IMG/VR virus record: IMGVR_UViG_3300037235_000042
Location: 1 to 64,000 of that record
Strand: one strand, 5' to 3'
DNA from: a virus
DNA: 64,000 nucleotides
Shown here in pieces: positions 1 to 64,000 of the stretch. The notes below the pieces were generated by a model. That model was not told where the DNA came from. It saw only the letters and a list, made by a program, of their open reading frames with translations, and ran no database searches. Within the stretch, counting starts at the first letter, position 1. Each line of letters starts with the position of its first letter. The position numbers and the translations under genes are program-made.

Positions 1-1
1 G

Positions 2-442
2 CGTGAACTGGCGGATTGGTACGAAGAGCATCCAACCGTTCCAGCTCCCTATGCGCTCGAAGGGGAAACGGTTTCCGTTTATCTATTCGGGCACCCGAAT
101 CCTAAGGAAGTTCTACGGGCGATTGGATCGTTCGACAAGAAATTCACTTCCGGAGGAGAACACTTCACCGCTTCGAAACTGGTCGCGGGGAAGACTCTGG
201 AGTTTACCTTTTACCGCGATTCTGTCTGTATTCCGAAGGTCGTCGGAACTCGGTATGTAGAAGAACAGCTCATCCCTGAACAGTATGTTCCATCAAGAGT
301 CATCCCGGCACACGAGGAAGATATTGTCGAATATGACTGTCAGCCTGTGCTCAGGCCTGAGCCTAAGGAAGAGGAAGAATCAGACCAAGAAGTCCGCGTT
401 CCCTCTCATGTCGAAACCGACGCGAAAGGAATCCCTTTTTAA
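2..442 (+). CDS. 5'-truncated hypothetical protein with acidic C-terminus ending GIPF (not in ORF track)
   Basis: Frame 2 is open from the window edge to TAA at 440-442 (RELADWYEEHP...EEEESDQEVRVPSHVETDAKGIPF); more protein-like than the listed 3..260 and 285..482 ORFs. Confidence 0.7.
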   Translation, partial: RELADWYEEHPTVPAPYALEGETVSVYLFGHPNPKEVLRAIGSFDKKFTSGGEHFTASKLVAGKTLEFTFYRDSVCIPKVVGTRYVEEQLIPEQYVPSRVIPAHEEDIVEYDCQPVLRPEPKEEEESDQEVRVPSHVETDAKGIPF

Positions 443-485
443 ATGGCTAAGTATTGAGAGAACAAGCGAAAGGTTTAATTAATTT

Positions 486-1610
486 ATGGCAATTGGAATG
501 AACCGAAGTATCTTGATGTGGGCGGAAAGTGGTGCAGCCAAGACTTCTCAACTGAGTTATCTCTCGCGCCGGATATGGCGAGAACACCACAAACGTACTA
601 GAGTCGTCTCGACTGATGGCGGATCGCTTGACCCGTTGAAGCCTGAGATCGAGATTGGTTTGATCGAACCGTTCGTCGTTCCTCCCATCGACGGGAAAAC
701 AATTGCCCTGATGAGAAAATTATCCACTGGATTTTGGCCAAACATGGACAAGCTGAAAAACGAACACAAGATCGTCCTGCAGGCTCCAACGAACGCAATG
801 TTCAAGGAATTCGGCCTGTTGAGTTTCGATGGCCTGACGTCAACTTCTGACCGGATCTTCCGAGATATGCAACAATCTGGGCTCAGGCTGGGGAAGGACG
901 ACGCTTCAGCTGCACTTGAAGAAACTGTGGAATTCGACGCAATAGCCGGACAGCCTATTCAGCAACAGAAACCAGAAAAGATTTACGCCGCCACGCAGTC
1001 GATGTACATGTTCACCCAGAAAGAAGTAAGGATGCTCGTCGACAACGTTTCAACCTTGCCGTTCGAACGAACCTATTGGACGGCTTTAGAAAGTAAAGGG
1101 GAAGAAGTCGTTGGCCGAGACACGATCTATGGCCCGATGTTGGTAGGATCAGCGGCTACTTCTAAAATTCCGGCTTGGTTCGGAGATTGCTTCCATGCCG
1201 AAGCTATGTATTCGCCAAAGTTAGATCGGGAAAGGAAACAAATCCTGGATCCGATCACGAAAGCTCCAATATTGGTCAAGACAATTCGGGTATATTTCGT
1301 TGATCATCAGGATCCTAAAACAAGTTTCCGGTATAAAGCGAAACCGCGCACGCCACCTCATCTCTATCACAAGCTGGACGAGAAATACCCCGGTGGCTAT
1401 TTCGATCTAACGCCTGATAAGGGGATCGACGAGTTCTTGGATTTCGAAGATAGTTTGTTCGATCAGAGCGGAGAGGATCTGAAGAGGTTGGACTTCGATC
1501 TGGAGAAGTTCCGCGCCGAGATCGGGAGGGATCGCCCGGCTCAGGTAGCGGTTCCTCAGATCCCAGCCAGCAAGCCGGTTGTGACTCTAGGAACGGCTAC
1601 CAAACAGTAG
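486..1610 (+). CDS. AAA_24/Sak4-like P-loop ATPase (recombination/annealing)
   Basis: Walker A-like WAESGAAKTS, Walker B-like LSFDGLT, WTALE and IPAWFGDC segments typical of phage AAA_24 proteins. Confidence 0.7.
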   Translation: MAIGMNRSILMWAESGAAKTSQLSYLSRRIWREHHKRTRVVSTDGGSLDPLKPEIEIGLIEPFVVPPIDGKTIALMRKLSTGFWPNMDKLKNEHKIVLQAPTNAMFKEFGLLSFDGLTSTSDRIFRDMQQSGLRLGKDDASAALEETVEFDAIAGQPIQQQKPEKIYAATQSMYMFTQKEVRMLVDNVSTLPFERTYWTALESKGEEVVGRDTIYGPMLVGSAATSKIPAWFGDCFHAEAMYSPKLDRERKQILDPITKAPILVKTIRVYFVDHQDPKTSFRYKAKPRTPPHLYHKLDEKYPGGYFDLTPDKGIDEFLDFEDSLFDQSGEDLKRLDFDLEKFRAEIGRDRPAQVAVPQIPASKPVVTLGTATKQ

Positions 1611-1620
1611 AAGATTTCTC

Positions 1621-1650
1621 TTGACAAGAGGTTGAGCAGTGGATTAGATT
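1621..1650 (+). promoter_or_regulatory. sigma70-type promoter
   Basis: TTGACA (1621-1626), 18 nt, TAGATT (1645-1650) in the intergenic gap. Confidence 0.65.
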
Positions 1651-1744
1651 AGGGACTTCGATGAGTAAGTGGGTAAAGGTTGACCATCCTAAAATCTCAT
1701 GCGAACGAACTACAAACTTAAACAACGAAAGAGGAGAACACAAA

Positions 1745-2383
1745 ATGTCTAGTGAGGAATTGAAAGCGCCGACGAGCGTTGACATATTTGATCAAAGCTT
1801 AGCTACAGAAGAGATTGAAGTCGACCCGAGTGGCAACGCCTTTTCATACCCGCCGCCCCCACCCGAGTCAGGCAATCCCTATCGGGTGAAGTTGACCCGA
1901 GGCGATAAGGGCTGGCAAAGCTGGCCAGGCAAGAACGGGAAGCCCTCGTATCTGGTGACGGATCTGCGAGCGATAATTGTTGCTCCAGACAATGAAGCCG
2001 TAGATGGAAAGATTTTATTCGACGGCTTTGTGTCGACCATGGTCATGCAACAGACGCGGACGTCGCGGGTTCAGGGTATATTGAAAGCGATCTACGACAC
2101 TCGCGGTCAGGGAGAGAAGGTTCCTCAACATACTTCTCACCGGGAATTAGCTCAGTTGCTGCAAGCGGAGTTCGACAAGGAATCCGAGGTCGGGGTGTGG
2201 ATTCAATGGGAGGCCTACTGCGAGGCCTGTAGCCAGCCGGATAAACGAGTCAACGTCCGAGGCGAGAAGCGTTTCCCGGAGAACGCGGACAAAACCGGCC
2301 ATCTGGGCGAGATGGAACATAAGCAGTGTGGGTCGACTATTTCAGCCCAAGCCAAGATTTCCAGATACGTTCAGTTGACCTAG
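1745..2383 (+). CDS. hypothetical protein, possible ssDNA-binding protein with CxxC...HxxC zinc site
   Basis: GAGGAG RBS before ATG 1745; follows the Sak4-like gene, the usual SSB position; CEAC and HKQC. Confidence 0.5.
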   Translation: MSSEELKAPTSVDIFDQSLATEEIEVDPSGNAFSYPPPPPESGNPYRVKLTRGDKGWQSWPGKNGKPSYLVTDLRAIIVAPDNEAVDGKILFDGFVSTMVMQQTRTSRVQGILKAIYDTRGQGEKVPQHTSHRELAQLLQAEFDKESEVGVWIQWEAYCEACSQPDKRVNVRGEKRFPENADKTGHLGEMEHKQCGSTISAQAKISRYVQLT

Positions 2384-2417
2384 TCGACCGTTGACAGTCG
2401 ACCTCAGGGAATAACCT

Positions 2418-2660
2418 ATGCCCAAAACCAAGCCGACCCTCGAACAGATTCAGCAGATCGTTGAGGAAGTTCTGGGGGTCGACGCTCAGCAGGTGGTTCC
2501 TGAAGCCAAGCTGATCGAGGACTTGGGCGCGGATTCGCTCGATATCGTCGAGTTAGTTGTCAAGCTGGAGGATCAATTCCAGATCGAGATCGAAGACGAC
2601 GAACTGGACGGGATGACCACGGTAGGGAAGGTTCTGGAGTTTATCCAAGCCAAGGCTTAG
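2418..2660 (+). CDS. acpP: acyl carrier protein
   Basis: 80 aa, acidic, DLGADSLDIVELV phosphopantetheine-attachment motif, FQIEIEDDE..TTVG. Confidence 0.93.
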   Translation: MPKTKPTLEQIQQIVEEVLGVDAQQVVPEAKLIEDLGADSLDIVELVVKLEDQFQIEIEDDELDGMTTVGKVLEFIQAKA

Positions 2661-2680
2661 AAGGGAGGTTAAGGTTAAAT

Positions 2681-2941
2681 ATGCCCAAGAGGGATTCAGC
2701 AGAGGCCAAGGTAGTTCAGTATTTTTCGACGGCTCCATATGGGATCGCGGAGACGGTGTTCGGGATCTGCAAGGGAGTTATGAAGTCTCGGGCCGGAGAT
2801 CAGTTGCCCAGTGGGACAGCCGGTTCAACTCAGCCGAAGCCGAGGAAGACCCGGACCAAGAAGATCAAAGGGACTGGAGCGACGGCTGGAGCTGGAACAT
2901 CGACCAGCTTCCCAGGCTCAGACGTTGGAACGGCGGCTTAG
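2681..2941 (+). CDS. hypothetical protein
   Basis: GGAGG RBS, in operon order. Confidence 0.6.
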   Translation: MPKRDSAEAKVVQYFSTAPYGIAETVFGICKGVMKSRAGDQLPSGTAGSTQPKPRKTRTKKIKGTGATAGAGTSTSFPGSDVGTAA

Positions 2942-2961
2942 AAGTTTAGAAGTTTAGAAGT
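2938..2961. repeat. short tandem repeat (TTAGAAGT)x3
   Basis: ttagaagt ttagaagt ttagaagt overlapping the stop of the preceding gene. Confidence 0.7.
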
Positions 2962-3086
2962 TCTTGAATTCTCGTCTCTAAATGCCATCGGGGACATGAG
3001 AACGTCGTAGACTGATACGAGGGACGACGTAAATATATGGATCGCGTATCCGGGCACCGCAGCCGTTCCCACTGCGGTTTCTTAAC

Positions 3087-3392
3087 ATGAGGTCAACCAT
3101 GCACTGGAAGCAACGTTTAGGCAAGGAAATCCGGGAGCTGGAGAAGCTCGACCAGACTCCGGGGATTAGGACGAAAATCGCCCGGCTGAAGAAGAAGATG
3201 ATCTCCAACCACAAAGGGACCAATCAACAGTCCAAGAAGAAAAGATGTCCTAAGGGTCACAGATACACGAAGGAGAACACTTACTTCTTGAAGTCCGGCG
3301 CGAGGCGGTGCAAGACCTGTCATCGGGCGGCGAGCATGCGGTCGTATGTGAAGGCGCGGAAGAGGTTGAAGCCAGGGAAGACAGCGGCTTAG
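3087..3392 (+). CDS. basic protein with stand-alone CxxGH..ENTY..CxxC zinc domain (usually C-terminal to phage HNH nucleases)
   Basis: CPKGHRYTKENTY...RRCKTC; no HNH core visible. Confidence 0.6.
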   Translation: MRSTMHWKQRLGKEIRELEKLDQTPGIRTKIARLKKKMISNHKGTNQQSKKKRCPKGHRYTKENTYFLKSGARRCKTCHRAASMRSYVKARKRLKPGKTAA

Positions 3393-3413
3393 TCTTAGCG
3401 AAGGAGATCAAAT

Positions 3414-3713
3414 ATGAAACGTGTCATCCCTCCAACCAAGACGCTAACGGATCGGCAGAAATATCTGCTGCAAAGGATCCCGAACAAGTGGGACTTAAAC
3501 GGTTACCACGCAGAGAAAGAACCCATCGAGGTATCCCGAGCCCGGAAACTGGTAGCACGATACGACAAGGCCGAGAGCCGGAGACAGTGTGCTGCTGCCA
3601 AGCGCAATGAAGCTTTGCTGCGAAAGGCCAAGGAAGCCGTGTATTTCCACTCAGAGACTAAAGCCTTGGCGATTGTGCAGCAGGTTGAGAAATTGCTCAA
3701 AGCCTGTGATTGA
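3414..3713 (+). CDS. hypothetical protein
   Basis: AAGGAG RBS, operon order. Confidence 0.65.
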   Translation: MKRVIPPTKTLTDRQKYLLQRIPNKWDLNGYHAEKEPIEVSRARKLVARYDKAESRRQCAAAKRNEALLRKAKEAVYFHSETKALAIVQQVEKLLKACD

Positions 3714-3735
3714 CCTGTGATTGAGAGGATTAGGA

Positions 3736-5142
3736 ATGCCCGAACTTAACGATCTCGACGGCTCGTTCATCGATCAGGAGATTGATCTCGGGGAAGAGGT
3801 TGAGGTTCGGGAGCCGTACTGCGAGTTTCTAACCGGGTCCAGCGGTTCGGGAAAGACGTTCGAGATCAAGCGTCGGGTAGAACTCGATCATTCCTACGGC
3901 ACGGTTGGTAGTACGACCGGCGTGAGCGCCGTGAACCTAAACACCCGGACGATCCATTCCATCCTAGGCTACTTCAACACTGCATCTCTAGAAGATAACT
4001 TCCGCATGGGCTATCTTCAAGCCCGGTTGCGTAAACTCGCAATGGAAGACGGCTATCGCAACATAGTGATCGACGAAGTGAGCATGCTTCCTTCGGCTCA
4101 GCTGACGGTCATCTACGAAGCGGTCAAAGAAGTTAACGCTTACAAAACGATGCAGGCTGAAGGTCGCCAGTTGGGCATTGTACTAACCGGGGACTTCATG
4201 CAGCTCCCGGCTGTTTCAGAAGACGGTTCTAAGACCTGTGACTACGCGTTCCTTTCCCAGTATTGGCCAAGCTTCCAAGCCAACACAACGAGGTTAACTA
4301 AAATCTGGCGACAGGATAACTTGGAATTCGTAAACGCCCTTAACCTGCTTCGAGCCGGTAAAGGGGCTGAAGCTGCAGATCTCCTACGAACGATGACTCG
4401 GTTCCAGCCCAATGTCGATCCTAGATTCGATGGGACGACTATTCTGTCGACCAACAAAGAAGTCGAACGAGCGAACACTCTTCGTTTGATTCAAGTAAAA
4501 GGCCGTCCAGTAGTGGTCAGTTCCCGGCGCTGGGGGAAGCCTTCAGGGGAATGGAAGCTTATTCCGGACCAGCTTCAATTGAAGATCGGCGCTTTGGTTA
4601 TGATCTTGGCGAATGCTCGTTCTGGCGCAACCGGGCAGTTCGAGTATGTCAATGGCGATCTTGGGCATATTGTGGACTTCACCGGGGATGATGTCAACCG
4701 TCAGACTTTTCAGGTGAAGCTTCTACGGAACGAACGGATCGTCAACATTGGCAAGATTCACCGAACCACGACGACCAAGGACGAACCTGAAGAAGTCCGC
4801 TTAGGTAAGATCAGGGTTGAGGATATCCCAACCTGTGCGCCACCGGTTGAGCCTCCACCGTTCGGGCAGATATCACTTGAGCTGGAACGAGGCACGTATC
4901 ATGTAGGCGGGATCGAATATTTTCCACTGAGGATAGGGTTCGCCGCTACCGTGTTCAAGGTTCAAGGATTAACCTTGGATAAAGTTCAGATCGACTATCG
5001 TGGGGCGTGGTTTGGCCATCCTGGATCTCTGTACGTAGCACTTTCTAGGTGTAAGACTCCAGAAGGATTAAGGTTGGTTGGTTTGCCAGATGTGTTTGTG
5101 AAACGATGTAAGACCGATCCACAGGTGTTGCCGTGGCTATGA
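3736..5142 (+). CDS. Pif1/RecD-family SF1B DNA helicase
   Basis: GSSGSGKT, IVIDEVSML, GDFMQLPAV, LTKIWRQ, FPLRIGFAATVFKVQGLTLD, YVALSR. Confidence 0.92.
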   Translation: MPELNDLDGSFIDQEIDLGEEVEVREPYCEFLTGSSGSGKTFEIKRRVELDHSYGTVGSTTGVSAVNLNTRTIHSILGYFNTASLEDNFRMGYLQARLRKLAMEDGYRNIVIDEVSMLPSAQLTVIYEAVKEVNAYKTMQAEGRQLGIVLTGDFMQLPAVSEDGSKTCDYAFLSQYWPSFQANTTRLTKIWRQDNLEFVNALNLLRAGKGAEAADLLRTMTRFQPNVDPRFDGTTILSTNKEVERANTLRLIQVKGRPVVVSSRRWGKPSGEWKLIPDQLQLKIGALVMILANARSGATGQFEYVNGDLGHIVDFTGDDVNRQTFQVKLLRNERIVNIGKIHRTTTTKDEPEEVRLGKIRVEDIPTCAPPVEPPPFGQISLELERGTYHVGGIEYFPLRIGFAATVFKVQGLTLDKVQIDYRGAWFGHPGSLYVALSRCKTPEGLRLVGLPDVFVKRCKTDPQVLPWL

Positions 5143-5312
5143 TCCAGCTCTGGATCGAAATCCGCGACCGGGAGGATAACCTCCGTCTGGAATGGCTGCT
5201 ACGTGAAGGGGGATTCGCGTTCTACGACCCTTCCGTGGCGAGTAGTGAAACGTTTGATGAACTGGAAACGAGGTTAACCCGTGGCGTTAAGACAACAGTT
5301 GAAAATAGCTAA
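5139..5312 (+). CDS. small hypothetical protein (57 aa, not in ORF track)
   Basis: ATGA overlap with the helicase stop; MIQLWIEIRDRED... Confidence 0.45.
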   Translation: MIQLWIEIRDREDNLRLEWLLREGGFAFYDPSVASSETFDELETRLTRGVKTTVENS

Positions 5313-5481
5313 ACAGTTACATCGGCTGGCTGAGCAGGCGTTCCTGCGAGCAAAGGAGATCAGACGAGCGGCGAGGATTCTTGAAGGGAAGCCGGGACGG
5401 AAGCAGACAGTCAAACGGAAACGGAAGTTGAAGCTTCGTCGAGCCACCCTTGGATTGACGCTGAAACAGCGTTCGGGGTGA
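5281..5481 (+). CDS. small basic hypothetical protein
   Basis: GAGG RBS before GTG; K/R-rich. Confidence 0.45.
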   Translation: MALRQQLKIAKQLHRLAEQAFLRAKEIRRAARILEGKPGRKQTVKRKRKLKLRRATLGLTLKQRSG

Positions 5482-5544
5482 GCGTCGAGGTGATCGTGGA
5501 CGGTATTGTTTTGTTATATAGAACTACTTACTAGGAGGACAGTC

Positions 5545-5940
5545 TTGAAAGAACGGATAGAACAGATTGCCAAAGTCTGCCATGAAGCCAACCGGGCCTA
5601 CTGTTCGACGCTTGGTGATGATAGTCAACCAATTTGGGAGAACGCCCCGGATTGGCAACTGGCTTCGGCGATCAAGGGAGTTGAGTTTCATATCGATCAT
5701 TTGAAGAAGGGGTCTGAACCTAGTCCTTCAGCTAGTCATGATTCGTGGCTGAAACAGAAACAGGAAGAAGGCTGGACTTATGGACTGGTGAAGGATCCGG
5801 AGAAGAAAGAACATCCTTGTGTGATGCCTTACGGGGAACTGCCGGTCGAACAGAGGTTGAAGGATTATATATTCGCGGCGATTGTGAAGGCTTTTTGGGA
5901 AGCTCAGACTACGGAAGTTGCTCAAGCGTTGACAGACTAA
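5545..5940 (+). CDS. RyR-domain protein
   Basis: AGGAGG before TTG 5545; SHDSW..K..EGWTYG..KD..KKEHPC..PY.ELP...KD signature. Confidence 0.88.
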   Translation: MKERIEQIAKVCHEANRAYCSTLGDDSQPIWENAPDWQLASAIKGVEFHIDHLKKGSEPSPSASHDSWLKQKQEEGWTYGLVKDPEKKEHPCVMPYGELPVEQRLKDYIFAAIVKAFWEAQTTEVAQALTD

Positions 5941-5951
5941 CCGAACGAGAC

Positions 5952-6353
5952 ATGAGAATTCCTGTAATCTCGTTGTGGATGCCATGGGCGAACTGGGTCA
6001 TGCTTGGATGGAAGAGAATTGAGACTCGACTACATCCTCGGTTGGCCAGTCTACAGGGGAAGGTGGTAGGAATCCATGCTACGCAACATTGGGATTCCGG
6101 GGCGATTGATCTCGCCCACAGATATCTAACCGAGGAACAGCGCCTGAAGACTTCACGATTCCTGGGGATCGGCGGTTGCATTCTCGGGACGGTACAAGCG
6201 CTTGAGCATAGGTCGTTAGGACGGAGCGATTCTCAATATGCCTTGATTGATTGTGAGTCGACCAAGCGGTGGGGACTAGACCTAGCCAATCCGAAGGTTA
6301 TAGAAGCGATCCCGGTGAGGGGGAAACAGGGGATCTGGTATTACGAGGTTTGA
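5952..6353 (+). CDS. ASCH-domain protein
   Basis: ISLWMPWA....G.KRIETR, GIHA, G.ILG.V, PVRGKQGIW. Confidence 0.88.
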   Translation: MRIPVISLWMPWANWVMLGWKRIETRLHPRLASLQGKVVGIHATQHWDSGAIDLAHRYLTEEQRLKTSRFLGIGGCILGTVQALEHRSLGRSDSQYALIDCESTKRWGLDLANPKVIEAIPVRGKQGIWYYEV

Positions 6354-6371
6354 GACGATTATGGAACTTAT

Positions 6372-6767
6372 ATGATGAAGAGACATTTTATAACTTTCTT
6401 GTCTCCGGGGACGTTCGTGGCGGAGAGTACCACCAAGCCTATTGACTCTTGGTCGGTTGAGAAAGCCGTGAAAATGGCTAAGTCGATTAAGGAACGCTAC
6501 AACGCGACTCCTTACGGATTCTACTTCACTACTCGGTCTCGTAAGAAAGATGAACTGGATTCTTCCGTAGAGAAGACCAGTCCTACTTACTACCTTCCCC
6601 ATTGTCGGGTCGAGACCATTGAAGATGTGCGGGAGCGCAACGATCCCAAGGAGAGAATTCTTTTGTCCAACATGGAATGTAACCACTACGACAGGATTGT
6701 TAGGACTACCAAGGGTTGGCTGTGGACGCAACCGTTGAACGAAGAGGATGTGGTTCTTGAGGCTTGA
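6372..6767 (+). CDS. hypothetical phage protein
   Basis: 131 aa ORF in operon order. Confidence 0.65.
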   Translation: MMKRHFITFLSPGTFVAESTTKPIDSWSVEKAVKMAKSIKERYNATPYGFYFTTRSRKKDELDSSVEKTSPTYYLPHCRVETIEDVRERNDPKERILLSNMECNHYDRIVRTTKGWLWTQPLNEEDVVLEA

Positions 6768-7085
6768 ATGAGAAGGTTGCTGATCCTGTTAGGCCTGACC
6801 GGAATTCTGACTGTAATCCTTCCTGTTGCAGCCGGTCAATCGGTCAAGGTAACTTGGGACGCTCCCTCAGGCCGTCAGGTGAGCGGGTATATCATCTTCC
6901 GCCGGGCCGAGTGGGAGAAGGAGTTCGAGTGGCTCGCGGCGGTCAAGGGATCGAGCTATGTGGATGTGGCAGTCCGGCCAGGGGAGACCTACTACTACGT
7001 GGTCAGGAGTTACGATAGCCGGACCAATCAGGAGTCGAAGGATTCGCCGGTGATGAAGGTTCAGGTGCCCAAGGAGGGGAGATAG
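6768..7085 (+). CDS. secreted fibronectin type III-domain protein
   Basis: Signal peptide (..PVAAG/Q); VTWDAP, GYIIFR, SYVD..V.PGETYYYVVRSYD, ES.DS. Confidence 0.8.
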   Translation: MRRLLILLGLTGILTVILPVAAGQSVKVTWDAPSGRQVSGYIIFRRAEWEKEFEWLAAVKGSSYVDVAVRPGETYYYVVRSYDSRTNQESKDSPVMKVQVPKEGR

Positions 7086-7091
7086 TCGATT

Positions 7092-7586
7092 ATGCGACCA
7101 CCGGATCTACATGACAAAGCCTCAGCGTGGATCATCCCTATCGACCGTTCCCGGAAAGACTGGACCCCGGACTGGGACGGAACTTTATGTCTCTATCTGC
7201 TCCAGTGCAAATGGGCTCATCCGTTCTGGTCGTGGTATCACATCACCGGAATCCATCTGCGGGATATTCCTGGGGTGAAACCGGCTCATCGTCAATTCCC
7301 TGAAGCCGGGCATGAGATTGTGATTATGTCCCTTAACCCGAAGACTGAGCATGATCCGGATAAGCTATCGACCGGGGAACAGTCTCTGGAATATCTGCTT
7401 CCATTGGATCTCGAACACCAAGTCGCCGGGCTGAGCGACGAACAATTCAAGGGACTGGTACAGGATGTCGTAGTAGCAGTGGTTGAGGGGAGGATGTCGC
7501 CGGATCAGGATTACAGGCAATGGTGGAAGCAGGCGATTGATCAGACGGCGGAACATATCCGGGAAGGGAGACATAAGGTTCAATGA
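7092..7586 (+). CDS. hypothetical phage protein
   Basis: 164 aa, RBS, coupled to next gene. Confidence 0.65.
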   Translation: MRPPDLHDKASAWIIPIDRSRKDWTPDWDGTLCLYLLQCKWAHPFWSWYHITGIHLRDIPGVKPAHRQFPEAGHEIVIMSLNPKTEHDPDKLSTGEQSLEYLLPLDLEHQVAGLSDEQFKGLVQDVVVAVVEGRMSPDQDYRQWWKQAIDQTAEHIREGRHKVQ

Positions 7587-8125
7587 CTGATACAACAGGC
7601 GGATTCTTGGAAGTTGGCTGCAATGAACAAGACGAGATCGTCATAAACCATCCTGACCTAAAGCCGGACGATAATGGAGTCGGCCACATTGTGTTTTCTC
7701 CTCAGCAGGCTCGGAACCTAGCGCAATTGTTACTAGACAATGCAGCTAGAGCCGAACGAGAGATCCATCGTAAGCAGGAGGAAGAACGGATCAAGTCTAT
7801 CCCGCCGGTTGATCGATCTAAACGTTGCATGACTTCTGGTCGGCCTGAAGCTCCCGATCATCGTGAGATTGATCCTGAGACGGGCATGCAGAAGGATTAT
7901 GTCGTGTTGTGCCCCGATGAGAGGAAGAAGGGATTTGTCAGGCCAGTGAGACGGACCTACTTACATCTAACCTGTGGGACGACGACCACGATGGGACTGG
8001 CGCTCGCGGAAACTTACGCCAGGGATCCCTACTTCTATCAAGGAACGTTCTGTTGTGCTTGTCACGCACATTTCCCGTTAGATCAGTTCGTATGGGACGG
8101 GACACAGGAGGTTCTTGGATCTTAA
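7583..8125 (+). CDS. conserved phage protein with C-terminal zinc ribbon
   Basis: YVVL..ERKKGFVRPVR..YLHLTCG...AETYARDP.FY..TFCCAC. Confidence 0.7.
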   Translation: MTDTTGGFLEVGCNEQDEIVINHPDLKPDDNGVGHIVFSPQQARNLAQLLLDNAARAEREIHRKQEEERIKSIPPVDRSKRCMTSGRPEAPDHREIDPETGMQKDYVVLCPDERKKGFVRPVRRTYLHLTCGTTTTMGLALAETYARDPYFYQGTFCCACHAHFPLDQFVWDGTQEVLGS

Positions 8126-8265
8126 TGTCAGACTATAATCGATCCTCCTCCTACCCGATCCTCGACTGGATCGCTGAACACTGGTTGCTGACGGTCGTAC
8201 TGACAGTGGTAGTGTTCGACGGGACGGCAGAGATTATCCGGGCGTTGGTGGGGTGTAGGCCATGA
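8125..8265 (+). CDS. small membrane protein
   Basis: TAATG coupling; hydrophobic WLLTVVLTVVVF. Confidence 0.45.
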   Translation: MSDYNRSSSYPILDWIAEHWLLTVVLTVVVFDGTAEIIRALVGCRP

Positions 8266-8465
8266 AAGTCACCTTCCGTCTCAGCACCCGATGGACGTGG
8301 TATTTCTGGTTCTTCCTCTACATCGGGATCAGGTTGGTTGAGACTGTCCGGCATATATTCAAGCATATCTGCTGGCTGCAGGAAGCCGAGGATGGTGGGG
8401 CGTTCTGTATGTTGTGTGGATGTTCGTTCCGGTTGCATAAGGGGTGTAAACGGGCTTTGCGGTGA
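8262..8465 (+). CDS. small hydrophobic Cys-containing protein
   Basis: ATGA/GTGA overlaps at both ends. Confidence 0.45.
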   Translation: MKVTFRLSTRWTWYFWFFLYIGIRLVETVRHIFKHICWLQEAEDGGAFCMLCGCSFRLHKGCKRALR

Positions 8466-9070
8466 AGGAGACTCAGATTATGTATATGAATATGAAATTA
8501 TTCGCGATCTTATTGTTCTTCGCTACGTTAACCTCAGCTCAATCCATCCCCGTAGTCCCGCTCTCCTCGACCGACGTCGCCAAGATTAAACAGGTCCATC
8601 AGGCCATGCTGGACGCGGAGCGGGCTTGGGCTGATTTACAGAAAGAGATCGAGAGAAAATATCTAATCGTCGATAAAGGCGATCCGGAAGCTGGGGAGGG
8701 GAAGTGGTATCCAGAGGACAAGACTGGAGGGACATTAACGTGGACGTCCTCCTCCGGGGGTATAATAGCTGCTTTCTCTGCCGAGTCTAATTGTGAAACT
8801 CCTGAACAGAAGAAAGCCCGAGCAGCCAGAGAAGCTCAAGCCCAGAAGGATCGGGAACGGTTTGAACAAGAACTGGAACGTAAATCTCGCCGTATCCGCA
8901 GGGGCTGGGAACAGTGTCCGAACTGTGTAGGCTCAGGGACGGTTAGGGCATTCGACTACAGTCAGGATTGGAAATATCTTGTGCCCAAGCCTGAAGTGAC
9001 GCCGGAGTCGAATTCTCATCAAGGTTGGTCGTGGCAGACGTGGCCGCCGGTTACACTTAATTCCAACTAG
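8462..9070 (+). CDS. putative secreted protein
   Basis: MKLFAILLFFATLTSA/Q signal peptide (true start probably a downstream Met). Confidence 0.6.
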   Translation: MKETQIMYMNMKLFAILLFFATLTSAQSIPVVPLSSTDVAKIKQVHQAMLDAERAWADLQKEIERKYLIVDKGDPEAGEGKWYPEDKTGGTLTWTSSSGGIIAAFSAESNCETPEQKKARAAREAQAQKDRERFEQELERKSRRIRRGWEQCPNCVGSGTVRAFDYSQDWKYLVPKPEVTPESNSHQGWSWQTWPPVTLNSN

Positions 9071-9076
9071 ATTTCT

Positions 9077-12000
9077 ATGACCCTTTTACCAAAACCTTCC
9101 GAATGCCAGTCCTGTGACCTCTACGGCTCCGGGATGGGCTTTTCCAAGCCCGACGGTACGGGAAGTCTTGGGCTCATGGTGATGGCAGAAGCCTTAGGCG
9201 AGGAAGAAGAGAGAGACGGCAAGCCCTTACGCCCGTACGCTCAAAGTGGGGCGATGTTCGAACGGCTGCTCAAAATGTGCCGGTTGTCCCGCGATCAGTT
9301 AGTTATCTATAACACTGTTAATTGCCGTCCTCCGAAGAATTGGTTAGAGAAGGCTCCATGGGAGTTCAGCGCGATCTCCCACTGCCAAGTCCACCGGCAA
9401 CGCGTGATCGACCAGTTCAAGCCTCGGGTCATTCTAGCTCTCGGCAACGTCGCCACTCGGACCCTTACCGGAATGGCCGGGGAGAAACAAGGGGTGATGT
9501 ATTTACGCGGATATGTGCTCCCGGCTCTCCAGGGCCACAGGACGAATAAAAAACCCTGCCCAGACTGTCTGGATCAGGTTAAAAAGGGATGCTTCCTGTG
9601 CGACGGGACCGGCTGGATCGATGAGCAATCGCCCATTTATAGCCAGATCTACGTCGTTCCCACGGTCCATCCTAGTTTCATTCAGCGGGGCAAGAAGAAC
9701 TTCATCCCCGTCGCCACTTACGACATTCAGTTAGCACTCAGAACTTCAGACCTGATCCTCCGTGGTCAGAAGCCAACGAGGAAGTCGGTTCAATACATAA
9801 CTAGGGCGACCCTCGACGAAGCTCGGTCGTTCTATCTCAAGGTTAAAGACAGCCCGAACGTTCTGGTCACCTATGATATCGAGACCCCGAACTCCGCTAC
9901 CGAGGACGAAGATAAACGGGGCTCGATCATGGAAGACGAAGAAGATGAAGACGCTCCAGCGAAGAAATATCCCGAGGACTACTCCCTCTCAGCAGAAGAG
10001 TACGTTATAACCCAGATCCAGTTCTCTATCGCCCCGCAGACCGGGATCGTGTTTCCGTGGGAAGGCGAGTTCATCAAGATTGCCAAACTTATACTAGCCC
10101 TGCCCAACCTGAAAGCTGGCTGGAATTGCTTCGCTAAGAATACGTCTGTACAGATGGCTGACCGTAGTTGGAAACCAATTTGGCAAGTACAGATTGGAGA
10201 CTGGTTATCGTCTGTGAATAGTCAAGGCAAGATTTGTGGCCGTCAGGTTACACGGACGTTTCATGCCCAAGATAGTCGGCCTTGGATACGTGTGCAGGTA
10301 GACGGTGCCTACAATCGGGGAACGGGTAGATGGGGATGTCCTGGTGTTGTTTGTACCTTAGATCATGAATGGTTTTTATCAGATGGTTCTAAACGTATGG
10401 CCTACGCTTTACGTCCGGGAGATAGAGTTATACTACCTTCCCGAGGGTCCGAAGATCTGGTTCATGGGACGTTGCTAGGAGATGGCCACGCCAATCGCAA
10501 CAATTCCTGTCGTTTGCGTTTCTCGCAAACTAATCGGGCTTGGGCTCAGGCGAAGGCAGATAACTTCGGAGGGACAGCCAAACCAGCTAAAATCAGTCGA
10601 GGAGGATATCCTAATAGGAGCACTCCTTGGTGGGCAGAGACAACTATTCCTTCCTACTGGAGAAGGATATTCTATAACGGCAAACAGAAGTTGTGGATAG
10701 CTCCCCCTTCCATGAAGGCTCTAGCAGTTCTTTATGGTGATGATGGTTGGATCAATAAGGGTAAGACAGCTTCTTTCGCGCTGCATTCCTTCAAGCCTCA
10801 ACTAGAAGAAATAAAGGCATGGTTCACAGAACAGTTTGGTTCTTGTGCTATTTTTCGTGAAGGTGAATTACGACTCCATGTAGGAAGCAGTCGAAAGTTT
10901 TTTGAGTCCATTGCGTGTTTCTTGCACCCAAGCGTTCAATACAAGCTTCCGGTCGAATTCCAAGGTCGCTATAACAATTGGCTCAAGGAACAAGTTCCTC
11001 AAATTGGAGTTGTGTTAGGTACCGAACCCGTTCGGCCTAGAAAGAAAGAAACTAATCATAAATACTGCCTAGAGGTTGACGACACTCATCGTTTCTTTAC
11101 TCGGGCGGGTCTGGTTTCGAACTGCTGGGATTTTGACGATCCCCGGTTGCGGTCGAACGGTTGCGTTATAAATGGGCCATCGGAAGATCTGATGTGGAAG
11201 TGGCATCACCTGCAACCGGATCTACCAGCCGGACTGCAGTTCGCCTGTTCATTCTTGGGGATGGACTATCCCTGGAAGCATCTAGCGACGATGGGGGATA
11301 TGGGACAGTACGGGTGTGCGGATGTCGATGCTCCGCAGAGGGCTTATCCACTGTTAACCTCTGCGCTGAAGGCCAAGAGGATCGAACGGGGATACGAGAG
11401 ACATATCCGCCGGCTCGCGCCGATCCTGTGGGCAGCAGCGGATCGCGGAATTCCTGTCAACCGGGAGAAGTTGAAGAGTTTTGAGGACAAGATCACCCTC
11501 GCTCAACAGGAACTAGCCGACCAGAAGATCAAACCTAAAGTCCAAGGAATGGACCTCGGCAACGTCGAGCCCAAGGGAGGCTTCAAGCCTACTAACACGG
11601 GGAAGGTTCGCTCGGAAGAGTTGATGTCGCTAATCAACTCCGGCAAAACCTTCGATGAGATCTCGCAGATAGTCCACCGGAATAAAGAAGGCGATTCCTA
11701 CCGTTACCTCCAGAAAGAGTTCGTCGAACCGCAGAAGGTTGATCTGTTCGAGGGGAATTTAGTGTCAGACCCGGTCGCGGCTCCGGTCGTTAGATGGTGT
11801 CGGCAGTTCGACTTCAATCCTGGTTCGGCCAAGCAGATCATGGCCTATATGGCCGCGAAGAAGCATCCCATCCCGACCGCGTGGAAGACGGACAAGCCGA
11901 CTACGGCCAAGGAGGAATTAGAAAGGCTGGCGAAGAAGGTTAAGGATTCGTTCTACACGGATATTCTGGAATATAGAAAATTCGACAAGATGATCTCTAC

Positions 12001-14065
12001 CTATTGTGTAGGATGGCGACCGAAAGAAGACGGTTGCGTTCATACGACGTGGACGTTCCGGCCAGCCATAGGCCAAACCTCTACTACAAATCCGAATATT
12101 CAGAATTGTTTTTCGGACGACACAGAAATTCTGACTAAGCGTGGTTGGGTAATGTTTCCTGACTTATTGGAAACTGACTTGTGTGCTCAATGGACCTATG
12201 GTGGAACTGTCATATTCGGATCTCCGGAACGGGTAATAAGACAGTCCTACAATGGACTATTGCACTATATAACGACTGAAGAACAAATAGATATTGCAGC
12301 AACACCTAAGCATAACTGTTTGTTACAGGATCGTAAGACTAGTCGATTCTTCAGCGTCCCTGCCATAGACTTCAAGGCTGATGCTCGGCAGATTCAAGCT
12401 GGGATATACGTAGGAGGTAACGCTCATTATATTGAGGCCCAAATTGCGCTTATCTGTGCCCTTCAAGCTGATGGTTACGTAATGCCCAAGGTAATCGACA
12501 AGAAGGGCCGATCTCGGGGCTCTGGGGGAGCATACGATTTCTTTTTTGCTAAGGAACGTAAGATTGCTAGATTCGAACGTTGTTTGAATGAACTCAATAT
12601 TCCTTATAGGAAGGTTCAACGCTTCGTTAATACTACTCCCAGAAATCGCCTTCCAGGCATGCGTTTCTATATCGCTCGGAAGGACGTCCCAAGCTGGTGG
12701 CAGGATAAGAAATATTTTGGGCCGTGGATACTTGACTTAACTCGCGAATCTTTGGACTATTTGGCGGAAGAAATTTGGTTCTGGGATGGTTGTTCAGAAC
12801 GTCGAAGTATGTACTCATCTAGTGTTAAATCCAATGCGGATTGGGGCCAGATCATTACTATCCTGTCTAACCGTCGAGCCAAAGTTAGAGTGTACGCAGG
12901 CGAAGGAAATCGCAATGATAACTGGCAAGTTGACGCTAGTCTACATTCCTATTCTCTAACGACTAACTTGAAGAATGAAGCTAGACCCTACAATGGCATG
13001 GTCTACTGCGTAACTATGCCTTCTGGGACCATCATAGTAAGACGTAATGGAAAAGTTGCATTTACTGGAAACTGTCCAACGCATGTCGGCTTGGCTGAGG
13101 AATTCCGCGATTGTATCGAGGCTCCTGCTGGTCATCATATAGTCGAACTGGATTACAAATCGTTCTTCGTCATCACTATGGGGTTTGAGGCGAAAGACGA
13201 ACAGTGGATCCGGATGGGAAGGATGGATATTCATTCCTATCTGGGAGCCTACGCGTTACATCTGCCAGAACGGGACCGGTTGATCTCGATGCCAGATGAT
13301 GAACTACGCGACCGGCTGAGCTGGATCAAGAAGAACTACCAACACGAACGGGATTATAAGTGGAAGCGTGCGGTGCTCGGATATAACAACGGTCTAGGCT
13401 ATCGTAAACTCTACCATCAGCATCAGGAATATTTCTCAGGAGAGAACGAAGCTAAACAACTCCTGCAGACTCTAGACGCACAATTCCCTATCGCCTGTGC
13501 CTGGAGAGAAGAAGTTATCCACCGTGCGCAACGGGATTACAGATTGGTCTCCCGACATGGCTATCACAGATTATTCCATGACGTTCTGGTCTACTGGGGC
13601 CAGGGAAAGATTGAAGACGCTGTTCGCCGAGGAAGGAAAATTCCTCCCGTCTGCAAGATCTGCAAACAACGTCATGAGAACGGAGAAGAAGCTGAACAGG
13701 CTAAGGCGTATTTAGCGGCTAACAACGCGTTCGGTCATATCAAAGACGCTATTATTCGCGCCAGCGATCAGGACGAAGGCCCATGGGATAAGGAACGCTA
13801 TATGGCCTCGTGGCTGGGCCGAGCCGGGTTCTGCAACACCATTCACGACTCTATAGTCTGTATCATGCCTGATTCGTTGATCGATCAGGCTCTCCCGGCG
13901 ATCTATAACGAAATGGTCAAGCCTTCTACTATCTTGGTTAACGAGGTCGCGCCGGATGGGCTGGTATGCGATGTTGAAGCCAAGATCGGTAAGACTTGGA
14001 AGAAGAAAGGGCTAGGGTCGATGGAGACCATTTCCATCCACACCGGCATGAGCGTTACCGTATGA
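9077..14065 (+). CDS. polA: family-4 uracil-DNA glycosylase :: 3'-5' exonuclease :: family A DNA polymerase, with two inteins
   Basis: UDG: CQSC.L, AEALGEEE, NTVNCRPPKN, HPSF; ExoI YDIET, ExoII GWN/CWDFD, ExoIII YGCAD; Pol: FNPGS.KQ, PNIQN, motif A ELDY, motif B K....LG, motif C IHDS. Confidence 0.93.
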   Translation: MTLLPKPSECQSCDLYGSGMGFSKPDGTGSLGLMVMAEALGEEEERDGKPLRPYAQSGAMFERLLKMCRLSRDQLVIYNTVNCRPPKNWLEKAPWEFSAISHCQVHRQRVIDQFKPRVILALGNVATRTLTGMAGEKQGVMYLRGYVLPALQGHRTNKKPCPDCLDQVKKGCFLCDGTGWIDEQSPIYSQIYVVPTVHPSFIQRGKKNFIPVATYDIQLALRTSDLILRGQKPTRKSVQYITRATLDEARSFYLKVKDSPNVLVTYDIETPNSATEDEDKRGSIMEDEEDEDAPAKKYPEDYSLSAEEYVITQIQFSIAPQTGIVFPWEGEFIKIAKLILALPNLKAGWNCFAKNTSVQMADRSWKPIWQVQIGDWLSSVNSQGKICGRQVTRTFHAQDSRPWIRVQVDGAYNRGTGRWGCPGVVCTLDHEWFLSDGSKRMAYALRPGDRVILPSRGSEDLVHGTLLGDGHANRNNSCRLRFSQTNRAWAQAKADNFGGTAKPAKISRGGYPNRSTPWWAETTIPSYWRRIFYNGKQKLWIAPPSMKALAVLYGDDGWINKGKTASFALHSFKPQLEEIKAWFTEQFGSCAIFREGELRLHVGSSRKFFESIACFLHPSVQYKLPVEFQGRYNNWLKEQVPQIGVVLGTEPVRPRKKETNHKYCLEVDDTHRFFTRAGLVSNCWDFDDPRLRSNGCVINGPSEDLMWKWHHLQPDLPAGLQFACSFLGMDYPWKHLATMGDMGQYGCADVDAPQRAYPLLTSALKAKRIERGYERHIRRLAPILWAAADRGIPVNREKLKSFEDKITLAQQELADQKIKPKVQGMDLGNVEPKGGFKPTNTGKVRSEELMSLINSGKTFDEISQIVHRNKEGDSYRYLQKEFVEPQKVDLFEGNLVSDPVAAPVVRWCRQFDFNPGSAKQIMAYMAAKKHPIPTAWKTDKPTTAKEELERLAKKVKDSFYTDILEYRKFDKMISTYCVGWRPKEDGCVHTTWTFRPAIGQTSTTNPNIQNCFSDDTEILTKRGWVMFPDLLETDLCAQWTYGGTVIFGSPERVIRQSYNGLLHYITTEEQIDIAATPKHNCLLQDRKTSRFFSVPAIDFKADARQIQAGIYVGGNAHYIEAQIALICALQADGYVMPKVIDKKGRSRGSGGAYDFFFAKERKIARFERCLNELNIPYRKVQRFVNTTPRNRLPGMRFYIARKDVPSWWQDKKYFGPWILDLTRESLDYLAEEIWFWDGCSERRSMYSSSVKSNADWGQIITILSNRRAKVRVYAGEGNRNDNWQVDASLHSYSLTTNLKNEARPYNGMVYCVTMPSGTIIVRRNGKVAFTGNCPTHVGLAEEFRDCIEAPAGHHIVELDYKSFFVITMGFEAKDEQWIRMGRMDIHSYLGAYALHLPERDRLISMPDDELRDRLSWIKKNYQHERDYKWKRAVLGYNNGLGYRKLYHQHQEYFSGENEAKQLLQTLDAQFPIACAWREEVIHRAQRDYRLVSRHGYHRLFHDVLVYWGQGKIEDAVRRGRKIPPVCKICKQRHENGEEAEQAKAYLAANNAFGHIKDAIIRASDQDEGPWDKERYMASWLGRAGFCNTIHDSIVCIMPDSLIDQALPAIYNEMVKPSTILVNEVAPDGLVCDVEAKIGKTWKKKGLGSMETISIHTGMSVTV
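10127..11122 (+). mobile_element. intein 1 (332 aa) with LAGLIDADG-type endonuclease, in the ExoII motif
   Basis: N|CFAKNT.V.MAD start, TLDH block B, GTLLGDG and LYGDDG, YCLEV..THRFF..GLVSN|C end. Confidence 0.9.
12107..13072 (+). mobile_element. intein 2 (322 aa) with probable LAGLIDADG endonuclease, after PNIQN
   Basis: QN|CFSDDTEILTKRGW start, TPKH, ALQADG, WFWDG, YNGMVYCVTMPSGTIIVRRNGK..TGN|C end. Confidence 0.9.
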
Positions 14066-14322
14066 CTATCGTCCACCCAACCACGTCGAACTGTGAAATC
14101 TGTAACTCCTCTAGCATCCAGATCGCCGTTCATGAGTACGATCAAGGTTGTTCGATTCGGACATTGAACTACTGTGGCCCGATGCATGCTCTGTTGGGCA
14201 TGTTGAAACGCTACGGTAAGTTGATCAAGTGTCAGAGTTCGACCTCGACGGTCAAAGGATATTTGGCGGCGACGACGGCTCTTGAAAAGTTGTCGAAAAG
14301 TTTGGAGCGGGAAATCAAGTGA
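14062..14322 (+). CDS. hypothetical protein (CxxC)
   Basis: ATGA overlap with the polymerase stop. Confidence 0.55.
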   Translation: MTIVHPTTSNCEICNSSSIQIAVHEYDQGCSIRTLNYCGPMHALLGMLKRYGKLIKCQSSTSTVKGYLAATTALEKLSKSLEREIK

Positions 14323-14468
14323 TCTTGGCTATTGTGACCCGAGCCGTCGTGTTTGCGTGTTACGCCTTTGTGGTGACTTATATCCAACAATCTCATGGAT
14401 GGCACGGATTCCTTGCAGGCGCAATCTACGGAGCTGGATTGTCGTTCATAGCTCTAGTTCCTAGATAA
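14319..14468 (+). CDS. small two-helix membrane protein (not in ORF track)
   Basis: GTGA overlap; VILAIVTRAVVFACYAFVV...FLAGAIYGAGLSFIALVPR. Confidence 0.5.
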   Translation: MILAIVTRAVVFACYAFVVTYIQQSHGWHGFLAGAIYGAGLSFIALVPR

Positions 14469-14563
14469 TGATTTGTGGAACCCCAAACTGCGGATCTGAG
14501 TCCAGCGCACTAGTCATGATATAATCAACGGCGTCACATATCCCACGCGATTAGGAGATCGCT

Positions 14564-15340
14564 ATGGACCTGCTTGAACAGGTTGCAACGCCGTCTGAAG
14601 TCCAACCTACCACGAGTTCCAAAGAAATTCCAGAAGGATTTTGTCAGTGTGGTTGTGGAAAGAAAACCCGTATTGCTAAGCACAGCAATAAAGCTTGGGG
14701 ATGGGTTAAGGGAAAGCCTATTAGATATGTTCATGGCCATCAAGGTGTACAAACTGGGCCTGACTACGAAGTTCGCGACTGTGGATATCTCACTCCTTGT
14801 TGGGTCTGGCTGAAGTCCATTGCCAACGGCGGGTACGGAAGAGTTTGGGACTCGGGTACAAAGAAGCACAAACGCGCTCATCGAGTCTACTATGAACGAC
14901 TCAAAGGGCCAATTCCTGAAGGCCTCGGCCCGGATCATCTCTGCCGTAATCCTCCTTGTATAAATCCGGATCATATGCAACTTGTTCCTCAAGCTACTAA
15001 CGTAAGAAGAGGGGCCAAAGCGCATCTCATCATTGATGATGTTGTAAAAATGATTGCTATGAGAAAGAGTGGAATACAGTACAAGGACATAGCGATTCAT
15101 TTTGGACAACCTATATCCTATGTTCAATCTATTTGCAAAGGAAAACGCTGGAAGGGAGTTGTGCCTGATGAAGAACTTATCAAGCCGAAACGACGATTAA
15201 CCGTCGATGCTGTTAGAAAAATAAAACAACTGAAAGCTTCAGGGATGAACAACAAGGATATAGCCGTTCTATGTAGAACCAGCGTTTCGAACGTATATGC
15301 TATCCTTCAAGGGCGTAATTGGGCTCACGTTAAATTATGA
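14564..15340 (+). CDS. free-standing HNH homing endonuclease with two C-terminal HTH repeats
   Basis: CQCGCG, CWVW, GYG, RAHRVYY, DHLCRNPPCINPDH, N..RG; AT-richer. Confidence 0.9.
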   Translation: MDLLEQVATPSEVQPTTSSKEIPEGFCQCGCGKKTRIAKHSNKAWGWVKGKPIRYVHGHQGVQTGPDYEVRDCGYLTPCWVWLKSIANGGYGRVWDSGTKKHKRAHRVYYERLKGPIPEGLGPDHLCRNPPCINPDHMQLVPQATNVRRGAKAHLIIDDVVKMIAMRKSGIQYKDIAIHFGQPISYVQSICKGKRWKGVVPDEELIKPKRRLTVDAVRKIKQLKASGMNNKDIAVLCRTSVSNVYAILQGRNWAHVKL

Positions 15341-16634
15341 TAATTGGAATACCAAACTGTGGGTCGGAGTAGACAGCTGAAGAGAACGGTTCGATCACAT
15401 AATTCAGGTAGGAACATAGACTACAGCAGACGAGTGCCACACTTTTTCCTGTCGTACAATCAAAATCTTCGATTATCAAGGGAAAATCTTGCCAGTGTCC
15501 GCAGCCGCTTACCCAAAGACCAGTAAGTTCAACAAACCATTGGCCAGGTACTGGGTAATTTAGCCAGGGACTATTCTCTTGTTGAGGAAATACTATGGTG
15601 GATGGGCCGCCCGGCTGGCTCCATGCCACGTTATTCCATGTCGGATCGTATTGCAACCCAACCATCCAGTCGTTCACACAGTTGACGATCTGGTTTAGAA
15701 CCGGCGAGGTGCTGGGGTTGTAGGCGGAATCTCCTGAGTAGACCGCGACGACCACATGAGTTCCCATCTTCAACGTCGCGATTGAGTATTGAGCCTGTGA
15801 GATCCCTGTGCTTACAGCGGTCACATTCCGAGGCGCTACGGGCTTCCCGTCGATGCTGAAGGTTACCGTGCCGGTCGGTGAGCCGGTTCCTCCGGGACCG
15901 TTGATTGTAGCGGTAAAGATCACGTTCTGCCCGACGTTCGAGGGGTCGTCGTTGCTGGTTACGGTTGTTGTGGTGGTAGTTAGCGCAGCTGTTTCACTGA
16001 ACACCGATACTGCCGTAGACCCATCATCGGACGGGCTCAAATTGAAGGTAGCTTGTTGCGCTCCATTTACGTTGAGTAAGACTGCGACTCCAGCATTACA
16101 GGTTCCATTCCCAGTATTGCCTGCTAAATTGTCAAGAACCCATGAGGCCGGAGATACACTGGCCACGGTCGCTCCAAATAACCCACCAGTGGCGCACAAA
16201 GAGAAATAGACTGCGTTCTTGTTGCTAGCCGTGGTGTGGGCTGGACCTACGATGCTGGCTATTGCGGTTTCTGATTTGGTACCTGTGCCTTGGAAAGAAG
16301 TGGCAAAAGAAGAACTAGCCGATAGTTCATACACGATAAAGGTAGGAATAGAAATTCCCCCGGAATAGCTGATACTGTTGGCTACTTTGGTGGTGTGGAG
16401 CTGAAATAAATCCAGAACTATTTGCAGGCCACTAGGGCTAAGCGCGTTAACTCCACCAAACTGGGTAACAAACTCCCCTTGATCAGTACTTAGGCTGCTA
16501 ATGAACCCATCATCGCGATAGAGAGATACGATGACCAGCCAGTTTCCTATAGTAGATGGGGTAGAAAGATTGAAAGATCCATTGGAAACGTTACTAGGGT
16601 TGAGAAATATCGTTTTGTGGACTATGGAGATCAA
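15330..16634 (-). CDS. Ig-like (Big_3) domain protein with Cys-rich C-terminus, probably virion-associated
   Basis: TTTTVTS..PSNVGQNVIFTATI...PTGTVTFSIDG...GTHVVVAVYSGDSAY. Confidence 0.75.
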   Translation of the reverse strand: MISIVHKTIFLNPSNVSNGSFNLSTPSTIGNWLVIVSLYRDDGFISSLSTDQGEFVTQFGGVNALSPSGLQIVLDLFQLHTTKVANSISYSGGISIPTFIVYELSASSSFATSFQGTGTKSETAIASIVGPAHTTASNKNAVYFSLCATGGLFGATVASVSPASWVLDNLAGNTGNGTCNAGVAVLLNVNGAQQATFNLSPSDDGSTAVSVFSETAALTTTTTTVTSNDDPSNVGQNVIFTATINGPGGTGSPTGTVTFSIDGKPVAPRNVTAVSTGISQAQYSIATLKMGTHVVVAVYSGDSAYNPSTSPVLNQIVNCVNDWMVGLQYDPTWNNVAWSQPGGPSTIVFPQQENSPWLNYPVPGQWFVELTGLWVSGCGHWQDFPLIIEDFDCTTGKSVALVCCSLCSYLNYVIEPFSSAVYSDPQFGIPIIII

Positions 16635-16653
16635 TCATTTCACTCTCTTGCCT

Positions 16654-17022
16654 TCAGGCCGAAGTTCCCACCGGGATCGTCGTCGTTGGTTTCGCCGCAG
16701 GTTGTTCGTCCTCGATCCCGCCTATGAACCAGGCGTTGATCCCTTGAAGGATTATTCCGTGGATATAGTCGAACGGTGGCTCTCCGGCGGCTTCGGTCAC
16801 GGTCATCAGAGGTTCAACCAGATCGTTAGGGATCGTGACCAGCATCTTGAGATCCCCGTTCGGGAGACGATGGAATTTATCATCGTCCTTGATCCCGGCT
16901 TGGGCAGCGGCCAGACGGATGGCAGCGACTTTCTCCGGCGTCAGGCTAGCCATAGCAGATCGGATCTGATCGGCGCTTAAGGATTCCAGGATATTCTTCG
17001 GCTTGTCGGAATTGTTCGGCAT
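16654..17022 (-). CDS. hypothetical protein
   Basis: GGAG RBS, operon order. Confidence 0.6.
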   Translation of the reverse strand: MPNNSDKPKNILESLSADQIRSAMASLTPEKVAAIRLAAAQAGIKDDDKFHRLPNGDLKMLVTIPNDLVEPLMTVTEAAGEPPFDYIHGIILQGINAWFIGGIEDEQPAAKPTTTIPVGTSA

Positions 17023-17030
17023 TTTGGCTC

Positions 17031-17375
17031 CTATTTAGTTGTGGCCGGGGGAACGGTTGGGGTTGTGGTCGTGGACGACGAGGGAACTTTCGGAGGAACG
17101 GTCGGGGGAGCTGGAGGTAGGGTGGTTACTGGAGCTACCGCCAGAGTCGACGTCGGGATCGGCTTCGCTGGCCCGGTTGGCTCGACTGGCCCGACTGGCG
17201 TCAACTTCTCCTTGGTCATTATTAGCTGATCGTACAGTTCGCGTAGCTTCTCTGTGTTCCCTCCGGCTGTCAGGAGCTGAGGGGCGATCATCTGTATGAC
17301 TACTAGGGCTCCAGCTTCAGAGGACTGAAATTTCCTGACCTCGCGGGCTATATCCGACGACAGCAACTCAGGCAT
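17031..17375 (-). CDS. hypothetical protein with Pro/Thr-rich tail
   Basis: GGAGGAG RBS. Confidence 0.6.
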   Translation of the reverse strand: MPELLSSDIAREVRKFQSSEAGALVVIQMIAPQLLTAGGNTEKLRELYDQLIMTKEKLTPVGPVEPTGPAKPIPTSTLAVAPVTTLPPAPPTVPPKVPSSSTTTTPTVPPATTK

Positions 17376-17378
17376 AGG

Positions 17379-17606
17379 TTATCTCCTCCGGGTTCGAGAA
17401 CGTTTGACTTTATTTCTCTTCGACATCTTACCACGGTTGGACATTCCTGCTTCAGAAAGTGCAATCGCCTGAGCTTGTGCACGAGATTGCACGACTGGCC
17501 CATGCTTCGACCCGCTGTGAAGAGTTCCACGTTTAAACTTTCCCATCTCCTCGTGAACGCGTTGACGCTTGGCCCTTTTAGACGCATTTCTCGATAGTCT
17601 AGGCAT
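17379..17606 (-). CDS. DUF6496-like small basic protein
   Basis: EMGKFKRGTLHSGS..GPVV.SRAQAQAIALSEAG. Confidence 0.75.
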   Translation of the reverse strand: MPRLSRNASKRAKRQRVHEEMGKFKRGTLHSGSKHGPVVQSRAQAQAIALSEAGMSNRGKMSKRNKVKRSRTRRR

Positions 17607-18012
17607 CGAAATAACTCCCGAAACTGAACTGAGGATCGACCTTCAGCTCCCGCGTTACATTCCCTACCCAGTTCTGCCAATCCCCGGCCCATTTCTGTCC
17701 GAGTTCCATCCACGTCATCTCCGGCGAGTAGATACTCGACCTTCCTTGGACGATCCGGTTTAGTTTATCGTATAACCACTGCCAGCCGATCTCGGGCGAA
17801 GGGAAATGGGTGACGTTCGAACCAGAGTGAGGTTCGCCGCCGAAGGTCATGTAGCCGTCGGAGATATCGCCGGGGTTGTTCAGACGGAAGGGGTTGGAGT
17901 CTGGTTGGTCGTAGCCCTCCGCACGAGCTACGGCATGAGCTACTTCCCATATCTTGGCGTTAGGCCGATCTGGACTAGCCAGCGGCCACGTAGTTGGATC
18001 ACTGGTTATCAT
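17599..18012 (-). CDS. putative lysozyme-fold endolysin/virion hydrolase
   Basis: AVARAEGY...RLNNPGDI...F.SPE.GW; ATGA coupling with the upstream gene. Confidence 0.6.
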   Translation of the reverse strand: MITSDPTTWPLASPDRPNAKIWEVAHAVARAEGYDQPDSNPFRLNNPGDISDGYMTFGGEPHSGSNVTHFPSPEIGWQWLYDKLNRIVQGRSSIYSPEMTWMELGQKWAGDWQNWVGNVTRELKVDPQFSFGSYFDA

Positions 18013-18482
18013 TTCGCATCTGCCGCCGTAATCCTCTGTTTCAAGCAAGGACTCAACCTCGCATGACAGGGCCAGAAGTGTTCAAGCGGCTGTCCCCACA
18101 TCGCCAATAGAGGACTACCTACCTGATCGAACGCCCAGAACACCAGCACCGAACAGATGAAATGGTTAGCCGTACACCAGTCCCGGCCCAAGGCGATCCC
18201 TAGAATATCCAGTTCGTCATAGGGTCGGCCTAGTTGCGTTAAAGCTTTCTGGAACGCGGCCTGCATCACAGTTGGATCCTGATGATCAAGCAACAGGTTG
18301 ATCGTTTGGTGCTGGCTTACAGGTCGCCACGTCACTCCCTTCCCGTCGGCCATGGCGCTGAACGTCTGTCCGTTGTCGAGGTTATAGAACCCGATATGCG
18401 AGTCGATGCTGTCGCACTTCGCCCGGATCAGGACGCTGATTGGGTCGAACTCTTCGGTCGAAGTGAAGATGCAGATGTTCAT
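18009..18482 (-). CDS. permuted papain-like NlpC/P60 (YiiX/YebB-like) peptidase/amidase
   Basis: His before Cys: SHIGF ... QLGRPYD ... FICSVLV. Confidence 0.75.
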   Translation of the reverse strand: MNICIFTSTEEFDPISVLIRAKCDSIDSHIGFYNLDNGQTFSAMADGKGVTWRPVSQHQTINLLLDHQDPTVMQAAFQKALTQLGRPYDELDILGIALGRDWCTANHFICSVLVFWAFDQVGSPLLAMWGQPLEHFWPCHARLSPCLKQRITAADAK

Positions 18483-19213
18483 ACCAGACTTAGATTGTTG
18501 ACCGCTACGGAAAGCGGCGTGTTTCCCGTGTCCGCACTCGTATACGGCTGCACTTGGATAATCATCTGGTTCCGTGTCCAGTTGTGGGGCAGCGCCTTGA
18601 AGTTCTGATTGATCTGGTAAACATTCGAGCCGATCTGTATCGAGACGACCCCGAACATTTCCTCCTCGAAGTTAAGGTTCATCACCGTGGAGCGTGGAAC
18701 CCAGACTCCAGCCGGGAATGGTGCCGTCACCCGCTGCTTGGTGTCTGCCCAATTCCCGTTGGCATCACTGACAACCACAGCGTTGTCTGGGGCCACGTCA
18801 GGATAATGCTTTACGTAGGCCGTGCTGCAATTCTCTCCGAATCCGTTTCCGTCCGTGTTTCGAGCGTCAAGCTCGTGCATTCCATCCGGCCCTTCGAGGT
18901 ACATGTAGTCGCAGGAGAGAACATGCTGGCCGCTTTTCCATCCAGCAGTAGAGACAGCCAAGTACCACAGCCCGGTCGCCTTATAAGGTCCGGTGATCGA
19001 GAATAACTGCGAGCCGTCCTTCTGCTGACTTGTGGCATGGGACCGGGTAGCGACTCCGCCGATCCCGTTCGTACCTCCATCGTGATAGTTCCATGTCCCC
19101 TGTTGAAGCTGTTGGCCTTCGTTGATCGAAAAGCAAACCGGAACAGGCATTAGCGTCACCTGTTTCCCCGCGCTAACTGCGGCCATCGCTGTACCTAGGT
19201 CATTGGTGTTCAT
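18479..19213 (-). CDS. hypothetical beta-rich protein (possible lectin/ConA-like fold)
   Basis: 244 aa, AAGGAG RBS, coupled genes. Confidence 0.6.
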   Translation of the reverse strand: MNTNDLGTAMAAVSAGKQVTLMPVPVCFSINEGQQLQQGTWNYHDGGTNGIGGVATRSHATSQQKDGSQLFSITGPYKATGLWYLAVSTAGWKSGQHVLSCDYMYLEGPDGMHELDARNTDGNGFGENCSTAYVKHYPDVAPDNAVVVSDANGNWADTKQRVTAPFPAGVWVPRSTVMNLNFEEEMFGVVSIQIGSNVYQINQNFKALPHNWTRNQMIIQVQPYTSADTGNTPLSVAVNNLSLV

Positions 19214-19353
19214 TCATTCTCCTTTAACTTCTGCAGCCTGATCTCTAGTTCCTCGATCCGGTGTTCACAATACTTCCTGATCCCGCTGTCGGTAATATCC
19301 TTGAGATATTCCGTTAACTCAGCCAACTCCAACTTGATCTCTTCGACGTTCAT
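19210..19353 (-). CDS. small coiled-coil protein (47 aa, not in ORF track)
   Basis: ATGA overlaps on both sides; MNVEEIKLELAELTEYL... Confidence 0.55.
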   Translation of the reverse strand: MNVEEIKLELAELTEYLKDITDSGIRKYCEHRIEELEIRLQKLKENE

Positions 19354-19565
19354 GGTGACGGAATAATCTTCTGTTGCATATCGCGTTCTTGCTGGCGTCC
19401 CCGGTCTACCGCATCCATCAACCTTTGCGCGAGGCCGCTGTTGATGAGGATGTGAAGATTGGTGATCTTGTCCCGGTTGATGACTCCGAGAATAAGCGCT
19501 CCCGCTCCCATGATCGTAGGCGGAGTAGCAGCGATCAGCGCGACCTTGATGGCTTCTGAGATCAT
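19350..19565 (-). CDS. small membrane protein, holin-like
   Basis: N-terminal TM segment followed by a charged tail; lies upstream of putative lysins. Confidence 0.5.
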   Translation of the reverse strand: MISEAIKVALIAATPPTIMGAGALILGVINRDKITNLHILINSGLAQRLMDAVDRGRQQERDMQQKIIPSP

Positions 19566-19651
19566 GTAATTAGTAAACCTATGGTAGAATAAAAAGGCGG
19601 TTCACTGTTGAGAGTGAATCCGCCCAACACCGATGCCATAGGAGGGCAGCG

Positions 19652-20139
19652 ATGTCCAATCTCAAGTCTACCACCGAAACCTGTTACGAATTTCTCATTC
19701 GCACAATCCTTGAACATGCGGAAGGATCGAATCCCGATGCTTGTCTGCTTTGGCCCTTCAACAAAAGCAAAGAGGGCTACGGCAAACTCAAGCATGATGG
19801 AAAACATTATCGTGCCCACAGGGTTGCCTACAGATTGGCGAATGGAGGAGAAGCAATGCTCAAGGTGCTTCATCGTTGTGATAACCCTCTTGTTACAATC
19901 CCAAGCATCTTTTTGAGGGAACTCAGAAAGATAATTGTATGGACTGTTATGCCAAGGGCCGAGGACGCCAAGGGGAAACGGCGAAACAACGTCATTCTCA
20001 CTGAAGAACAAGTTCGAGAGATAAGAGCTACTTATAAGAGCCATGCCCCTATGACCCCGAACTTGCCAAAAAGTTTGGCGTCTGTCGTGGTGCCATTTAC
20101 GCCGTGGTAGCTAGGATTAATTGGAAACATATACCGTAA
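19652..20139 (+). pseudogene. frameshifted HNH endonuclease
   Basis: CLLWP, GYG, RAHRVAY, VLHRCDNP; continues in a shifted frame CYNPKHLFEGTQKDN, returns for LTEEQVREIR, shifts again for ELAKKFGV...NWKHIP*. Confidence 0.8.
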
Positions 20140-20153
20140 GTTATTGAAAACAA

Positions 20154-20387
20154 TCATCGTGGCGGGCGATCCCCGTTATCAGGCTTAAGCACCCAGTCTG
20201 TCGCCTGCGCGTCCTGCTTCGACAACGTGTATATTCCCTGATTCGTGGTCGTCCACAGGTCTACCGTTCCGTCATCGTTGGCGATTGCCTGATCCAGCGG
20301 CCAGGACTCCCGCCATGCGATCTGCGGTGATCCTCCGTCCGATCCCCCGCCGTTCTGTACCTCGTTATAAGCTTGAGTTCCGTTCAT
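20154..20387 (-). CDS. DUF2829/Tad2-like small protein (possible cyclic-nucleotide sponge)
   Basis: GGAGG RBS, ATGA overlap; MN..QA...V.NG...AWRESW...Y.LS..D..ATDW pattern. Confidence 0.5.
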   Translation of the reverse strand: MNGTQAYNEVQNGGGSDGGSPQIAWRESWPLDQAIANDDGTVDLWTTTNQGIYTLSKQDAQATDWVLKPDNGDRPPR

Positions 20388-20971
20388 TTCCTTTCCTCCC
20401 TGAAGTCGATAAACTTCGCTGTTCCCGGATAACGATCCACTGTCCATCCGGTTCGCTCCTGATCCGCGAAACTGTTCCCGCAACTCAACAACTCAACCGT
20501 GACGTCGACTGACATGCCAGGATCCAGATCCGCATGAGGTTCCTCACATTCCTTCCATAAATAAGCTCTCCCTGCTTGACCCGCGATTGGTTGTTTACTA
20601 ACCGGGTCGATCTCCTGAACCCAATAGTTATAAGAGTCGATCTTCTTCAACACATGCATGGTGTAACTGGTCACAGGATGAACCTTCTGTGTCGCCAGAT
20701 ACAGTCTATCAACGCCGATCCCGGCCAAAAACGCGATCAGGCTAACAATCGCCAGACTGGTTTCCCGGATCTCGGTCATAATCTTCACGTACAACAGGCT
20801 AATTGGCATCTTCCATTGCTCTGACTTTCCGCTCCAGTTCCTCCACTCTTTTTTCAAGTGTATCCCGGCGGTTAACAGAACGAAACAACAGCCAGCCCAG
20901 CAGGCCAACCAGCCAGCGTAGGACCATACTACCTCTATCCATGTATTCATTATTAATAACTCCAGCCACAT
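20384..20971 (-). CDS. membrane protein
   Basis: Two hydrophobic segments; AGGAG RBS. Confidence 0.6.
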   Translation of the reverse strand: MWLELLIMNTWIEVVWSYAGWLACWAGCCFVLLTAGIHLKKEWRNWSGKSEQWKMPISLLYVKIMTEIRETSLAIVSLIAFLAGIGVDRLYLATQKVHPVTSYTMHVLKKIDSYNYWVQEIDPVSKQPIAGQAGRAYLWKECEEPHADLDPGMSVDVTVELLSCGNSFADQERTGWTVDRYPGTAKFIDFREERK

Positions 20972-20984
20972 ATTTACTCCTGAA

Positions 20985-21416
20985 TTAGGATGATTTCGGA
21001 GGCTGGTTAGTTGCGCTCGGGGGCGTGGTCCCAGCCCCAGATCCAGTCTCGGTCGTGGTGGTAATGGTAGAAGTCTGTTTGATTCCGGCGTCGACTTTTT
21101 GAATCGTGCTTTCCGTCTTCTCGGTGATGACTACTTTATCCGGCGCTCCATGAAGCTGAAGGAACTCGAACATCCGATATCCTCCCTGGAACAGGAACAT
21201 CACGCCCATTAGTTTAAGTGTATTACCCACGCCGTTGGTCAGGTTGAAACGGTCTGGGGCGATTCCCATTCCTGCCATGGCCGCGACCATAGATGATGAC
21301 CCTCCACTGATAAAGGAACGCATGATCCCCAGCCACCAGGAAGGCCAGTCGTAGGCTTGGGCATTTTTGAACGCCGCCATCATCATCATTTTCAAGGCTC
21401 CTTTAATAAGCTTCAC
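20985..21416 (-). CDS. membrane protein, possible holin
   Basis: Two hydrophobic helices, hydrophilic tail; true start may be the MMMM run. Confidence 0.55.
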   Translation of the reverse strand: MKLIKGALKMMMMAAFKNAQAYDWPSWWLGIMRSFISGGSSSMVAAMAGMGIAPDRFNLTNGVGNTLKLMGVMFLFQGGYRMFEFLQLHGAPDKVVITEKTESTIQKVDAGIKQTSTITTTTETGSGAGTTPPSATNQPPKSS

Positions 21417-24400
21417 AACTGAACGAGATCACGTCTCCACTGACGTTCCCGGCTGGCAGGGTAAGCGATCCCGTCGTGGTCGAGTGAGCGCTCTGGTAGA
21501 TGCCGTTCCCGGCGGCTGTAGTCTCGTCTGCGCCATCGCAGTGCCAGCCATTGTTGGCCGTTATGGGATTAGCTCCTCCGATAGTTATCACTACCGTACA
21601 CGCCCCGGAAACGCCGGTCTTGAAGCTGCCATTAGCAGCCCCGCCGACCAACGTACCGTTAGTGCAACCAGAAGCGGTGAACTGAGAACCAGTTGATTGG
21701 ATCCCGCCTACCTGCCATAGTCCTGGGGTGCCGTTGAAAGCTCCTGATTGTTCGTAATGGACGACGGTACATCCGGCGGCAGGACAGCCTGATCCAGCTG
21801 CGGTTATAGTCTGACCGCCAGGGGAATCGTCTTGGAGTATCTTCTGGCTGTTCCCGATAACGCTGATGTTATCAGCCATGCTGCCGGTTACGCCGCTGTA
21901 GAAGTGAACCGGGGCTACGTTGGTCGCACCGCCTTGATTGGCGGTTGAGACATTCCGGACCACATAACCATTGCCGCCGTTGGTCTGGCCAAGATCTAAG
22001 CCGCGTTCGGTGAACTCGCAGTGCGCGTTGTCGATTTCAATCCGTAGGAACCCGTCATACCAGCCGCAATCATAGAACGTTTCGAGCAGCGAGAGATTCT
22101 TTCCGGTCACAGTCCCTTGATTAAACGCCGTATTGCCAGAGTCGCCTATATTCCCCCTCAGGATGTCATAGCCTTCGAAAGCGAACGGATAAGGTAAAAC
22201 TCCGGAAGAAGATGCGATATAACTCGGCCCGGTAGTAATATCCATCGTTCCGGTTGAGTAATGCGCTGGACCGGCCTCGCCCGTGTAGTTAAACGTCCTG
22301 TCAGTCATCATCCCGGCCATGATTGAAGCCGTAGCGACTTCTGAAGTACAGTTACTACCCGTCCCCGGAGGAGTGCAGCCAATGATTCCGCCGTTGTTAA
22401 AATTCCCTGAGTTCATGGCGACGTGAATACGATGGAAGCCATCGCGTTCCTGTGCGCCGTTCAGCAACAATCCGATAGCTAGTGGCATACCTTCTGGGTC
22501 GATAAAGAAATCCTGTAACTGGCTGCCGAAGGAATTATTCTGATAAGCGTCGTTCGAGACTCCGCCTGCCCAGCTCAGGATTGGAATAGCCGTAGGGTGA
22601 TATAGAGCATAGGTTAATCCAGCGACTCCGGTCGGGCAGACGACGCCGGGGTTATTTCCTTCACTTCCCCAGTTGCCCGATACGGTTAAGGAAGTAGTTG
22701 AATTAACCGCCGTGATCAGGGCTGAGCATGCGTTGGTCGCGTTAGGGCAGGTCGCTCCATGGCTGCTCGACGTCGCGCAACTGGTCAGATAGCCTCCGAC
22801 CATGGCTGAGGTCCAAGTCGTTCCAACTCCGGTGACGGTTGGGTTGTTTCCGGAAGCGACGGAAATCGTCCCGGTCGTATAAGGAGAGCCATCTAGAAAT
22901 GGACCGCCGACTGATCGAGTAGCGGTCGTAGGGAATTGCGGGAAGCCTGCAGGCCCGCAGGTCAGTCCAGAATTCTGCGGAGCGTAGCAGACAATAAGCG
23001 CTGTCCCAATTGGCCCCTTGGATGCGCCGGAGGTCACGCCAATCCACTGGTGAGCGCCGACCGTAGTCGTCCAGGGAGCGCTGGTAATAATCCAGTAATT
23101 TCCCCAGAGAATCACGGATTGGAAGCCTTGTCCGAGTCCGGCGGAGATGTCTGAGTTACTGAAGACGCACTGTTGAAACGCTCCTCCACCAGGGCAATAG
23201 GTTCCACCTGTCGAGGCGAACGCTCCAGGGTTCCGGGCGTCGATAATCGTCCCGGATCCAAGGTTAGATTGCAGAGTAGCTAGAGCTGCTGCGAAGTCGG
23301 CGGTTGCTACAGGTAACGTGCCGCATAAGGCAACCGTACAATCCCTGACGTCGAACGCCTGTTTGCTTTGCGCGAAGTAGGTCGTTCCCGGCCCGTTGGC
23401 AGCAGGAACTTGACCAGAAGCGCTTGCGGTAGGCAGACCGCTGACCGTGTTCAGCGCTGTGTATTCCGTGTAGCTCGCGCTGTCTAGATATTCCGTGACC
23501 GTTTTGGAATTCCCGGCGATGTCGATCTGGAACTGGAAACCCGTGTCTGATCCCCAGCCGCTAGGTAATCCGCCCGCTGAAGTCGGGCCGGTATTAAACA
23601 GGGTATTGATCCCGTCCACGGTGATGCTGTCGTAATATTCACAAGGATAAGCGTTGTGGTTCACCGGATTCGTGCAACCGTTCGTGTCTCCGGCTATTCG
23701 GTGAACGTTCTCTGTGATGGTGTGCCAGCCTGGGGTATTGTTAAGCAACGCACAAGTGACAGGAGTTGTGATCCAGGCTCCGCCGACTCCGGCTGTTCCT
23801 TGCTGGAAGATATCCCAGAACCCTCCATTACATTGGCTGCCGAACATGAATTCCGTACAGGTATAGGTGCTACAAGTTTGCCCCGGTGGGGCTGACACGA
23901 AGATGAACTGATCGAATTCTAAAGCCGAAGCGTTCCCCCAGTTTCCAGGGTTATAAACGGAAACCGTAAACGACTGAGCTACGATAGCTGCAGATTGGGC
24001 TTGGCTGTCGTGAGTTTTATAAGTAGCGAGGATGTTGGTTTGATTGCCTGAGCCGGTCGAGATGGAAGTTTCCGAGAATTCAATGCAACTCCCGTCCGCG
24101 CAAGGAGGAGTAGTGCTGATCTCGCTGAAGATGTGCGAGGCCGGAGCTACGTTTCCCCCCGGACTTCCCCCGCTACACATGCCGATATAACATATCCCCC
24201 AGGTAGAAGTCGCATCGTCGATATTGGGGAAAGTCTTGGAAGATGATCCTCCGCCGCCCGTGCCCCCGCTTCCATTGATCAACCCACCCCACATTCCGTT
24301 GTAGTAACCACAGTCCTGTCCGGTTACGGCTTGAGGAACGAGGAAGCCTGGAGTCGTGTTGGTCGATGCTGTACAGCTGGGATTACAGTCGAGACATTGA

Positions 24401-25245
24401 ACCACGGTGCCGTTCGGTGGGCTAACCGGCAAAGTGGCGAAGGTGACAGCGGATCCGGGAAGGATCAACCCGTCCGAACCACCGAAGGTGAAGAACCCTG
24501 GATTGGTGCTAGTGTCTAGTTGAGGATTGCTGTTCGTCAAGGTCGTCCCGCTGGCGGCTTGGGGGAAGACTCCAGTGCTCAGCCCGGTGATCGGCTGAGG
24601 CGTACAGGTCCAGTTGGTCCCGTTCCACGAGGGGAGACTGGGCGTCGGACAGCCTTGAGGGAGTTGATAAGCGCTCAGAATAGCTAGAGTTCCACTGCCG
24701 GTTATGGTCCCGCCCGATAATCCGGTTCCGCCAGTAATACTGGTAACCGCCGGACAGCTGACTTCTTCAACGCCGCCGGAAGGATTAGTCCATGTGCAAC
24801 CGTTGGCGTTGGTGAAGTTCAGCGTAGGTTGCGTAGCGTTAGGTGTGCTATTGGTTTGGATAGAAATATTGCCAGTGGCGTTCTGTGCAGTGACAAAATA
24901 GGAATAGACAACGTTATTCGTAACAGTGATCTGAACTATGTAATTTCCCGGAGAGACAAAGAAGCTGTAATTTGCGTATTGGTCTGTAGTATAAGGGTTG
25001 GACGCAGCTTGGGTTAACCCAGCATCTAGGTACAAGGATGCCAATGGGGAACAGGGAGTTCCAGCTCCACCAGTGTAGGAACATACCCGAACGCTAGCGA
25101 AAGCTGCAGGCCCACCTGAACCGACTGGAGGTGGTGGTTGGATCACTTGACCGCTGATTGCTCCGGATTGGCCGAACGCTGCTGAGGACACCAGTAGTAG
25201 CAACAGGATCAGCTGGATCTTTGAGCTTTGACGCAGAGCGAGCAT
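21403..25245 (-). CDS. large fibre/spike-like protein with signal peptide, lectin-like and beta-helix regions
   Basis: 1280 aa, G/T/S/N- and Cys-rich; tailspike-type N-terminal head (SLYLDAGLTQAASNPYTTDQYANYSFF); LLLLLVSSAAFG/Q. Confidence 0.7.
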   Translation of the reverse strand: MLALRQSSKIQLILLLLLVSSAAFGQSGAISGQVIQPPPPVGSGGPAAFASVRVCSYTGGAGTPCSPLASLYLDAGLTQAASNPYTTDQYANYSFFVSPGNYIVQITVTNNVVYSYFVTAQNATGNISIQTNSTPNATQPTLNFTNANGCTWTNPSGGVEEVSCPAVTSITGGTGLSGGTITGSGTLAILSAYQLPQGCPTPSLPSWNGTNWTCTPQPITGLSTGVFPQAASGTTLTNSNPQLDTSTNPGFFTFGGSDGLILPGSAVTFATLPVSPPNGTVVQCLDCNPSCTASTNTTPGFLVPQAVTGQDCGYYNGMWGGLINGSGGTGGGGSSSKTFPNIDDATSTWGICYIGMCSGGSPGGNVAPASHIFSEISTTPPCADGSCIEFSETSISTGSGNQTNILATYKTHDSQAQSAAIVAQSFTVSVYNPGNWGNASALEFDQFIFVSAPPGQTCSTYTCTEFMFGSQCNGGFWDIFQQGTAGVGGAWITTPVTCALLNNTPGWHTITENVHRIAGDTNGCTNPVNHNAYPCEYYDSITVDGINTLFNTGPTSAGGLPSGWGSDTGFQFQIDIAGNSKTVTEYLDSASYTEYTALNTVSGLPTASASGQVPAANGPGTTYFAQSKQAFDVRDCTVALCGTLPVATADFAAALATLQSNLGSGTIIDARNPGAFASTGGTYCPGGGAFQQCVFSNSDISAGLGQGFQSVILWGNYWIITSAPWTTTVGAHQWIGVTSGASKGPIGTALIVCYAPQNSGLTCGPAGFPQFPTTATRSVGGPFLDGSPYTTGTISVASGNNPTVTGVGTTWTSAMVGGYLTSCATSSSHGATCPNATNACSALITAVNSTTSLTVSGNWGSEGNNPGVVCPTGVAGLTYALYHPTAIPILSWAGGVSNDAYQNNSFGSQLQDFFIDPEGMPLAIGLLLNGAQERDGFHRIHVAMNSGNFNNGGIIGCTPPGTGSNCTSEVATASIMAGMMTDRTFNYTGEAGPAHYSTGTMDITTGPSYIASSSGVLPYPFAFEGYDILRGNIGDSGNTAFNQGTVTGKNLSLLETFYDCGWYDGFLRIEIDNAHCEFTERGLDLGQTNGGNGYVVRNVSTANQGGATNVAPVHFYSGVTGSMADNISVIGNSQKILQDDSPGGQTITAAGSGCPAAGCTVVHYEQSGAFNGTPGLWQVGGIQSTGSQFTASGCTNGTLVGGAANGSFKTGVSGACTVVITIGGANPITANNGWHCDGADETTAAGNGIYQSAHSTTTGSLTLPAGNVSGDVISFSCEAY

Positions 25246-25478
25246 ATGATCGGATTCTCTTCCCCTTCCCGGAAGACCTTGTCGCGGAACCTACATTCCC
25301 CAATAACCAAATCCCTCCCGCACGGACAGCTCCCCTTCTGCTTCCGGTACTGCTCCATCAACCGTTCGTTCTTCGCCGTCCACCCAGCCGGGCTGTGCAG
25401 AAAAGTTTCCTGGCCAAATCTCCTTTTCGTCTCGCGAATCTTCTTGGGCGGAGTGAACCTGACGCGATGAGCCCTCAC
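25209..25478 (-). CDS. small basic Cys-containing protein
   Basis: CPC..CSLC; upstream of the fibre gene. Confidence 0.4.
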   Translation of the reverse strand: MRAHRVRFTPPKKIRETKRRFGQETFLHSPAGWTAKNERLMEQYRKQKGSCPCGRDLVIGECRFRDKVFREGEENPIICSLCVKAQRSS

Positions 25479-25662
25479 GAGTGGAAGTTTAGCGAATGGA
25501 ACAGATGGAAGACAGGAGGAATGAAAAATTATGTTGACTTCTTGGTCAGGAATATGACAGGATACAAAACGTCACCGACCAGTAGACCGTACGAAGCGGC
25601 GAGGGGAGGGGAGGTTTTCCAGCCGTCACCCTGGAAGACCTCCCCCGGCGAGTTCAAGTTAA

Positions 25663-25761
25663 ATGATCAATTTTACGAAATCCTCGACTTCCGTTCTATC
25701 AAGCTTAAGTTCAAGCTTGCGACTCAGTCCGTTGTCCTCGCGACTGAGTTATTTATCCTAA
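25663..25761 (+). CDS. leader peptide A (32 aa, Ser/Leu/Tyr-rich) before the Leu/Ser/Tyr tRNA array
   Basis: MINFTKSSTSVLSSLSSSLRLSPLSSRLSYLS*: 13 Ser, 7 Leu, 1 Tyr; ends 9 nt before tRNA-Leu. Confidence 0.75.
   Translation: MINFTKSSTSVLSSLSSSLRLSPLSSRLSYLS
25721..25756 (+). terminator. terminator-like hairpin inside leader A
   Basis: GACTCAGTC / GACTGAGTT stem followed by ATTTAT (weak U tract). Confidence 0.5.
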
Positions 25762-25770
25762 GCACAATTT

Positions 25771-25855
25771 AGGCCCGTGGGCTAATAGGGAATGGCAGAC
25801 CTTTCAGGCTCAAAATCTGAGACCCTTGAGAGTTCAAGTCTCTCCGGGCCTACCA
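25771..25855 (+). tRNA. tRNA-Leu(CAA), short variable arm, enlarged D region
   Basis: AGGCCCG/CGGGCCT-A-CCA; TCAGG CT CAA AA TCTGA; GAGAG TTCAAGT CTCTC. Confidence 0.8.
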
Positions 25856-25861
25856 AGTTTA

Positions 25862-25877
25862 GATCTTTGACAATTTA
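25862..25877 (+). promoter_or_regulatory. rrn boxA-like antitermination element
   Basis: GATCTTTGACAATTTA; shares TCTTTGACAATTTA with the - strand copy near 29774-29790. Confidence 0.6.
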
Positions 25878-25880
25878 AAC

Positions 25881-25971
25881 GGAGAGATGGGTGAACGGGA
25901 AAACCGCCTGTTTGCTAAACAGGAGCTACCCGAAAGGGGGCACGCGAGGTCAGCACTCGCTCTCTCCGCCA
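25881..25971 (+). tRNA. tRNA-Ser(GCT)
   Basis: GGAGAGA/TCTCTCC-G-CCA; CCTGT TT GCT AA ACAGG; long variable arm. Confidence 0.88.
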
Positions 25972-25972
25972 C

Positions 25973-26067
25973 GGTGGGATGGACGAGATGCTAAAGTCAC
26001 CAGTCTTGAAAACTGGCGTGTCCGTCGAAAGGCGGCACCGGGGGTTGAATTCCCTCTCCCATCGCCA
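25973..26067 (+). tRNA. tRNA-Ser(TGA)
   Basis: GGTGGGA/TCCCATC-G-CCA; CCAGT CT TGA AA ACTGG; long variable arm. Confidence 0.9.
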
Positions 26068-26095
26068 AGTTTAAAAATGGTATACTTCCGCCATT

Positions 26096-26584
26096 ATGCC
26101 CATGGCTACACTTGAACTGCAGAGAGCCTATATGGCGGAGTGGTACTTGAGGAAGATCAAGCCCCGTCGCGAGAAATGGATAAAGGAAAATGGTCCTTGT
26201 CGTTGCTGTGGGTCATGGAAGAATTTGGAGGTTGATCACAAAGATCCATCCCAAAAAGTTCATCATCGTGTATGGTCATGGTCTGAATTACGAAGACAGG
26301 AAGAATTAAAAAAGTGTCAGGTTCTTTGTCACGACTGTCATCTTAGAAAGACTGTAGTAGATTTACAAGAGATGGATATCAATGCAGATAAACGCAGAAT
26401 CTGTCCTCCCGGAACGGCTTGGTGCTATCGAGGTAAACATTTCGTAGAAGTCCGGTGGTTCAGCAGTGATGCTGCCAAACACGATGGTTTACAGGACGAA
26501 TGTAGAATATGTCGAAGTAAACGAAGAAGTCCAAATGGTAAGCTCGGGCGTGTTGAGATGTTGGGAATCTCAAGCTGGCCGTAA
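26096..26584 (+). CDS. HNH endonuclease inserted in the tRNA array
   Basis: CRCCGS..NLEVDHKDP..K...ELKKCQVLCHDCH. Confidence 0.88.
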   Translation: MPMATLELQRAYMAEWYLRKIKPRREKWIKENGPCRCCGSWKNLEVDHKDPSQKVHHRVWSWSELRRQEELKKCQVLCHDCHLRKTVVDLQEMDINADKRRICPPGTAWCYRGKHFVEVRWFSSDAAKHDGLQDECRICRSKRRSPNGKLGRVEMLGISSWP

Positions 26585-26634
26585 CCCAGTGACGCTTTGT
26601 CGTCTCGGTCGTTCGATTCGATCCACGCCCACCA
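26546..26634 (+). tRNA. tRNA-Tyr(GTA)
   Basis: GGGCGTG/CACGCCC-A-CCA; GCTGG CC GTA AC CCAGT; variable arm; TTCGATT. Confidence 0.85.
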
Positions 26635-26639
26635 AAAAT

Positions 26640-26716
26640 GCCATCCTGCCGCAACTGGAAGACGGACGTGGTTGAGGTCCACGGTTATGTGAGTTCGAGT
26701 CTCACGGATGGCACCA
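26640..26716 (+). tRNA. tRNA-Leu(GAG), short variable arm
   Basis: GCCATCC/GGATGGC-A-CCA; CGTGG TT GAG GT CCACG. Confidence 0.85.
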
Positions 26717-26726
26717 TTTTTTCAGT

Positions 26727-26803
26727 GCCGGAGTATGCAAATAGGAAAAGCAGCTGAGCTTAGACCTCAGTGTTTGGAGGTTCGATTCCTCTCTCCGGTA
26801 CCA
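26727..26803 (+). tRNA. tRNA-Leu(TAG), short variable arm
   Basis: GCCGGAG/CTCCGGT-A-CCA; CTGAG CT TAG AC CTCAG. Confidence 0.85.
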
Positions 26804-26889
26804 ATTTTCTTGAAAATGATCCTAACTGAACATCTTCCTCCTGTTGAAAACCTGCATCATACCTAGGTCCAACAGGAGGCTTTGCTAAA

Positions 26890-27141
26890 ATGTCAACCTT
26901 GAACGCAATTGCTCTACTGGCGTATCGCGTGCCTGACACGTCGACCGGGAATATATTGCACTTCGCTGTCGGGTTCATCGTCATGGTGTGCGTGCTGGCG
27001 ATTGTGATTATTCTGGTCAAGTGGCTGCTCAGTCTTGGCGGGGTCACAATTCCCCAACCCTTGTTGATCTGTTTGGGGATTCTGATTTTTATCGTCTGTA
27101 TGCTGGCGTTGCTTAGCTGGTCGGGGTATTACAGGTTCTGA
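26890..27141 (+). CDS. small two-TM membrane protein
   Basis: AGGAGG RBS; two long hydrophobic helices. Confidence 0.7.
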   Translation: MSTLNAIALLAYRVPDTSTGNILHFAVGFIVMVCVLAIVIILVKWLLSLGGVTIPQPLLICLGILIFIVCMLALLSWSGYYRF

Positions 27142-27167
27142 GAGCTGAAGCTGAGAACTGAGATGAG

Positions 27168-27197
27168 AAATGGCCCTCGATCTATTGAGGACCATTT
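27168..27197. terminator. hairpin between convergent transcription units, possibly bidirectional terminator
   Basis: AAATGG-C-CCTCGA TCTA TTGAGG-A-CCATTT. Confidence 0.5.
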
Positions 27198-27202
27198 CAA
27201 TC

Positions 27203-27278
27203 TGGTAGCGGGAAGAGGATTTGCACCTCTGTCTCGACCTTATGAGGGTCGCGTATCGTCCTACGCTACTATCCCGCA
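27203..27278 (-). tRNA. tRNA-Met(CAT), initiator-like acceptor stem
   Basis: TGCGGGA/TCCCGCT-A-CCA with 1:72 mismatch; CGACC CT CAT AA GGTCG. Confidence 0.8.
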
Positions 27279-27285
27279 ACACTTG

Positions 27286-27588
27286 TTAAGCCGCGTCCAG
27301 CTTCTTGTTCAACTTCGCCAGTTCAGCGTTGATCTCGGCCTTGCGTTCAACCGTAGTCTTCAAGCTGTCCTTGCGAGCCAGCAGTTCCTTCCGACGCGCT
27401 TCCAGCCGGTCGTGGTTCTTGGCCAGGATCTGACGATCCAAGCTCTTGCTCTGGGCCTCGATCCACTCAGGCAGTTCCACATCCTGTTCGATGTACTCAG
27501 TTACGAGTCCACGAGCGAATGCACGTAGAGAGACCATTTCATCAATGGACGCTCTGTTGTGGTCGAAATTCTTTAGCAACTCCAGCAC
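27286..27588 (-). CDS. coiled-coil hypothetical protein co-transcribed with the TROVE gene
   Basis: AAGGAG RBS, GTG start 16 nt after the TROVE stop. Confidence 0.7.
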   Translation of the reverse strand: MLELLKNFDHNRASIDEMVSLRAFARGLVTEYIEQDVELPEWIEAQSKSLDRQILAKNHDRLEARRKELLARKDSLKTTVERKAEINAELAKLNKKLDAA

Positions 27589-27604
27589 GGGTCAGTTCTC
27601 CTTT

Positions 27605-29119
27605 CTAGGCAACTACGGCCTCTTCGACTGTTTCCACCTTGGTTTTGAACACGTCGTTGAGGGTCAGCAAAGGAAATTCCATAATTTCCTCTAGCAACCC
27701 ATATCGTTGAACTCTCATGGTGGAGACGATATTTGGAAGAGAGTAAAAGTCGACTCCCCCTCTTAAATCGAACTCCTGCAAGTCGATCTCCGCTCGTTTC
27801 ATCGACTGGGCTAGGTCGATGTCGCCTATTCCATGCATCGATGGAGCCAGACGATAGAGATAAACAGGAACTTCTTTACCCAGAGTTGTGCAGTACCGCT
27901 TATACGTGTCTGCGAACCTCGGGGCAGTGTTCTCCTGTGCGTCTGACACGATAGCGATCCCGTCGGCCTCGACGCTTCGGTCGATTGCGTATTGAACGCC
28001 ACAACCAATCGAAGTTCCTGCTCCGTCGGCTGTAATCCATTTCGTGTCTGACTTGATCTCGTCATAGCTCTTTCCAGTAACGTCGAACACGCGTGAAGCA
28101 ACAGAGTCGAAGAAGACCAAAGTGATTTTGTTCTTCACCATCTTCCCTAGTGTTCCTGCTACCAGTCGAGCCGTTTCGATAGCGTTCGACATGGAAGGAG
28201 ATTTGTCTGCCAAGATCAGCCAGTTTCCCTCAATCCCTGCAGCACGTTTGAGTTGTTTCTCCTGCAAGTTCTGGAGCTTCCCCTTCAACCCTTCATCCGA
28301 GATCTGTTCCGCTGCTCGGGTAGTCTTCAGCACGTTCTTGGTCGACTTCGACGCCTTTTCAAGCGCTTCCTCGAACACGCCCCGCAGCGCCGGGTTCGTC
28401 TTGACCCCCAGGCGTTCGAGCATTTTCACATTCGTTACCAACTGCGAAGGCGTCATCTTTTTGATCAACGCCAGCACGAGGTCAGGATCGTTGATCTTCT
28501 TCCCCAACGCGCCCTGAGCGGCCATGAACGGGATGTTGTGCTCAAGGATCGCTCCAGCGGCTTCAAGCGCTGACATATTGATCAACTGAGCAACGATCTC
28601 TCTTTTCGAACCTTCCGGGTGGGCCATCTTCCCGTTGTGTTGGTAGAACAGGATATCCCCTACCCGGTCGGAACGCTTGCAGTGTCCCAAAGCGTAGAGA
28701 TTGGCAAAGGTCTTCCGGTCCTGCGTGACCATTGAGTCCCATTTCTGTGGAACGGCTTCGATCTTCTTCAGATAAGCTTCGATCAACCGGCGCAGGGTAC
28801 GCATTCTTCCGGCTGGACGAAGTTCCAGCGCGAACCGGTAGGCTCGCTCCAGTTCCCGAGGGCCGAGCAGCGCGATATGAGCTAGGGAATTGTCGATGAA
28901 TTCGTCTGGGTAGTTCTTGGCCTTCAGCGACACGACTGGTAACGCCACCTTGGCGTCACGGATCTGGCCTTTCAGCCGGTCCCAAGCTACGAGATGTGCA
29001 AAGAATTCAGGTTCCTGTTCAGCCGCCTTTAGGCCGATGGGAACGTATTCCTGAAGCTTCCCGTGAGGAGACTTCGACAATTCACTTAAAATAGTGTTCT
29101 TGGTAAGTCCTGTTTCCAT
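27605..29119 (-). CDS. TROVE-like helical + vWA domain protein (Ro60/Rsr-like RNA-binding protein)
   Basis: 504 aa, helical N-terminus (EQEPEFFAHL..W...GQIRD), C-terminal vWA with MIDAS LILADKSPSM, GTSIG, IVSDAQEN; YrlA-type RNA upstream. Confidence 0.75.
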   Translation of the reverse strand: METGLTKNTILSELSKSPHGKLQEYVPIGLKAAEQEPEFFAHLVAWDRLKGQIRDAKVALPVVSLKAKNYPDEFIDNSLAHIALLGPRELERAYRFALELRPAGRMRTLRRLIEAYLKKIEAVPQKWDSMVTQDRKTFANLYALGHCKRSDRVGDILFYQHNGKMAHPEGSKREIVAQLINMSALEAAGAILEHNIPFMAAQGALGKKINDPDLVLALIKKMTPSQLVTNVKMLERLGVKTNPALRGVFEEALEKASKSTKNVLKTTRAAEQISDEGLKGKLQNLQEKQLKRAAGIEGNWLILADKSPSMSNAIETARLVAGTLGKMVKNKITLVFFDSVASRVFDVTGKSYDEIKSDTKWITADGAGTSIGCGVQYAIDRSVEADGIAIVSDAQENTAPRFADTYKRYCTTLGKEVPVYLYRLAPSMHGIGDIDLAQSMKRAEIDLQEFDLRGGVDFYSLPNIVSTMRVQRYGLLEEIMEFPLLTLNDVFKTKVETVEEAVVA

Positions 29120-29131
29120 TCTTAACCTCTT

Positions 29132-29188
29132 CCCCGAACGTAAGATTGGCCCGACTAATTCTCTTAATCGGGCCTGTGTACGTCGAAA
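29132..29188 (-). promoter_or_regulatory. 5'-leader hairpin of the TROVE gene carrying the Y-module, overlapping the RBS
   Basis: ACGTA-CACA-GGCCCGATT...AGTCGGGCC-AATCT-TACGT, then GGGGAAGAGG and ATG 29119. Confidence 0.65.
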
Positions 29189-29194
29189 CTTTCA

Positions 29195-29267
29195 TCACTG
29201 GTGGGGTATTGAGTGCCCACATCTCCGATAGCTTGCGCTACCCGGCGTAATCCTTATACGACAGTGA
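29195..29267 (-). ncRNA. tRNA-like element with the anticodon arm replaced by a GCAA-capped hairpin, no CCA
   Basis: TCACTG/CAGTGA stem, D-like GTA..TAC, CCGGGTAGC GCAA GCTATCGG, GTGGG..CCCAC T-like arm. Confidence 0.55.
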
Positions 29268-29274
29268 AGATTTA

Positions 29275-29399
29275 CGGCGTTGGATCGTTTCAGCTATTTT
29301 ACGCGCTCTACCGCTGAGCTACGGTTCTTGCGAACCGGTTGGATTCGAACCAACGACCTCGGTCGCCAAGTGACATGTAAGCTGGAACCGTAAACGCCG
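29275..29399 (-). ncRNA. YrlA-type Y RNA (circularly permuted tRNA mimic)
   Basis: Ends pair (CGGCGTT/AACGCCG); order T arm (GTTGG TTCGAAT CCAAC), acceptor stem closed by GCAA (CGGTTC/GAACCG), D arm (GCTC AGCGGTA GAGC). Confidence 0.85.
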
Positions 29400-29404
29400 A
29401 TCTT

Positions 29405-29529
29405 TGGTGGGGAGTGTTGGATTCGAACCAACATGAGCAGTCTTGAAGGACTGTTGCATGAATCCAGTTTCAGTATGCGATGTGACTCGCAGGATCGCTA
29501 CTGGCGCTTTTCCATTTTGCTAACTCCCC
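29405..29529 (-). ncRNA. CCA-ended tRNA/Y-RNA hybrid (Y-module in the anticodon position)
   Basis: GGGGAGT/ACTCCCC-A-CCA, D arm, T arm GTTGG TTCGAAT CCAAC; insert CCAGTAGC GATCC TGCGA..TCGCA TACT GAAACTGG. Confidence 0.7.
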
Positions 29530-29534
29530 AAACT

Positions 29535-29631
29535 TGGTGGAGGGCTCCGGGTATTAGCCGGAGAAGCATGTAATCTCGCAATGTATGCGCTTTAAAGGCG
29601 CAGGATCGAACGTGATTTTGCAGAGCCCCCC
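29535..29631 (-). ncRNA. CCA-ended D-armless tRNA/Y-RNA hybrid
   Basis: GGGGGGC/GCCCTCC-A-CCA, TCCGG CTAATAC CCGGA; insert GATCC TGCGC CTTTAAA GCGCA TACA...TACATG. Confidence 0.65.
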
Positions 29632-29639
29632 GTAAAATC

Positions 29640-29767
29640 CCCATCGCAGGATCGCTTGAGCTAAGGTCTTGCGACCTCAAGGTTGGAATCGAACCAACAA
29701 CTTTCTGATTACTAGTCAGATGCTCTACCAATTGAGCTACGTGTAAGCCCGAGCCGTGTGCGATAGG
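29640..29767 (-). ncRNA. Y-RNA/tRNA-Thr(AGT) hybrid (Y-module replaces the acceptor stem)
   Basis: CCTATCGCA CACG GCTCGGGCT...AGCTCAAGC GATCC TGCGATGGG enclosing D arm, TCTGA CT AGT AA TCAGA, T arm and a GCAA hairpin; no CCA. Confidence 0.75.
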
Positions 29768-29773
29768 AATATT

Positions 29774-29790
29774 AAATTGTCAAAGAACAA
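29774..29790 (-). promoter_or_regulatory. rrn boxA-like antitermination element
   Basis: TTGTTCTTTGACAATTT between the promoter and the first Y-hybrid. Confidence 0.65.
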
Positions 29791-29803
29791 TGATGACTAC
29801 CAA

Positions 29804-29832
29804 TATGTAGCATCCTTGACAGAGGTTGTCAA
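29804..29832 (-). promoter_or_regulatory. sigma70-type promoter of the Y-RNA/TROVE operon within an inverted repeat
   Basis: TTGACA-17-TACATA with TGn extension; CTTGACA gaggt TGTCAAG palindrome. Confidence 0.55.
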
Positions 29833-29850
29833 GATAAAATTACCTAAAAA

Positions 29851-29925
29851 TGGTCGGGGATGCTGATTCTGCCACAGCGACCCCTCGGTCCCAAGCCGAG
29901 TGCTCTGCTTCTGAGCTAATCCCCG
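29851..29925 (-). tRNA. tRNA-Pro(TGG)
   Basis: CGGGGAT/ATCCCCG-A-CCA; CTCGG CT TGG GA CCGAG; atypical T loop. Confidence 0.85.
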
Positions 29926-29930
29926 AAATT

Positions 29931-30005
29931 TGGTGCGGACTGGAGCGCTCGCATCTCCGTCTGAAGGGCTTCAACCTTCCGCTACTCTGTCTCAGCTAAG
30001 TCCGC
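29931..30005 (-). tRNA. tRNA-Phe(GAA)
   Basis: GCGGACT/AGTCCGC-A-CCA; GAAGG TT GAA GC CCTTC. Confidence 0.82.
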
Positions 30006-30011
30006 AAAAGT

Positions 30012-30087
30012 TGGTGGACCCTGTCGGCTTCGCTCCGACCGCCTCCGGTTTGCAGGACCGGCGCTCTCCTGAATGAGCTAAGAGCCC
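30012..30087 (-). tRNA. tRNA-Ala(TGC)
   Basis: GGGCTCT/AGGGTCC-A-CCA with G3:U70; CCGGT CC TGC AA ACCGG. Confidence 0.88.
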
Positions 30088-30095
30088 ACATAAAA

Positions 30096-30170
30096 TGGGG
30101 TGGCTGACGGACTCTGCCTCCGTATGATCGGGGCCACAACCCGACGCCTTTCTAGTTCGGCCACAGCCAC
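30096..30170 (-). tRNA. tRNA-His(GTG)
   Basis: GTGGCTG/CAGCCAC-C-CCA; TCGGG TT GTG GC CCCGA. Confidence 0.86.
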
Positions 30171-30173
30171 AAT

Positions 30174-30247
30174 TGGAGCAGGCGTTCGGTGTTTGACCGA
30201 AGTCTTACGGGTACAAGCCGTAGGCTCTATCGTTGAGCTACACCTGC
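30174..30247 (-). tRNA. tRNA-Thr(TGT)
   Basis: GCAGGTG/CGCCTGC-T-CCA; TACGG CT TGT AC CCGTA. Confidence 0.85.
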
Positions 30248-30254
30248 AAACTTA

Positions 30255-30328
30255 TGGAGCCGAGGCCGGTAGTCGAAACCGGATCGTATGCTTACCAAGC
30301 ATATGCTCTGCCGTTGAGCTACCAAGGC
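30255..30328 (-). tRNA. tRNA-Thr(GGT)
   Basis: GCCTTGG/CCTCGGC-T-CCA; TATGC TT GGT AA GCATA. Confidence 0.86.
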
Positions 30329-30330
30329 TC

Positions 30331-30405
30331 TGGAGCTAGCGTTCCGACGTGCGCGGAATTCTGCTGGTTACGAATCAGCGGCTCTACTATATGAGCTACG
30401 CTAGC
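30331..30405 (-). tRNA. tRNA-Thr(CGT)
   Basis: GCTAGCG/CGCTAGC-T-CCA; GCTGA TT CGT AA CCAGC. Confidence 0.83.
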
Positions 30406-30410
30406 AAAAC

Positions 30411-30487
30411 TGGAGTACTGGGTAGGACTGTAACCTACTAAGAAAGGCTTTGCAGGCCTCCGCTTCGACATCTTCAGCATCCAGTAC
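30411..30487 (-). tRNA. tRNA-Cys(GCA)
   Basis: GTACTGG/CCAGTAC-T-CCA (U73); GAGGC CT GCA AA GCCTT. Confidence 0.85.
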
Positions 30488-30495
30488 ATCAAAAA

Positions 30496-30569
30496 TGGAG
30501 CGAGTGGGGATACTCGAAATCCCATCTCTGGTTTGGAAGACCAGGGCCTTACCTTTAGACGACACTCGC
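30496..30569 (-). tRNA. tRNA-Gly(TCC)
   Basis: GCGAGTG/CACTCGC-T-CCA; CTGGT CT TCC AA ACCAG. Confidence 0.9.
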
Positions 30570-30570
30570 A

Positions 30571-30647
30571 TGGCGAGAACGACAGGATTCGAACCTGCTT
30601 GTCGGTGGTTTGGAATCACCTGCCCTTCCAATCGGGTCATCGTTCTC
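30571..30647 (-). tRNA. tRNA-Trp(CCA)
   Basis: GAGAACG/CGTTCTC-G-CCA; GGTGA TT CCA AA CCACC; TTCGAAT. Confidence 0.87.
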
Positions 30648-30648
30648 A

Positions 30649-30726
30649 TGGCGGGCTAGACGGAACTCGCATCCGCTTTACTCCTCCGTGACGGGGAGGC
30701 GGCTCGACTCCTTCGCCCTCTAGCCC
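30649..30726 (-). tRNA. tRNA-Asp(GTC)
   Basis: GGGCTAG/CTAGCCC-G-CCA; CCTCC CC GTC AC GGAGG. Confidence 0.85.
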
Positions 30727-30727
30727 A

Positions 30728-30803
30728 TGGCAAGCTCCCAGCGATTCGAACGCTGATTGACAGATTCAGAATCTGTAGTCCTAGCCAATTGGACGAGGAG
30801 CCT
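30728..30803 (-). tRNA. tRNA-Gln(CTG)
   Basis: AGGCTCC/GGAGCTT-G-CCA; ACAGA TT CTG AA TCTGT. Confidence 0.9.
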
Positions 30804-30809
30804 AGTTAA

Positions 30810-30882
30810 TGGCACCGGCGCTGGGAATCGAGCCCAGACCGCAAGCTTCAAAGGCTTACTACGGCACCAGCCGCACGCCGGA
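30810..30882 (-). tRNA. tRNA-Gln(TTG)
   Basis: TCCGGCG/CGCCGGT-G-CCA; TAAGC CT TTG AA GCTTG. Confidence 0.82.
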
Positions 30883-31065
30883 TCAAATTTTCAATGAAAT
30901 CGCCCTTATACACCGGGCGCAAACCACCGCCGACTGATCGACGTCTTTTTCCTTCCGCATCCGGTCGACCCGAGCTTCCCGGACCAGCTGACGATGATCA
31001 CCACCGCGTTCGCAGTAATTGATATCGCCGGGCTCGATGGTCGTGTTGAACAGTTTGTGCTTCAT
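30883..31065 (-). CDS. small Cys/His protein inside the tRNA array
   Basis: MKHKLF...CERGGDH...CARC fills the gap between tRNA-Glu and tRNA-Gln. Confidence 0.5.
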   Translation of the reverse strand: MKHKLFNTTIEPGDINYCERGGDHRQLVREARVDRMRKEKDVDQSAVVCARCIRAISLKI

Positions 31066-31075
31066 TCTTGATCTC

Positions 31076-31152
31076 TGGTGCCGCATGTCGGAGTCCCACC
31101 GACTTTATCCTCCTTGAAAGAGAGGCCGCTCCAGTCCTTTGCGCTATGCGGC
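31076..31152 (-). tRNA. tRNA-Glu(TTC)
   Basis: GCCGCAT/ATGCGGC-A-CCA; CCTCT CT TTC AA GGAGG. Confidence 0.82.
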
Positions 31153-31154
31153 AA

Positions 31155-31229
31155 TGGTAGCGGATGACGGTTACGATCCGTCTTTTTTCGGATGAGAACC
31201 GAATGGCCTAGCCAGTAGCCGAATCCGCC
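31155..31229 (-). tRNA. tRNA-Glu(CTC)
   Basis: GGCGGAT/ATCCGCT-A-CCA; TTCGG TT CTC AT CCGAA. Confidence 0.82.
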
Positions 31230-31247
31230 GTTTAACTATCGAACTCT

Positions 31248-31595
31248 TTATCGAACCACCAAAAACGGAATCGTCACCAGCTGTTTCTCCTTGGTGACCA
31301 TGTCCGTCGCCGAGAACACCAGATTAACCTGCTTCCCGGCTGAGGTTGGCCCGGTCGGCGTCCCCGTTACCACAGCAGATCGAGGATCCTCGGCGACCAA
31401 GGCTAGTCCGGCAGGCATCGGGTCGCTGGTTGAATCCAGATCCCAGCAGATCTGATGCAGGGGCTTATCCAAGGTGTGCAGCCCCGTGTACAAGTAAGCG
31501 GTGAATGGACGGTTGATCCTGGAGATCAGCGCCGGAAAGGGTTGGGCTAATCCTGGTATCTCCTGATCGTTCAAATCCGTAGCGATGTCGGGCAT
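31248..31595 (-). CDS. putative Ig (He_PIG-like) domain protein
   Basis: W.L....MPAGLAL......VVTGTPT...F.ATD; AAGGA RBS. Confidence 0.65.
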   Translation of the reverse strand: MPDIATDLNDQEIPGLAQPFPALISRINRPFTAYLYTGLHTLDKPLHQICWDLDSTSDPMPAGLALVAEDPRSAVVTGTPTGPTSAGKQVNLVFSATDMVTKEKQLVTIPFLVVR

Positions 31596-31631
31596 AGAAT
31601 TCCTTTCAAGTTGGATTAAGTAGATCAGATT

Positions 31632-31664
31632 AAAAAAGCCTTCTAGTTTTTAAGTAGAAGGCTT
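31632..31664 (-). terminator. intrinsic terminator (attenuator C)
   Basis: AAGCCTTCTA-9 nt-TAGAAGGCTTTTTT. Confidence 0.85.
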
Positions 31665-31692
31665 GCCGTTTAAACCCGTCAAATCCTTCCAA

Positions 31693-31794
31693 CTACCCAC
31701 AACCTTCGCCCTGAAACCACGCTTGGTGTAGTCCAAACGGAGTCTTGGTCACAGTCGGGGTCGTAGGTTGATCGGAATGGATTGGTGTTCTCAT
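31693..31794 (-). CDS. leader peptide C (33 aa) before the 15-tRNA array
   Basis: MRTPIHSDQPTTPTVTKTPFGLHQAWFQGEGCG*; lies between a promoter and a terminator; contains all 11 amino acids of the downstream array. Confidence 0.8.
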   Translation of the reverse strand: MRTPIHSDQPTTPTVTKTPFGLHQAWFQGEGCG

Positions 31795-31817
31795 GTTCTG
31801 GTAACTCAACAGGAAGA

Positions 31818-31846
31818 ACTCTACTATTCGGACGAAAACTTGTCAA
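31818..31846 (-). promoter_or_regulatory. sigma70-type promoter for leader C/array C
   Basis: TTGACA-17-TAGAGT. Confidence 0.75.
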
Positions 31847-31940
31847 CAGGAAAATTAAGAGAATTCCTTAACCGGGTAAGGTATCGACGGTATTGTTCCT
31901 TCTTCCGGTTCCACGCAAGCTGATAAGCGGAGGAATTCTT

Positions 31941-32120
31941 ATGCCCTGTTCACAGCAGGATCGCTTCTCAGCATCGGCGGATAAACTTCAAGGGGAACTG
32001 GAATCGCTGGATAACCGGTTGCAACAGTTGCAGAATATGGAAGAGATATTGGAGAAGGTGGAAGGATCACCGATACTGACGAGGACGGAGAGAAGGATGG
32101 AGTTTAACCGAGCGGCTTAG
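31941..32120 (+). CDS. small coiled-coil protein
   Basis: GGAGG RBS before ATG 31941. Confidence 0.55.
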   Translation: MPCSQQDRFSASADKLQGELESLDNRLQQLQNMEEILEKVEGSPILTRTERRMEFNRAA

Positions 32121-32125
32121 AAGAC

Positions 32126-32202
32126 TGGTAGGCCAGGTCGGACTCGAACCGACAACCTCTAGATTCGGAATCTAGCGCGATTTCCTTTTTCGCTTCTGGC
32201 CT
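32126..32202 (-). tRNA. tRNA-Arg(CCG)
   Basis: AGGCCAG/CTGGCCT-A-CCA; CTAGA TT CCG AA TCTAG. Confidence 0.88.
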
Positions 32203-32204
32203 AA

Positions 32205-32280
32205 TGGTGACAGCGTCGAGGCTCGAACTCGAAATTGCTTTTTAGGAGAAAGCTGTGATTTCCGTTTTCACCACGCCGTC
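32205..32280 (-). tRNA. tRNA-Arg(CCT)
   Basis: GACGGCG/CGCTGTC-A-CCA; GCTTT CT CCT AA AAAGC. Confidence 0.88.
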
Positions 32281-32286
32281 GAAATA

Positions 32287-32364
32287 TGGTGCGGGATAGA
32301 GGACTCGAACCTCTTGCCTCGGGTTTCGTAGACCCGCGCTCTGATCCTGATGAGCTAATCCCGC
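32287..32364 (-). tRNA. tRNA-Arg(ACG)
   Basis: GCGGGAT/ATCCCGC-A-CCA; CGGGT CT ACG AA ACCCG. Confidence 0.92.
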
Positions 32365-32369
32365 AAACT

Positions 32370-32445
32370 TGGGGGCTGCTGGCCGACTCGAACGGCCATT
32401 CGAACTTTAGAAGAGTTCGTCCTAATCCTGTTGGATGAAGCAGCC
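32370..32445 (-). tRNA. tRNA-Arg(TCT)
   Basis: GGCTGCT/AGCAGCC-C-CCA; GAACT CT TCT AA AGTTC. Confidence 0.86.
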
Positions 32446-32465
32446 ATAGTTAACCTCTGTAAAAG

Positions 32466-32541
32466 TGGTGGAGGTCATGGGATTCGAACCCACATCGGCT
32501 CGCTTAAAAGGCGAGGGTCTTCACCATTAGACGAAACCTCC
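32466..32541 (-). tRNA. tRNA-Lys(TTT)
   Basis: GGAGGTT/GACCTCC-A-CCA; CTCGC CT TTT AA GCGAG. Confidence 0.9.
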
Positions 32542-32549
32542 AAAACTCT

Positions 32550-32628
32550 TGGTGGGTGCGGCTGGGGTCGAACCAGCATGTTCCTGATTAAGAGTCAGGA
32601 GCGCCTTCCATCACTCCGCCACGCACCC
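32550..32628 (-). tRNA. tRNA-Lys(CTT)
   Basis: GGGTGCG/CGCACCC-A-CCA; CCTGA CT CTT AA TCAGG. Confidence 0.9.
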
Positions 32629-32629
32629 A

Positions 32630-32703
32630 TGGTACTCGCAGGTTGAGTCGAACAACCATCTCGTGCTCATCAGACACGGGCCTTACCGTTAGACGATGCG
32701 AGT
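32630..32703 (-). tRNA. tRNA-Ile(GAT)
   Basis: ACTCGCA/TGCGAGT-A-CCA; CGTGT CT GAT GA GCACG. Confidence 0.86.
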
Positions 32704-32775
32704 GAAACTTGCGGGCCGCCGTTACCCCTGACAGGACTTCAACCACTGTCAGGATTGTTGAACTTTGGCCCAGCT

Positions 32776-32850
32776 TGGTGCGCGGTGAGCGATTCGAACG
32801 CCCGACAAGTAGTTCGTAAAACTACGGCTCTACCCCTGAGCTAACCGCGC
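32776..32850 (-). tRNA. tRNA-Val(TAC)
   Basis: GCGCGGT/ACCGCGC-A-CCA; GTAGT TT TAC GA ACTAC. Confidence 0.9.
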
Positions 32851-32856
32851 AAACTT

Positions 32857-32935
32857 TGGTCCGTCCTCTTGGATTTGAACCAAGGCCCTTCGCCTTATGA
32901 GGGCGCTGCTCTAGGCCGGGCTGAGCTAAGGACGG
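32857..32935 (-). tRNA. tRNA-Met/Ile2(CAT), elongator type
   Basis: CCGTCCT/AGGACGG-A-CCA; GCGCC CT CAT AA GGCGA. Confidence 0.86.
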
Positions 32936-32943
32936 ACGGGAGG

Positions 32944-33126
32944 TTATTGCACCCCCAGTTTATACGACGCCTTCTTGTTCTTCCGTTGACGTTTTTTACC
33001 TTTTTTAAACTTGGCCTTCGCGTAACGGACTTGTGGCGGATATTTTTTGAACACTCGTTCACGATGCGCCTTGCGTTCCGCCGCCTTGCGGAGCTTGGTC
33101 GCTAGTTTCTGTCCTGTTGTACGCAT
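32944..33126 (-). CDS. small Lys/Arg-rich protein inside tRNA array B
   Basis: GAGGTG RBS; about 24 of 60 residues are K/R. Confidence 0.55.
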   Translation of the reverse strand: MRTTGQKLATKLRKAAERKAHRERVFKKYPPQVRYAKAKFKKGKKRQRKNKKASYKLGVQ

Positions 33127-33174
33127 TGACGTTCACCTCTTAGTGAATCGTCATGGCGGACCTCCTTTGGAATT

Positions 33175-33251
33175 TGGCGACACCGGGAGGACTCCAACCT
33201 CCACCCTTCCGCTTAACAGGCGGCTGCTCGGCGCATCTCAGCTTCGGTGCC
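33175..33251 (-). tRNA. tRNA-Asn(GTT)
   Basis: GGCACCG/CGGTGTC-G-CCA; GCCGC CT GTT AA GCGGA. Confidence 0.85.
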
Positions 33252-33283
33252 AAAATATTAAAGGTCCCCATCTCTGAGGACCC
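33252..33283 (-). terminator. intrinsic terminator (attenuator B)
   Basis: GGGTCCTCA GAGA TGGGGACCT TTAATATTTT directly before tRNA-Asn. Confidence 0.75.
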
Positions 33284-33318
33284 TTTTTGTCTCCACTCCA
33301 ACAGTGATAAAGAGACAG

Positions 33319-33390
33319 TCAGGTCCCCAAACGCATATTGCGCTTCACTTTAATGACGCGCCTAGCTGAGTTGGGGTTGATCAATCTCAT
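33319..33390 (-). CDS. leader peptide B (23 aa) before the Asn/Met/Val/Ile/Lys/Arg array
   Basis: MRLINPNSARRVIKVKRNMRLGT*; core RRVIKVKRNMR consists only of array amino acids; ends in TGGGGACCT, identical to the terminator 3' arm. Confidence 0.82.
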   Translation of the reverse strand: MRLINPNSARRVIKVKRNMRLGT

Positions 33391-33399
33391 GGTTTGGGT

Positions 33400-33429
33400 A
33401 GGATACGAAATTGGAGTAGGAGATGTCAA
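33400..33429 (-). promoter_or_regulatory. sigma70-type promoter for leader B/array B
   Basis: TTGACA-18-TATCCT, -10 box ending 9 nt before the leader ATG. Confidence 0.7.
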
Positions 33430-33653
33430 GCTAATTTCCTATACGCATACCCGCCGTTTTTCACGAATTCATGGAAATACTGCCCCGACGACAACGCCTG
33501 CGCGAACCCGGTCACCACATCTCCTGCAACCTGTGAGTAAACATAGGTCGAGCCGTTTTTAAACTGGACGTACAGCTCCATCGCGTCTTCGTCATAAGCG
33601 ACCGCTGCTAAATGCCCGGACGGAACGATTTGTATCTCCTTCAACACTCTCAT
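33426..33653 (-). CDS. KTSC-domain protein
   Basis: SG.LAAVAYD.....LYVQFKNGSTYVYSQV.....ALSSGQYFHEFVK. Confidence 0.9.
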   Translation of the reverse strand: MRVLKEIQIVPSGHLAAVAYDEDAMELYVQFKNGSTYVYSQVAGDVVTGFAQALSSGQYFHEFVKNGGYAYRKLA

Positions 33654-33667
33654 ATACTACATCAGAA

Positions 33668-34525
33668 ATGGCGAAACCGGAAAAATCCGTCCAAGAACTC
33701 CTCTCCGCAGGCGGCAACGGTCCCATCACCACACAATCTCTAGCCAAGCTGCTCGAAGTCGGCCTGCCGGAGATCCAGTCCCTGATCGATAATGAATATC
33801 TGCGCGTAATCTTCAACAAGGAATCCTTTCCTGCAACCGTCGTCGCCTGTCCAGGGGATCGCGGGTTGATCTGGCTCCGGCAGATGTTCCGTCCTTTTTA
33901 TCTTCGGCCTATGATCAAGTTGGTTGAAGTACGCGAGATGATCGAACAGTATAGAAAAAAGGAACCCAAACGCTGGGAGATTGACCGATGGGCAGCCGTT
34001 ATGGGAACGCTGGATTTCTACCGGAAGCTATGCTTCGAACACCGGATTCCAATCTACCACGACGAGGAATTCGGGGAGTTACTGACTATTGAAGGCTTCG
34101 GCTGGTTGCTCCTCCGGCTCCGGACGTCTTGGCAGAAACGAGGGAAAAAGGATCAGGCTTCGCTCTTAGCCTATCTGCTTAACACCCTACCGGATCCGCA
34201 ACTGAAGCCTAAGGATCCTCTGGAAGTCCCGCGTTACTCTGCCCAGTTGTCGAAAGAGATAAACCGGATCGCCCGTTTGCCTATTGAACAACGGACGATC
34301 ATGGCGCTGAATCTCTACCAGTGCTGGAAGGATGCACGGACAGTTCAGGAATGCCTGATCAAGTTGAAGGATCTGGAGAGGTATCTGGAAAAGGATAACG
34401 GTGGTCCAGGAAGCGGACATAGACGTAATCAATACGCGTTCAAATGCGGCCCGAGGGTAGCTGAGGTAATGGAATTCGACCGCAGGATCGAGAGGTTGAA
34501 GGATCAGGTTACGACGGTCGAGTAA
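33668..34525 (+). CDS. hypothetical protein, possible N-terminal HTH
   Basis: 285 aa; ITTQSLAKLLEVG..EIQSLI. Confidence 0.65.
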   Translation: MAKPEKSVQELLSAGGNGPITTQSLAKLLEVGLPEIQSLIDNEYLRVIFNKESFPATVVACPGDRGLIWLRQMFRPFYLRPMIKLVEVREMIEQYRKKEPKRWEIDRWAAVMGTLDFYRKLCFEHRIPIYHDEEFGELLTIEGFGWLLLRLRTSWQKRGKKDQASLLAYLLNTLPDPQLKPKDPLEVPRYSAQLSKEINRIARLPIEQRTIMALNLYQCWKDARTVQECLIKLKDLERYLEKDNGGPGSGHRRNQYAFKCGPRVAEVMEFDRRIERLKDQVTTVE

Positions 34526-34530
34526 ACCGA

Positions 34531-34722
34531 TCAGCAATCCGGCTTGTGGACGATTATTAAAGTGTCGACGTTCGGGATTATCTGCGGTCGACAGTCGCAA
34601 TCCCTTCCGATCTTGTGGCCGTGATGAAACTGAACCCCGTCGATCTCAATCCCTTGTACGACGTCGATCTGCACGACTTCTGCTTCACCGTCGTCGGGGA
34701 TTACCAGCCATTGACGTTTCAT
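34531..34722 (-). CDS. small hypothetical protein (H..CDCRP motif)
   Basis: Operon order; HKIGRDCDCRP...IIVH. Confidence 0.6.
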   Translation of the reverse strand: MKRQWLVIPDDGEAEVVQIDVVQGIEIDGVQFHHGHKIGRDCDCRPQIIPNVDTLIIVHKPDC

Positions 34723-34954
34723 CTTCTTGGGAAGAGTCGATCTCTTTCTTGAGTTCGTTGGCCATTTTTAACAAATGATCAGGTTCTTCGGACTCTAGGA
34801 TTGACATAACCTCGTCGCGGGAGAGATCGATCAGGAATCCTCCGTCGATAGGCGAACTCCCGGCGAGGAAGATCGAACAATGATCGTCGTCGATGGGCTT
34901 GACCACGGCTAGGAGATCAGTGTTGATTAGTAATTCGTCGAGCAGGATGAACAT
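34685..34954 (-). CDS. hypothetical protein
   Basis: Start abuts the upstream stop. Confidence 0.6.
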   Translation of the reverse strand: MFILLDELLINTDLLAVVKPIDDDHCSIFLAGSSPIDGGFLIDLSRDEVMSILESEEPDHLLKMANELKKEIDSSQEDETSMAGNPRRR

Positions 34955-37489
34955 TTACCTATTAACCTCTTCTCTGGTTTCCGTCTCTTCTTTCTGATCT
35001 TCCTTAGGCGCTGACTGTCCCGCGACCGCAGCTCCCGCGTAGCGTCCGACTCGACGAGGCTTATCCAATCTACCAGACTTGGCCGGAGTAATCTTAACCC
35101 TTCTAGGCGGTTTCGCTCCACGATACGCTGAGTATTGCGTTAACTGTCGGTCGAGATCCGCGATGGAGTTCTGGATCTGTTGCTGCAGATCCGACGGTAA
35201 CGCAGCATAAGGCGTGATATTCCGTCCTCCTCCAGCCCTGGCCACGTAATCCTGCAACCGCTTCATGGCTTGGTACGCCATCTGTGGATCGGTCGTGTAC
35301 ATCGTCCCTGGACCGACACGGGACACGTCACCACCAGAAGTTTCAGGGATCATTTGCCAGACGGTTTCACGTTTGGTCGGAGAGCCGGTAAAACTACGAT
35401 CAGGCGTGATACTCCCTTTCGGGCCGATTTCAAGCTTTCGCTCCTTGGGTGGAGTGTAGTAATCCTTGTGGAACGCCGGATCACCACCGACGCCGGTTCT
35501 TCCCTTGTGCGAAGACGGCTCGAAAGGTTCATAGCTAGGATTGGGAACTTCCCGCGTCCCCGCGTACTCCATCCGAGTCGACCGTTCATAAGGAGTGATT
35601 AATTCCTGAGGAATTCCGCCGTTGACGCGAAACATGGGCTCCCCCGGAGAGGAAGTAGTCATGTCACGTACTGGAACAGCACTGAAACTGTCTGCTTGGC
35701 CTTTTCCGTAAACTCGATGAATAGGTGCTTGTGAAGACGATGGAAGGGCTTTCTGTTCCACCGGAGCGACTTCTACCTTTTCTCCAGTTGCACCTTCGCC
35801 GAGCTTCCCTACTCCTTGCTTGAACCAGAGGTTGAACTCCCCGGCTGGTTCACGTTCGAATCTTAACGCCCGCTTGGCGACGTGGCGTTCCCACAACGAA
35901 CCGTGTTCCAGATTACCAAGATAACCTTTCGCTACTTCAGCTGCTTGGCTAGGGTCGACATCAGCGAAGTAGGTCGCGTGAATGCCGTCACGGAAGCGGA
36001 TCGCCGCAGCTTCCCTGGCTCCGTATTGTCGAAGGTCGACTCCGCTTATTTCAGATAACTTCGGATACATGAACTGCCGGATCGAGTCAGCGGCGATCTT
36101 CCATGCGTAGATTGTGTCAGCGGACGCACCAATAGTCTTACCAGGGACTCCACTTAGCGCTCCCTTGATCTTCTTGTTCGCGGTTATTTTGATATCGTTC
36201 AACTCGCCGATATTCTTAGCGTCGTCGACACGGTCAGCGAGGTTGTAGAGCGCTCTGGCGAGTTGAGGGTTGGCTGCTTTCTCTTCTTCAGCTGCGGAAT
36301 TCATCAGATCGTCTATGATCTTAGGCTTTATATCCTTGATGGAATCCGCCGCGTATTCCTGCGCGATCTTTCTAAACGGACGGTCAGCAATATCAACCGC
36401 GCCACTTGAAGCTTCTAGCGCCCGTCGTGCACCAGCGCGGATATTGCTCACGAACTTCCCAGTCGGGTTCCCTTGAGCATCAAACGCGGGTTCTACCCGT
36501 TGAAACCACTTCGCACCGCGCCGGACAGGAAACGATCCCGTGAACCGGCCTTTCATACTTTTGGTGGCCGGACTCTCTGAGAAGAAATCCGGATGAACAA
36601 CTCTTTCTTCCAAGGACCGCTGGTCGACGTAGCCGCTTTCCTGCAGCCATTGTTTCAACAAGGGTCGAACCTGTTGAGCGATCCACAAGTTATCATGGAC
36701 TTCACCGTAGATCGGTGTTCGATCAGCTTGGGACTTCCCGATCATTGCGGCGAGACTTTCGTCTTCCTTAACCGCGTGTCGGCCTGTAGCCTCACTGGAT
36801 TCACTCCCGCCGACGACTTTCTTCAACAATTTCCCTGCGCCGATAGTTGCAGCAGGAACGGTAAACATCGACGCAAGGCCACTAGTGTACATCCCTGCAC
36901 CGAAGTCCCTCCAAGCCTGATCAGGATCGCCGCCGAACAAGGCTGAGGTGAAGTTAAGTGATTTCCAAGCTTCCTTTGCTCCACCTTCTTTATTCGCTTC
37001 AGGATGAGATTGGAGATAACGTTGGAATTCTGAATCTGGTCTATCGGTTAATTGCCGGAAGGGGTCGGTCAGTCCCTTGCCGAAGTTCAGCGTAGAATCC
37101 CAGATCTTCTTCCCGGTCATCGGTCGGCCAGTTTCAGGATCGTTCAGAATAGCCATCGGTGCGCCGAGCTGGTCGGCTATTCCTTTACCTAATTCAACGA
37201 TGCCTGACGCTGCCCGGACGGTTCCGGCGTCGGACGTGGGTTCAACCTTTGTCTTCGGCCCAGCAGCAGGACGTTTAGCCTGTGCATAAGCAGCTGGAGC
37301 CAAGCGTTCAATGGTCTCGTCGAATTTCCTGTCTGACAGCTTGCCGAAATCCGGATCATGTTGCGCAAGGAAATCCTTCTGCCCCTTGGGCGTCATGGCA
37401 TGGAAATCCGGATCGTTCAGCACTGATTGGATGACTTGGGAGTTATCCTGGGGGCTGGACGCCTGCGGGTTGTTTTGCTCCGGGGGCAT
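34955..37489 (-). CDS. large internal virion/ejection protein (putative)
   Basis: 844 aa, helical, last of three A/G/Q-rich genes after the tail genes. Confidence 0.6.
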   Translation of the reverse strand: MPPEQNNPQASSPQDNSQVIQSVLNDPDFHAMTPKGQKDFLAQHDPDFGKLSDRKFDETIERLAPAAYAQAKRPAAGPKTKVEPTSDAGTVRAASGIVELGKGIADQLGAPMAILNDPETGRPMTGKKIWDSTLNFGKGLTDPFRQLTDRPDSEFQRYLQSHPEANKEGGAKEAWKSLNFTSALFGGDPDQAWRDFGAGMYTSGLASMFTVPAATIGAGKLLKKVVGGSESSEATGRHAVKEDESLAAMIGKSQADRTPIYGEVHDNLWIAQQVRPLLKQWLQESGYVDQRSLEERVVHPDFFSESPATKSMKGRFTGSFPVRRGAKWFQRVEPAFDAQGNPTGKFVSNIRAGARRALEASSGAVDIADRPFRKIAQEYAADSIKDIKPKIIDDLMNSAAEEEKAANPQLARALYNLADRVDDAKNIGELNDIKITANKKIKGALSGVPGKTIGASADTIYAWKIAADSIRQFMYPKLSEISGVDLRQYGAREAAAIRFRDGIHATYFADVDPSQAAEVAKGYLGNLEHGSLWERHVAKRALRFEREPAGEFNLWFKQGVGKLGEGATGEKVEVAPVEQKALPSSSQAPIHRVYGKGQADSFSAVPVRDMTTSSPGEPMFRVNGGIPQELITPYERSTRMEYAGTREVPNPSYEPFEPSSHKGRTGVGGDPAFHKDYYTPPKERKLEIGPKGSITPDRSFTGSPTKRETVWQMIPETSGGDVSRVGPGTMYTTDPQMAYQAMKRLQDYVARAGGGRNITPYAALPSDLQQQIQNSIADLDRQLTQYSAYRGAKPPRRVKITPAKSGRLDKPRRVGRYAGAAVAGQSAPKEDQKEETETREEVNR

Positions 37490-39674
37490 ACTTTTTGTTC
37501 AACCGTTCCTGGATTTCTTCGTCAGATTCCTTCTTCTCTCCAGCAGCAGCGTGGTGTTCCGCTGGTTCCGCTGATCGAGGGAACTTTTTATCCAGCTCCT
37601 CCTGCATATCCTTCGGCAGAAATCCCTTAGCTACATCGACGTCGTCTTGCAGGGTGTTGAGTTTCTGGGTCGCCTGAGCCTCGTCTTGGACATTGACGCC
37701 TAGCACGGGAAGTTCGTTCGACAACATGGCGTACATGGCCTGTTGAGGCTTACCGGAACTTCCTTGGAGCGAACGGATCGTAGCAGCGTTCGTCCAGGCG
37801 CGAAAGAAGTTGGTCAGATAAGTTTGTCCCGCCGGGCTCACCTTGCTTAAAGCTTCGTTGACTGCCGGGATCGCTGACCAGTTGTCTTTGAAATATGCCA
37901 GCCAGCCATAGTCGGAAGAATCATGCCCAGCGGATTGAGTCTTGGCCAGCGAATCCAAAGCCCGCATGGCGACTGAGATATTCTGCAGATCTTCTTTGTT
38001 CCTTAGAACGTTCAACGTAGATTTTCGCAGCCCGATATCCGTCTTCGATCCCGGCATGCCGTTGATCGTCAGTTCCTGTCCAGCGATAGCCTTAGCCGCA
38101 CCTTGGTTATCCTTGGAGTATTTCTGGAACGCAATCGCGCCATGAGGAACGCCAGATTCTTGTGCGACCTTGTCTGCTTGTTTGAGATGATCTTCGACAG
38201 TTTTAGACTTATGGTGTTCAGGGGTAGGCTTCGTGGCCTTCGGAGGAACGTTGTGTAACGGCTGTTCTCCTCCTCCACGTTCACCTTCGCCGATTAGTTG
38301 TGCCCCTTCCTTAACCGCGCCTTCCGAGCCGACGTCGATTGGCTTGTCGACCTTCGTCCCCTTAGGTGGAGCGATCATCTGATGCTTGTACTGCGGCATG
38401 AACGGGACGACTAGTGTAGTAGGATTCCCGTTCGCGTCTCGTCCATCGATTTTTATATACTGCCCCTTCTGCGGAACCTTACCAACTTCTGCGCCTTCCC
38501 AAGTCTTGGTTAGAGGGTTGAAAACTCTTTGCACCGGTTGACCACTGGCGTCAGCGGTGGTCTTCAACTGACCGGAGACGGTCATAGGTTCGTAGCGGAC
38601 CATGGGCTGCCCGCCTGACTCGCCGTAGATAACTTCTCGGTAAGCATCTCCATCAGCCGGAGTGAACGTTCCACTCGGCCCAGGAACGCCGTTCGGATAC
38701 ATTTTCTTCAAATCTGTTCCAGTCACGTTCGGCCCGTAGCGGGGTGCGAAATACTTAGCTGCTCCTTGCGAGGCCGTTCCTCCGAGCGCCGAGATAGCGT
38801 CCTTAGTCTGCTGGATCTGACCGTCGTGTTGAGCCTTCGCCGCGTCGTCCATCTTCGACGTGTCCTGCTGCGTCAGGTCAGCCAGCTTACTCTGCAGCTC
38901 GACCTTCCGGGCTTCGTTCTCGGCGTTCTGTCCGCCGTATTTCTGATCGGCTTGGGCCTGTTTTGATCCTAGCTGATTGGCTTGGATATAAACCGGTGGC
39001 CCGAGCTTTAGTAGGGTTCCATAGATCCCTTCCATCTTCTCTTGGGGATCTTTCGAGAACGCTTGTTGAATAGGATTAGCGTTCTGATCCTGTTTCTTTT
39101 TCTTCCCCTTTCCTTGCGGAGTGATCTGCGCACCGTAAATCCCCATCCAGTTCTTCCACGAAGTATCGACTGCGCCACGGGCTTGGTCGAATTCTTTCAA
39201 CTGACTGTTGATCTCGTCGAGTCGGGCGGCTTGCTTGCTGGAATCTTCAGTCGGCTGACGAAGCGCTGGATCACCGGCTGAAGCTTGGGCGGTTCTTGAC
39301 TGGATCTCTCCTTCGATCTTCTTCTTCTCTTCCTGAAGTTTCTTCGGATCCCCATAACGCTTGACCATGTCGAGATATTTCTCGGCGTCGTTGTTATAGG
39401 AATACTGAGCAGCGTCGGCTTGCTTCTTCAGCTTCAGCGCCTTGATCTGATCAGCTTGAGCTTTCCCTTTCATGTAACCGCGCAGGATGGAATCGCCCAT
39501 CGAAGCGATCCCGCCCAAGGCTCCTTTGCCGCCACCGCCGAAGCCTAGGCTAGAAGGCTTGAACGGAGCCGGGGTTTCTACTTGTTGTGGAGGAGGCGCG
39601 GTGGCAGATTCCGGCAACTGTGCAGGTTGATAAGGCTGAGGGTCGGTCGGGTTATACTGAGGCGTCGTAGGCAT
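37443..39674 (-). CDS. internal virion/ejection protein (putative)
   Basis: 743 aa, Q/K/A-rich coiled coils. Confidence 0.6.
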   Translation of the reverse strand: MPTTPQYNPTDPQPYQPAQLPESATAPPPQQVETPAPFKPSSLGFGGGGKGALGGIASMGDSILRGYMKGKAQADQIKALKLKKQADAAQYSYNNDAEKYLDMVKRYGDPKKLQEEKKKIEGEIQSRTAQASAGDPALRQPTEDSSKQAARLDEINSQLKEFDQARGAVDTSWKNWMGIYGAQITPQGKGKKKKQDQNANPIQQAFSKDPQEKMEGIYGTLLKLGPPVYIQANQLGSKQAQADQKYGGQNAENEARKVELQSKLADLTQQDTSKMDDAAKAQHDGQIQQTKDAISALGGTASQGAAKYFAPRYGPNVTGTDLKKMYPNGVPGPSGTFTPADGDAYREVIYGESGGQPMVRYEPMTVSGQLKTTADASGQPVQRVFNPLTKTWEGAEVGKVPQKGQYIKIDGRDANGNPTTLVVPFMPQYKHQMIAPPKGTKVDKPIDVGSEGAVKEGAQLIGEGERGGGEQPLHNVPPKATKPTPEHHKSKTVEDHLKQADKVAQESGVPHGAIAFQKYSKDNQGAAKAIAGQELTINGMPGSKTDIGLRKSTLNVLRNKEDLQNISVAMRALDSLAKTQSAGHDSSDYGWLAYFKDNWSAIPAVNEALSKVSPAGQTYLTNFFRAWTNAATIRSLQGSSGKPQQAMYAMLSNELPVLGVNVQDEAQATQKLNTLQDDVDVAKGFLPKDMQEELDKKFPRSAEPAEHHAAAGEKKESDEEIQERLNKKYAPGAKQPAGVQPPG

Positions 39675-39677
39675 AGG

Positions 39678-40280
39678 TTAAGCCAATATCGCAGCTGTCC
39701 CCAGTTCCGCGCCCGATCCGGCGAGACTGCTCAGGGAGCCGAGGACATTCCCTTTCTGCTCCGCTTGGATCTGTTGCTCAGCGATTTGCTGATTACCGAG
39801 ATTGGCTAGAGTGCTCGATCCAGCGCTTAAGCTGGAAATTCCCGTCCCTGCAGCTGAGATCGATTCCCCAACCCCCTGACCAGCGATCTGCGCTAGGGCA
39901 TTCGGAGCGCCTAGGAAAGCCTGAGTCGCGGTCTGGCCGACCTGTGCTCCTTTGTTCGCCTGAACGTTGGCCAAGGCGAGATTCTTTTCGCCGCCAGCCG
40001 GAGCGGATTCGAGAATTGACTGGGTTGCGCCTTGGGCGGATTGCTGGATCTGCCCGGCAGCAGGCCCGATAGCCTGCATGATCGACGAAGGATCGCCGGA
40101 AGCCAGTTTGGTGTAGAAATCTTCAGCGGTGGCTAGGCCGGGCTCGGTGAGGCCGAACAGGGTCTGTGCGTTCTGATTCTGTTGCTGCGCGATTTGAACC
40201 AGTGAAGTTTGGTTACTCAACTCCCCCTGAGTTACTTCCAGGCTCGCTCCCGCTGATCCGCCCTTCGAGCTTCCGCCCAT
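39678..40280 (-). CDS. DNA pilot/ejection protein (putative)
   Basis: MGGSSKGG start, A/G/Q/S-rich, follows a GNAT-like gene. Confidence 0.6.
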   Translation of the reverse strand: MGGSSKGGSAGASLEVTQGELSNQTSLVQIAQQQNQNAQTLFGLTEPGLATAEDFYTKLASGDPSSIMQAIGPAAGQIQQSAQGATQSILESAPAGGEKNLALANVQANKGAQVGQTATQAFLGAPNALAQIAGQGVGESISAAGTGISSLSAGSSTLANLGNQQIAEQQIQAEQKGNVLGSLSSLAGSGAELGTAAILA

Positions 40281-40938
40281 TTAATTCCCCGTCCTTATAG
40301 AGCCTAACTAGTTTCTGTTCAACATACTGTTCAAAATCTTCGATAAACAGGGTCGACGAGACTGCTCCAACCAGTTTATCCCCCTGCATCATGTAACGAG
40401 GGATCAGGCCATTCTCGCGAAAGCCGAAAGTTCGTGTAAAGCGAGCAGTCAGCCCGTTGCTAGGGTAGCGTAAACCATGAATAGCCGTCACGTCGAACTG
40501 AACAAAAAAGTACGCCAAGCCGAGCATCCCCAGAATTTCCGCCTCAGGCCGTCCCCATACTTCTTTAAACAGGCCATACCCGGCGAACAGGGCTCGTTCA
40601 GGGCCGGTTTTATTCCCGATGACTGGTAGAGTTGACGGAAAACCGATTCCGGCCTCCTTGAACTCTTCCGGGCCAATCCAGATTCCAGCGATTATGACAG
40701 GACGAGTCGCGAGGTAGGTGGTTATGGCGTCGTGCGACAGGTCAGTCATGCCGCAGAACAGGGAAGGGAGGATTCCTAAAGGAGACCGTCGCCCGGAATC
40801 TTTACACAACTGCCAAAGCTTGGTCAGGTAACCAGGAGGAAAGACATCTGTTCGACTACGGTCGTACAGCATGACTTCGCAGTCGCCGATCCTGAACCCA
40901 TCTTGTTTGAGCGCCAGAAGGACGGAATCTTCCTTCAT
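40213..40938 (-). CDS. GNAT-fold acetyltransferase-like virion assembly protein
   Basis: WGRPEA...YFF..FDV.AIHG...SNGLTARF.RTFGFRENG.IP.Y. Confidence 0.6.
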   Translation of the reverse strand: MKEDSVLLALKQDGFRIGDCEVMLYDRSRTDVFPPGYLTKLWQLCKDSGRRSPLGILPSLFCGMTDLSHDAITTYLATRPVIIAGIWIGPEEFKEAGIGFPSTLPVIGNKTGPERALFAGYGLFKEVWGRPEAEILGMLGLAYFFVQFDVTAIHGLRYPSNGLTARFTRTFGFRENGLIPRYMMQGDKLVGAVSSTLFIEDFEQYVEQKLVRLYKDGELNGRKLEGRISGSEPGSNSGGVE

Positions 40939-41369
40939 TAGAATCCCGTGACGGTGAAGAAGGCCAAGATTAATGCTGCTACGAAGAAGAACACGCCATA
41001 TGTTCCCAGAGCTAGGGTGAACGCGTAGCGACTTGCCGTGTAGTTCGATTGCATAGAACCGGTCATTGTGTAACGGGAGGCGATGTAACTTTCATAAGCC
41101 AACGTAACCCAGAGGTTGAAGATCAGCGAACTGACAGTGGAGATCAGGAACATTCCGCCGAGCATGGGAACGTGTAGCTCGCCAAACTTGAACGCACCGA
41201 CCAAAGAAAGGATGAAGATCGTCCAGTAAGTAAAACGATAAGGAGCCCAGACGACCGCGAACATGAACTTGTGCCCTGCGGGGTCCATTTCGTAAACCTT
41301 CCCGCGAAGCCGGAACCAGAAAACCAGCCAGAGCAGGACGAACGCGCTAATGCTAAGGTAGAACATCAA
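40938..41369 (-). CDS. four-TM membrane protein
   Basis: Four hydrophobic segments. Confidence 0.7.
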   Translation of the reverse strand: MMFYLSISAFVLLWLVFWFRLRGKVYEMDPAGHKFMFAVVWAPYRFTYWTIFILSLVGAFKFGELHVPMLGGMFLISTVSSLIFNLWVTLAYESYIASRYTMTGSMQSNYTASRYAFTLALGTYGVFFFVAALILAFFTVTGF

Positions 41370-41656
41370 TTCGACCTCTGGCCTACGACCATTTGTGGGA
41401 CTGTTAGTGGAGAAGGACCATTCCAGGTGTTGGACGCGCTTTCCAGATTCGCCGCAGCACTAAGCAACGGCTGCATACACGGGGAGAGAAGACTGTATTT
41501 CCTCTTTATCAGGACGGCTCCAGCTAGTTTGTTGATCGCTTTGCTCATCGACCGGAGAGCGTCGACGATTTCCATTTCGGTCATGTCGTCCCGGATAGCA
41601 ACGGACAGGGAATAAAGATCAGCCATTGAGATCTCCTCGCCAGAAGAGTAGAACAT
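41366..41656 (-). CDS. hypothetical protein
   Basis: GAGGAG RBS before an internal Met. Confidence 0.55.
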   Translation of the reverse strand: MFYSSGEEISMADLYSLSVAIRDDMTEMEIVDALRSMSKAINKLAGAVLIKRKYSLLSPCMQPLLSAAANLESASNTWNGPSPLTVPQMVVGQRSN

Positions 41657-41669
41657 TGTAAGAGATTGG

Positions 41670-41969
41670 TCAAGTCTTTTCTTGAGGATCGAGATCGATG
41701 GTCTTCCCGTTCAGGCTGATCAGTTCCATGTGGGATTGAGTCCGGCGAACGTGCTTGGTTAGCATCTCCTGACCTACCCACTGGAGCCATTTCTGGATAT
41801 CCCCGCCGAATTTCAAATCGAGCGCGGTTGACTCGATGGCGTAGGTTTCCTTAATTCCAGCTATAGTCTGGTTGGAATCGGTTAGCTCGATGATATGAAC
41901 GAGGATCGTGTGATGACCAGTGGTTCCATCGACGGAAGGTTTCTCGATTTTCAGCTGATACTTCGACAT
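41670..41969 (-). CDS. hypothetical protein
   Basis: Operon order. Confidence 0.6.
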   Translation of the reverse strand: MSKYQLKIEKPSVDGTTGHHTILVHIIELTDSNQTIAGIKETYAIESTALDLKFGGDIQKWLQWVGQEMLTKHVRRTQSHMELISLNGKTIDLDPQEKT

Positions 41970-41978
41970 TGGTAACCT

Positions 41979-42938
41979 TTATAATCGAGCCAGTATTCTA
42001 ACGTTGCTACCCGTCACTGGAGGCGTTGCGCCTGCGGAAGAATTCGTGTTGTCACCCCCAGAACCATTGATTATGACCACAGCTATAAGCGTTTGGCTAT
42101 CGAAATTTGCAATTAATCTATTGGACTGAGAGTCGGCGGAAAATGGTCCAGTTCTGACTAGTTGTCCGCTGTTTTTCTGGAGCGAGTAGTAATAAGTCCC
42201 AGAAAGAGAAACCGAGCCTCCAGAAGAACTCCCATTCGGCGCGAACTGCTGATACGTGAACACTGTACTTGAATGGATGTTCAGAACTTGGAACGACCCA
42301 TCAAACGACGAATCCGCTACGCCGCCGACGACCGCGTTCTCGCCGGGGATTATAGAATTCACGCCGGTCGTGGTCACGGTCACGATATTCCCTGACCGAA
42401 CGATGGTTGAAATCGTATAAGAAGTCGGCAAGGTTAGAGTATCGTTGAACGCTGAGTAAGCAACGATGCTGCGGTCGACTTTCTGATGAACTCCTGAGGA
42501 GATTGTAACCGGGACGGTTCCTCCACTGGGAGATCCAAAGTTGACGGTAGAAGTGTTCGTCGTAGGCGCGGTCGACATCAGGTTGTTCAGAAACGAGGAG
42601 GAGGTCTCACGTTGATTAACGTCGTTCAACCGGCGCATGGATTGTAAGACATTCTTCCCTAATATTTCTAGAGCCTGCCGGATCGTCGCTGGGCCGTAGT
42701 TTGCGTCAGCATAGGCCTTCGACACCGCATCTCCAGGATTAGAAGGATCTCCGAGGTTCTGGATCGTGTTGCCGGACAGGTTCAGGTGGGATTTGACCGT
42801 GGTCGTTCCGCCGCTACCGATCAGCGAATCCAGAGCAGCGGTTATATTCTGTAAGGTTTGGTTCAGCAGGGTTAGATTAGGGTCGTCAAGATCGGACTTC
42901 TTGAACGTGACCTGCGGGATGGCTAGCTGGAGCGGCAT
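41979..42938 (-). CDS. tail-associated protein
   Basis: LNLSGNTIQNLGDP..PGDAVSKAYAD neck-like motif and a beta module (IVTVTT..FDGSFQV..FTY). Confidence 0.6.
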   Translation of the reverse strand: MPLQLAIPQVTFKKSDLDDPNLTLLNQTLQNITAALDSLIGSGGTTTVKSHLNLSGNTIQNLGDPSNPGDAVSKAYADANYGPATIRQALEILGKNVLQSMRRLNDVNQRETSSSFLNNLMSTAPTTNTSTVNFGSPSGGTVPVTISSGVHQKVDRSIVAYSAFNDTLTLPTSYTISTIVRSGNIVTVTTTGVNSIIPGENAVVGGVADSSFDGSFQVLNIHSSTVFTYQQFAPNGSSSGGSVSLSGTYYYSLQKNSGQLVRTGPFSADSQSNRLIANFDSQTLIAVVIINGSGGDNTNSSAGATPPVTGSNVRILARL

Positions 42939-42952
42939 CTTGGGGCCAATGA

Positions 42953-43237
42953 CTAAACGCTAACCGCTTCTACCTTTCGCACGCCTCGACGAGCAGCGAA
43001 GTTCTCCGTGAAATCCCGGTCGTCGTCGGATAGGCGTTGGACTAAACGGAAATCCACATCAGCGTGGAGACTTAAATAACGTTCGAAACAACCGTAGCAT
43101 AACCGGAGCTTCCCGACCTGGAACAGAGCCTTCGCGTGACATTCACGGAGATAATTTTCCCCGGTTTGCGTCGAGACGAGGTTGAAGCGATAACGGCATT
43201 GTTCAGGATCGCCGGTTGGATAGTAGGATTTCTTCAT
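42953..43237 (-). CDS. small zinc-binding hypothetical protein
   Basis: C...C...CYGC. Confidence 0.5.
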   Translation of the reverse strand: MKKSYYPTGDPEQCRYRFNLVSTQTGENYLRECHAKALFQVGKLRLCYGCFERYLSLHADVDFRLVQRLSDDDRDFTENFAARRGVRKVEAVSV

Positions 43238-43262
43238 AGATTGTCGGGTAGCTCCTTTCGCT

Positions 43263-46200
43263 TCATGAGGTCACTAGTTCTGATCTCTGGTAGCCCTTAG
43301 CTCCAGCGTCGATTACAGGTTTCTGATCTATCTGTGGAGCGTTCCAGAATTGCAGGTTCCCCGTCGTTGTGGCGATCAGCCGAAACTGGCGCAACTTTAT
43401 CGCCGGGAATCTCACTCGCGTTGGGGATTCTGATCTAGCCGCGTTAGTTGGCAGGGTGAATGAGTAATAAGAATTCACATTCCCGTCTGCGTAGATGCCG
43501 ACTATCACTGGAGCTGTAGACGTGTAGTCGAAATAGCCTTGCTTGACCAGCTTAGATTCGTCGGTGCCGAACTTTATCCAGTAGGTGTCGTAGGAGTTTA
43601 GCTGAGCGGCTAGTTCTGCGGCCAGCATTTCCATCTGGTAGATAATCGGCGCGACAATCACAGATCCGCTCAACTGTGCGCTCAGACGATAAGCTTCTTG
43701 GCCGAATCCGGCGTTGACCGTGAACTGGAATTTCTGCCGAACTGCCCCGGTGAACGAGGGGAGAGTAATCGGCGCGACGGATCCGTTGTTGTCGTCGAAC
43801 AGAAGTTCAAGCGTTAAGGACTGCCCGTTCGGATTGGCGTCGACCGTGACCATGTTGTACTGTTTCTGGTTGTTGGGGAGACTCTGGTCGTAGTAGGGAG
43901 TTTGCAGGGTGAATGAGATCGGGTATTTAACCAATGCTCCTGAGGCCCAGCCCGCATCATCGTAATCGCCAACCTGATCGACTGCGACTACGAAGTTCGT
44001 TCCCGTTTGTGAAGCTGAAGGCTGGTAGACTCGGGCGATCACTAGAGTGTTTGTATCGGCTTCGTAGTTGATCGCGTTGACGAATAAATCGTCATTCTTC
44101 CAGCGGTTGTATGTCGACCAATATACCAGTCGATGATTGTTCCCGTCTGTTCCTGGGTAGATCACGAACACTCTGTTGTTCCAGAACGCCATCTTCACCT
44201 GACTGATCAGAGCTTGATTCAACGGGATCAATGGCGAAGGGCTAGGCGTTGTAGGCTGATTCTGGAACAACCATTCGATAGTTGCTGAACGATAAGCGCC
44301 GTCGGTTCCGTTAAACTCCCGGACCCCGTCGAATCCTAAATACCAGATCGCCGACTCCGTCTGACACCATCCGAAACTCGCTGCGAGTCCGTGTTTCGAT
44401 CCCGTTGGCTGGGCGACTGGCGGATTCGATGGATAGATCTGATACCAAGTAGACTTAGTCGCGATGAACAGAGTCCCCCGGAAATTAATAACCCCCATGA
44501 TCGGATCTGAAGGATTCGACACTGGGATATAGTTCTGGGGTGGGAAGTTCTCTGGGAATCCGGGGTTCGAGAAATACAACAGATGAGGATTGTTGGGATC
44601 GCCTGCCAGCCAGACTTGGTTGTAGGCTAGAGCAACTAGATTGCATGGAATCGCTGGCTTCGAGAACACTTGAACCTGTTCTCCAGCTGCATGCGGAAGT
44701 TGAACACAGGCTTGAAACGAGCCCGTCCCCCCGACAGCTACGATAGTCTGTTCGAGATCAGAAACGTTGCCGATATTCACGATCTGCCCGACGACGAACG
44801 TCGCAGTAAGTTGCGTAACTGAAACGGTGATGGGGATGAACGGTGCGGTCGGGCTAAGCGCAGTAGTTAAGGTCGTGACGATAGGGTTCTGTAAAGTGCT
44901 GCTGACCGGGGGGTCATTAGCCAGGTTTAGCGGAAGCTGTTCGAACAGATCAGCGTCGGTGAAGATGTCATTGTAGCTGAAGGTTCCAGTTCCGATGACG
45001 TTAGGAATCTGATCAACCAGCAACCACGCAGGGCCAGGAAGCACTCCGCCGCGACGATAGATTCGAACGTGGGTTACGCGAGGATTCGGACTGTATTGCC
45101 CTTGAACGTTTATAGGTTGCCGGAGAACGATCAAGGTGGATATTCCCGCAGGGTTGTAGGTGGTTACTGGATAGTATTGAGATGAGCAAGGATTCGACTC
45201 AGTGTTGGTTACGGCGTCAAAATATGTATAACGATAATCATATCCGACTCCGCCGTAGGAACTTGGCCCAGCTCCACTCAGCGTATAAAGTCCGTTCAGC
45301 CCAATCGCCGTCGAACCTTGGGTGTTAGTGATGATCTGAATCTGCCAGCCGGTAACCTTCGACCAGTCCGCTCCCGGTTCGTCGGCGTTCCCGACCGGCA
45401 GGAAGTCTCCCTTTCGCATGTAGACCACCGACCATGCCGAAGTTCCAGTGCTGATGTTCACAGGTTGAAGCCGAGGGACCGATGGATCGCTGATGGTTAG
45501 AGGTTGTTGTTTTATCTCAGTCTGAGTGTCTTGTGGAAGGGTGAGTAGGCCGAAAGTGTTGGAATTAACCACGCCGCCAGCTTGACCTGAGACTTCGTTG
45601 GTCACAGCTTGAGCTGGAGAGGTCGTGCTTGGGGAGGAGACTCCAGTTTGGAAAGTTTGAGGCGTTATACTCTTGTAGTAATAGGTTGAAGTATAACCCG
45701 ACGAGTTGACGTCGAATTGAAGTCTGATCTCCTGTACGACTTCCGGCGAGCCGACCTGGATGACTAGGACTATGAAATCATCCGGGGTCATGTTAGTCAG
45801 AACCGGGAACGACCCTGTGGTCTTGCCGATGCTGCCGATGGAATTCGTCGCCACAGTCCCGTTCAGGGCGTTGAACAAGAAGCTGTCCGTGGCCGCGTAG
45901 GTGCCGCCGAGGAAGTTTATAACGTTGAACTTGGTCGTGTCTTGGGTAGTATCGAACTTGACCATGAACTGGCCGGTGTGGTTGCTCAGGCCGATGCAGC
46001 CGTCTTGGACAAGCGCGGAGGAACCGTCCGTACAGGAATATTTCTCGTAGGTCAGGACGCCGGTGCCGCTGCTGCCGTTCACCGTAGCAATGGTCGTGAT
46101 AGTCGTGATCGTGAAGCCGCTGGTGGTAAATCCTGTGCCAGTATCGAAGGCGTCAATCCCACCTTGGAAGATTCCCAGCGCTCCAGGGAGAGTATTAACG

Positions 46201-46727
46201 ACCTGGGTCGGACCAAGAATCCCCCAGCTCACCGGGTTACCGATTCCAGAATCTTTTAACATGGCCAAGGCGTCGGCGATGAATAGATAAGGCTGCGCGG
46301 ACTGGTAGCAAGGGGTGACGAGTGTGGAAAATTGCTGCCCAGATAAGTTGATAACCGTCCCACCGTAGATATTGGTCGGGGAGAGTTTGGTGAAGGGTCC
46401 TTGGCTATCGCCAGCCCTGCGCCAGAGCGTATTCGAAGAAGGTCCAGTTACGCCAACGTAACGCCAAGTAGATGAACCTGAGACCAGCCGAGCGATAGTG
46501 TTCGGCGGCCCGGTGAAGAAATAATTCGACGTTCCGATCCCTAGAGGATCTCGATTGATGATCAGCGAGCCGTAGCGAGAGCTAAGAGATTGTTCCTCGC
46601 GTTCTTCACAGGAATCGAGATTGAGATACCAGCCTTCGCCAGGCGGACGGTCAATTGTGTAGCGGGAGTATATTCCGCGACTTTGAAATATATATGGCCA
46701 GTTTTTGTATTTAGTGTCGGTGCTCAT
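43263..46727 (-). CDS. tail nozzle/tubular protein B-like (packaged-DNA stabilisation)
   Basis: 1154 aa; YRYTY..ESNP, RIYR, beta-propeller-like VWLAG..LYFS..PENFP, IWYLGFDGVREFNG. Confidence 0.7.
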   Translation of the reverse strand: MSTDTKYKNWPYIFQSRGIYSRYTIDRPPGEGWYLNLDSCEEREEQSLSSRYGSLIINRDPLGIGTSNYFFTGPPNTIARLVSGSSTWRYVGVTGPSSNTLWRRAGDSQGPFTKLSPTNIYGGTVINLSGQQFSTLVTPCYQSAQPYLFIADALAMLKDSGIGNPVSWGILGPTQVVNTLPGALGIFQGGIDAFDTGTGFTTSGFTITTITTIATVNGSSGTGVLTYEKYSCTDGSSALVQDGCIGLSNHTGQFMVKFDTTQDTTKFNVINFLGGTYAATDSFLFNALNGTVATNSIGSIGKTTGSFPVLTNMTPDDFIVLVIQVGSPEVVQEIRLQFDVNSSGYTSTYYYKSITPQTFQTGVSSPSTTSPAQAVTNEVSGQAGGVVNSNTFGLLTLPQDTQTEIKQQPLTISDPSVPRLQPVNISTGTSAWSVVYMRKGDFLPVGNADEPGADWSKVTGWQIQIITNTQGSTAIGLNGLYTLSGAGPSSYGGVGYDYRYTYFDAVTNTESNPCSSQYYPVTTYNPAGISTLIVLRQPINVQGQYSPNPRVTHVRIYRRGGVLPGPAWLLVDQIPNVIGTGTFSYNDIFTDADLFEQLPLNLANDPPVSSTLQNPIVTTLTTALSPTAPFIPITVSVTQLTATFVVGQIVNIGNVSDLEQTIVAVGGTGSFQACVQLPHAAGEQVQVFSKPAIPCNLVALAYNQVWLAGDPNNPHLLYFSNPGFPENFPPQNYIPVSNPSDPIMGVINFRGTLFIATKSTWYQIYPSNPPVAQPTGSKHGLAASFGWCQTESAIWYLGFDGVREFNGTDGAYRSATIEWLFQNQPTTPSPSPLIPLNQALISQVKMAFWNNRVFVIYPGTDGNNHRLVYWSTYNRWKNDDLFVNAINYEADTNTLVIARVYQPSASQTGTNFVVAVDQVGDYDDAGWASGALVKYPISFTLQTPYYDQSLPNNQKQYNMVTVDANPNGQSLTLELLFDDNNGSVAPITLPSFTGAVRQKFQFTVNAGFGQEAYRLSAQLSGSVIVAPIIYQMEMLAAELAAQLNSYDTYWIKFGTDESKLVKQGYFDYTSTAPVIVGIYADGNVNSYYSFTLPTNAARSESPTRVRFPAIKLRQFRLIATTTGNLQFWNAPQIDQKPVIDAGAKGYQRSELVTS

Positions 46728-47947
46728 GCTGATCGCCTCTTAGCTTGTTGACCGGAATTCATCATCCCCTTTATCCAACGAGTCGTGGCCACAACGCCCA
46801 TTTCGAAACGTTGATGGCAGTAGCTAGCAAGTTGCTCCGATCTTTCTTCACCATCTTTTGAGAACATATACTCCAGCGTTTTGTATTTGACGTAGTGTAG
46901 AACCAGATCCGGAACCGCAAAGCCGTCAGTCAGTGCCAGAGAGTCTGTGTCTCGGATTGAACACAACAATTCAACTGGGAAACTAGAACTAGGTTTACCC
47001 CCTACACCCCACCTATAATTTCCTCCACGATCTTCCCACCAATTTTTAGGGTAAAGTTGAAATTCCGATTGCCAGTTCCGGTCCTGCATTGTCAGTTGTT
47101 CCTGACTGACTTCGTACAATCGAGTCAGGGGAAGCGATGCGAACGATCCAACGGCTGTGTTCATAATCCCGTTGGTTAATTGGAGGAAGAATGCCATCCC
47201 GTTAGGCGCGATCAGAGGGAGCTGCGTCGGCGCTGATGGAGTCTGCGAGGACATCGGAGCGCTGTGGAGAATTCCGCTGCTTCCGCCGACAGAAACGATG
47301 GTCAGCTGCCATGTCAGGCCACTAGCCGTATCGTTGACCAAGATCCCGGTTGGAGCCGTGCCCGCGACCGGCGTGGTGTCGACGATTCCACTGTTGGTAA
47401 CGATGATCTGCCAAGCCTGCGAGGCTGCGTCTAGGAGAATGAACGAAGCCGGAGGAATCGTAGCCAACGCGATCCGTTCGATCTCGATACAGGTTGAAGG
47501 GGTCGATTGGTAGATCTGCCCATAGGCTATGGATTGATAGAAGAACTGGAATATGCAAGGAACTCGGGCGAGGAATTCGTTCTGGGCTCGGGACAGGTAG
47601 CCTAGGACTTCGGATTGAGTGAAGAAGGGATCGCCTGCGATGGCTTGGGTTGAAAACGTAGGTCCAAATACGCTTGCGCCGGAGTTATGGGAATTCGCAA
47701 AAGTAGCCGTGATCGACGTTCCTGGTACGAACGCCGTTACAGTCACAGCTTCCTGATTAGGCGTGTTGGCGTCGACGATGATCTGAGCGCCGACGTAGAT
47801 TCCTAAGGTCGAGCCGATGGTTACGGTTTCTGGACCTACGGAAGAATTCTGGGTAAGAGTTGTCTGCAGAACTGGTTCTAAAACGTGGTAGGAAATCTCG
47901 CACAGCAAAGACCAGACCGACCGACTTCCTAAGCCCGGATTGGCCAA
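46724..47947 (-). CDS. head-tail adaptor/tubular protein A-like with inserted domains
   Basis: YLSRAQNEF, P..WW, C-terminal LVLHYVKYK...KDGE. Confidence 0.6.
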   Translation of the reverse strand: MANPGLGSRSVWSLLCEISYHVLEPVLQTTLTQNSSVGPETVTIGSTLGIYVGAQIIVDANTPNQEAVTVTAFVPGTSITATFANSHNSGASVFGPTFSTQAIAGDPFFTQSEVLGYLSRAQNEFLARVPCIFQFFYQSIAYGQIYQSTPSTCIEIERIALATIPPASFILLDAASQAWQIIVTNSGIVDTTPVAGTAPTGILVNDTASGLTWQLTIVSVGGSSGILHSAPMSSQTPSAPTQLPLIAPNGMAFFLQLTNGIMNTAVGSFASLPLTRLYEVSQEQLTMQDRNWQSEFQLYPKNWWEDRGGNYRWGVGGKPSSSFPVELLCSIRDTDSLALTDGFAVPDLVLHYVKYKTLEYMFSKDGEERSEQLASYCHQRFEMGVVATTRWIKGMMNSGQQAKRRSA

Positions 47948-48064
47948 GACACGTCTCCCCCGCCAATACTGTGTTGACCTTACGCGGTCGTTTGTGAGAC
48001 AGTATGGCTGAACGTGTCGGATTTTCTCAGAGGGCCGACCTCTGGCAAGGAATGGCCCTTCAAG

Positions 48065-48499
48065 TTAAGCTACGACGGCTTCCTTCTTGATCTCCTCTTT
48101 CTGATCGTTCTTGGCTTGATTCTGTTGAGTCTGAGTTGCTAACTGGGGCTGAGGTTGAACGCCTTGAGGCTGTTCAGGCTGAAGTTGAATCCGTGGGCTC
48201 TCAGGTTCCTTCGCCGAGAGCGATCCAGTTCCACCACAGATATCACAGACTGACTTATATTCCGACTTTCCATCCCAAGGCGCGACTGAGCCGACCATTC
48301 CTTCCCCATCGCATTTCAAACATTGAGCGATATAACCTGAGACCAGACAGAATTTACAATAGGTCTTCAACGGCGGAGGGAGTTTGGAATTCCCACAGTG
48401 TTCGCAGACTCGGATCGGACCTCGGTACTTCGCTACGTCGATGTGATTGTCATTAATCATTTTTGAACCTCGGCTATCCATGTTACTACGAATCGACAC
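48065..48499 (-). CDS. DnaJ-type zinc-finger protein
   Basis: CEHCG, CKFC, CLKCDGEG, CDICGGTG; Q/P-rich tail. Confidence 0.65.
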   Translation of the reverse strand: MSIRSNMDSRGSKMINDNHIDVAKYRGPIRVCEHCGNSKLPPPLKTYCKFCLVSGYIAQCLKCDGEGMVGSVAPWDGKSEYKSVCDICGGTGSLSAKEPESPRIQLQPEQPQGVQPQPQLATQTQQNQAKNDQKEEIKKEAVVA

Positions 48500-48508
48500 A
48501 ATAAAGCT

Positions 48509-49966
48509 CTAGTTTCCAAGACAGAACCAGTTAATATGCCCAGTATCGCTGCCTACGCTATCGGTCGGAGTTACCCCAGTGGTAGAAGTGACGAAACTTA
48601 ATATCCCAGTCATGGTGCCTATTCCATTCCAGCTCCCAAAGCACTGGGGGGCTACTGCATAAGTTGTCGCAAAGTTTTGTCCTGGACAAGTTCCAGAACT
48701 CAACGTACACGTACCTTGATCGCTGATCTGTAGACGGTAGTTCTGCAACTTCATGGCTGCCGAATTTCCAGATAATTGGGTAGTGCAATAATTGACAGAA
48801 GGGTTTCCAGCTCCACTAATCAGGGTAGGAAGAGCGCCCCCAGTACGAGGACACCACTGAATAGTACCAAATGCTATAGCATGCACGTAGCCATTAGTCA
48901 ACGTATTGCTTGACGCAGTTATAGTAGTGTTTTGTACGTTTAAGCTATCACCAGAGAAAGTTATGAATTCCGGAATAGTTCCAACACCTGTGTCCGCCAG
49001 CATCAAACCCCCAAGCATGGTTATATTATTATTACTACCAGTAGACTTGATAAAATCTCCAGTCGATCCAACGCCATTCATCTCTAAGTGAACTCCATTT
49101 AGTGTTAGATTAATAAAGTTCGCAGGCATCACTATGCCAAGTGAACCAGTACCTAAATTTGTCTCTATGTCTGTGCCTTGGATATAAACGTCCACAGACG
49201 TGCCCAAAAGGATATCTTCTATCGTATTTTGAAAAGTAGTCCCTTGGAGGATCCACATCACGCTCCCCGCATTAAAGTTGACGCCAATACCATTGTTAGC
49301 GATCATTGGCTGAACAAAGCCTGAATCAAAAGCGTTCATGATAGCAGCTGTACCCCAACCCTGCATTGCGACATTTTCAAATATCACGCCTTGTGTTGGG
49401 AAGTTCGGGCCATTGCCGACGTTGGCACCAACAGTAGTGCTGGTAGCCCCTGAAATATTACAATTCATATAACATAGAGTCAGGTTGGAGATCACTCCTG
49501 GGTGGCCATTAATACCCAAATTACCTCCCCAATTAATGACGAACGCTGTCCCCGTGCTACTACCTGTCCAGTTTAAACAGGTTGGTCCTGAACCAGCTCC
49601 AGTGAGATTGACTATCTTGCCTACAGTGTTGAACACGATCTCTGTGGAAAAATTATAGCAAGTAGAATTAGGGGATACAAAAATCGTGCCTCCTGGGGAC
49701 GGTAGAGATGCATAAGCTAGATTTATTTCAGCTCCTATGTCTGCTCCACCTCGGGATAATGCAGAGTTCACATACTGAACGCCGTTTAGGATAGAGGTTA
49801 TAGTCGGCCCTGTGGTCGTGGTCGTGCCGCTGAAGGTGTTGTTACCCGTGAATAGATTGTTAACATCTAGTGCAGCGAAGGTATGGCCTTGTGAAAGTAA
49901 GAGAGAAGATAGGATCATCAGGACTACGAAAGCAGCGAGCAGTTTATAGGGAGTGGTCATGTTCAC
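48509..49966 (-). CDS. beta-helix tailspike-like protein with signal peptide
   Basis: ADIGAEINLAY..L..PGGTIFV, N/G/I-rich; visibly AT-richer. Confidence 0.65.
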   Translation of the reverse strand: MNMTTPYKLLAAFVVLMILSSLLLSQGHTFAALDVNNLFTGNNTFSGTTTTTGPTITSILNGVQYVNSALSRGGADIGAEINLAYASLPSPGGTIFVSPNSTCYNFSTEIVFNTVGKIVNLTGAGSGPTCLNWTGSSTGTAFVINWGGNLGINGHPGVISNLTLCYMNCNISGATSTTVGANVGNGPNFPTQGVIFENVAMQGWGTAAIMNAFDSGFVQPMIANNGIGVNFNAGSVMWILQGTTFQNTIEDILLGTSVDVYIQGTDIETNLGTGSLGIVMPANFINLTLNGVHLEMNGVGSTGDFIKSTGSNNNITMLGGLMLADTGVGTIPEFITFSGDSLNVQNTTITASSNTLTNGYVHAIAFGTIQWCPRTGGALPTLISGAGNPSVNYCTTQLSGNSAAMKLQNYRLQISDQGTCTLSSGTCPGQNFATTYAVAPQCFGSWNGIGTMTGILSFVTSTTGVTPTDSVGSDTGHINWFCLGN

Positions 49967-50655
49967 CTTTTCGGGATAGAATTCAGTCCTGTAATCCCGC
50001 CAAAACTTCGACTGAACAACAATGGATCCTTGCGGTCTTCAATCTGGGTCATTCTCTGAGCTAAGGTTAAATAAGACTGGTAGAGAGTCATGGATTCTTT
50101 GAACTCCGCTCCTGATTCCTTAATTCTACAGAAATGGGCACTGTACATTTCAAGCGCTTCAAAGAATTCGTCATGGAACGGAACTACCTCGGTCCCAGTG
50201 TAAGGCCAGTTATCAGCCGTTGGATAAGGAATAGTTGTGATACTGACCTGTGTAGGAGCATTCGGAGCCGGATGGACGAAAAATAACCCACCGAGCCCGA
50301 CTGGCCCCCAGCGTTGTGGGATAGGGGCAGTATCCGCTTCCCATGATGATCCCCATGAAGCTTGTTCGTAGTCCATAGAGAACAAGGAAACCCGCCAGAG
50401 CGGGGAAGATGGGCCTTGGATATCCGTGATCAGCAACTGACCTTTAGGCATCTGTTGCCAGACTGTATTTGGAACGAGGTTGAACGGTTGGTTGACCAGA
50501 AAGTCCGGACGCCCGACTAGGATCAAGAGATCATTGCAGGCTTCGATCAGACCAGAATAGAGTTCGTTCGAGAGATTCCAGAAAACAGGAGGATTGTTCT
50601 CTTCTAAACGGTTGATGACCTGTCCTGCCAAGACGCTGATTGGAGTGGTTCCCAT
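49963..50655 (-). CDS. head-tail adaptor-like protein
   Basis: V.NRLEE..P.FW...EL...LIEA.ND, FFVHPAP, FFEALEMY. Confidence 0.65.
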   Translation of the reverse strand: MGTTPISVLAGQVINRLEENNPPVFWNLSNELYSGLIEACNDLLILVGRPDFLVNQPFNLVPNTVWQQMPKGQLLITDIQGPSSPLWRVSLFSMDYEQASWGSSWEADTAPIPQRWGPVGLGGLFFVHPAPNAPTQVSITTIPYPTADNWPYTGTEVVPFHDEFFEALEMYSAHFCRIKESGAEFKESMTLYQSYLTLAQRMTQIEDRKDPLLFSRSFGGITGLNSIPKR

Positions 50656-50759
50656 ATCTTATTTCTTGCCTAGGATAATATCATCATATTTGAGTTTTCA
50701 TTGTGAGTATTTCGTCTCTATTGAATTTCCCAGAGCCTGTGGTAAAGTGTCAGACCTTT

Positions 50760-50987
50760 TTATTGAATCACCACGTTTGCGCCTTGCATGTTTACAGTGC
50801 CGGTAAAATTCACCTGATTACCCGATGCACCAACCGGACACATCCGCATATAACCTGTAATCGGCTTGGGGCATTGCGCCACGGTCGGAGCAATTGGGCC
50901 GACTCCGAGAGCACCGTAGGAACCGCTAGCCTTGACCCAGAGCACGAATCCACCAACCATTAAGATTACCAAGAGAACGATTTTCAT
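50760..50987 (-). CDS. small secreted/membrane protein
   Basis: Hydrophobic N-terminus, two Cys. Confidence 0.55.
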   Translation of the reverse strand: MKIVLLVILMVGGFVLWVKASGSYGALGVGPIAPTVAQCPKPITGYMRMCPVGASGNQVNFTGTVNMQGANVVIQ

Positions 50988-53900
50988 CGGGCATCTCCCT
51001 CCACTAAAAAATTACCCGCCATGAACCATGCTGCCGGAGAGCTGTTAGTCACACCTGCCGGAGCAATCGCTGCACCCATTACGATATAACTTCCGCCGCT
51101 GTCAAAACTCGGTGTGTAAGCTGCGGGAGTAACTCCTAACCGATATTCAGAAAGATCGTCTGCGGTGTCGTTAACCCCAACAGCATACGGAGTAAGAGCA
51201 CCGAGCGCAGTATCTACACAGGCAAACCAGACAGAATCATTATTCGCCGCTGTAACGTTGGATACACTCGTGGAGCACTGGCCTGAAGCTCCTGCCGACG
51301 ATCCGACCGCTGCAAAAGTCGTAGTGCCACCAACCGTAGAATTGCCCTGAAATTCTCCGCCGAGCACGGTGCCAAAGTTAGAACAATCAGAAACTCCGCT
51401 CCCGGTGAACGACACCGTAAAGGTTGCGCTCGAAGTATTGGGAGCGATGAAACCAAACAAGGCACTCACGTTGCCAGTCGTGTTGCCCAGTGGAGCAATC
51501 AACTGCGTGCTGTTTGTCCAGCCCGTAGCCGTCAAGGTGATAGCCGTAATCGTCCCACTGGAAGGATGGCAATCAACCGCGAATAACACTGCATCTCCAG
51601 TTCTGGCTGGAGTGCAGGAAAAAGTCGGTGTGTTGCTTGCACCAGTGAGGATAGCGCTGGTCGAACAGCCTCCGCTAATGTAGCCTATTGGTATCCCGGT
51701 TCCCTGCAATGCAACGGAATCCGGTGAACTGGTGGCGTTGGTTGTAAAAATGAGTGAATAATTCTGACTTCCGAGCGCGTTCGGAGTGAAGGTTACGCTC
51801 ACCGTACAACTGCTCGTCGCGGCCAGCGTAGAACCGCAAGTGGTAGAAGATTTCACATACTGCGAATTATTGGTGGCGATGCTGACAATGTTGAGTGTGG
51901 CGTTCCCGGTGTTGGTGAGCGTTGTTGTCTGCCCACCAGAAGTCACGTTTAGGACTTGGCTGCCAAACACCAGCGTAGTCGGAGATAAGGACACAATTGG
52001 CCCGGTCGCAACTCCCGTACCCGTAAGATTTATCGTGTCCGGGTTGCCAACGTTATCTGGCACGCTGATGGTCGCGGGCTTCGATCCTGCTGAAGTCGGA
52101 CTGAAAGTTACAACGAATGTGCACGTCGCATTTACCGCAAGATTCTGACCGTTGCAGGTGTTACTCGATATCGCATACTCCGCATCGCTGGGCGATCCTA
52201 GAGTGCCGATATTTAGAGTTCCGCTCGTCCCGTCGTTAGTGATGGTCACCGTGATCGGGCTGCTGCTTGAGCCATCGTTGATCAAACCAAAAGCGACCGG
52301 AGACGGGCTGTACTGAAATCCTGGGCCGGACGATGCGGTGTACTCATAAGTCCCAACGTCCCAAGCTCCGCTGGACGGGCGAGTATTGGCGGTAGTTGCT
52401 GGGCAGGTATTTACGTGAGTGCTTGTGTTGTAGAAACAGGCGTAGGTTGTGGCTGATTTACAGGCCGTCGCTGCTGCACTTAATCCTGCCGTGGCTAGTG
52501 CCGCACAGTAACCGCCCGTTTCATTGGTCCCCACCCCTACCGTAGAATTGGTCGAAGCCAGCGGAGAATAAGCATAAGTCTCGCTGCTGGTGTACTGATC
52601 GAACTTTGGCGTAACGTTGGCATCCGAGTAGGTCGGACAGGCCGTGGTCGTCCCGCCAGAAGTATTCGACTGGCATAAATTAGTTGTGCTTACCTGCGTG
52701 CTGCATCCCGTTCCGATGGGTGTTGAGGTGTCGTCGATGTAGTGCTCATTGGTGTCGTTCACGGCTGCGGCAGTGTACCCGGAACAACGAATGATGACTT
52801 GGGAATAATTACTCTGCCATGTGTTGTTGAAGAAGGTGTAGGGGCCATTGGCGTTTGACCCCGCCGTACCTCCTATATTCAGGTACTCCAGATTCCCGAT
52901 GTCGTAGCCTACATTGTTGAAAATGTAGTCCGTCGTGATCGTGCTGCCATTGCATCCGTAAGAACTGATCCCAGTGTTGCACGGCGGCGAGAACCACAGG
53001 AAGACTCCGCCACCGCTCGTGATCCCTGCCTCTACGTGGCGAAACACGTTGTTGTAAATGGCATTCGCGGTGGTCGGGTTATCCGGGATGCCTTCAATCA
53101 TGTTCGAGTGGCCGTTTTCAAAAAAATATTCGTAAAGGTTGTCGTGGAAAAGATGAAGCCCATTAGCGCCGCCTGGGGCGCACTGCGTCGTATAGCGAAA
53201 GACGTTGTAGGCTACGTTGTAGAATCCACTAAAACAAAGGCCCTCCCCAATAGGATCGGAGTCCGCAAAATCCACCACGTTGTTGACTATGGTTTCTCCG
53301 ACGCTGCTGTTGTTCACGCCACCTTGAAAAGCAAAATTGTTAAAGCAGTACACGCCAGCGCAGTTTTGCCCGTTCTGCACGCCGAACTGCGGGTGACTCG
53401 ATCCGTGAATATAGAGATTTTCTAGGGCGAGCGGCGGAACCCCACCGGAGCAGCCGGAATTGCACATGCTGCCGTATCTCACGTAGGTGTCGTTGCCCTG
53501 AACTACAAAGTTCGGGGAGCCTTGTGATTCATTGCAGATCCCCAGCATCTCAATGTTGTCCACGATGTAATATTTCAGGCCGCTTACATTCAGCATGTTG
53601 TCCGTGCCGCCCGAAATCTGATAGACGCAGGCCGAGACGTAATTGCAATTCTGACTGGCATAGCCCGTACCGTTTGCATAACAAGCCGTGCCTGTGGCTG
53701 CAAAGCACGTTGCTCCATCGGGCATGGTTCCCAGAGTCGAGCCGTTGCACGGTGAATTGTCGGCATTGAAAGCAGGACGGACCCATGATCCGCCCGAGTA
53801 CCATGACTTATCTACTCCGACGTAGATGGGATTCGTACTCGTTCCCATTGGGTAGGGCGAAACGCTGAAGTTCCACGTTCCCCCGGTGTATGGAGTGGCA

Positions 53901-54235
53901 CCATTATTTCCAAAGTGCCACATATCTCCACCGCGGAATATGATTCCGGTTCCCGCTGGTAGCGTGGCGCTTTGCACCGTCAAACAATTACTCGCGCAAG
54001 TTGGCATCTGTGGGGCGTGCGCCCAAGGATGTCCACTGGCTTCGCTCAATCCATCATTCGAGTCGGAACCATTAGACGCCACAAAATAACAGCTTGTCAC
54101 TCCCAGACTGGCAAGCGTGACCAGCGTTCCTTGCGGGTTCGCTGGATTCGTATAGTTAGCACCAGACGGACATGTCCCGCCAGCTCCAAATGACGGGACT
54201 ATGAATAAGAGCGGGATAAGCCAGCGGAGTTTCAT
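50984..54235 (-). CDS. large secreted-type protein: beta-helix plus two choice-of-anchor-D/ASH Ig domains
   Basis: Signal peptide; YFVASNGSDSNDG....PW; WDVGTYEY; two SP..L/VFG...TN.G...L.I...C...L.....CT..VTF.P repeats. Confidence 0.75.
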   Translation of the reverse strand: MKLRWLIPLLFIVPSFGAGGTCPSGANYTNPANPQGTLVTLASLGVTSCYFVASNGSDSNDGLSEASGHPWAHAPQMPTCASNCLTVQSATLPAGTGIIFRGGDMWHFGNNGATPYTGGTWNFSVSPYPMGTSTNPIYVGVDKSWYSGGSWVRPAFNADNSPCNGSTLGTMPDGATCFAATGTACYANGTGYASQNCNYVSACVYQISGGTDNMLNVSGLKYYIVDNIEMLGICNESQGSPNFVVQGNDTYVRYGSMCNSGCSGGVPPLALENLYIHGSSHPQFGVQNGQNCAGVYCFNNFAFQGGVNNSSVGETIVNNVVDFADSDPIGEGLCFSGFYNVAYNVFRYTTQCAPGGANGLHLFHDNLYEYFFENGHSNMIEGIPDNPTTANAIYNNVFRHVEAGITSGGGVFLWFSPPCNTGISSYGCNGSTITTDYIFNNVGYDIGNLEYLNIGGTAGSNANGPYTFFNNTWQSNYSQVIIRCSGYTAAAVNDTNEHYIDDTSTPIGTGCSTQVSTTNLCQSNTSGGTTTACPTYSDANVTPKFDQYTSSETYAYSPLASTNSTVGVGTNETGGYCAALATAGLSAAATACKSATTYACFYNTSTHVNTCPATTANTRPSSGAWDVGTYEYTASSGPGFQYSPSPVAFGLINDGSSSSPITVTITNDGTSGTLNIGTLGSPSDAEYAISSNTCNGQNLAVNATCTFVVTFSPTSAGSKPATISVPDNVGNPDTINLTGTGVATGPIVSLSPTTLVFGSQVLNVTSGGQTTTLTNTGNATLNIVSIATNNSQYVKSSTTCGSTLAATSSCTVSVTFTPNALGSQNYSLIFTTNATSSPDSVALQGTGIPIGYISGGCSTSAILTGASNTPTFSCTPARTGDAVLFAVDCHPSSGTITAITLTATGWTNSTQLIAPLGNTTGNVSALFGFIAPNTSSATFTVSFTGSGVSDCSNFGTVLGGEFQGNSTVGGTTTFAAVGSSAGASGQCSTSVSNVTAANNDSVWFACVDTALGALTPYAVGVNDTADDLSEYRLGVTPAAYTPSFDSGGSYIVMGAAIAPAGVTNSSPAAWFMAGNFLVEGDAR

Positions 54236-57200
54236 TGGAGAAGTAACGCCATTGCCGCTTGCGGGTTTGCGGTCTGATTACCCGTCCCCGTTGATGGTAA
54301 CGTAATGGTTGTGCTAGACACCTGCCCTCCCGATACCGTAGCGGTCAAAAACCCTTGCGAATATGGCATTGGCGTTTGCCCATTTTGATAACCGATTGCA
54401 TATTTTATTGTGGTTCCTGCGCTAACCAACATCAAAATCGCATTGCCTCCCGGCCAATTTACAGTACCTTGGGAGCACGCAGAGTTCGTCGCGCTCGTCC
54501 AGCCAGTGGAGGCCTCGACTGCCGCCGTAGTGCTGCACCACACCTTACCCGCAGTATCAGCCAGTCCCCACGAAGACGGGTTTGTTCCATCGGCAGTTGA
54601 TATGTAAATCGTCATATGGGTAAAAGTGGTTGCCGGAATGTAAACTGTGCCGAACTCAACCGTGTTACCAGAGCTGGTAAAAATCTGAGTATCGCAACCG
54701 CCGCCGCAGCCTGCTGAATTGAGCCAGAAAGACAACTGATTTGCGCCTATTGCTGGCCCCCGTCCGTGAACGTAGTTGCTTCCGTTGGAGCAAATCTCTA
54801 CGCTTGTTCCCGGCGTGATCGGGAATCCCGTATAAGCCGTACCGTCCAGCGTTAGGCTATTTGTACTCAAGAGTAAATTGTAGGGAGCTGACGCCAGCGA
54901 GTTACTCACGATTTCACAGGGCATGTTGCCGCTAACGAGAGCAGGAGCGCTGGCGAGCAGGGTATGCGTCACCGCAGTTGATGAGGAAATTGTGTAGATG
55001 ATTTCCGTCTCTGGCGTCGTCGCGTTGGAAAAATCTCCTGAAACTGTGGAGTAGTTCGCCGTCTTGGTGAGAGGTGTGATGGTTGCAGGAGCACCCGAAC
55101 CACCGCCGCTTCCTCCACCTGAAGGGGTTCCAATAAACATCAACTGATCGGTAATTGTGTTTGAAGTGCTGGCGCTACTAAACGTCGCAAACGTGTCGAG
55201 AAACAACGCTGCCGTAAGGTCGATATTACTGGATGTCGCTGTGTTCGCGTCAGAGTAAGTAGTAGTGACGACACTGCCTGAGGTAAGATCAATGGCCGCT
55301 ACTCCGTGGCAGATTAAGTTGCCGGTTGAGCCAGTGGTCTTTGTACCGCACTTTAGGTTGGCGTTAAATTGATTGTTAGCTCCGGTCACAGTAGTCGCGC
55401 TTGCCAACGCTGCTAGAGTTACGACGGTTCCTGAGCCGCAGCCCGAGACGGTACAAAGCTTGAACGTCAACGTAAGCGAAGGCGTTGATGTCGTGCTAAA
55501 TATCCCTGAGCTATGGATAAGCGTTGGAAAGCTGGCCGAATTTAAGTATCCCGCTGTAAGAGATAGTTCTTGAAGCTGCTGGGCAGTCGTAACGCTATTA
55601 TTCGCTGTGACTGGCGTAGTGTTCGATACTGCTAAGGAATTCAAACATCCAGTCGTACTTACGCCTCCATTTGCTGTTGCACAAACTGGCGTTCCAACTG
55701 TTGTGCTGATTGTCGCAGCCGAAGCAAGTCCGGTATCGGTTCCTACAATAGCTTCCGAGGAGGTAACCGTGCTCGCAGTCGCTGCTATAGCAACCTGCCC
55801 AGCGGTCATGCCAGACAGACTTCCGCTAATCGTATTACAGCCCCAGGCGTGTGTTGTCGTGTTATACGTCAGGGCGCTCGTTCCAGCCGAGCAACTTGGA
55901 ATCGCAACGTCCGTTGGGGCTGCCGTGCTGCCTGTTTCGTTCTGATAAATAGAGTCGGCGGCTAAGGTTGGAAGCTGGGCTAGTGTTGCATTTCCGGTGA
56001 GTCCGGTAAATGGAACGCCAGTGAAGTTGGTCCCTGTCAGTGTCGGTGCCGTGTTGCAGGAGAATCCTGTCGTGGTTGAGAATTGCATGACCCCGGTGCA
56101 GGCCGGGAATGCTGCAAAGGTCGGGAAGTAAATCCGGTCCCAGTTAGTCGCTGCATCGGAGTATACGAAGCTGGCGAAGTTGTTGAGGATCGTGCAAGTG
56201 GAAGCGCCGTCGCACAGATCGGAATGGCCTGCGTTTGGGGTGATTGTCATGGTCGCGCCTTCGGTATTTCTCAGAGCGAAACCGTCGTTATTGGTGAATC
56301 CCGATGAGGCCAGAGATGGCAGAGCTAAAGCCGTACCCGTCGTCCAATTCAGGAAGTTAAAGCGATCAGTCGTTAGCAGTGTGACCGGATTCGTCGCATC
56401 AATCGGCACGCCCGCTAATTGCCACACTTCCGCTGCTGCGGCTCCTGCTGATGGAGTATTCGTTAGGAATTGCGGAACACTATTGGGTGCGGTCGGCCCT
56501 GCTAATCTTGCCGCTGCTGGCGTGGCATTCTCGTAAATGATGTCTCCGAGCGTGGTCATGGGATTCGCAAAACCGCTTGTCTGCGCCACGCAATCGCTGG
56601 CTTGTGGCGTGAATACGTAAGTGGCTGTGTTGCATCCGGTTAGCCCTTGAATCAAAGTAGCGGCCTGGCCTGCCGTGGCTGCCGTGTCTGCCGCGCTCGC
56701 AGTGCCATACCTAAATCCAGTGATGCTGGTCGTTGAGATTGCGCCTGCGCTGGTGATCGCTAGCGGGAGTGTCGCACTTAGGCCCGCACTGCCCACATCG
56801 GCAATCGGAATAAGGTTCGTACATGTGCTGCTTAAATTCTTGCTAGCATCGGTGCAGATGGGAAGTGAGGCTGTCAGGCTACTGTCGTTGAATAGCGGTG
56901 CAGTTACTGAAGTCCCGGCAGTGGCTGCACCCCCGATGCTGAAGGCGTGCGTGACTAAATTGTCTACAAAGAAATTGGCAGCACCATTGGCGGTATAGGT
57001 CGCCGCTGGTCCGTTGTACGACCATGCGGCAGTTCCATATAAGCGATTGCCCACATCGTAAACGTCATCTACGATGGCGAACGTTCCAGCATCATGTTCC
57101 GATGCCATCATGTTAACGGTAAGCGCAGTCAGAACATTGCTGCTTCCGCCGATAACGTCGATTCCATACTGGGTCTGCTCATAATTTAACTGCCCAATGT

Positions 57201-58599
57201 TCATCCCCGGCGAAATTCCGCTTCCTGTGGGATTATTGATCACGACACAAACTTCATCGTAACCACAAATAAGGTGTTGCACGGCAGCGTGTTCAACTAA
57301 CGTCAAAGCGGTAGTAAAGCCATCAGCCCGCAATGTTCCAATGTCGATCAGGTCGGGATTCCCGGCACCGGGAGCGATCACACATACACCGCCTGCGGTC
57401 GGAACTGCCACGGGGACGCTGCCCACATCGCAACTATTGAATCCCGGCATCGAGAGTTGGCCAATGGCTACTGCGTTGATCGCGCTGTAAAGTGGATTAA
57501 CCGTCCTACGAAATGCGATTCCATTGACGATCAACTTGACGGCAGTGTACCCACTGTTTCCGCCCGTGGATGATCCAGCGCCCGCGATTAGATCGCAACC
57601 CGTGCTAGCGGTTTGAATCACCGTGCCGCCTTGGGCTGCCCCGTTATCTAAATTTAGCGCGGGCGTGAGGCCTTCGATGTCTACAACTGCGAATGGGGTA
57701 TCGACGAAAGTTGCGGTGTTGATCGTCGGAACCAGAATCATCGAGGTTGCGGCATTGGAGGTCTGACAAGCGGTGTTTACGTTGAATACCCCAGAGGGTA
57801 GAAGAATCTTTGCTTCGGTCGATGTCGTAGCCGTGTTAACTGCTGCTTGCAGTGCAGCACCATCATCGTGATAAACACCTTTGCCTGCAGTGGTTGGCGC
57901 AGAACTGCAAGCCGGGGAGATCGTCAGATTCCCTGTCGCGACCGCTGTGATCTTGCTCACGCAATCACTCGTACTCGACCCCGGACAGTGTTGTGTTCCG
58001 GTTGCGCCTGCACCGACGATACACACTCCCTGATTTACTGCAAAGTCAGTGATCGAGGCGACATTAATCGAAGTTGTGGTGCTGGCTGTACCAGAAATAG
58101 TAGTGCTAAGATTCGCGCCGGACGAAACGACGAGCGCTGACGATGGAATGGAAACAGTTGGATTGATCGGACCTGAAACTAGGTTCTGCGCCGAAATTGC
58201 CGAGATACTAGAAATTGTTCCGGTTCCGCTGGTTGCCAGCGAGGCCCCGCTTCCCACCACCATTGCTGCTGATGTATTCGTAGCTGAGGTAATCGCACTG
58301 AAGGCAGGGGCCGATGCCGACGATCCGGCAAAGGCCCACGCCGATCCAGTATAGATACAGGCTACAGCGTTCGTCCCGCTACCGGTCGTACAGTCACTGG
58401 TTGTAGATCCGTCAGAGACCGTGGCGAAGAAGCCACGGGATTTTCCGGTGGGTAGAGTAGCCACAGTGTAGATAGTAAGTCCGCCACCCCCACCGCCCGG
58501 ACCTCCACCACCGCCTTGTTGAGCGAACACGGGGATAGCCAGTAGGAATAGGCTTAGACAGAGGTTAAGTTTCCTGCTACACAATTGCGAACGAGACAT
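54232..58599 (-). CDS. very large T/A/S/G-rich fibre/adhesin-like protein with signal peptide
   Basis: GGAG RBS before ATG 58599; LFLLAIPVFA/Q; DDGAALQAAVN beta-helix start; NPMTTLGDIIY fibre motif. Confidence 0.72.
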   Translation of the reverse strand: MSRSQLCSRKLNLCLSLFLLAIPVFAQQGGGGGPGGGGGGLTIYTVATLPTGKSRGFFATVSDGSTTSDCTTGSGTNAVACIYTGSAWAFAGSSASAPAFSAITSATNTSAAMVVGSGASLATSGTGTISSISAISAQNLVSGPINPTVSIPSSALVVSSGANLSTTISGTASTTTSINVASITDFAVNQGVCIVGAGATGTQHCPGSSTSDCVSKITAVATGNLTISPACSSAPTTAGKGVYHDDGAALQAAVNTATTSTEAKILLPSGVFNVNTACQTSNAATSMILVPTINTATFVDTPFAVVDIEGLTPALNLDNGAAQGGTVIQTASTGCDLIAGAGSSTGGNSGYTAVKLIVNGIAFRRTVNPLYSAINAVAIGQLSMPGFNSCDVGSVPVAVPTAGGVCVIAPGAGNPDLIDIGTLRADGFTTALTLVEHAAVQHLICGYDEVCVVINNPTGSGISPGMNIGQLNYEQTQYGIDVIGGSSNVLTALTVNMMASEHDAGTFAIVDDVYDVGNRLYGTAAWSYNGPAATYTANGAANFFVDNLVTHAFSIGGAATAGTSVTAPLFNDSSLTASLPICTDASKNLSSTCTNLIPIADVGSAGLSATLPLAITSAGAISTTSITGFRYGTASAADTAATAGQAATLIQGLTGCNTATYVFTPQASDCVAQTSGFANPMTTLGDIIYENATPAAARLAGPTAPNSVPQFLTNTPSAGAAAAEVWQLAGVPIDATNPVTLLTTDRFNFLNWTTGTALALPSLASSGFTNNDGFALRNTEGATMTITPNAGHSDLCDGASTCTILNNFASFVYSDAATNWDRIYFPTFAAFPACTGVMQFSTTTGFSCNTAPTLTGTNFTGVPFTGLTGNATLAQLPTLAADSIYQNETGSTAAPTDVAIPSCSAGTSALTYNTTTHAWGCNTISGSLSGMTAGQVAIAATASTVTSSEAIVGTDTGLASAATISTTVGTPVCATANGGVSTTGCLNSLAVSNTTPVTANNSVTTAQQLQELSLTAGYLNSASFPTLIHSSGIFSTTSTPSLTLTFKLCTVSGCGSGTVVTLAALASATTVTGANNQFNANLKCGTKTTGSTGNLICHGVAAIDLTSGSVVTTTYSDANTATSSNIDLTAALFLDTFATFSSASTSNTITDQLMFIGTPSGGGSGGGSGAPATITPLTKTANYSTVSGDFSNATTPETEIIYTISSSTAVTHTLLASAPALVSGNMPCEIVSNSLASAPYNLLLSTNSLTLDGTAYTGFPITPGTSVEICSNGSNYVHGRGPAIGANQLSFWLNSAGCGGGCDTQIFTSSGNTVEFGTVYIPATTFTHMTIYISTADGTNPSSWGLADTAGKVWCSTTAAVEASTGWTSATNSACSQGTVNWPGGNAILMLVSAGTTIKYAIGYQNGQTPMPYSQGFLTATVSGGQVSSTTITLPSTGTGNQTANPQAAMALLLQ

Positions 58600-59221
58600 T
58601 ATATTGGTCTCCACTTGTGCCCAGCACGAACAGCTCAGACATCGCGAATGGGTTGCCGAAAAAGTTTTCAGTCGCGGAATAGTAATAGGGATTAGCCAGA
58701 GAAGCGACCTTCGGCAGTTTGAAAATCCGGCGGAACGTGGCGGACATGTTATAAGAGTTTCCAATATAGAGGAAATTCCCAGTCCCGCCGTCTTCGAGGG
58801 TTACCAGAAGATTGTTCGCGGTCGTGTTAGGGATGATGAAGGAGCCCGTGCCAAACGCTCCGGAGACGTGGGAGTTTTCAGTCACGACGCCTGGGCCGCC
58901 ACCGACACCGGTTTTCTTATAGCCTAAGGTAACGGTGTTAACAGTGGTCCCGCCAATACTTGTGATTAGGACGTCTTCTGCGTTCCCTCCGGCAGGATCG
59001 ACAATGAGCGCGTTCATTCCAGCGATGGACTGACCAGCAGGACCGCCGAAGATGGAAGTAGCATCACACACGCTGCCAGTGGTTACAGTGGCCGTTCCTA
59101 AAGTAAGGGTGATCGGAGCCTTGGAAGGAGCGCCGATCCCAGCAGTGATCCACGAACCGACTAAGGGCTGAGCGACGGTTGACGATGCCAGCGTAAAAAC
59201 TGCAAACGAGCGGAATGCCAT
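58577..59221 (-). CDS. virion structural protein (putative)
   Basis: GAGGAG RBS; beta-rich. Confidence 0.6.
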   Translation of the reverse strand: MAFRSFAVFTLASSTVAQPLVGSWITAGIGAPSKAPITLTLGTATVTTGSVCDATSIFGGPAGQSIAGMNALIVDPAGGNAEDVLITSIGGTTVNTVTLGYKKTGVGGGPGVVTENSHVSGAFGTGSFIIPNTTANNLLVTLEDGGTGNFLYIGNSYNMSATFRRIFKLPKVASLANPYYYSATENFFGNPFAMSELFVLGTSGDQYNVSFAIV

Positions 59222-59604
59222 TAGCTCTCCTCTTGGTCGTTTCGGTTCTGTTTCCCGGTGAAAGCTGGATGTTTCAACGTGTTATTCCCACTACCCCAGC
59301 CATAACCTCCGACCTCAGGGCTGTACTTAGCAGCATCGTGCATTCGTTCTGGTGAAGCTCGACGGCGGGTGACGGTGACGTTACACGGGGAGGACAGCAT
59401 GCCTGGGTAATTACGCTGCCGTCCCTTTGGCTGACGGGATGGAGTACAGTCGATGTGAGTTTCCATGGGCATGGTGGAATCGCCGACGACTGAAGTTACG
59501 GAACGGGAATTGACGGAGAGAGGATGCTTGCCGGAATCGCCTTCGACGTCGCGGCGGTAACCACGAACGCGGTCGGATTCAGGAGTGCGGACTGGTTTAA
59601 CCAT
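59221..59604 (-). CDS. hypothetical protein
   Basis: AAGGAG RBS. Confidence 0.55.
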   Translation of the reverse strand: MVKPVRTPESDRVRGYRRDVEGDSGKHPLSVNSRSVTSVVGDSTMPMETHIDCTPSRQPKGRQRNYPGMLSSPCNVTVTRRRASPERMHDAAKYSPEVGGYGWGSGNNTLKHPAFTGKQNRNDQEES

Positions 59605-59617
59605 TGTTCAAGTCTCC

Positions 59618-60091
59618 TTAAGCGACCAGTAATTTATCCTTGGTCGTCGGTCCTACGTTAACGCCGACCATGTCGTCTCGCTGCTCAGGTGGCGTCCATT
59701 TCCACTTATAATCGTGTCTGATGTCTCCTGCCCAGTTCTCATGCTGCGGCGGCGTATCGAGAGCTTCCTGAGTCAAACAATGAGAAGCATGATGGACGAA
59801 GCCAAACTTCTTCTCAGCGGCTCTCAACTCCCGTTCGGAGTTAACCTTGACCGGCTTGTTGTTCTCGTCGCGGACGTGTTGCAGGGTGAGATTCTCGAAT
59901 GGATTGTGGGCCGGGCCACGTTTCATGGCGAATCTCGTCGGAGCCATTCGAGTGTGAACTCGGGAGATTAGACGTTCGAGGTTCTTCGAGTCACACTTCG
60001 GACAAGCGACCATGGCTTCGTGGGCCTTGGTCAGGATCAAGGCTTCGAACTCGATATGACAGTCTAAACAACGTTCGTCGAATATGGGCAT
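59618..60091 (-). CDS. FmdB-family zinc-ribbon protein
   Basis: MPIFD.RCLDC..EFE.L......CPKC.S..LERLIS. Confidence 0.85.
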   Translation of the reverse strand: MPIFDERCLDCHIEFEALILTKAHEAMVACPKCDSKNLERLISRVHTRMAPTRFAMKRGPAHNPFENLTLQHVRDENNKPVKVNSERELRAAEKKFGFVHHASHCLTQEALDTPPQHENWAGDIRHDYKWKWTPPEQRDDMVGVNVGPTTKDKLLVA

Positions 60092-60094
60092 TGG

Positions 60095-60313
60095 TTAAGC
60101 GACTCGCTTTTGTTCCTGTTCCTGTTCACGTTCCTCAACCCAGGACCGTTTGATCTCCAAGAGAACCTTGTGTGTCCAACCTTCCGCTCGGCGGATATTC
60201 CGTTCTGCTAAACTCAACCAAGGCTCTCGCAGCATCCGTCTCCATTCCTGAACTGATCGATTCCGTAACTGCATAAGGAACCAATAAGCCAAGGCTTGGT
60301 CGGAGATCGACAT
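60095..60313 (-). CDS. hypothetical protein
   Basis: Operon order. Confidence 0.5.
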   Translation of the reverse strand: MSISDQALAYWFLMQLRNRSVQEWRRMLREPWLSLAERNIRRAEGWTHKVLLEIKRSWVEEREQEQEQKRVA

Positions 60314-60381
60314 CTTGAGATAGAACTCGGAGATATGGTATTCGAGGCTTAGGGGAGGGAACTAGGAGAAGTGAAAATTTG

Positions 60382-61389
60382 TTACCAGTCGCCGTCGCTG
60401 TTGGTCGACGATCCGACCGGGTGTAACACGTCGTAGAACGCATCGCCGGGATCGACCATGGGCATCTGCTCCCAACGCTGGACGACGTCCTGACGGTAGA
60501 GTTGTTCGTCGGCCTGTTCCATGGCCATTAGCTCCCCGGCGAACTCCTGCATTTTGGTCCGGGAGACCGCTAAGGCAGTCGCAGGGTCGTAGTAGGAATT
60601 CTCCTTCGGGCGATAGAGCAGGCAGTCAGCGATAGCGCGAGCCACGAGAACGTCCGAACGCATGAACGCTGGAAGCACGTCGGAGTCGTTCACGAGGTTC
60701 GGCGGCTGGGTATAGGCGAGATAAGGAAAAGTCTGCTGAATCATCGACGCCGGGTAGAGTTCGAACTGGAAGTTTCCGTTCGGATCCGGAGGCATCGAGG
60801 CCAGACCCCAAGGATACAATATCTGCAGCCGCGAGGGGTCTCGGGCGTTCAAGGTCGCCTGATTCAAGTTGACCCACATCCGGCGTTGAAGCTGGAGGTT
60901 GATGCATTCGATGATGAACTTTATGTTCGGGATCGAGTAGTATTGCTGGACGATGAAGTAGCCGGTTGAGGACTGGGAAGGCGAGCCCCACGGGAGTTCG
61001 AGGGTTAGGGTGGTGGAATTGGGAACCGCGATGATGTTGTAGATCGGGTTTATGTAGCCGACGCGAAGGGACAGTCCGACTAGGGAAGAGGTGAAGTTCG
61101 TGCCCGTGCCAGTGACAGTAGCGGAACCGTTGGTGACTGCGATGGTTCCGGTTGAGTAGTAGGCTGGAGAAATTATCTGGCCCTTTCGTAATGTCCCTAC
61201 CCATAATCTTTTATCTATGACTGAACGCAAAGCGTTATTTAGAAAAGTTTGCACCATGCTAACGCTACAAGAGGGGTTCCAAGAAAGACATTCTCCAATC
61301 ATTTGTCCGAAACTCTGTTGAGCAACATACGGCTGATTGCCGTTCGGGCCGATCTGATTCGGTATGGCTTGAGGTGGAATGATCGGCAT
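60382..61389 (-). CDS. head-tail adaptor-like protein with inserted beta module
   Basis: FLNNALR.V, TGTIAVTNGSATVTGTGTNFT, FELYP, P.LVNDSDVLP. Confidence 0.65.
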   Translation of the reverse strand: MPIIPPQAIPNQIGPNGNQPYVAQQSFGQMIGECLSWNPSCSVSMVQTFLNNALRSVIDKRLWVGTLRKGQIISPAYYSTGTIAVTNGSATVTGTGTNFTSSLVGLSLRVGYINPIYNIIAVPNSTTLTLELPWGSPSQSSTGYFIVQQYYSIPNIKFIIECINLQLQRRMWVNLNQATLNARDPSRLQILYPWGLASMPPDPNGNFQFELYPASMIQQTFPYLAYTQPPNLVNDSDVLPAFMRSDVLVARAIADCLLYRPKENSYYDPATALAVSRTKMQEFAGELMAMEQADEQLYRQDVVQRWEQMPMVDPGDAFYDVLHPVGSSTNSDGDW

Positions 61390-61485
61390 ATAAAAACCTA
61401 ATGGGCCTCAGCTCCCTTCGAAGCTTTGGCCCATTCTACGCCTTCTCGGGGAAGAGAAGAACGATTAAACTTCTTCGACCTCAAC

Positions 61486-62643
61486 TTATCTCTGACACAT
61501 CACGAGCGCTGTCCATGAGTAAGTGGTCAGGTTCGTGCCCGCAGCAATCTCGACAGAATCCTCCGGAGCCGCGCCCACGATCAATGGAGCTGCAGCGCCA
61601 GCGTCCGCACCGGTCGAGATATTCGCGTGGTTGAAGTTATATTCAAACAGCGCGTTGGTCAGGCCAGTTGCGATGACCGTGCCGACGTAACCGTTCAGCG
61701 CGGCTCCGTTGGTCAGGCCTTGGACCATCACTAAAGTATTGACTGGAAAATTCTGGACGGCGCTTAGAGAAACCACGTTCGACGTCAGAACGCTGTTCGT
61801 TACGGAAGCCGAGAAGCCAGTAGTGATGGGCGTCCGGCCTTGCGTGACCATAGGAACAACGGATCCGGTGGTTTCTGAGCCAGTGGTGACGTTGGCATGG
61901 TTCAGGTTGAACGTGAACTGGGTCGCGGAAGCGGTTAAGACTTGAACCGTGTAACCGTTCAGAGCTGAAGCGTTCGTTAAACCTTGCAATAGGACTAGCT
62001 GGCCAGGGACGAACGTGTTGGCCGCAGTGATTGTGCCGACGTTCGACGCTAGGACGGTTGTGGTCGGGATTCCTGTAGCCACGCCTGCGAAGGTTGCTCC
62101 ACCGCTCTGGGTCACGACTGGGTAGGCTAGAACTCCAGTATCGGCGGCTGAGCTGACTGCACCACCGATCCCCGCCCATGTGAACGAGAAGGTTGTAGCT
62201 GTGGCAGCAGTGACGTAGACGAGTTGTCCGTTGGCCTTAGCGATATTTCCGTTCGCTGCTCCTTGGAAGACTACGAAGCATGGGGCCACGAGAGAATTAG
62301 GCGCGGTGATGGTTACCAAGTTAGCCGCTGTACAGACGCTCAGGGTGGAAGTTCCAGTCGCTGCTCCCAAGGTTAGGAACGTTCCAGACGGCGTGCCTGG
62401 GCCTTCAACTTGAAGCGTTCCTAGAGTGCTTTGATAAGCGAGTTCAAATTGCTGAAAAGAAGTCGACGCGCCAAGTTGAAGAACCCCGGCCAAGTGAATC
62501 CCGTCGAGCCCGAACAGCCCAGGCGTGAGCGGATAGCCTCCGGCAGGATAGCTCGAATCGCCGGTGATGGTGAACAGGCCGAACGGGGTAAGTCCGGCGA
62601 AGTCCAGCCCAGAATCCCCAAGTTTCGTAATCGTAAGCGCCAT
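61486..62643 (-). CDS. head decoration-like protein with three internal repeats
   Basis: ITGDSSYPAGGY N-terminus; repeats N....TA.N.F....LV..QGLTN..ALNGY...V...T...F.FN.NHAN. Confidence 0.65.
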   Translation of the reverse strand: MALTITKLGDSGLDFAGLTPFGLFTITGDSSYPAGGYPLTPGLFGLDGIHLAGVLQLGASTSFQQFELAYQSTLGTLQVEGPGTPSGTFLTLGAATGTSTLSVCTAANLVTITAPNSLVAPCFVVFQGAANGNIAKANGQLVYVTAATATTFSFTWAGIGGAVSSAADTGVLAYPVVTQSGGATFAGVATGIPTTTVLASNVGTITAANTFVPGQLVLLQGLTNASALNGYTVQVLTASATQFTFNLNHANVTTGSETTGSVVPMVTQGRTPITTGFSASVTNSVLTSNVVSLSAVQNFPVNTLVMVQGLTNGAALNGYVGTVIATGLTNALFEYNFNHANISTGADAGAAAPLIVGAAPEDSVEIAAGTNLTTYSWTALVMCQR

Positions 62644-62678
62644 TTTCCGTACCTCGCGAAACTTTCAAATCTTTCAAC

Positions 62679-63317
62679 TTAGAACAGGGGTAAATTGGCT
62701 TCGACGTCAGCCAAGTTGCTCGTGACTGTTCCGATGACCCAGCCGAGTAGCTTGTTGGTTGGGGCGGTGTTGACCGCAACGCCGGTCGGGGTCCAAGCAG
62801 TGGCTGAGCCGACGAGGCCTTGACCTTGCGAGGCTGAAGCGACGTAGGCTCCACCGATGTAGCCAGAAAGCCCGATGAACACGAAAGAGCCGTTCCCGCT
62901 GTTACGCAGGACAGAGATAGTGAACGCGGTTGTGCCCAGAGCAGTCGTGTTCGGCAGCAGCCAGCCTGCGATAGAGTTGGCGTCGGCTAGTTGGGATTCA
63001 GACTGGAGATCGGTGACTTGGGTGTAGGTCTCGTCCGTCCAGTAGACCGGGGCAGGACCGGCTTTGACGGCGGTCGTGTCGGTGCTTTTGAACAAAACGT
63101 ATTTCACCCATAGCCCTGAGCCTGACCCCTTCGACGTTGAAGCAGTCAGATATTGGTTTGACTGCAATCCGCCCTCACCAGCTCCAAGGAAATAGAGCGA
63201 TCCCAGAGGGTTCAACGCGCCGTTGTTCTGCACGGTAGAGACATAAGGATCAGCGGTCCCGAAGACTCCGTTGCCCAAGACCAAGTTGGACGAGATTACT
63301 GGGTAATTTGGTAACAT
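62679..63317 (-). CDS. capsid cement/decoration protein (putative)
   Basis: GAGGAG RBS; directly after the capsid gene. Confidence 0.6.
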   Translation of the reverse strand: MLPNYPVISSNLVLGNGVFGTADPYVSTVQNNGALNPLGSLYFLGAGEGGLQSNQYLTASTSKGSGSGLWVKYVLFKSTDTTAVKAGPAPVYWTDETYTQVTDLQSESQLADANSIAGWLLPNTTALGTTAFTISVLRNSGNGSFVFIGLSGYIGGAYVASASQGQGLVGSATAWTPTGVAVNTAPTNKLLGWVIGTVTSNLADVEANLPLF

Positions 63318-63379
63318 TTTCTATTCTCCTCGCCCGATTGGGCAAGCTCAATTTCTATCAACCTACGACCAGATTACGA

Positions 63380-64000
63380 CTAGCTCGTGACTCCAGTCAT
63401 GATGAATCCCAACCTCGGGGCCGTCACCACGATATCTCCGCCGTAGATATTCTGTCCCGCCATATCGATAGAGTTCGGCAGCTCCTTGAAGCCAGTAAAG
63501 CCGAACGCGAACAACGGATCCTCGGACACGTAAGCGTCGATATAGCTGGTGTTCATGCCGAAGATATCTCCGGACGGGCAGTATTGATCGACCACCACGG
63601 CCATTCCGTTAAACAGGAAGGATTTGAACCCGGCTCCCTGGAGGTCAGGGTCTTCCTTGAACGTGCGTTGCAGAGGAAGCATCTTGGCCCAAAAGGAGTT
63701 GTAGATCGTCTGGGTCGTGGCAATCAGGTCGGGCTGGTTAGGTCCGAAGGTCGCTTGACCGTAGGCAGTTTGCAGAGAATTCAAAGTGAACGGCCCGGCG
63801 AGATTGATGTAGTAGCCGTTGATGCCGTTCGACGCGCCCGTGCCCACGGCTGAACGGGTGACGCCGCCGTAGGACGCGTAGTTCGTGCCATCGTCGTAAC
63901 CAGCGAGGATACCGTCTAGCGCGATCTGACTAGACACCGTGCCTTGACCGTCGCGGTAGAAGTCCTGGATCAGCGCCTGCGCGAGGGATTGTTCCCCGTT
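63380..64000 (-). CDS. major capsid protein (3' part; 5' end outside the window)
   Basis: Frame open to the edge; YGGVTRS, PDLIATT..IY, QR, GFKSFLFNG..VVVDQYCP, typical HK97-fold C-terminal half. Confidence 0.82.
   Translation of the reverse strand, partial: NGEQSLAQALIQDFYRDGQGTVSSQIALDGILAGYDDGTNYASYGGVTRSAVGTGASNGINGYYINLAGPFTLNSLQTAYGQATFGPNQPDLIATTQTIYNSFWAKMLPLQRTFKEDPDLQGAGFKSFLFNGMAVVVDQYCPSGDIFGMNTSYIDAYVSEDPLFAFGFTGFKELPNSIDMAGQNIYGGDIVVTAPRLGFIMTGVTS

Follow-up and report, generated by a model that had tools for sequence, protein, structure and literature searches.

Leader ORFs written in the codons of downstream tRNA genes suggest attenuation-like control of three tRNA arrays in an uncultured phage

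Introduction

How might a phage that carries tRNA genes for all 20 amino acids adjust their supply to need? The uncultured phage genome studied here (98,271 bp) holds all of its tRNA genes between positions 25771 and 33251, in three arrays, A, B and C, of 6, 10 and 15 genes, and each array is headed by a short ORF. A sequence-only reading of the window (a stretch of 64,000 nucleotides, positions 1 to 64,000 of IMG/VR record IMGVR_UViG_3300037235_000042) had proposed that a leader peptide gates each array by sampling the array's own codons. We therefore asked whether leader and array truly correspond, and what such a correspondence could mean for expression of the tRNAs. The core of the proposal is supported by genome statistics and by covariation among related phages. 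The anatomy of the units, these statistics and the covariation are observations made here; translation of the leaders, termination of transcription and a response to tRNA shortage are inferred.

Organisation of the tRNA locus

ARAGORN called 23 of the tRNA genes, and the remainder were recovered through Rfam, relaxed ARAGORN settings and manual cloverleaves. With all calls in place, the 20 amino acids are indeed divided 3+6+11 over arrays A, B and C with no overlap, as had been claimed. By itself this partition is weak evidence, because isoacceptors lie next to each other and a three-way split of such a series is almost automatically free of overlap. The Leu, Ser and Tyr tRNAs of array A are all of the bacterial class II types, with a long variable arm. 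ORFs also lie inside the arrays (Table 1); the 115-aa ORF that precedes the first tRNA of array C is missing at the equivalent place in the relative L079. Outside the arrays, a solitary tRNA(cat) stands at the Ro60 operon's end, with a terminator following at 27194-27163. Another feature left unmentioned in the sequence-only reading is the acceptor-less Thr(agt)-like element at 29740-29681.

Table 1. Features of the three tRNA units and their surroundings (window coordinates)
Feature	Position	Strand	Description
Array A candidate promoter	25534-25563	+	Weak; TTGACT, 18 nt, CAGGAT; read from sequence
Strong hairpin	25604-25646	+	Within 94-nt 5' UTR of leader A; ViennaRNA fold; no role assigned
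Leader ORF A	25663-25761	+	32 codons; 21/31 Leu/Ser/Tyr; cognate codons for 6/6 array anticodons
11-bp hairpin with U-rich tail	25721-25758	+	In 3' part of leader A; unconvincing as terminator
tRNA array A	25771-26803	+	Leu caa, Ser gct, Ser tga, Tyr gta, Leu gag, Leu tag
HNH-like ORF	26096-26584		Inside array A, between Ser tga and Tyr gta
Solitary tRNA(cat)	27278-27203	-	Outside arrays A, B and C; U1.U72 mismatch; absent from the sequence-only reading
tRNA array C	31229-29854	-	Glu ctc/ttc, Gln ttg/ctg, Asp gtc, Trp, Gly tcc, Cys, Thr cgt/ggt/tgt, His, Ala, Phe, Pro tgg
CxxC ORF, ~60 aa	~31065-30883	-	Conserved; inside array C
115-aa ORF	31248-31595	-	Between terminator C and first array C tRNA; no function assigned
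Predicted intrinsic terminator C	31632-31664	-	10-bp stem, 9-nt loop, six-T run; read from sequence and folds
Predicted antiterminator strand C	31682-31696	-	Spans stop codon; pairs with leader codons 5-12 (1:2) or terminator 5' arm (2:3)
Leader ORF C	31794-31693	-	33 codons from ATG; 26/32 in array C's 11 amino acids, 11/11 present
Array C promoter	31818-31846	-	TTGACA, 17 nt, TAGAGT; consensus scan
tRNA array B	33251-32126	-	Asn gtt, Met/Ile2 cat, Val tac, Ile gat, Lys ctt, Lys ttt, Arg tct/acg/cct/ccg
60-aa basic ORF	33126-32944	-	Inside array B, between Asn and Met/Ile2 (cat)
Predicted intrinsic terminator B	33250-33285	-	11-pair stem 33285-33260; U-rich tail adjoining tRNA-Asn; consensus scan
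Predicted antiterminator strand B	33319-33330	-	Leader's last three codons and stop; near copy of terminator 3' arm; pairs with terminator 5' arm
Leader ORF B	33390-33319	-	23 codons; 15/22 in {Asn, Met, Ile, Val, Lys, Arg}; starts at internal ATG of listed TTG ORF
Array B promoter	33400-33429	-	TTGACA, 18 nt, TATCCT; consensus scan

Leader ORFs match their own arrays

The own-array residue counts reported in the sequence-only reading (21/31 for A, 15/22 for B and 26/32 for C) were reproduced on the sequence, as was its statement that each leader holds every amino acid of its own array. When every leader is scored against every array, the matches concentrate on the diagonal (residues matching arrays A/B/C: leader A 21/6/4, leader B 3/15/4, leader C 2/4/26). 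Among small ORFs of similar length across the 98-kb genome, so few reach the observed match (1/1038 for A, 3/1473 for B and 1/992 for C, the leader itself included) that a chance match can be excluded. The correspondence extends from amino acids to anticodons: cognate codons are found for 6/6, 9/10 and 14/15 array anticodons in leaders A, B and C, against null means of 3.2, 4.4 and 8.3, with only Arg ccg unsampled by leader B and Glu ctc by leader C. Cognate codons make up a fraction of 0.48, 0.64 and 0.72 of the three leaders, compared with 0.17, 0.25 and 0.39 under the null, and out-of-set residues account for 19-32%.

Could this match nevertheless be a by-product, arising in untranslated ORFs through chance, through local base composition (pyrimidine-rich RNA, for example, yields Ser and Leu) or through constraints on RNA structure? 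The sequence of leader A is a Ser/Leu stretch of low complexity with hairpins in it, and both ORFs and start codons could be freely chosen at first reading. The leaders are also without Shine-Dalgarno sequences, so their inferred translation would need leaderless or near-leaderless initiation, for which the only support is a spacing of 5-10 nt past the -10 element. The genome-wide ranks already argue against a by-product, and further evidence against it comes from related phages.

Leaders of related phages track their tRNA blocks

The closest relative sharing the tRNA order is L079, whose Ro60-like protein is 69% identical. Its leaders cannot be aligned with those of this phage, and at each of the three places their bias is of the same kind (15/20, 22/32 and 22/27, with the full 11 amino acids in the last). 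Likewise, counterparts of leader A that differ in sequence and share its bias are present in L079, L082, L020, L015, L043 and L040. Leader composition also follows changes in block content. Cys is found in the leaders of 4/4 class-II blocks with tRNA-Cys and of 0/3 without it, Asn, Trp, Asp and Glu follow their own tRNA genes between leader types, and in one phage whose block is scrambled (Leu, Asn, Arg, Cys, Ile, Tyr, Glu, Asp) the leader has 22/28 residues in exactly that set. Arg, however, recurs in class-II leaders although the block has no Arg tRNA.

Across 27 curated units, which were partly selected by eye, an amino acid is present in the leader in 189/193 cases when its tRNA is in the block and in 127/347 cases otherwise. 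Summed over the per-unit rows, the leader of the unit offers a cognate codon for 275/290 tRNA genes, and in 8/8 phages with at least two units the true assignment of leaders to blocks outscores every permutation. Synonymous codons are fitted as well: where Thr isoacceptors are divided between two blocks, one leader type has ACR and ACY codons at 17:4 and the other at 2:30 (Fisher p = 2.5e-8), and Gly (p = 0.003) and Arg (p = 5e-4) codons are also split by isoacceptor block. The pooled p-values are inflated, because related phages are not independent. In an automated gap test that is blind to composition, adjusted p < 0.05 was reached by 30/154 gaps in sense orientation versus 4/146 in antisense. 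Concordance in relatives, which had been suggested as a check on the idea, is thus found at the amino-acid and the synonymous-codon level, with a negative antisense control. On this comparative sequence evidence, leaders that differ in sequence and yet track their own tRNA blocks decide the question in favour of a genuine leader-array match. A by-product would have to account for a strand-specific signal, for bias kept in leaders of different sequence, for amino acids and even synonymous codons that move with the tRNA genes, and for the constant 5-10 nt that separates start codon and -10 in the majority of units; we find it barely credible.

A genuine match need not be regulatory. The small ORFs may encode functional micropeptides, or serve as decoy or priming templates, with a composition that merely co-evolved with the phage tRNA set, and the fairly conserved sequences of type-3 (Trp-block) leaders among relatives would suit such a role. 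However, same-place leaders of close relatives are unalignable while their composition is kept, every leader has a promoter on one side and a terminator or tRNA on the other, and the match is to the adjacent block rather than to the full tRNA set of the phage, in which all 20 amino acids are represented. We therefore consider a non-regulatory role very improbable.

Promoters, terminators and predicted folding

For units B and C, the order of promoter, leader, antiterminator/terminator and tRNAs that the sequence-only reading described proved real by motif scan, sequence reading and folds, in the absence of termination data. The start codon of leader B lies 9 nt past the promoter -10. That of leader C lies 23 nt past it, with an alternative in-frame TTG at 31809 only 8 nt past, and in most relatives' units the distance is 5-10 nt. 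Terminator C is absent from the scan output because the scan takes only loops of 3-8. The two units have leader transcripts with unusually strong folds, at z = -4.1 and -4.5. In B and C, and in the majority of relatives (type-1 units of L020, L015 and L043 among them), a canonical GC hairpin with its U-run is located 24-47 nt past the stop codon, and there is competing pairing at the stop codon. In the terminator stems of type-3 leaders, 5/7 pairs carry compensatory changes, and the score observed was matched by 0/500 shuffles.

We modelled the effect of a ribosome by masking its footprint on the transcript up to the terminator loop. In this truncated-transcript model the terminator 5' arm is predicted to be sequestered when the ribosome is inside the leader and freed when it is at the stop codon, with 5'-arm pairing falling from 0.99 to 0.1-0.3 in C, from ~0.8 to 0.33 in B and from 0.99 to 0.55 in unit C of L079. 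The expected switch was obtained for B, C and most of 12 units, although the models are thermodynamic rather than kinetic; in unit B of L079, ribosome position changed nothing in the folding model. Under equilibrium folding, the terminator probability of L079 unit C moved from ~0 to 1 with ribosome position, whereas the terminators of C and of three type-2 relatives formed at any ribosome position, so that only some units switch. Since the terminator of C forms at equilibrium wherever the ribosome stands, its switch would have to be kinetic.

Unit A is less clear. Neither the terminator scan nor folding yielded a convincing intrinsic terminator after leader A, the only candidate being the intra-ORF hairpin, and the same methods gave no convincing terminator for leader A of L079 or L082. 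Because no terminator is evident, the read-out step of array A in this phage is left unassigned. The stop codon of leader A is 9 nt upstream of tRNA-Leu(caa). Its weak candidate promoter was not called by the consensus scan; the -10, 99 nt ahead of the leader start, is similar to the GAG[GCT]AT -10 of type-1 promoters in L015, L020 and L043. Leader A of L079 sits after another tRNA, and no promoter of its own was found.

Such units might indicate leaders that are translated and sense how cognate codons are decoded, but whose read-out is not classical terminator/antiterminator attenuation. Rho could terminate transcription after loading on the Ser/Leu leader RNA, which is rich in C and poor in G, unless a stalled ribosome hides its loading site in the manner of tnaC; alternatively, the ribosome may affect precursor processing or stability near the tRNA 5' end, or the logic may be opposite, with tight ribosome-polymerase coupling suppressing the intra-ORF hairpin. 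This would fit leader A of this phage, L079 and L082, where there is only a short intra-ORF hairpin without a U-tract terminator, where the stop codon is 9-21 nt from a tRNA and where, in L079, the leader follows another tRNA without a promoter; it would also fit the equilibrium folds of several units, which do not switch. It is at odds with the canonical hairpins, the U-runs 24-47 nt past the stop and the competing stop-codon pairing of B, C and most relatives, type-1 units of L020, L015 and L043 among them. We regard a non-classical read-out as unlikely.

Proposed mechanism and comparison with known systems

Classical attenuation remains our preferred reading. In the absence of expression data we think it likely that multiplexed ribosome-mediated attenuation controls the arrays and lets tRNA supply regulate itself; translation, switching and the direction of the response are all inferred. 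Each array would form a transcription unit with a short promoter-proximal ORF at its head, nearly leaderless in most relatives, whose codons are a roster of the downstream tRNAs, with roughly at least one test codon per tRNA gene. In B and C, the terminator 5' arm would have an alternative partner overlapping the last codons and the stop of the leader. If all codons are read fast, the ribosome would reach the stop and cover this segment, the terminator would form, and transcription would end before the tRNAs. Should any cognate tRNA run short, be uncharged or suffer damage, stalling of the ribosome within the leader would let the antiterminator form, and RNA polymerase would enter the array. 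The link to anticodon nucleases drawn in the sequence-only reading is speculative. Leaders A, B and C, with 6, 10 and 15 tRNA genes behind them, may thus act as many-input OR gates. As the products are tRNAs that would speed reading of the leader, the result would be negative autoregulation of tRNA supply by demand. Given leaders written largely in their own tRNAs' codons and a predicted switchable stop in two of the three units, the phage probably makes a block only when ribosomes read those codons slowly.

We found no published account of trp-operon-style leader control for tRNA genes. The enterobacterial multivalent attenuators (thr, sensing Thr and Ile; ilvGMEDA, sensing Ile, Leu and Val; also trp, his, leu and pheA) resemble the phage units, as these are proposed to work, in having a short promoter-proximal ORF rich in regulatory codons, a downstream intrinsic terminator with a competing antiterminator set by ribosome position, and more than one amino acid sensed per leader. 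They differ in regulating biosynthetic enzymes, whereas the phage units would regulate tRNA genes, so that the product itself would close the loop. The phage leaders sample 6-17 tRNA species, mostly through single codons instead of codon runs, fit synonymous codons to individual isoacceptors, look leaderless without a Shine-Dalgarno sequence, and are phage-borne. Leader-peptide attenuation of the decoding machinery is known from pheST-himA, where charged tRNA is sensed through the speed of translating the pheM leader; that attenuator, in contrast to the phage arrays, is cellular, controls a synthetase and senses one amino acid. T-box riboswitches likewise respond to the state of one particular tRNA by switching between terminator and antiterminator upstream of translation-related genes, but they bind uncharged tRNA directly and have no ORF. 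A T-box was rejected here, as an Rfam scan of 24000-35000 at E <= 1 returned only tRNA, YrlA-like and chance hits.

The long tRNA array (trn operon) of Anabaena sp. PCC 7120 is induced under translational stress (PMC8421152, PMC10272220). It is like the phage arrays, as we read them, in being a supernumerary, horizontally mobile set of tRNA genes that is switched on when translation is impaired; its control, with the repressor TrcR acting on tandem direct repeats at the -10 and TSS, is unlike that proposed for the phage leaders (PMC8421152, PMC10272220). The papers on this operon describe no leader ORF, and the words 'leader' and 'attenuat' are absent from them (PMC8421152, PMC10272220).

A putative Ro60/Y RNA module

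Two Y-RNA-like elements, which the sequence-only reading did not mention, are also found in the region. One match to YrlA spans the full model length (E = 5e-8) and scores under the gathering threshold (42.5 vs 69). A Ro60 fold (TROVE + vWA) beside a tRNA-like Y RNA was our criterion for a Ro60/Y RNA module, and the structure model together with the YrlA match satisfies it here. The model of the Ro60-like protein has a pLDDT of 81.6, and its top PDB matches, at TM ~0.6, are a TROVE-domain crystal structure and the Ro60 proteins of a Thermus phage, Xenopus, human and Deinococcus.

Organisation of the tRNA genes

The virus record (98,271 bp, of which the window is the first 64 kb) has direct terminal repeats and is judged complete. 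A megablast search with a 24 kb query found no near relative among deposited phage genomes. Every tRNA gene of the genome lies within positions 25771-33251. ARAGORN alone called 23 of them, and Rfam, relaxed ARAGORN and hand-checked cloverleaves added Asn, Glu(ttc), Asp, Cys, Thr(cgt), His, Ala, Pro and a second tRNA(cat). Together, these calls bear out the three arrays described in the sequence-only reading, of which array A holds exactly the bacterial class II tRNAs. It had also been pointed out that the arrays divide the 20 amino acids among themselves (3+6+11). This partition is real but is no independent evidence for the model, being nearly automatic because isoacceptors are adjacent; taken alone, it was therefore given zero weight and discarded as support.

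Features of the tRNA region in this phage
Feature	Position	Strand	Remarks
Hairpin upstream of leader A	25604-25646	+	about 18 bp, very stable, no U-tract
Leader A	25663-25761	+	small ORF confirmed
Array A	25771-26803	+	Leu x3, Ser x2, Tyr
162-aa ORF	26096-26584	+	HNH-like motifs
Terminator after solitary tRNA(cat)	27194-27163		
Solitary tRNA(cat)	27203-27278	-	U1.U72 mismatch atop the acceptor stem
Ro60-like ORF, 504 aa	27605-29119	-	beside array C; fold search
Elements just upstream of the Ro60-like gene	29271-29529 and 29681-29740	-	
Array C	31229-29854	-	15 tRNAs, 11 amino acids
ORF of about 60 aa	30883-31065	-	two CxxC-like pairs
Terminator C	31664-31632		10-bp stem, 9-nt loop, six T
Leader C	31794-31693	-	small ORF confirmed
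59-aa ORF	~31944-32120	+	coiled-coil-like
Array B	33251-32126	-	Asn, Met/Ile2, Val, Ile, Lys x2, Arg x4
60-aa ORF	32944-33126	-	40% Lys+Arg
Terminator B	33285-33260		U-rich tail abuts tRNA-Asn
Leader B	33390-33319	-	small ORF confirmed

Leader composition in this phage

Each array is headed by a small ORF, its leader, proposed to sense the array's own codons. The residue counts first reported for the leaders proved exact when recounted on the sequence: matches to arrays A, B and C number 21, 6 and 4 in leader A, 3, 15 and 4 in leader B, and 2, 4 and 26 in leader C, and each leader contains the complete amino-acid set of its own array and of no other. As a genome null we took all small ORFs of similar length, with every start codon, on both strands of the whole genome. 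The observed fraction of codons in set (belonging to the adjacent array) was reached, leader included, by only 1 of 1038 such ORFs for A, 3 of 1473 for B and 1 of 992 for C.

The match extends to individual codons. Under strict wobble rules, a cognate codon is present in the own leader for 6/6 anticodons of array A, 9/10 of B and 14/15 of C (null means 3.2, 4.4 and 8.3), leaving only Glu(ctc) and Arg(ccg) unsampled. Cognate codons make up 48%, 64% and 72% of leaders A, B and C, against 17%, 25% and 39% in the null. Synonymous codons are spread across the isoacceptors of the array, with both Lys, both Gln and all four Thr codons in use, and the Arg isoacceptors are sampled by AGA, AGG and CGY codons.

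Leaders follow tRNA grouping in related phages

The Ro60-like protein encoded beside array C belongs to a family of over 800 members, many of them on ~100-kb contigs, and profile searches with it supplied 65 viral and 26 metagenomic comparison loci. By tblastn against a phage collection its sole match was an uncultured 595-kb phage at 28% identity, and thus no cultured relative emerged; a single-sequence search of viral contigs gave no match. Of the relatives for which only the protein is available, the closest have 75% and 68% identity, their contigs lying outside the comparison. Locus L079 (69% identity) has the same tRNA order as this phage, with small ORFs at the same three places. These cannot be aligned with the leaders of this phage and are biased alike, matching Leu/Ser/Tyr at 15/20 codons, set B at 22/32 and set C at 22/27, with all 11 amino acids of set C present.

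In more distant phages the tRNAs are grouped otherwise, and leader composition tracks the grouping. Where a class-II block includes tRNA-Cys, its leader also contains Cys (L015, L020, L043 and L040), and the class-II units of this phage, L079 and L082 have neither. Where a block starts with Asn and ends with Arg(acg), Asn and Arg are present in the leader, Trp is missing and Asp or Glu occurs no more than once. Leaders of Trp-headed blocks with Thr and Gly contain all three of these amino acids. The scrambled block of L017 (Leu, Asn, Arg, Cys, Ile, Tyr, Glu, Asp) follows a leader with 22/28 codons in exactly that set.

The sequence-only reading had called for a concordance check on small ORFs 5' of tRNAs in related phages, and its expectation held. 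In a composition-blind test, the best small ORF in each gap of at least 90 nt before a tRNA was scored against prefixes of the downstream tRNAs, with calibration on 4,834 small ORFs elsewhere in the loci. Adjusted p was below 0.05 for 30 of 154 sense-strand gaps and below 0.01 for 11, compared to 4 of 146 and 2, respectively, when the same gaps were read antisense. We also curated 27 units from 17 loci, defined by coordinates. Summed over the per-unit rows, in-set codons account for 491 of 662 leader codons (74%) and strictly cognate ones for 404 (61%), and 275 of 290 tRNA genes are sampled by a codon of their own leader. An amino acid occurs in the leader in 189/193 cases when its tRNA is in the block, and in 127/347 otherwise. 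These units were partly picked by eye, a weakness that neither the blind test nor the within-phage permutations share. In all eight phages with two or three units, the true assignment of leaders to blocks outscored every permutation by a wide margin; for this phage the score was 62, against at most 35. As the phages are related, pooled p-values overstate independence.

The sharpest test is the split of synonymous codons in phages where one block carries Thr(cgt, tgt), Gly(gcc) and Arg(acg) and a second carries Thr(ggt), Gly(tcc) and Arg(tct, cct, ccg). Here, the two leaders choose codons to fit their own block: the two leader types have ACR to ACY ratios of 17:4 and 2:30 for Thr, GGY to GGR ratios of 11:4 and 5:18 for Gly, and ratios of CGH to AGR plus CGG of 9:2 and 5:22 for Arg. 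Not every tRNA unit of the lineage is attenuator-controlled, since a tRNA(cat)/Asp/Glu group of the relatives has no leader ORF; perfect TTGACA promoters lie 7-53 nt before the tRNA (L020 at 2652, L024 at 1095, L028 at 1142).

Promoters, terminators and the predicted switch

For B and C, the proposed order of promoter, leader, antiterminator/terminator and tRNAs was recovered by consensus scan, sequence inspection and folding, the switching itself resting on models alone. The scan found just two strong minus-strand promoters in the region, both perfect TTGACA, and they sit exactly 5' of leaders B and C. It also called terminator B; terminator C, evident from sequence and folds, was missed only because of the scan's loop limit. 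In L079, too, units B and C combine a TTGACA promoter with a GC hairpin and its U-run. Terminators of Trp-block leaders covary, with compensatory changes in 5 of 7 pairs, counted on the terminator helix only; the antiterminator was excluded, its alignment register shifting between sequences.

Leader transcripts B and C fold much better than shuffled sequences (z = -4.1 and -4.5). In B, the last three leader codons and the stop form a near copy of the terminator 3' arm and thus compete for the 5' arm. In C, the segment across the stop codon has two alternative partners, leader codons 5-12 and the terminator 5' arm. This is the classical 1:2, 2:3, 3:4 layout of alternative pairings. We modelled the ribosome by folding the transcript up to the terminator loop with 28 nt kept single-stranded at successive positions. 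In this truncated-transcript model, a ribosome within the leader leaves the 5' arm sequestered and one at the leader end frees it, sequestration falling from 0.99 to 0.1-0.3 in C and from 0.8 to 0.33 in B; about 10 of 12 units from relatives showed similar trends. Full-length equilibrium folding produced a switch for B and for three units of relatives (L079-C, L043-1 and L083-3). It produced none for C or for the type-2 leader units, where terminators always win, so that the choice would be kinetic if the model is right. We therefore rely on truncated-transcript folding, itself a model.

A promoter is recognisable in 14 units, and in 12 of these the -10 hexamer is followed by the start codon at a distance of 5-10 nt; a Shine-Dalgarno sequence is absent in all. 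This spacing and the missing Shine-Dalgarno suggest that leader mRNAs may be leaderless or nearly so, the translation start being inferred. Leader C and its L079 counterpart have an in-frame TTG at 8 nt and an ATG at 23-29 nt.

Array A has no such clear read-out. Leader A ends 9 nt 5' of tRNA-Leu(caa), and the sole structures seen are two hairpins within the ORF, a palindromic one of 6 bp and one of 11 bp whose U-tail is poor, neither called as a terminator by the consensus scan. A weak candidate promoter (TTGACT, 18 nt, CAGGAT) is placed 99 nt upstream, on the far side of a strong hairpin in what would be the 5' UTR. The leader-A homologue of L079 directly follows tRNA(cat) without a promoter, and that of L082 has a promoter-like site 9 nt upstream; both homologues lack a terminator. 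In the more distant L020, L015 and L043, the class-II leaders are followed by canonical terminators. The sensing part of A is conserved and its read-out is undetermined in this sub-lineage, possible candidates being Rho-dependent termination, control of processing, and a suppression of the internal hairpin that depends on coupling.

A candidate demand-controlled tRNA supply

Debate on phage tRNAs concerns why they are carried: codon bias, host shut-off or escape from anticodon nucleases. How phages regulate their dozens of tRNAs is, to our knowledge, essentially unknown. Genome-wide ranks, codon sampling and covariation in relatives confirm what had been observed in this phage and support its interpretation, in the absence of any experimental test. 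Our data support ribosome-mediated attenuation as the probable control of the arrays; translation of the leaders and the response to tRNA shortage are inferred. Functionally, the system resembles multivalent ribosome-mediated attenuators (thr, ilv) and is not a T-box riboswitch. Of five attenuator-defining features, the analysis covered four: three are present in B and C, and the ribosome-dependent switch is supported by models only.

On balance, we think it likely, though far from settled, that uncultured ~100-kb phages of an entire lineage operate their tRNA genes as demand-controlled modules, in which any single slow-decoding event turns on exactly the replacement block. At the head of each module would stand a leaderless test ORF that samples every downstream tRNA with roughly one codon, down to the choice among synonymous codons. 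As modelled, the sensor would react to slow decoding of any cause, be it codon-usage mismatch, starvation or host destruction of tRNA; the link to host anticodon nucleases suggested in the sequence-only reading is speculative. The lineage, recognisable by a Ro60-like gene set within its tRNA region, is probably soil-dwelling.

No account of leader peptides or attenuators before tRNA arrays, tRNA operons or phage tRNAs was found in the full-text literature, subscription-only papers not being covered. Among published regulated arrays of supernumerary tRNAs, the nearest is the trn operon of Anabaena, where control is exerted through promoter repeats and the TrcR repressor; the two papers on it mention neither a leader nor attenuation (PMC8421152, PMC10272220). 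If true, our reading would carry ribosome-mediated attenuation beyond amino-acid operons to RNA genes, as the first leader-peptide attenuator known for them and the most multiplexed known, and tRNA supply would be under homeostatic control at the level of individual blocks. It would also provide a natural many-input translational sensor, usable as a reporter of tRNA-pool state, and a sequence rule (the leader roster equals the downstream tRNAs) for annotating transcription units of uncultured phages. Such a rule would also account for the fact that isoacceptor families stay together in one array.

Neighbouring genes and small ORFs

By fold, the 504-aa ORF is a homologue of Ro60 (TROVE + vWA), with TM ~0.6 to phage, bacterial and human Ro60; Pfam and PDB sequence profiles gave only a weak vWA match and did not recognise Ro60. 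Its gene lies within or beside tRNA arrays in the loci where arrays were found. RtcB is absent from the genome. Just upstream of the gene are a YrlA-like Y RNA, full-length but sub-threshold, a tRNA-like element that carries an insert of 50 nt, and an acceptor-less Thr(agt)-like element. The stretch 3' of array C, which the sequence-only reading did not mention, comprises a promoter-like site, the Thr(agt)-like element, two Y-RNA-like elements, the Ro60-like gene, a 100-aa ORF, the solitary tRNA(cat) at the end of the Ro60 operon and a terminator. The L079 counterpart of this tRNA lies immediately before leader A.

Between terminator C and the first tRNA, this phage has a 115-aa ORF that is absent in the closest relative; a single-sequence search of viral contigs gave one weak match, without tRNAs. 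The 59-aa ORF between B and C (~31944-32120), with a GGAGG ribosome-binding site, is convergent with array B, and no terminator was seen at the end of that array. The 60-aa Lys/Arg-rich ORF that separates tRNA-Asn from tRNA-Met in array B stops 8 nt short of the tRNA and has no Pfam match; as a second leader it was ruled out, having a strong Shine-Dalgarno, no terminator, only 28/59 codons in set and no equivalent in L079. In array C, the ORF with CxxC-like pairs in the Glu(ttc)-Gln(ttg) gap (6908-7090 in L079) may encode a small zinc-ribbon protein co-transcribed with the tRNAs. The 162-aa ORF inside array A overlaps the start of tRNA-Tyr, and many such insertions break the arrays of relatives, with inter-tRNA gaps of 0.3-2 kb.

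Follow-up and report, generated by a model that had tools for sequence, protein, structure and literature searches.

Classical leader-peptide attenuators are represented by trpL, hisL, leuL, pheL, thrL and ilvL, as well as by pheM for pheST. Phage tRNA genes are usually seen either as helping with codon usage or as standing in for host tRNAs that defence nucleases have destroyed. Papers from the 1980s on the tRNA region of phage T5 reportedly mention short ORFs among the tRNA genes. A full-text literature search turned up no publication describing leader peptides that control tRNA genes. Among published accessory tRNA arrays, the closest regulated case is the trn operon of Anabaena, which is responsive to the translation state and placed under the repressor TrcR (PMC8421152, PMC10272220). 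With respect to leaders in which the terminator lies within reach of the translating ribosome, tight coupling across the pyrL leader prevents the terminator and upstream stalls raise termination, according to a passage of PMC5021804 that cites Roland et al. 1988. The ribosome represses terminators that lie inside ORFs or no more than ~27 nt from a stop codon (PMC4824070).

Our analysis concerns the DNA preceding the first of three tRNA arrays in IMGVR_UViG_3300037235_000042, a 98,271-bp record with direct terminal repeats, of which the first 64 kb (64,000 nucleotides) constitute the window referred to below. This genome is that of a tailed soil phage, encoding a terminase, a portal, a primase, a Dda-like helicase and a family-A polymerase that appears to bear an intein. 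Its ~30 tRNA genes form three arrays in the interval from 25.7 to 33.3 kb, which also contains a Ro60/Y-RNA module, and no tRNA genes were found in the remainder of the 98-kb genome beyond the window. Directly ahead of array A is a short ORF, leader A (Table 1), that we interpret, at a probability of roughly 0.5, as a translated regulatory mini-ORF that makes transcription of the array depend on how ribosomes progress along Ser, Leu and Tyr codons. A first-pass annotation, made from the letters alone, had given the translation of this ORF, and we found it to be exact to the last residue (MINFTKSSTSVLSSLSSSLRLSPLSSRLSYLS*); a direct reading of the sequence likewise returned the claimed five of six Ser codons (TCC, TCG, TCA, AGC and AGT, with TCT missing) and five of six Leu codons (CTA, TTA, TTG, CTC and CTG, with CTT missing), plus one TAT. 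The distance of 9 nt that it had proposed between the leader stop codon and the array also holds, given a corrected start for the first tRNA gene: ARAGORN begins tRNA-Leu(CAA) at 25779, i.e., 8 nt too late, since the true 5′ end, judged from the Rfam alignment and from the acceptor stem (AGGCCCG/CGGGCCT), is at 25771.

Table 1. Features of the leader A region and of tRNA array A (positions in the window).
Feature	Position	Strand	Description
Sigma-70-like promoter candidate	25221–25250	+	TTGAGC-18-TATGAT; sole candidate for array A; overlaps the start of the divergent 1280-aa gene
C-rich, G-poor tract	25255–25400	+	C 36–42%, G 15%; C-G skew at the 99.7–99.9th percentile of genomic 78-nt windows
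Frame-0 ORF	25467/25521–25772	+	101 aa from ATG 25467 (JGI) or 83 aa from ATG 25521 (Logan); spans the whole leader ORF
hp0	25608–25645	+	Perfect 15-bp stem, 8-nt loop; −31.8 kcal/mol in context; pair probability 0.97–1.0
Segment alpha	25646–25660	+	Candidate antiterminator arm; can pair with 25714–25731 (hp1 3′ arm plus hp2 5′ arm)
Leader A ORF	25663–25761	+	32 codons plus TAA; 13 Ser, 7 Leu, 1 Tyr; translation MINFTKSSTSVLSSLSSSLRLSPLSSRLSYLS*
hp1	25700–25719	+	CAAGCTT/AAGCTTG, 7 bp, 6-nt loop; −6.9 kcal/mol; pair probability 0.85–1.0
hp2	25721–25758	+	Terminator-like 11-bp stem with one bulge (25721–25750), −14.6 kcal/mol; U-rich tail TATTTATCC; pair probability 0.89–1.0
Array A	25771–26803	+	Order Leu(CAA), Ser(GCT), Ser(TGA), HNH ORF, Tyr(GTA), Leu(GAG), Leu(TAG)
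tRNA-Leu(CAA), array A gene 1	25771–25855	+	Rfam alignment 25771–25852, 34.3 bits; encoded CCA, enlarged D loop, short variable region
boxA-like element	25864–25880	+	TCTTTGACAATTTAAAC; between tRNA-Leu(CAA) and tRNA-Ser(GCT)
Array A, remainder	25881–26803	+	Ser(GCT), Ser(TGA), HNH endonuclease ORF 26096–26584, Tyr(GTA), Leu(GAG), Leu(TAG)

Of the systems named above, the E. coli pyrBI (pyrL) and pyrE leaders share with leader A an ORF that runs through the terminator hairpin, with its stop codon past the U-tract; in the phage, the hp2 stem (25721–25750) and tail (25751–25758) are inside the ORF and the stop codon occupies 25759–25761. Because a ribosome must pass through the hairpin, the geometry is pyrBI/pyrL-like and not trp-like. 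What is sensed differs, however: at pyrBI/pyrE it is UTP-dependent polymerase pausing, with pyrimidine genes as the targets, whereas leader A presents Ser/Leu/Tyr codons, tRNA genes and a weak U-tract, and the stretch upstream of hp2 (25663–25720) has no long U-run of the kind associated with NTP-sensitive pausing at pyrL. Classical attenuators resemble leader A in combining a short upstream ORF, enriched in the relevant amino acids, with a terminator-like hairpin. Leader A would moreover be multivalent (Ser+Leu+Tyr) like the thr and ilv leaders, and would control a component of the translation apparatus like pheM-pheST. It departs from the classical plan in that its stop codon is not upstream of the terminator, it has no robust 2:3 antiterminator, and its targets are tRNAs rather than biosynthetic enzymes or synthetases; within the same phage, leader B has the classical layout in our folding model, and leader A does not. 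The leader-ORF/Rho attenuators (tnaC, mgtL/corL and toiL-topAI) offer a further parallel, namely a C-rich, G-poor tract upstream of a small ORF on which a translating ribosome could keep Rho off, although the Rho site of leader A is putative and its ORF is mildly C-rich. As for the Anabaena trn operon, the likeness to array A is that of an extra tRNA array; control there is by a repressor, with no leader peptide, and not in a phage.

The composition of leader A is linked to the Ser/Leu/Tyr array that it precedes to an extent far exceeding chance. Of the 68,791 open 32-codon windows across all six frames of the 98-kb genome, none other has as many Ser, Leu and Tyr codons as leader A (21 of 32, vs 19 in the runner-up), and not one of 20,000 dinucleotide shuffles of its DNA reached 21. 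The binomial enrichment score of 7.1 is the genome maximum, and the signal belongs to a single frame of the DNA (20/31 codons, vs 6/31 and 8/31 in the other two). To take location into account, all 15–60-codon ORFs of the genome were scored for the amino acids of the array, and the presence of an equal ORF upstream of a random place was counted; the empirical P values for leader A were 0.0008, 0.002 and 0.0036 for upstream stretches of 150, 400 and 700 nt, respectively. This match is at the amino-acid level only, because the share of leader codons matched to phage tRNAs equals the prediction from genome codon usage, and standard wobble leaves the four TCC and two TTA codons, six of the 21 cognate ones, without a phage tRNA. 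A codon-level match of the leader to the phage anticodons was set aside, doing no better than the amino-acid-level match.

The hairpins inside this ORF make up the second part of the case. Both hp1 and hp2 were correctly located within the coding region by the first-pass annotation. The first hairpin, hp1, is a possible pause hairpin. The stem of hp2 is terminator-like, but its U-tract is interrupted (TATTTAT), a consensus terminator scan makes no call, and the tail is weaker than the tails of B and C. When folding was constrained by a ribosome footprint, hp2 formed with the A site at codons 1–16 and was blocked from codon 17 onwards, the terminator pairs numbering 8/11 at codon 17 and zero from codon 18. 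An earlier proposal that a stalled ribosome would exert control by occluding the 5′ arm is thus borne out in the model as far as this block is concerned; it is weakened by the absence of a Shine-Dalgarno sequence at ATG 25663. The sign of the effect may be the opposite of demand sensing, since the pyrL and terminator literature predicts more termination when the ribosome lags. We concur that leader A holds no convincing antiterminator: no classical one was found, and the weak candidate pairs segment alpha with 25714–25731. The duplex has a computed energy of −15.2 kcal/mol, vs −15.6 for the terminator arms, and ranks at the 2.3rd percentile of genomic 20-mers, which is not significant after multiple testing; codon 12 is the one A-site position at which the minimum free-energy fold takes it up. 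Ahead of the ORF, hp0 is the longest uninterrupted hairpin of the 98-kb genome according to a genome-wide hairpin census. Its 3′ end is 17 nt before the leader ATG, no U-tract follows, and it may act as a processing site, as a pause or by sequestering GGAGG runs.

No Shine-Dalgarno sequence precedes ATG 25663, as is also the case, in usable form, for 24 of 56 long phage genes; the ATG sits within a 73% A+T island directly after hp0. A split Shine-Dalgarno sequence brought near by hp0 was rejected, the 17-nt spacing after the stem being too long, as was coupling to an upstream ORF via TAAATG, the frame of which has no start codon between 25558 and 25660. Promoter scans gave no promoter within ~400 nt upstream of leader A; a stricter TTGACA scan, which recovers the promoters of B, C and the Y-RNA operon, gave none closer than the candidate in Table 1. 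A promoter beside the leader ATG was likewise discarded, as the TTGACT at 25534 has no usable −10. Following the promoter candidate at 25221–25250, the order of elements is (i) the C-rich tract, (ii) a purine-rich stretch, (iii) hp0, (iv) a 17-nt spacer, (v) the ATG, (vi) the ORF with hp1 and hp2, (vii) the tRNA and (viii) the boxA-like element; no ATG occurs between 25250 and 25467. It is possible that the C-rich tract is a putative Rho loading site in the 5′ leader, or else the 5′ UTR of the divergent gene on the opposite strand. The first-pass annotation suggested Rho access to a pyrimidine-rich ORF; the truly C-rich stretch is this tract (25255–25400), the ORF itself being only mildly so (91st percentile).

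The boxA-like element TCTTTGACAATTTAAAC, which we take to resemble the E. coli rrn boxA, has a second copy at 29770–29786 (−), just behind the Y-RNA operon promoter; 0/100 shuffles give two copies, as seen in the window. This arrangement suggests Nus-type antitermination of phage stable-RNA operons, with the difference from rrn antitermination that the element is here inside a phage tRNA array. Since it occurs only after the first tRNA, the leader would be the stretch exposed to Rho. Rfam covariance models, run on 25560–25880 with E values up to 10, matched the tRNA model only, with no T-box or other curated cis-regulatory RNA. GACTSAGT and TCAAGCTT were considered as a repeated regulatory or operator motif and dismissed, being local and without genome-wide signal.

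Overlooked in the earlier annotation was the frame-0 ORF that spans the whole leader, and with it comes another reading of the locus. Therein, the real gene would be the frame-0 ORF, encoding a small orphan phage protein and transcribed together with the tRNAs, as with the 115-aa gene before array C; the Ser/Leu-rich ORF would be its untranslated +1 frame, and hp1/hp2 would provide a 3′-end processing or termination signal. We judge this unlikely, even though two pipelines (JGI and Logan) call the ORF as a gene and small genes also adjoin arrays B and C. Codon statistics are on its side: over the leader region, frame 0 has a codon log-odds of 8.6, vs 6.6 ± 4.2 for in-frame windows of real genes, and the leader A frame has off-frame-like statistics (−7.3). 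Given the leader peptide, a frame-0 score this good has P = 0.047 and frame 0 staying open has P = 0.24. In shuffles, an open upstream frame containing an ATG has P = 0.03–0.15 (0.03 for an ATG at least 47 codons upstream). Against these values, the 3-periodic Markov score of frame 0 is 0.05–0.07 per codon, where genes score 0.18 ± 0.09 and shadow ORFs −0.06 ± 0.12. The frame-0 product has no homologue among 1.84e9 representatives, no Pfam or PHROG match and no paralogy to the small genes at arrays B and C, and its structure predictions reach an ESM pLDDT of 0.36 and an AF2 value of 61 (pTM 0.29). Neither start codon is well served, with AGGAGG 1 nt from ATG 25521 and GGAG 13 nt from ATG 25467. 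The longest perfect hairpin of the genome, hp0, would be in the middle of this gene, and its TAG stop codon, which overlaps nt 1–2 of tRNA-Leu(CAA), would be cut by RNase P at 25770/25771. With the frame-0 protein held fixed and its synonymous codons resampled, the +1 frame reaches 21 Ser/Leu/Tyr codons with P = 0.00065; frame 0 therefore fails to explain the composition of the leader. Both frames may matter. Should the leader ORF be no more than an orphan gene read in another frame, there would be nothing unusual about the locus.

Nor does it seem probable that the tRNA precursor has here a structured 5′ leader that is not translated, with hp0–hp2 as sites of RNase III/E/P processing, of pausing or of constitutive partial termination and with the Ser/Leu/Tyr content arising by a coincidence aided by in-phase palindromic repeats. 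Three strong local hairpins, together with the lack of a Shine-Dalgarno sequence and of a nearby promoter, fit this description, and so do the repeats: the arms of hp1 and hp2 are doubled in frame as direct repeats (AAGCTT twice, 12 nt apart; GCGACTSAGT twice, 21 nt apart), by which Ser-Ser-Leu and Arg-Leu-Ser are each counted twice, and the motifs are local. Even with the repeated arms counted once, however, 16 of 26 codons are still Ser/Leu/Tyr, and the bias extends to codons outside the hairpin arms (7–12, 24–26 and 30–32). A coincidence would also have to account for a bias that is frame-specific (0/20,000 shuffles) and situated at the single array-matching place in 98 kb (P 0.0008–0.004), as well as for the similar leader match at the two other arrays of the genome. 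Finally, that the ORF should encode a small Ser/Leu-rich peptide acting independently of tRNA supply, and only incidentally placed before the array, is very improbable: the ORF is open, its ATG has an AU-rich context and micro-ORFs are numerous in phage genomes, but the sequence is of low complexity and has no homologues, composition and place coincide at P ~0.001, and the ORF is packed with RNA hairpins.

Were leader A to function as a translated regulatory mini-ORF, RNA polymerase starting at an upstream promoter, perhaps that at 25221–25250, would transcribe hp0, the AU-rich start, hp1, and hp2 with its U-rich tail. Without a ribosome in the vicinity, hp2 would fold and transcription would end at ~25755–25760, i.e., before the tRNAs and the boxA-like element at 25864. 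With a ribosome following closely behind the polymerase, or parked on codons 17–32, hp2 would not form and the polymerase would enter array A. A stall before approximately codon 12 would thus raise termination, which amounts to positive feedback, while a stall at codons 17–32 would lower it; the latter stretch contains the CTG, the two TTG codons and the single CTC and TAT codons, plus further copies of the Ser codons. Because the stop codon is beyond the hairpin, a freely translating ribosome would cover hp2 as well. In a Rho-based version, which we hold to be equally possible, the ribosome would shield the transcript until the boxA-like element is reached. The sign of control would hinge on polymerase pausing and on the identity of the limiting tRNA; by the simplest physics of this geometry, feedback would be positive and not homeostatic.

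The two other arrays bear on this interpretation, as their leaders are each enriched for the amino acids of their own array and depleted for those of the others. Location-aware P values were 0.002–0.011 for leader B and 0.011 for leader C, and Fisher combination of the 700-nt values for leaders A, B and C gave P ~5e-5. As a control, eight inter-tRNA gaps were scored in two unrelated phage arrays (reached via relatives of the HNH endonuclease); the top ORF score was 2.9, vs 7.1 for leader A, so the enrichment statistic does not fire everywhere. In footprint-constrained folding, leader B (33250–33397) forms no terminator with the ribosome at codons 1–18 and forms it at codons 19–24 and the stop codon; the model is validated by this behaviour, which is that of a classical attenuator. 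For leader C (31628–31812, −), the terminator forms at every ribosome position in the footprint-constrained minimum free-energy model, and any antiterminator there would have to be kinetic, i.e., invisible thermodynamically. One may tentatively picture, at slightly less than even odds, three isotype-sorted arrays that are each gated by a mini-ORF written in the amino acids of its own array, constituting a ribosome-read tRNA gauge, with B operating classically and A through occlusion or coupling, in that the ribosome itself, and no antiterminator helix, would compete with the terminator hairpin. If true, a leader that reads the decoding of Ser, Leu and Tyr would be the first case of attenuation-type control acting on tRNA genes, and it would show phages using the ribosome to sense the state of the tRNA pool. 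The placement of a hairpin inside the ORF would, moreover, permit a clean test of demand sensing versus a positive-feedback commitment switch.

Relatives of the phage were sought through several of its proteins and sequence patterns. TerL relatives in IMG/VR (L005–L054) are at most 56% identical (38–56%, in genomes of ~90–100 kb), with the closest one, at 74% identity, found in Logan only, where contigs encode terminases of 70–74% identity (proteins P0010 and P0011). Among 15 records searched for tRNA genes, 13 have none and the other two carry 1 and 2; since the TerL relatives are mostly without tRNA genes, the tRNA/Ro60 island looks like a recent acquisition of the lineage. No kin were recovered from IMG/VR or the JGI metagenomes using the 83-aa ORF, the TROVE protein or exact tRNA/leader DNA patterns, the neighbouring 1280-aa protein is an orphan for which no homologue was found, and blastn against cultured phages returned nothing useful. 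The only pattern match was in an unrelated 7-kb viral contig (L002:81–106, −), which carries the exact last 26 nt of tRNA-Leu(CAA), including the CCA, and no tRNA. To judge from its sequence, this copy looks like an attachment-site fragment, implying that the 3′ half of the phage tRNA-Leu(CAA) matches a bacterial tRNA-Leu.

With regard to the tRNAs of array A, the long variable arm typical of bacterial tRNA-Leu is missing in all three Leu tRNAs (25771–25855, 26640–26716 and 26727–26803). The D loop of Leu(CAA) is enlarged by ~10 nt, and Leu(GAG) and Leu(TAG) have ordinary 74-nt class-I shapes with A73. The HNH endonuclease ORF (26096–26584) inside the array shares sequence with the 5′ part of tRNA-Tyr (26546). 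Relatives of the endonuclease (37–49% identity) also occur within tRNA arrays of unrelated large phages (L056 and L062), a distribution that would be expected of a homing endonuclease directed at tRNA regions. Elsewhere in the window, the 1662-aa polymerase ORF (9077–14065) has matches to a UDG-superfamily domain, a family-A DNA polymerase, Hint and LAGLIDADG, and probably contains an intein.

What the first reader, a model, noticed from the sequence alone, without database searches (positions are those of the whole stretch)
27286..29832. Phage Ro60-like operon with one RNA module grafted on tRNA bodies in three topologies
Seen: promoter, boxA, four RNAs, a tRNA-like spacer, a leader hairpin, the TROVE/vWA gene, a coiled-coil gene and tRNA-Met. 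Five elements share a module: outer helix, internal loop YACN opposite RATCY (GATCC in four), then a 9-nt inner helix, followed in four by TACAYG/TTCATG. The stems differ in sequence yet stay paired, and two keep the same C-A mismatch at position 4. Established: bacterial and some phage Ro60 genes lie next to YrlA Y RNAs, which are permuted tRNA mimics. Inference: the module is the binding site of this protein, which could display different tRNA-mimic faces (elbow, CCA end, anticodon) as decoys or adaptors. It does not match the canonical bulged-C Ro helix exactly.
Basis: partly seen in the sequence, partly recalled or inferred. Interest (0 to 1): 0.9.

Follow-up and report, generated by a model that had tools for sequence, protein, structure and literature searches.

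The report
Phage Ro60-like gene with Y-RNA array
An uncultured phage carries a highly diverged relative of the Ro60 RNA-binding ring protein behind four small RNAs that join one shared docking motif to tRNA look-alikes wired in different ways; dozens of related phage loci (protein family: hundreds of clusters) show it, extending a known system rather than founding a new one.

Summary
On the minus strand, four tightly packed RNAs (29770-29275, 5-nt spacers) and a 5'-UTR hairpin precede a 504-aa gene, a 100-aa coiled-coil gene and a tRNA-Met gene.

The protein has no TROVE hit by sequence. Its AlphaFold model matches every solved Ro60 over about 430 residues (Z 16-19.5).

All four RNAs share the module: outer helix, YACN opposite GAUCC, imperfect inner helix, then UACAYG. 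It is joined to a D-anticodon-T body (RNA1), a D-armless acceptor/T minihelix ending in CCA (RNA2), a CCA-ended tRNA body carrying the module in the anticodon-arm position (RNA3), and a YrlA-like permuted body (RNA4).

About 70 related loci carry arrays of 3-7 such RNAs, with strong covariation. The 3' loop is G-A-C-U-Y family-wide. Its last three bases differ between genomes but are mostly the same in all RNAs of one genome, and switched repeatedly on the protein tree. That points to a shared trans-acting reader.

Not supported: boxA, a strict promoter, and the 'tRNA-like spacer'.

Verdict: a new, sequence-divergent variant of the Ro60/Y RNA system. Protein binding and biological function are untested.

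The scan noted these RNAs before on this same window only.

The parts
29804..29832 (-). Promoter-like TTGACA, 17-nt spacer, TACATA. Weak support.
   Evidence: Read. Not accepted by the sigma-70 scan. No homologue in relatives. A tRNA gene lies 84 nt upstream, so read-through from the tRNA array is equally possible.
29777..29789 (-). boxA-like 13-mer. Not above chance.
   Evidence: 2 mismatches to the consensus; 31 of 100 shuffles give at least as many matches.
29637..29770 (-). RNA1: Y-like RNA. The module closes the RNA ends. The body is D arm, anticodon arm, T arm and a GNRA hairpin, with no acceptor stem.
   Evidence: An alignment of 28 RNAs of this type (the window's RNA1 plus 27 homologues) has 23 of 29 pairs with compensatory changes, 91% of cells paired against 68% when shuffled and 33-43% when slid.
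29535..29631 (-). RNA2: acceptor stem (G3.U70, A73, CCA) plus a T-like hairpin, no D arm. The module forms a capped arm.
   Evidence: Covariance model R2 finds this type in at least 12 further loci.
29405..29529 (-). RNA3: tRNA-shaped RNA with acceptor stem, D-like arm, long variable hairpin, T arm and A-CCA. The anticodon arm is replaced by the capped module.
   Evidence: Rfam tRNA 41.8 bits with a 41-nt insert.. The closest relative L070 has a near-identical copy at 108 bits.
29275..29399 (-). RNA4: YrlA-like permuted Y RNA (T arm, acceptor-like hairpin, D arm) closed by the module.
   Evidence: Rfam YrlA 42.5 bits, E 2e-7, below the gathering score of 69. An alignment of 20 RNAs of this type (the window's RNA4 plus 19 homologues) has 21 of 27 pairs compensatory.
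29190..29274 (-). Spacer with a cloverleaf-shaped fold. Unexplained.
   Evidence: Fold z-score -1.85. Only a chance-level Rfam match (skipping-rope, E 0.15). No homologue by nhmmer.
29138..29183 (-). Leader copy of the module: 5-bp outer helix, CACA opposite AAUCU, 11-bp hairpin. It ends 3 nt before the Shine-Dalgarno sequence.
   Evidence: Fold z-score -4.6. In L070, L063 and L029, the three relatives with GAUCY-type loops that were checked, the element nearest the start codon also carries AAUCU.
27605..29119 (-). Ro60-like protein, 504 aa: HEAT-repeat ring plus vWA domain with a MIDAS motif.
   Evidence: Pfam gives only a weak VWA_2 hit. AlphaFold2 pLDDT 81. The top 12 Foldseek hits are all Ro60. 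VIA-align Z 16-19.5 over residues 5-475. D305, S307, S309, T369 and D393 are invariant.
27286..27588 (-). Conserved 100-aa coiled-coil partner gene.
   Evidence: tblastn finds it directly downstream of the Ro60-like gene in 48 of the 53 viral-contig loci. No family assignment.
27203..27278 (-). tRNA-Met (CAU) gene that ends the operon.
   Evidence: Rfam tRNA 37.5 bits. ARAGORN at a relaxed threshold. Homologous copies after the operon in L070 and L073.

Best explanation
This is a phage Ro60/Y RNA system of a sequence-divergent clade.

Shown:
- The 504-aa protein is predicted to fold as the Ro60 ring.
- It is always followed by a 100-aa coiled-coil gene.
- It is preceded by an array of small structured RNAs that share one two-helix, internal-loop module.

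Inferred:
- The module, together with the single-stranded UACAYG next to it, is the docking site of the Ro60-like protein.
- The RNAs are cut out of one transcript by the tRNA-processing enzymes. RNase P and 3' trimming at the CCA-ended RNA2 and RNA3 would also free the ends of RNA1 and RNA4, which lie 5 nt away.
- Each resulting particle presents a different tRNA-like surface. The four are: elbow plus anticodon arm; acceptor/T minihelix with CCA; full L-shape with CCA; and the YrlA-type elbow.

Most likely role, by analogy with bacterial and phage phiLo Ro60: the RNAs tether or gate the ring protein towards host RNA-handling enzymes that recognise tRNA shape, or towards PNPase. This would control RNA decay or RNA quality control during infection by a phage that carries about 30 tRNA genes.

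The degenerate module copy (AAUCU) abutting the ribosome-binding site may let excess protein repress its own translation. I put that at about 30%.
For: Fold.

Family size and phage restriction: at least 826 proteins and 588 clusters at 50% identity. There are 53 viral loci. Only 5 MAG contigs were found among 185,579 species genomes.

YrlA-like RNA4.

Covariation in all four RNA types.

Module specificity: upstream sites against controls, and within the window.

Loop consensus, not imposed by the scan: 3' loop G 88%, A 90%, C 76%, U 79%, then Y; 5' loop Y-A-C-U.

Recurrent non-canonical pair: at position 3-4 of the inner helix in 54 of 86 modules.

Genome-specific 3'-loop variants shared by paralogous RNAs: for example 5 of 5 GACUA in L028 and L037, 3 of 3 GACAC in L012, and 4 of 4 GAUCC here. 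GACAC arose at least 3 times on the protein tree. The nearest relatives L070 and L063 use GAUCY, like the window.

Partner gene.

[quoted passage not shown] PMC12135203 (phage phiLo Ro60 binds two upstream Y-like RNAs and host PNPase).
Against: - No sequence model links the protein to TROVE. The fold rests on a prediction.
- The module lacks both known Ro60 recognition motifs.
- No binding or expression data exist.
- Some genomes show mixed 3' loops (L019: GUCUU, GACUU, GCCUU). Short gene conversion among the RNAs could mimic co-evolution.
- The quick tree has many unsupported forks.
- The RNA2 module is weak in the window.
Confidence: 0.75

Rival explanations
1. The module is an RNA-processing or stability signal, for example an RNase III or RNase E site or another protein's site such as the coiled-coil protein. 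It would serve a tRNA-derived RNA array, and the Ro60-like protein would act on other RNAs.
For: The array is embedded in tRNA clusters and has 5-nt spacers. The module lacks the canonical Ro motifs. The coiled-coil gene is as tightly linked as the ring gene.
Against: The stem, internal loop, stem plan formed by the RNA ends is the Y RNA plan. RNA4 aligns end to end with YrlA. A pure cleavage signal would not need genome-specific loop letters held constant across paralogues.
Confidence: 0.12
2. The CCA-ended RNAs (RNA2 and RNA3 types) are working tRNA-like adaptors that become aminoacylated. RNA2 would take alanine through G3.U70 and A73. They would act in a translation-linked process, as tmRNA does, with the ring protein as a cofactor.
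For: Nearly all of about 30 acceptor-closed RNAs inspected encode NCCA. G1-C72, G2-C71, G3.U70 and A73 are kept in 9 of them while positions 6:67 and 7:66 covary. The phage's own tRNA-Ala has the same set.
Against: Capping loops are tetraloops in relatives, so there is no anticodon. G3.U70 is confined to one subclade. CCA is encoded in all tRNA genes of this phage, so it may simply be inherited. ARAGORN finds no tmRNA.
Confidence: 0.1
3. The RNAs are decaying tRNA gene copies without function, and the shared motif is a remnant of recent duplication.
For: tRNA-like sequences lie in a tRNA-rich region. RNA2 and the spacer are poorly conserved at the sequence level.
Against: Compensatory changes in 14-23 pairs per type across genomes whose ring proteins are only 40-60% identical. 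The order RNA1, RNA2, RNA3, RNA4 is conserved in L019, L015 and L070.
Confidence: 0.03

Closest known systems
Bacterial and phage YrlA Y RNAs with Rsr/Ro60 (Rfam RF02553; Chen et al. 2014, PMC4201824)
   Same: - The RNA genes lie upstream of the ring-protein gene.
- The terminal stem carries an internal loop.
- The tRNA-like domain has T arm, acceptor-like hairpin and D arm in permuted order (RNA4).
- There are several Y RNAs per locus.
- They are co-transcribed with tRNA.
[quoted passage not shown]
   Different: - The protein is not detectable as TROVE by sequence.
- The 5'-strand GNCGAA motif is absent. The conserved letters sit instead in a YACU / GACUY loop pair plus UACAYG.
- RNA4 scores 42.5 bits against a cutoff of 69.
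- Arrays hold 3-7 RNAs, including un-permuted forms.
D. radiodurans Yrn1 (PMC4201824)
   Same: The D-like and T arms are in native tRNA order, with an anticodon-position stem-loop between them, closed by the Ro-binding stem. This is the RNA1 wiring.
   Different: In RNA1 types the D arm, the 7-nt anticodon-like loop and the T loop are near-canonical tRNA (54 bits to the tRNA model). The binding helix differs. No sequence homology was tested, because no Yrn1 model was available.
Thermus phage phiLo Ro60 with Yrl1/Yrl2 (Hu et al. 2025, PMC12135203; PDB 9KOP, 9L5Y)
   Same: A phage-encoded Ro60 ring with Y-like RNAs just upstream. It is the best Foldseek match of the model (E 8e-11, TM 0.59-0.63).
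   Different: 16% identity. Yrl1 and Yrl2 were defined by CGAA motifs, and no tRNA-like bodies were reported. No coiled-coil partner was reported.
Vertebrate Y RNAs
   Same: Ro60 binds a distorted helix near the paired RNA ends. The 3' strand of Y1 contains the pentamer GACUA (sequence quoted in PMC3928194), which is also one of the 3'-loop variants here.
   Different: The 5' strand GGUCCGA and the bulged C are absent. There is no tRNA-like domain in animal Y RNAs. The pentamer match is a resemblance only.
tmRNA tRNA-like domain
   Same: An acceptor stem with G3.U70 and CCA, a T arm, and no anticodon arm, attached to a long non-tRNA arm and held by a dedicated protein.
   Different: No mRNA-like reading frame and no pseudoknots. 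ARAGORN finds no tmRNA. Charging is untested.

Membership tests
Ro60 / TROVE protein family | Match to the TROVE domain model (Pfam PF05731), or sequence similarity to solved Ro60 chains | tested here: not met
   Pfam at E<=0.1 gives only VWA_2, at 23 bits. phmmer and a 41-sequence profile against PDB sequences give no Ro60. PHROG 850 'RNA-binding protein' scores E 8e-4 over the vWA part only.
Ro60 / TROVE protein family | Ring of HEAT-like repeats closed by a C-terminal vWA domain | tested here: met
   For the AlphaFold2 model (pLDDT 81), the 12 best Foldseek hits and the 10 best VIA-align hits are all Ro60. Z is 16.1-19.5, with 407-441 residues aligned over residues 5-486. The next hits cover only the vWA domain, at Z 13.8 or less. 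This is a prediction, not a solved structure.
Ro60 / TROVE protein family | MIDAS motif (DxSxS ... T ... D) in the vWA domain | tested here: met
   D305, S307, S309, T369 and D393 are invariant in 41 homologues.
Ro60 / TROVE protein family | Binds Y RNA on the outer surface and misfolded RNA ends in the central hole | not testable with these tools
   Only synteny and loop co-variation bear on it.
YrlA (Rfam RF02553) | Score at or above the curated gathering threshold | tested here: not met
   RNA4 scores 42.5 bits against 69. The match is full-length (positions 1-114) with E 2e-7 in the 2.9-kb search.
YrlA (Rfam RF02553) | Terminal stem, then T arm, acceptor-like hairpin and D arm in permuted order | tested here: met
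   cmscan alignment. RNAalifold on 20 RNA4-type sequences recovers all helices, 21 of 27 with compensatory changes.
YrlA (Rfam RF02553) | 5'-strand GNCGAAN0-1G motif thought to contact Rsr (PMC4201824) | tested here: not met
   The 5' strands read ...GGCGUU-YACUG... in the relatives and UACG in the window.
tRNA (Rfam RF00005) | Complete cloverleaf with acceptor stem and anticodon arm | tested here: not met
   RNA1 matches model positions 7-64 only, so it has no acceptor stem. RNA3 matches positions 1-71 but with a 41-nt insert in place of the anticodon arm. Capping loops are tetraloops in relatives.
tmRNA | tRNA-like domain plus tag reading frame, as detected by ARAGORN | tested here: not met
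   ARAGORN reports no tmRNA in the window.

The most novel reading that the evidence does not exclude
The ring protein and its RNAs form a private, re-codable recognition pair. The last three letters of the 3' loop would be a specificity code that has switched repeatedly, keeping each phage's particles orthogonal to those of competitors or hosts. In addition, one class of the RNAs (RNA2 type, with G3.U70, A73 and CCA) would be charged with alanine. The phage would then hold a protein-tethered aminoacyl-tRNA mimic that acts on, or decoys, host tRNA-directed machinery.
Probability: 0.12. Interest if true: 0.85.

Novelty: new variant of a known kind. Interest (0 to 1): 0.66.

Why it matters
What the tRNA-like domain of bacterial Y RNAs does is still an open question. 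This clade offers a natural experiment on it:

- One docking module is joined to at least four tRNA-derived bodies within a single operon.
- The arrangement is repeated in dozens of diverged genomes.
- The loop letters vary by genome, which can be used directly for binding-specificity swaps.

The finding also shows that Ro60-type proteins are more widespread in phages than TROVE-based searches reveal. The earlier survey started from TROVE annotation. This family has hundreds of clusters, none of them named.

It further adds a conserved coiled-coil partner and a possible autoregulatory leader to the system.

Tried and rejected
- Sequence routes to Ro60 (Pfam, NCBIfam, PHROGs, phmmer and a profile against PDB) gave nothing beyond vWA.
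- Rfam at gathering thresholds sees only tRNAs.
- RNAduplex-style pairing was too permissive. I replaced it with a rigid module scan.
- nhmmer found no homologues of RNA2, the spacer, the leader or the promoter region. RNA2 relatives appeared only with a covariance model.
- boxA and a strict sigma-70 promoter are not supported.
- A rule that the gene-proximal module always carries A at the first 3'-loop position fails. It holds in L070, L063, L029 and L007, but L005, L006, L010, L016 and L017 keep G.
- The anticodon-like 7-nt loop capping RNA2 is not conserved; relatives have tetraloops.
- The RNA1 anticodon is not conserved; many different triplets occur.
- By inspection, the loop letters do not fit kink-turn, loop E or hammerhead consensus motifs. 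This rests on memory, not on a tool.
- Pfam on ten large neighbouring ORFs gave no context.
- The first metagenome scan, with the single protein, found nothing. The second, with an alignment, gave 26 loci.
- The careful tree search did not finish, so the quick IQ-TREE tree was used.
Full report
**Layout.** The finding lies on the minus strand. Reading 5' to 3', the elements are:

| Element | Window coordinates |
|---|---|
| tRNA gene (end of a long tRNA array) | 29925-29854 |
| TTGACA-17-TACATA | 29832-29804 |
| RNA1 | 29770-29637 |
| RNA2 | 29631-29535 |
| RNA3 | 29529-29405 |
| RNA4 | 29399-29275 |
| 85-nt spacer | 29274-29190 |
| Leader hairpin | 29183-29138 |
| Shine-Dalgarno sequence | 29135-29126 |
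| 504-aa ORF | 29119-27605 |
| 100-aa ORF | 27588-27286 |
| tRNA-Met | 27278-27203 |

The four RNAs are separated by 5 nt each. The window's own protein is recorded on contigs of up to 98 kb.

**The protein.**
- Sequence methods see only a weak vWA domain: Pfam VWA_2 at 23 bits, PHROG 850 at E 8e-4 over residues 262-421, and nothing in NCBIfam.
- phmmer against PDB sequences finds nothing relevant. A 41-sequence profile against PDB sequences finds only a vWA domain.
- An AlphaFold2 model built on 41 homologues has pLDDT 81.
- The 12 best Foldseek matches are all Ro60: phage phiLo, D. radiodurans Rsr, Xenopus and human, with E 8e-11 to 1e-6 and TM 0.49-0.63.
- VIA-align gives Z 16.1-19.5 with 407-441 aligned residues spanning 5-486. 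vWA-only proteins follow at Z 13.8 or less.
- The MIDAS residues D305, S307, S309, T369 and D393 are invariant.
- I therefore read the protein as a Ro60-fold protein that lies outside the reach of the TROVE model.

**Distribution of the protein family.**
- It is large and unnamed: at least 826 homologues and 588 clusters at 50% identity.
- It is found on 53 IMG/VR contigs of up to 179 kb and 26 metagenome contigs.
- Among 185,579 species genomes, only 5 MAG contigs carry it, mostly Acidobacteriota bins. One 595-kb uncultured-phage record holds a 28%-identical copy.

**The RNAs in the window.**
- RNA1's outer helix extends to 12 bp. Its body matches the tRNA model from D arm to T arm (54.3 bits, positions 7-64) and is followed by a GNRA hairpin.
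- RNA4 aligns over the whole YrlA model at 42.5 bits. That is significant in this search but below the curated 69.
- RNA3 matches the tRNA model end to end, with a 41-nt insert where the anticodon arm should be (41.8 bits).
  - It has a 7-bp acceptor stem, A73 and CCA.
  - The insert is the module, with its outer helix capped by a loop. Its inner helix has two mismatches.
- RNA2 has a 7-bp acceptor stem with G3.U70, A73 and CCA, plus a T-like hairpin and no D arm.
  - Its module has a 7-bp inner helix with an A.A mismatch and enlarged loops.
- All four carry GAUCC on the 3' side of the loop and YACN on the 5' side. UACAYG (UUCAUG in RNA3) follows the 5' strand of the inner helix.

**Relatives: enrichment and the module.**
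- In the upstream 1.5 kb of the 53 viral-contig loci, UACAYG is 7.7-fold enriched (2.5 against 0.33 per kb). It occurs 3-7 times at spacings of 80-170 nt.
- I wrote a scan that requires only two helices around an internal loop next to that hexamer.
  - It finds a module at 116 of 198 upstream sites, against 11 of 185 control sites.
  - The loop letters were not imposed. They come out as Y-A-C-U on the 5' side and G-A-C-U-Y on the 3' side, with a G-C pair opening the inner helix.
- In 54 of 86 modules the inner helix has a mismatch. It is concentrated at position 3 from the loop and is mostly purine.A or C.A.

**Relatives: covariation.**
- MAFFT plus RNAalifold, independent of my scan, recovers both module helices and the tRNA-like arms.
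  - For 28 RNA1-type sequences, 23 of 29 pairs carry compensatory changes.
  - 91% of cells are paired, against 68% in shuffles and 33-43% when slid.
  - For 20 RNA4-type sequences, 21 of 27 pairs are compensatory.
- Small seeds of the RNA3 and RNA2 types also covary: 17 of 29 and 14 of 20 pairs.
- Covariance models built from those seeds find acceptor-closed RNAs in at least 24 distinct loci.
  - Nearly all of these end in NCCA. Their capping loops are mostly tetraloops, so they cannot decode.
- The order RNA1, RNA2, RNA3, RNA4 is kept in L019, L015 and L070. L070 is the closest relative, with 69% protein identity.
- Other array members carry only a T arm or no tRNA motif at all (a rough regex classification).

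**A shared reader.**
- Positions 3-5 of the 3' loop differ between genomes: UU(U), CUC, CUA, CAC, UCU, UUU, AUC, and UCC here.
- They are nearly uniform among the RNAs of one genome, even though the flanking helices differ.
- On a quick maximum-likelihood tree of the proteins, GACAC needs at least three origins across well-supported branches and GAUCU at least two. The window's variant sits among GACUU genomes.
- The window's nearest relatives, L070 and L063, use GAUCY.
- Repeated switches that sweep all paralogues point to a common trans-acting reader encoded in the same genome. The ring protein is the obvious candidate.
- Gene conversion and the weak resolution of the tree are the caveats. 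Some genomes are mixed (L019).

**Leader.**
- The hairpin at 29183-29138 is the most stable local fold (z-score -4.6).
- It has the module plan: CACA opposite AAUCU, flanked by 5-bp and 11-bp helices. It lacks UACAYG and any body.
- In L070, L063 and L029, the GAUCY-type relatives checked, the element nearest the start codon also carries AAUCU and ends 13-30 nt before the start codon.
- In GACUU genomes a small module-bearing element likewise abuts the ribosome-binding site, but it mostly keeps G.
- Autoregulation is plausible but unproven.

**Partner gene and context.**
- The 100-aa coiled-coil ORF follows the ring gene in 48 of the 53 viral-contig loci.
- In many relatives an HNH endonuclease ORF is inserted in the RNA array (Pfam HNH_5, E 1e-10 in L070).
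- Pfam finds nothing in ten large neighbouring ORFs.

**Comparison with the literature.**
- Chen et al. 2014 (PMC4201824) described YrlA next to TROVE genes in more than 250 bacteria and phages. Points relevant here:
  - The order of the D and T arms is reversed in Yrn1.
  - There are several Y RNAs per locus.
  - Y RNAs share polycistronic precursors with tRNA.
  - The putative contact motif is GNCGAA on the 5' strand.
- Hu et al. 2025 (PMC12135203) showed that a phage Ro60 binds two upstream Y-like RNAs and host PNPase.
- Against that background, the system here is a member of a known kind of system.
- New elements:
  - the sequence-divergent protein clade;
  - the different module consensus;
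  - the genome-encoded un-permuted CCA-ended forms, which are single-chain equivalents of cleaved M. smegmatis YrlA;
  - the size of the arrays;
  - the genome-specific loop letters;
  - the coiled-coil partner.
- I found no paper describing these, within a library that lacks most subscription journals. The 2020 Annual Review on bacterial Ro60 was not available.

**Not supported.**
- The boxA-like 13-mer is at chance level.
- The promoter fails the strict rule.
- The spacer cloverleaf has neither a model match nor homologues.

**Limits.** Nothing here shows RNA expression, processing, protein binding or function.

Noticed in passing
L070:1709-2254 (+); similar ORFs just upstream of the ring gene in L001, L002, L012-L015, L018, L019, L021, L025, L028, L030, L037, L075, L082: An HNH endonuclease ORF (Pfam HNH_5, E 1e-10 in L070) sits inside the Y-RNA array or between it and the ring gene in many relatives. 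It is absent from the window. It looks like a homing-type insertion in an RNA gene cluster.
   Followed up: partly
window 29190-29274 (-): The spacer folds into a three-armed cloverleaf closed by a 5-6-bp stem. It has no T-loop motif, no CCA, no Rfam family and no homologue in about 70 related loci. In L070, RNA4 is followed directly by the leader element instead.
   Followed up: partly
window 27203-27278 (-): The tRNA-Met (CAU) after the operon has G where the universal U55 of the T loop should be, and default ARAGORN misses it. Homologous copies follow the coiled-coil gene in L070 and L073 and lie upstream of the array in L065, L066 and L084.
   Followed up: partly
window 29854-29925, 30012-30087, 30411-30487, 31076-31152, 33178-33251 (-): Several tRNA genes are missed by default ARAGORN but found by Rfam, by my RNA3 covariance model or by relaxed ARAGORN. 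Examples are tRNA-Ala (UGC) with G3.U70 and tRNA-Asn. All the tRNA genes inspected encode their CCA end.
   Followed up: partly
RNA4-type RNAs of L020, L028, L025, L002, L007, L046: The acceptor-like hairpin loop contains ...CCACCA... followed by the 5' acceptor strand. This is the arrangement expected if RNase P and 3' trimming open the loop into a CCA-ended acceptor stem, as reported for M. smegmatis YrlA. The window's RNA4 has a closed 6-bp GNRA hairpin instead.
   Followed up: no
window 18479-25245 and 33668-49966: None of ten large ORFs (195-1280 aa) flanking the tRNA/Y-RNA region has any Pfam match at E<=0.001. The phage is very remote from characterised ones.
   Followed up: no
window 21403-25245 (-) against LR756511.1: The only match to the Ro60-like protein among 50,697 deposited phage records is an unannotated 595-kb uncultured phage (28% identity). 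Deposited phage genomes therefore almost entirely lack this clade.
   Followed up: no
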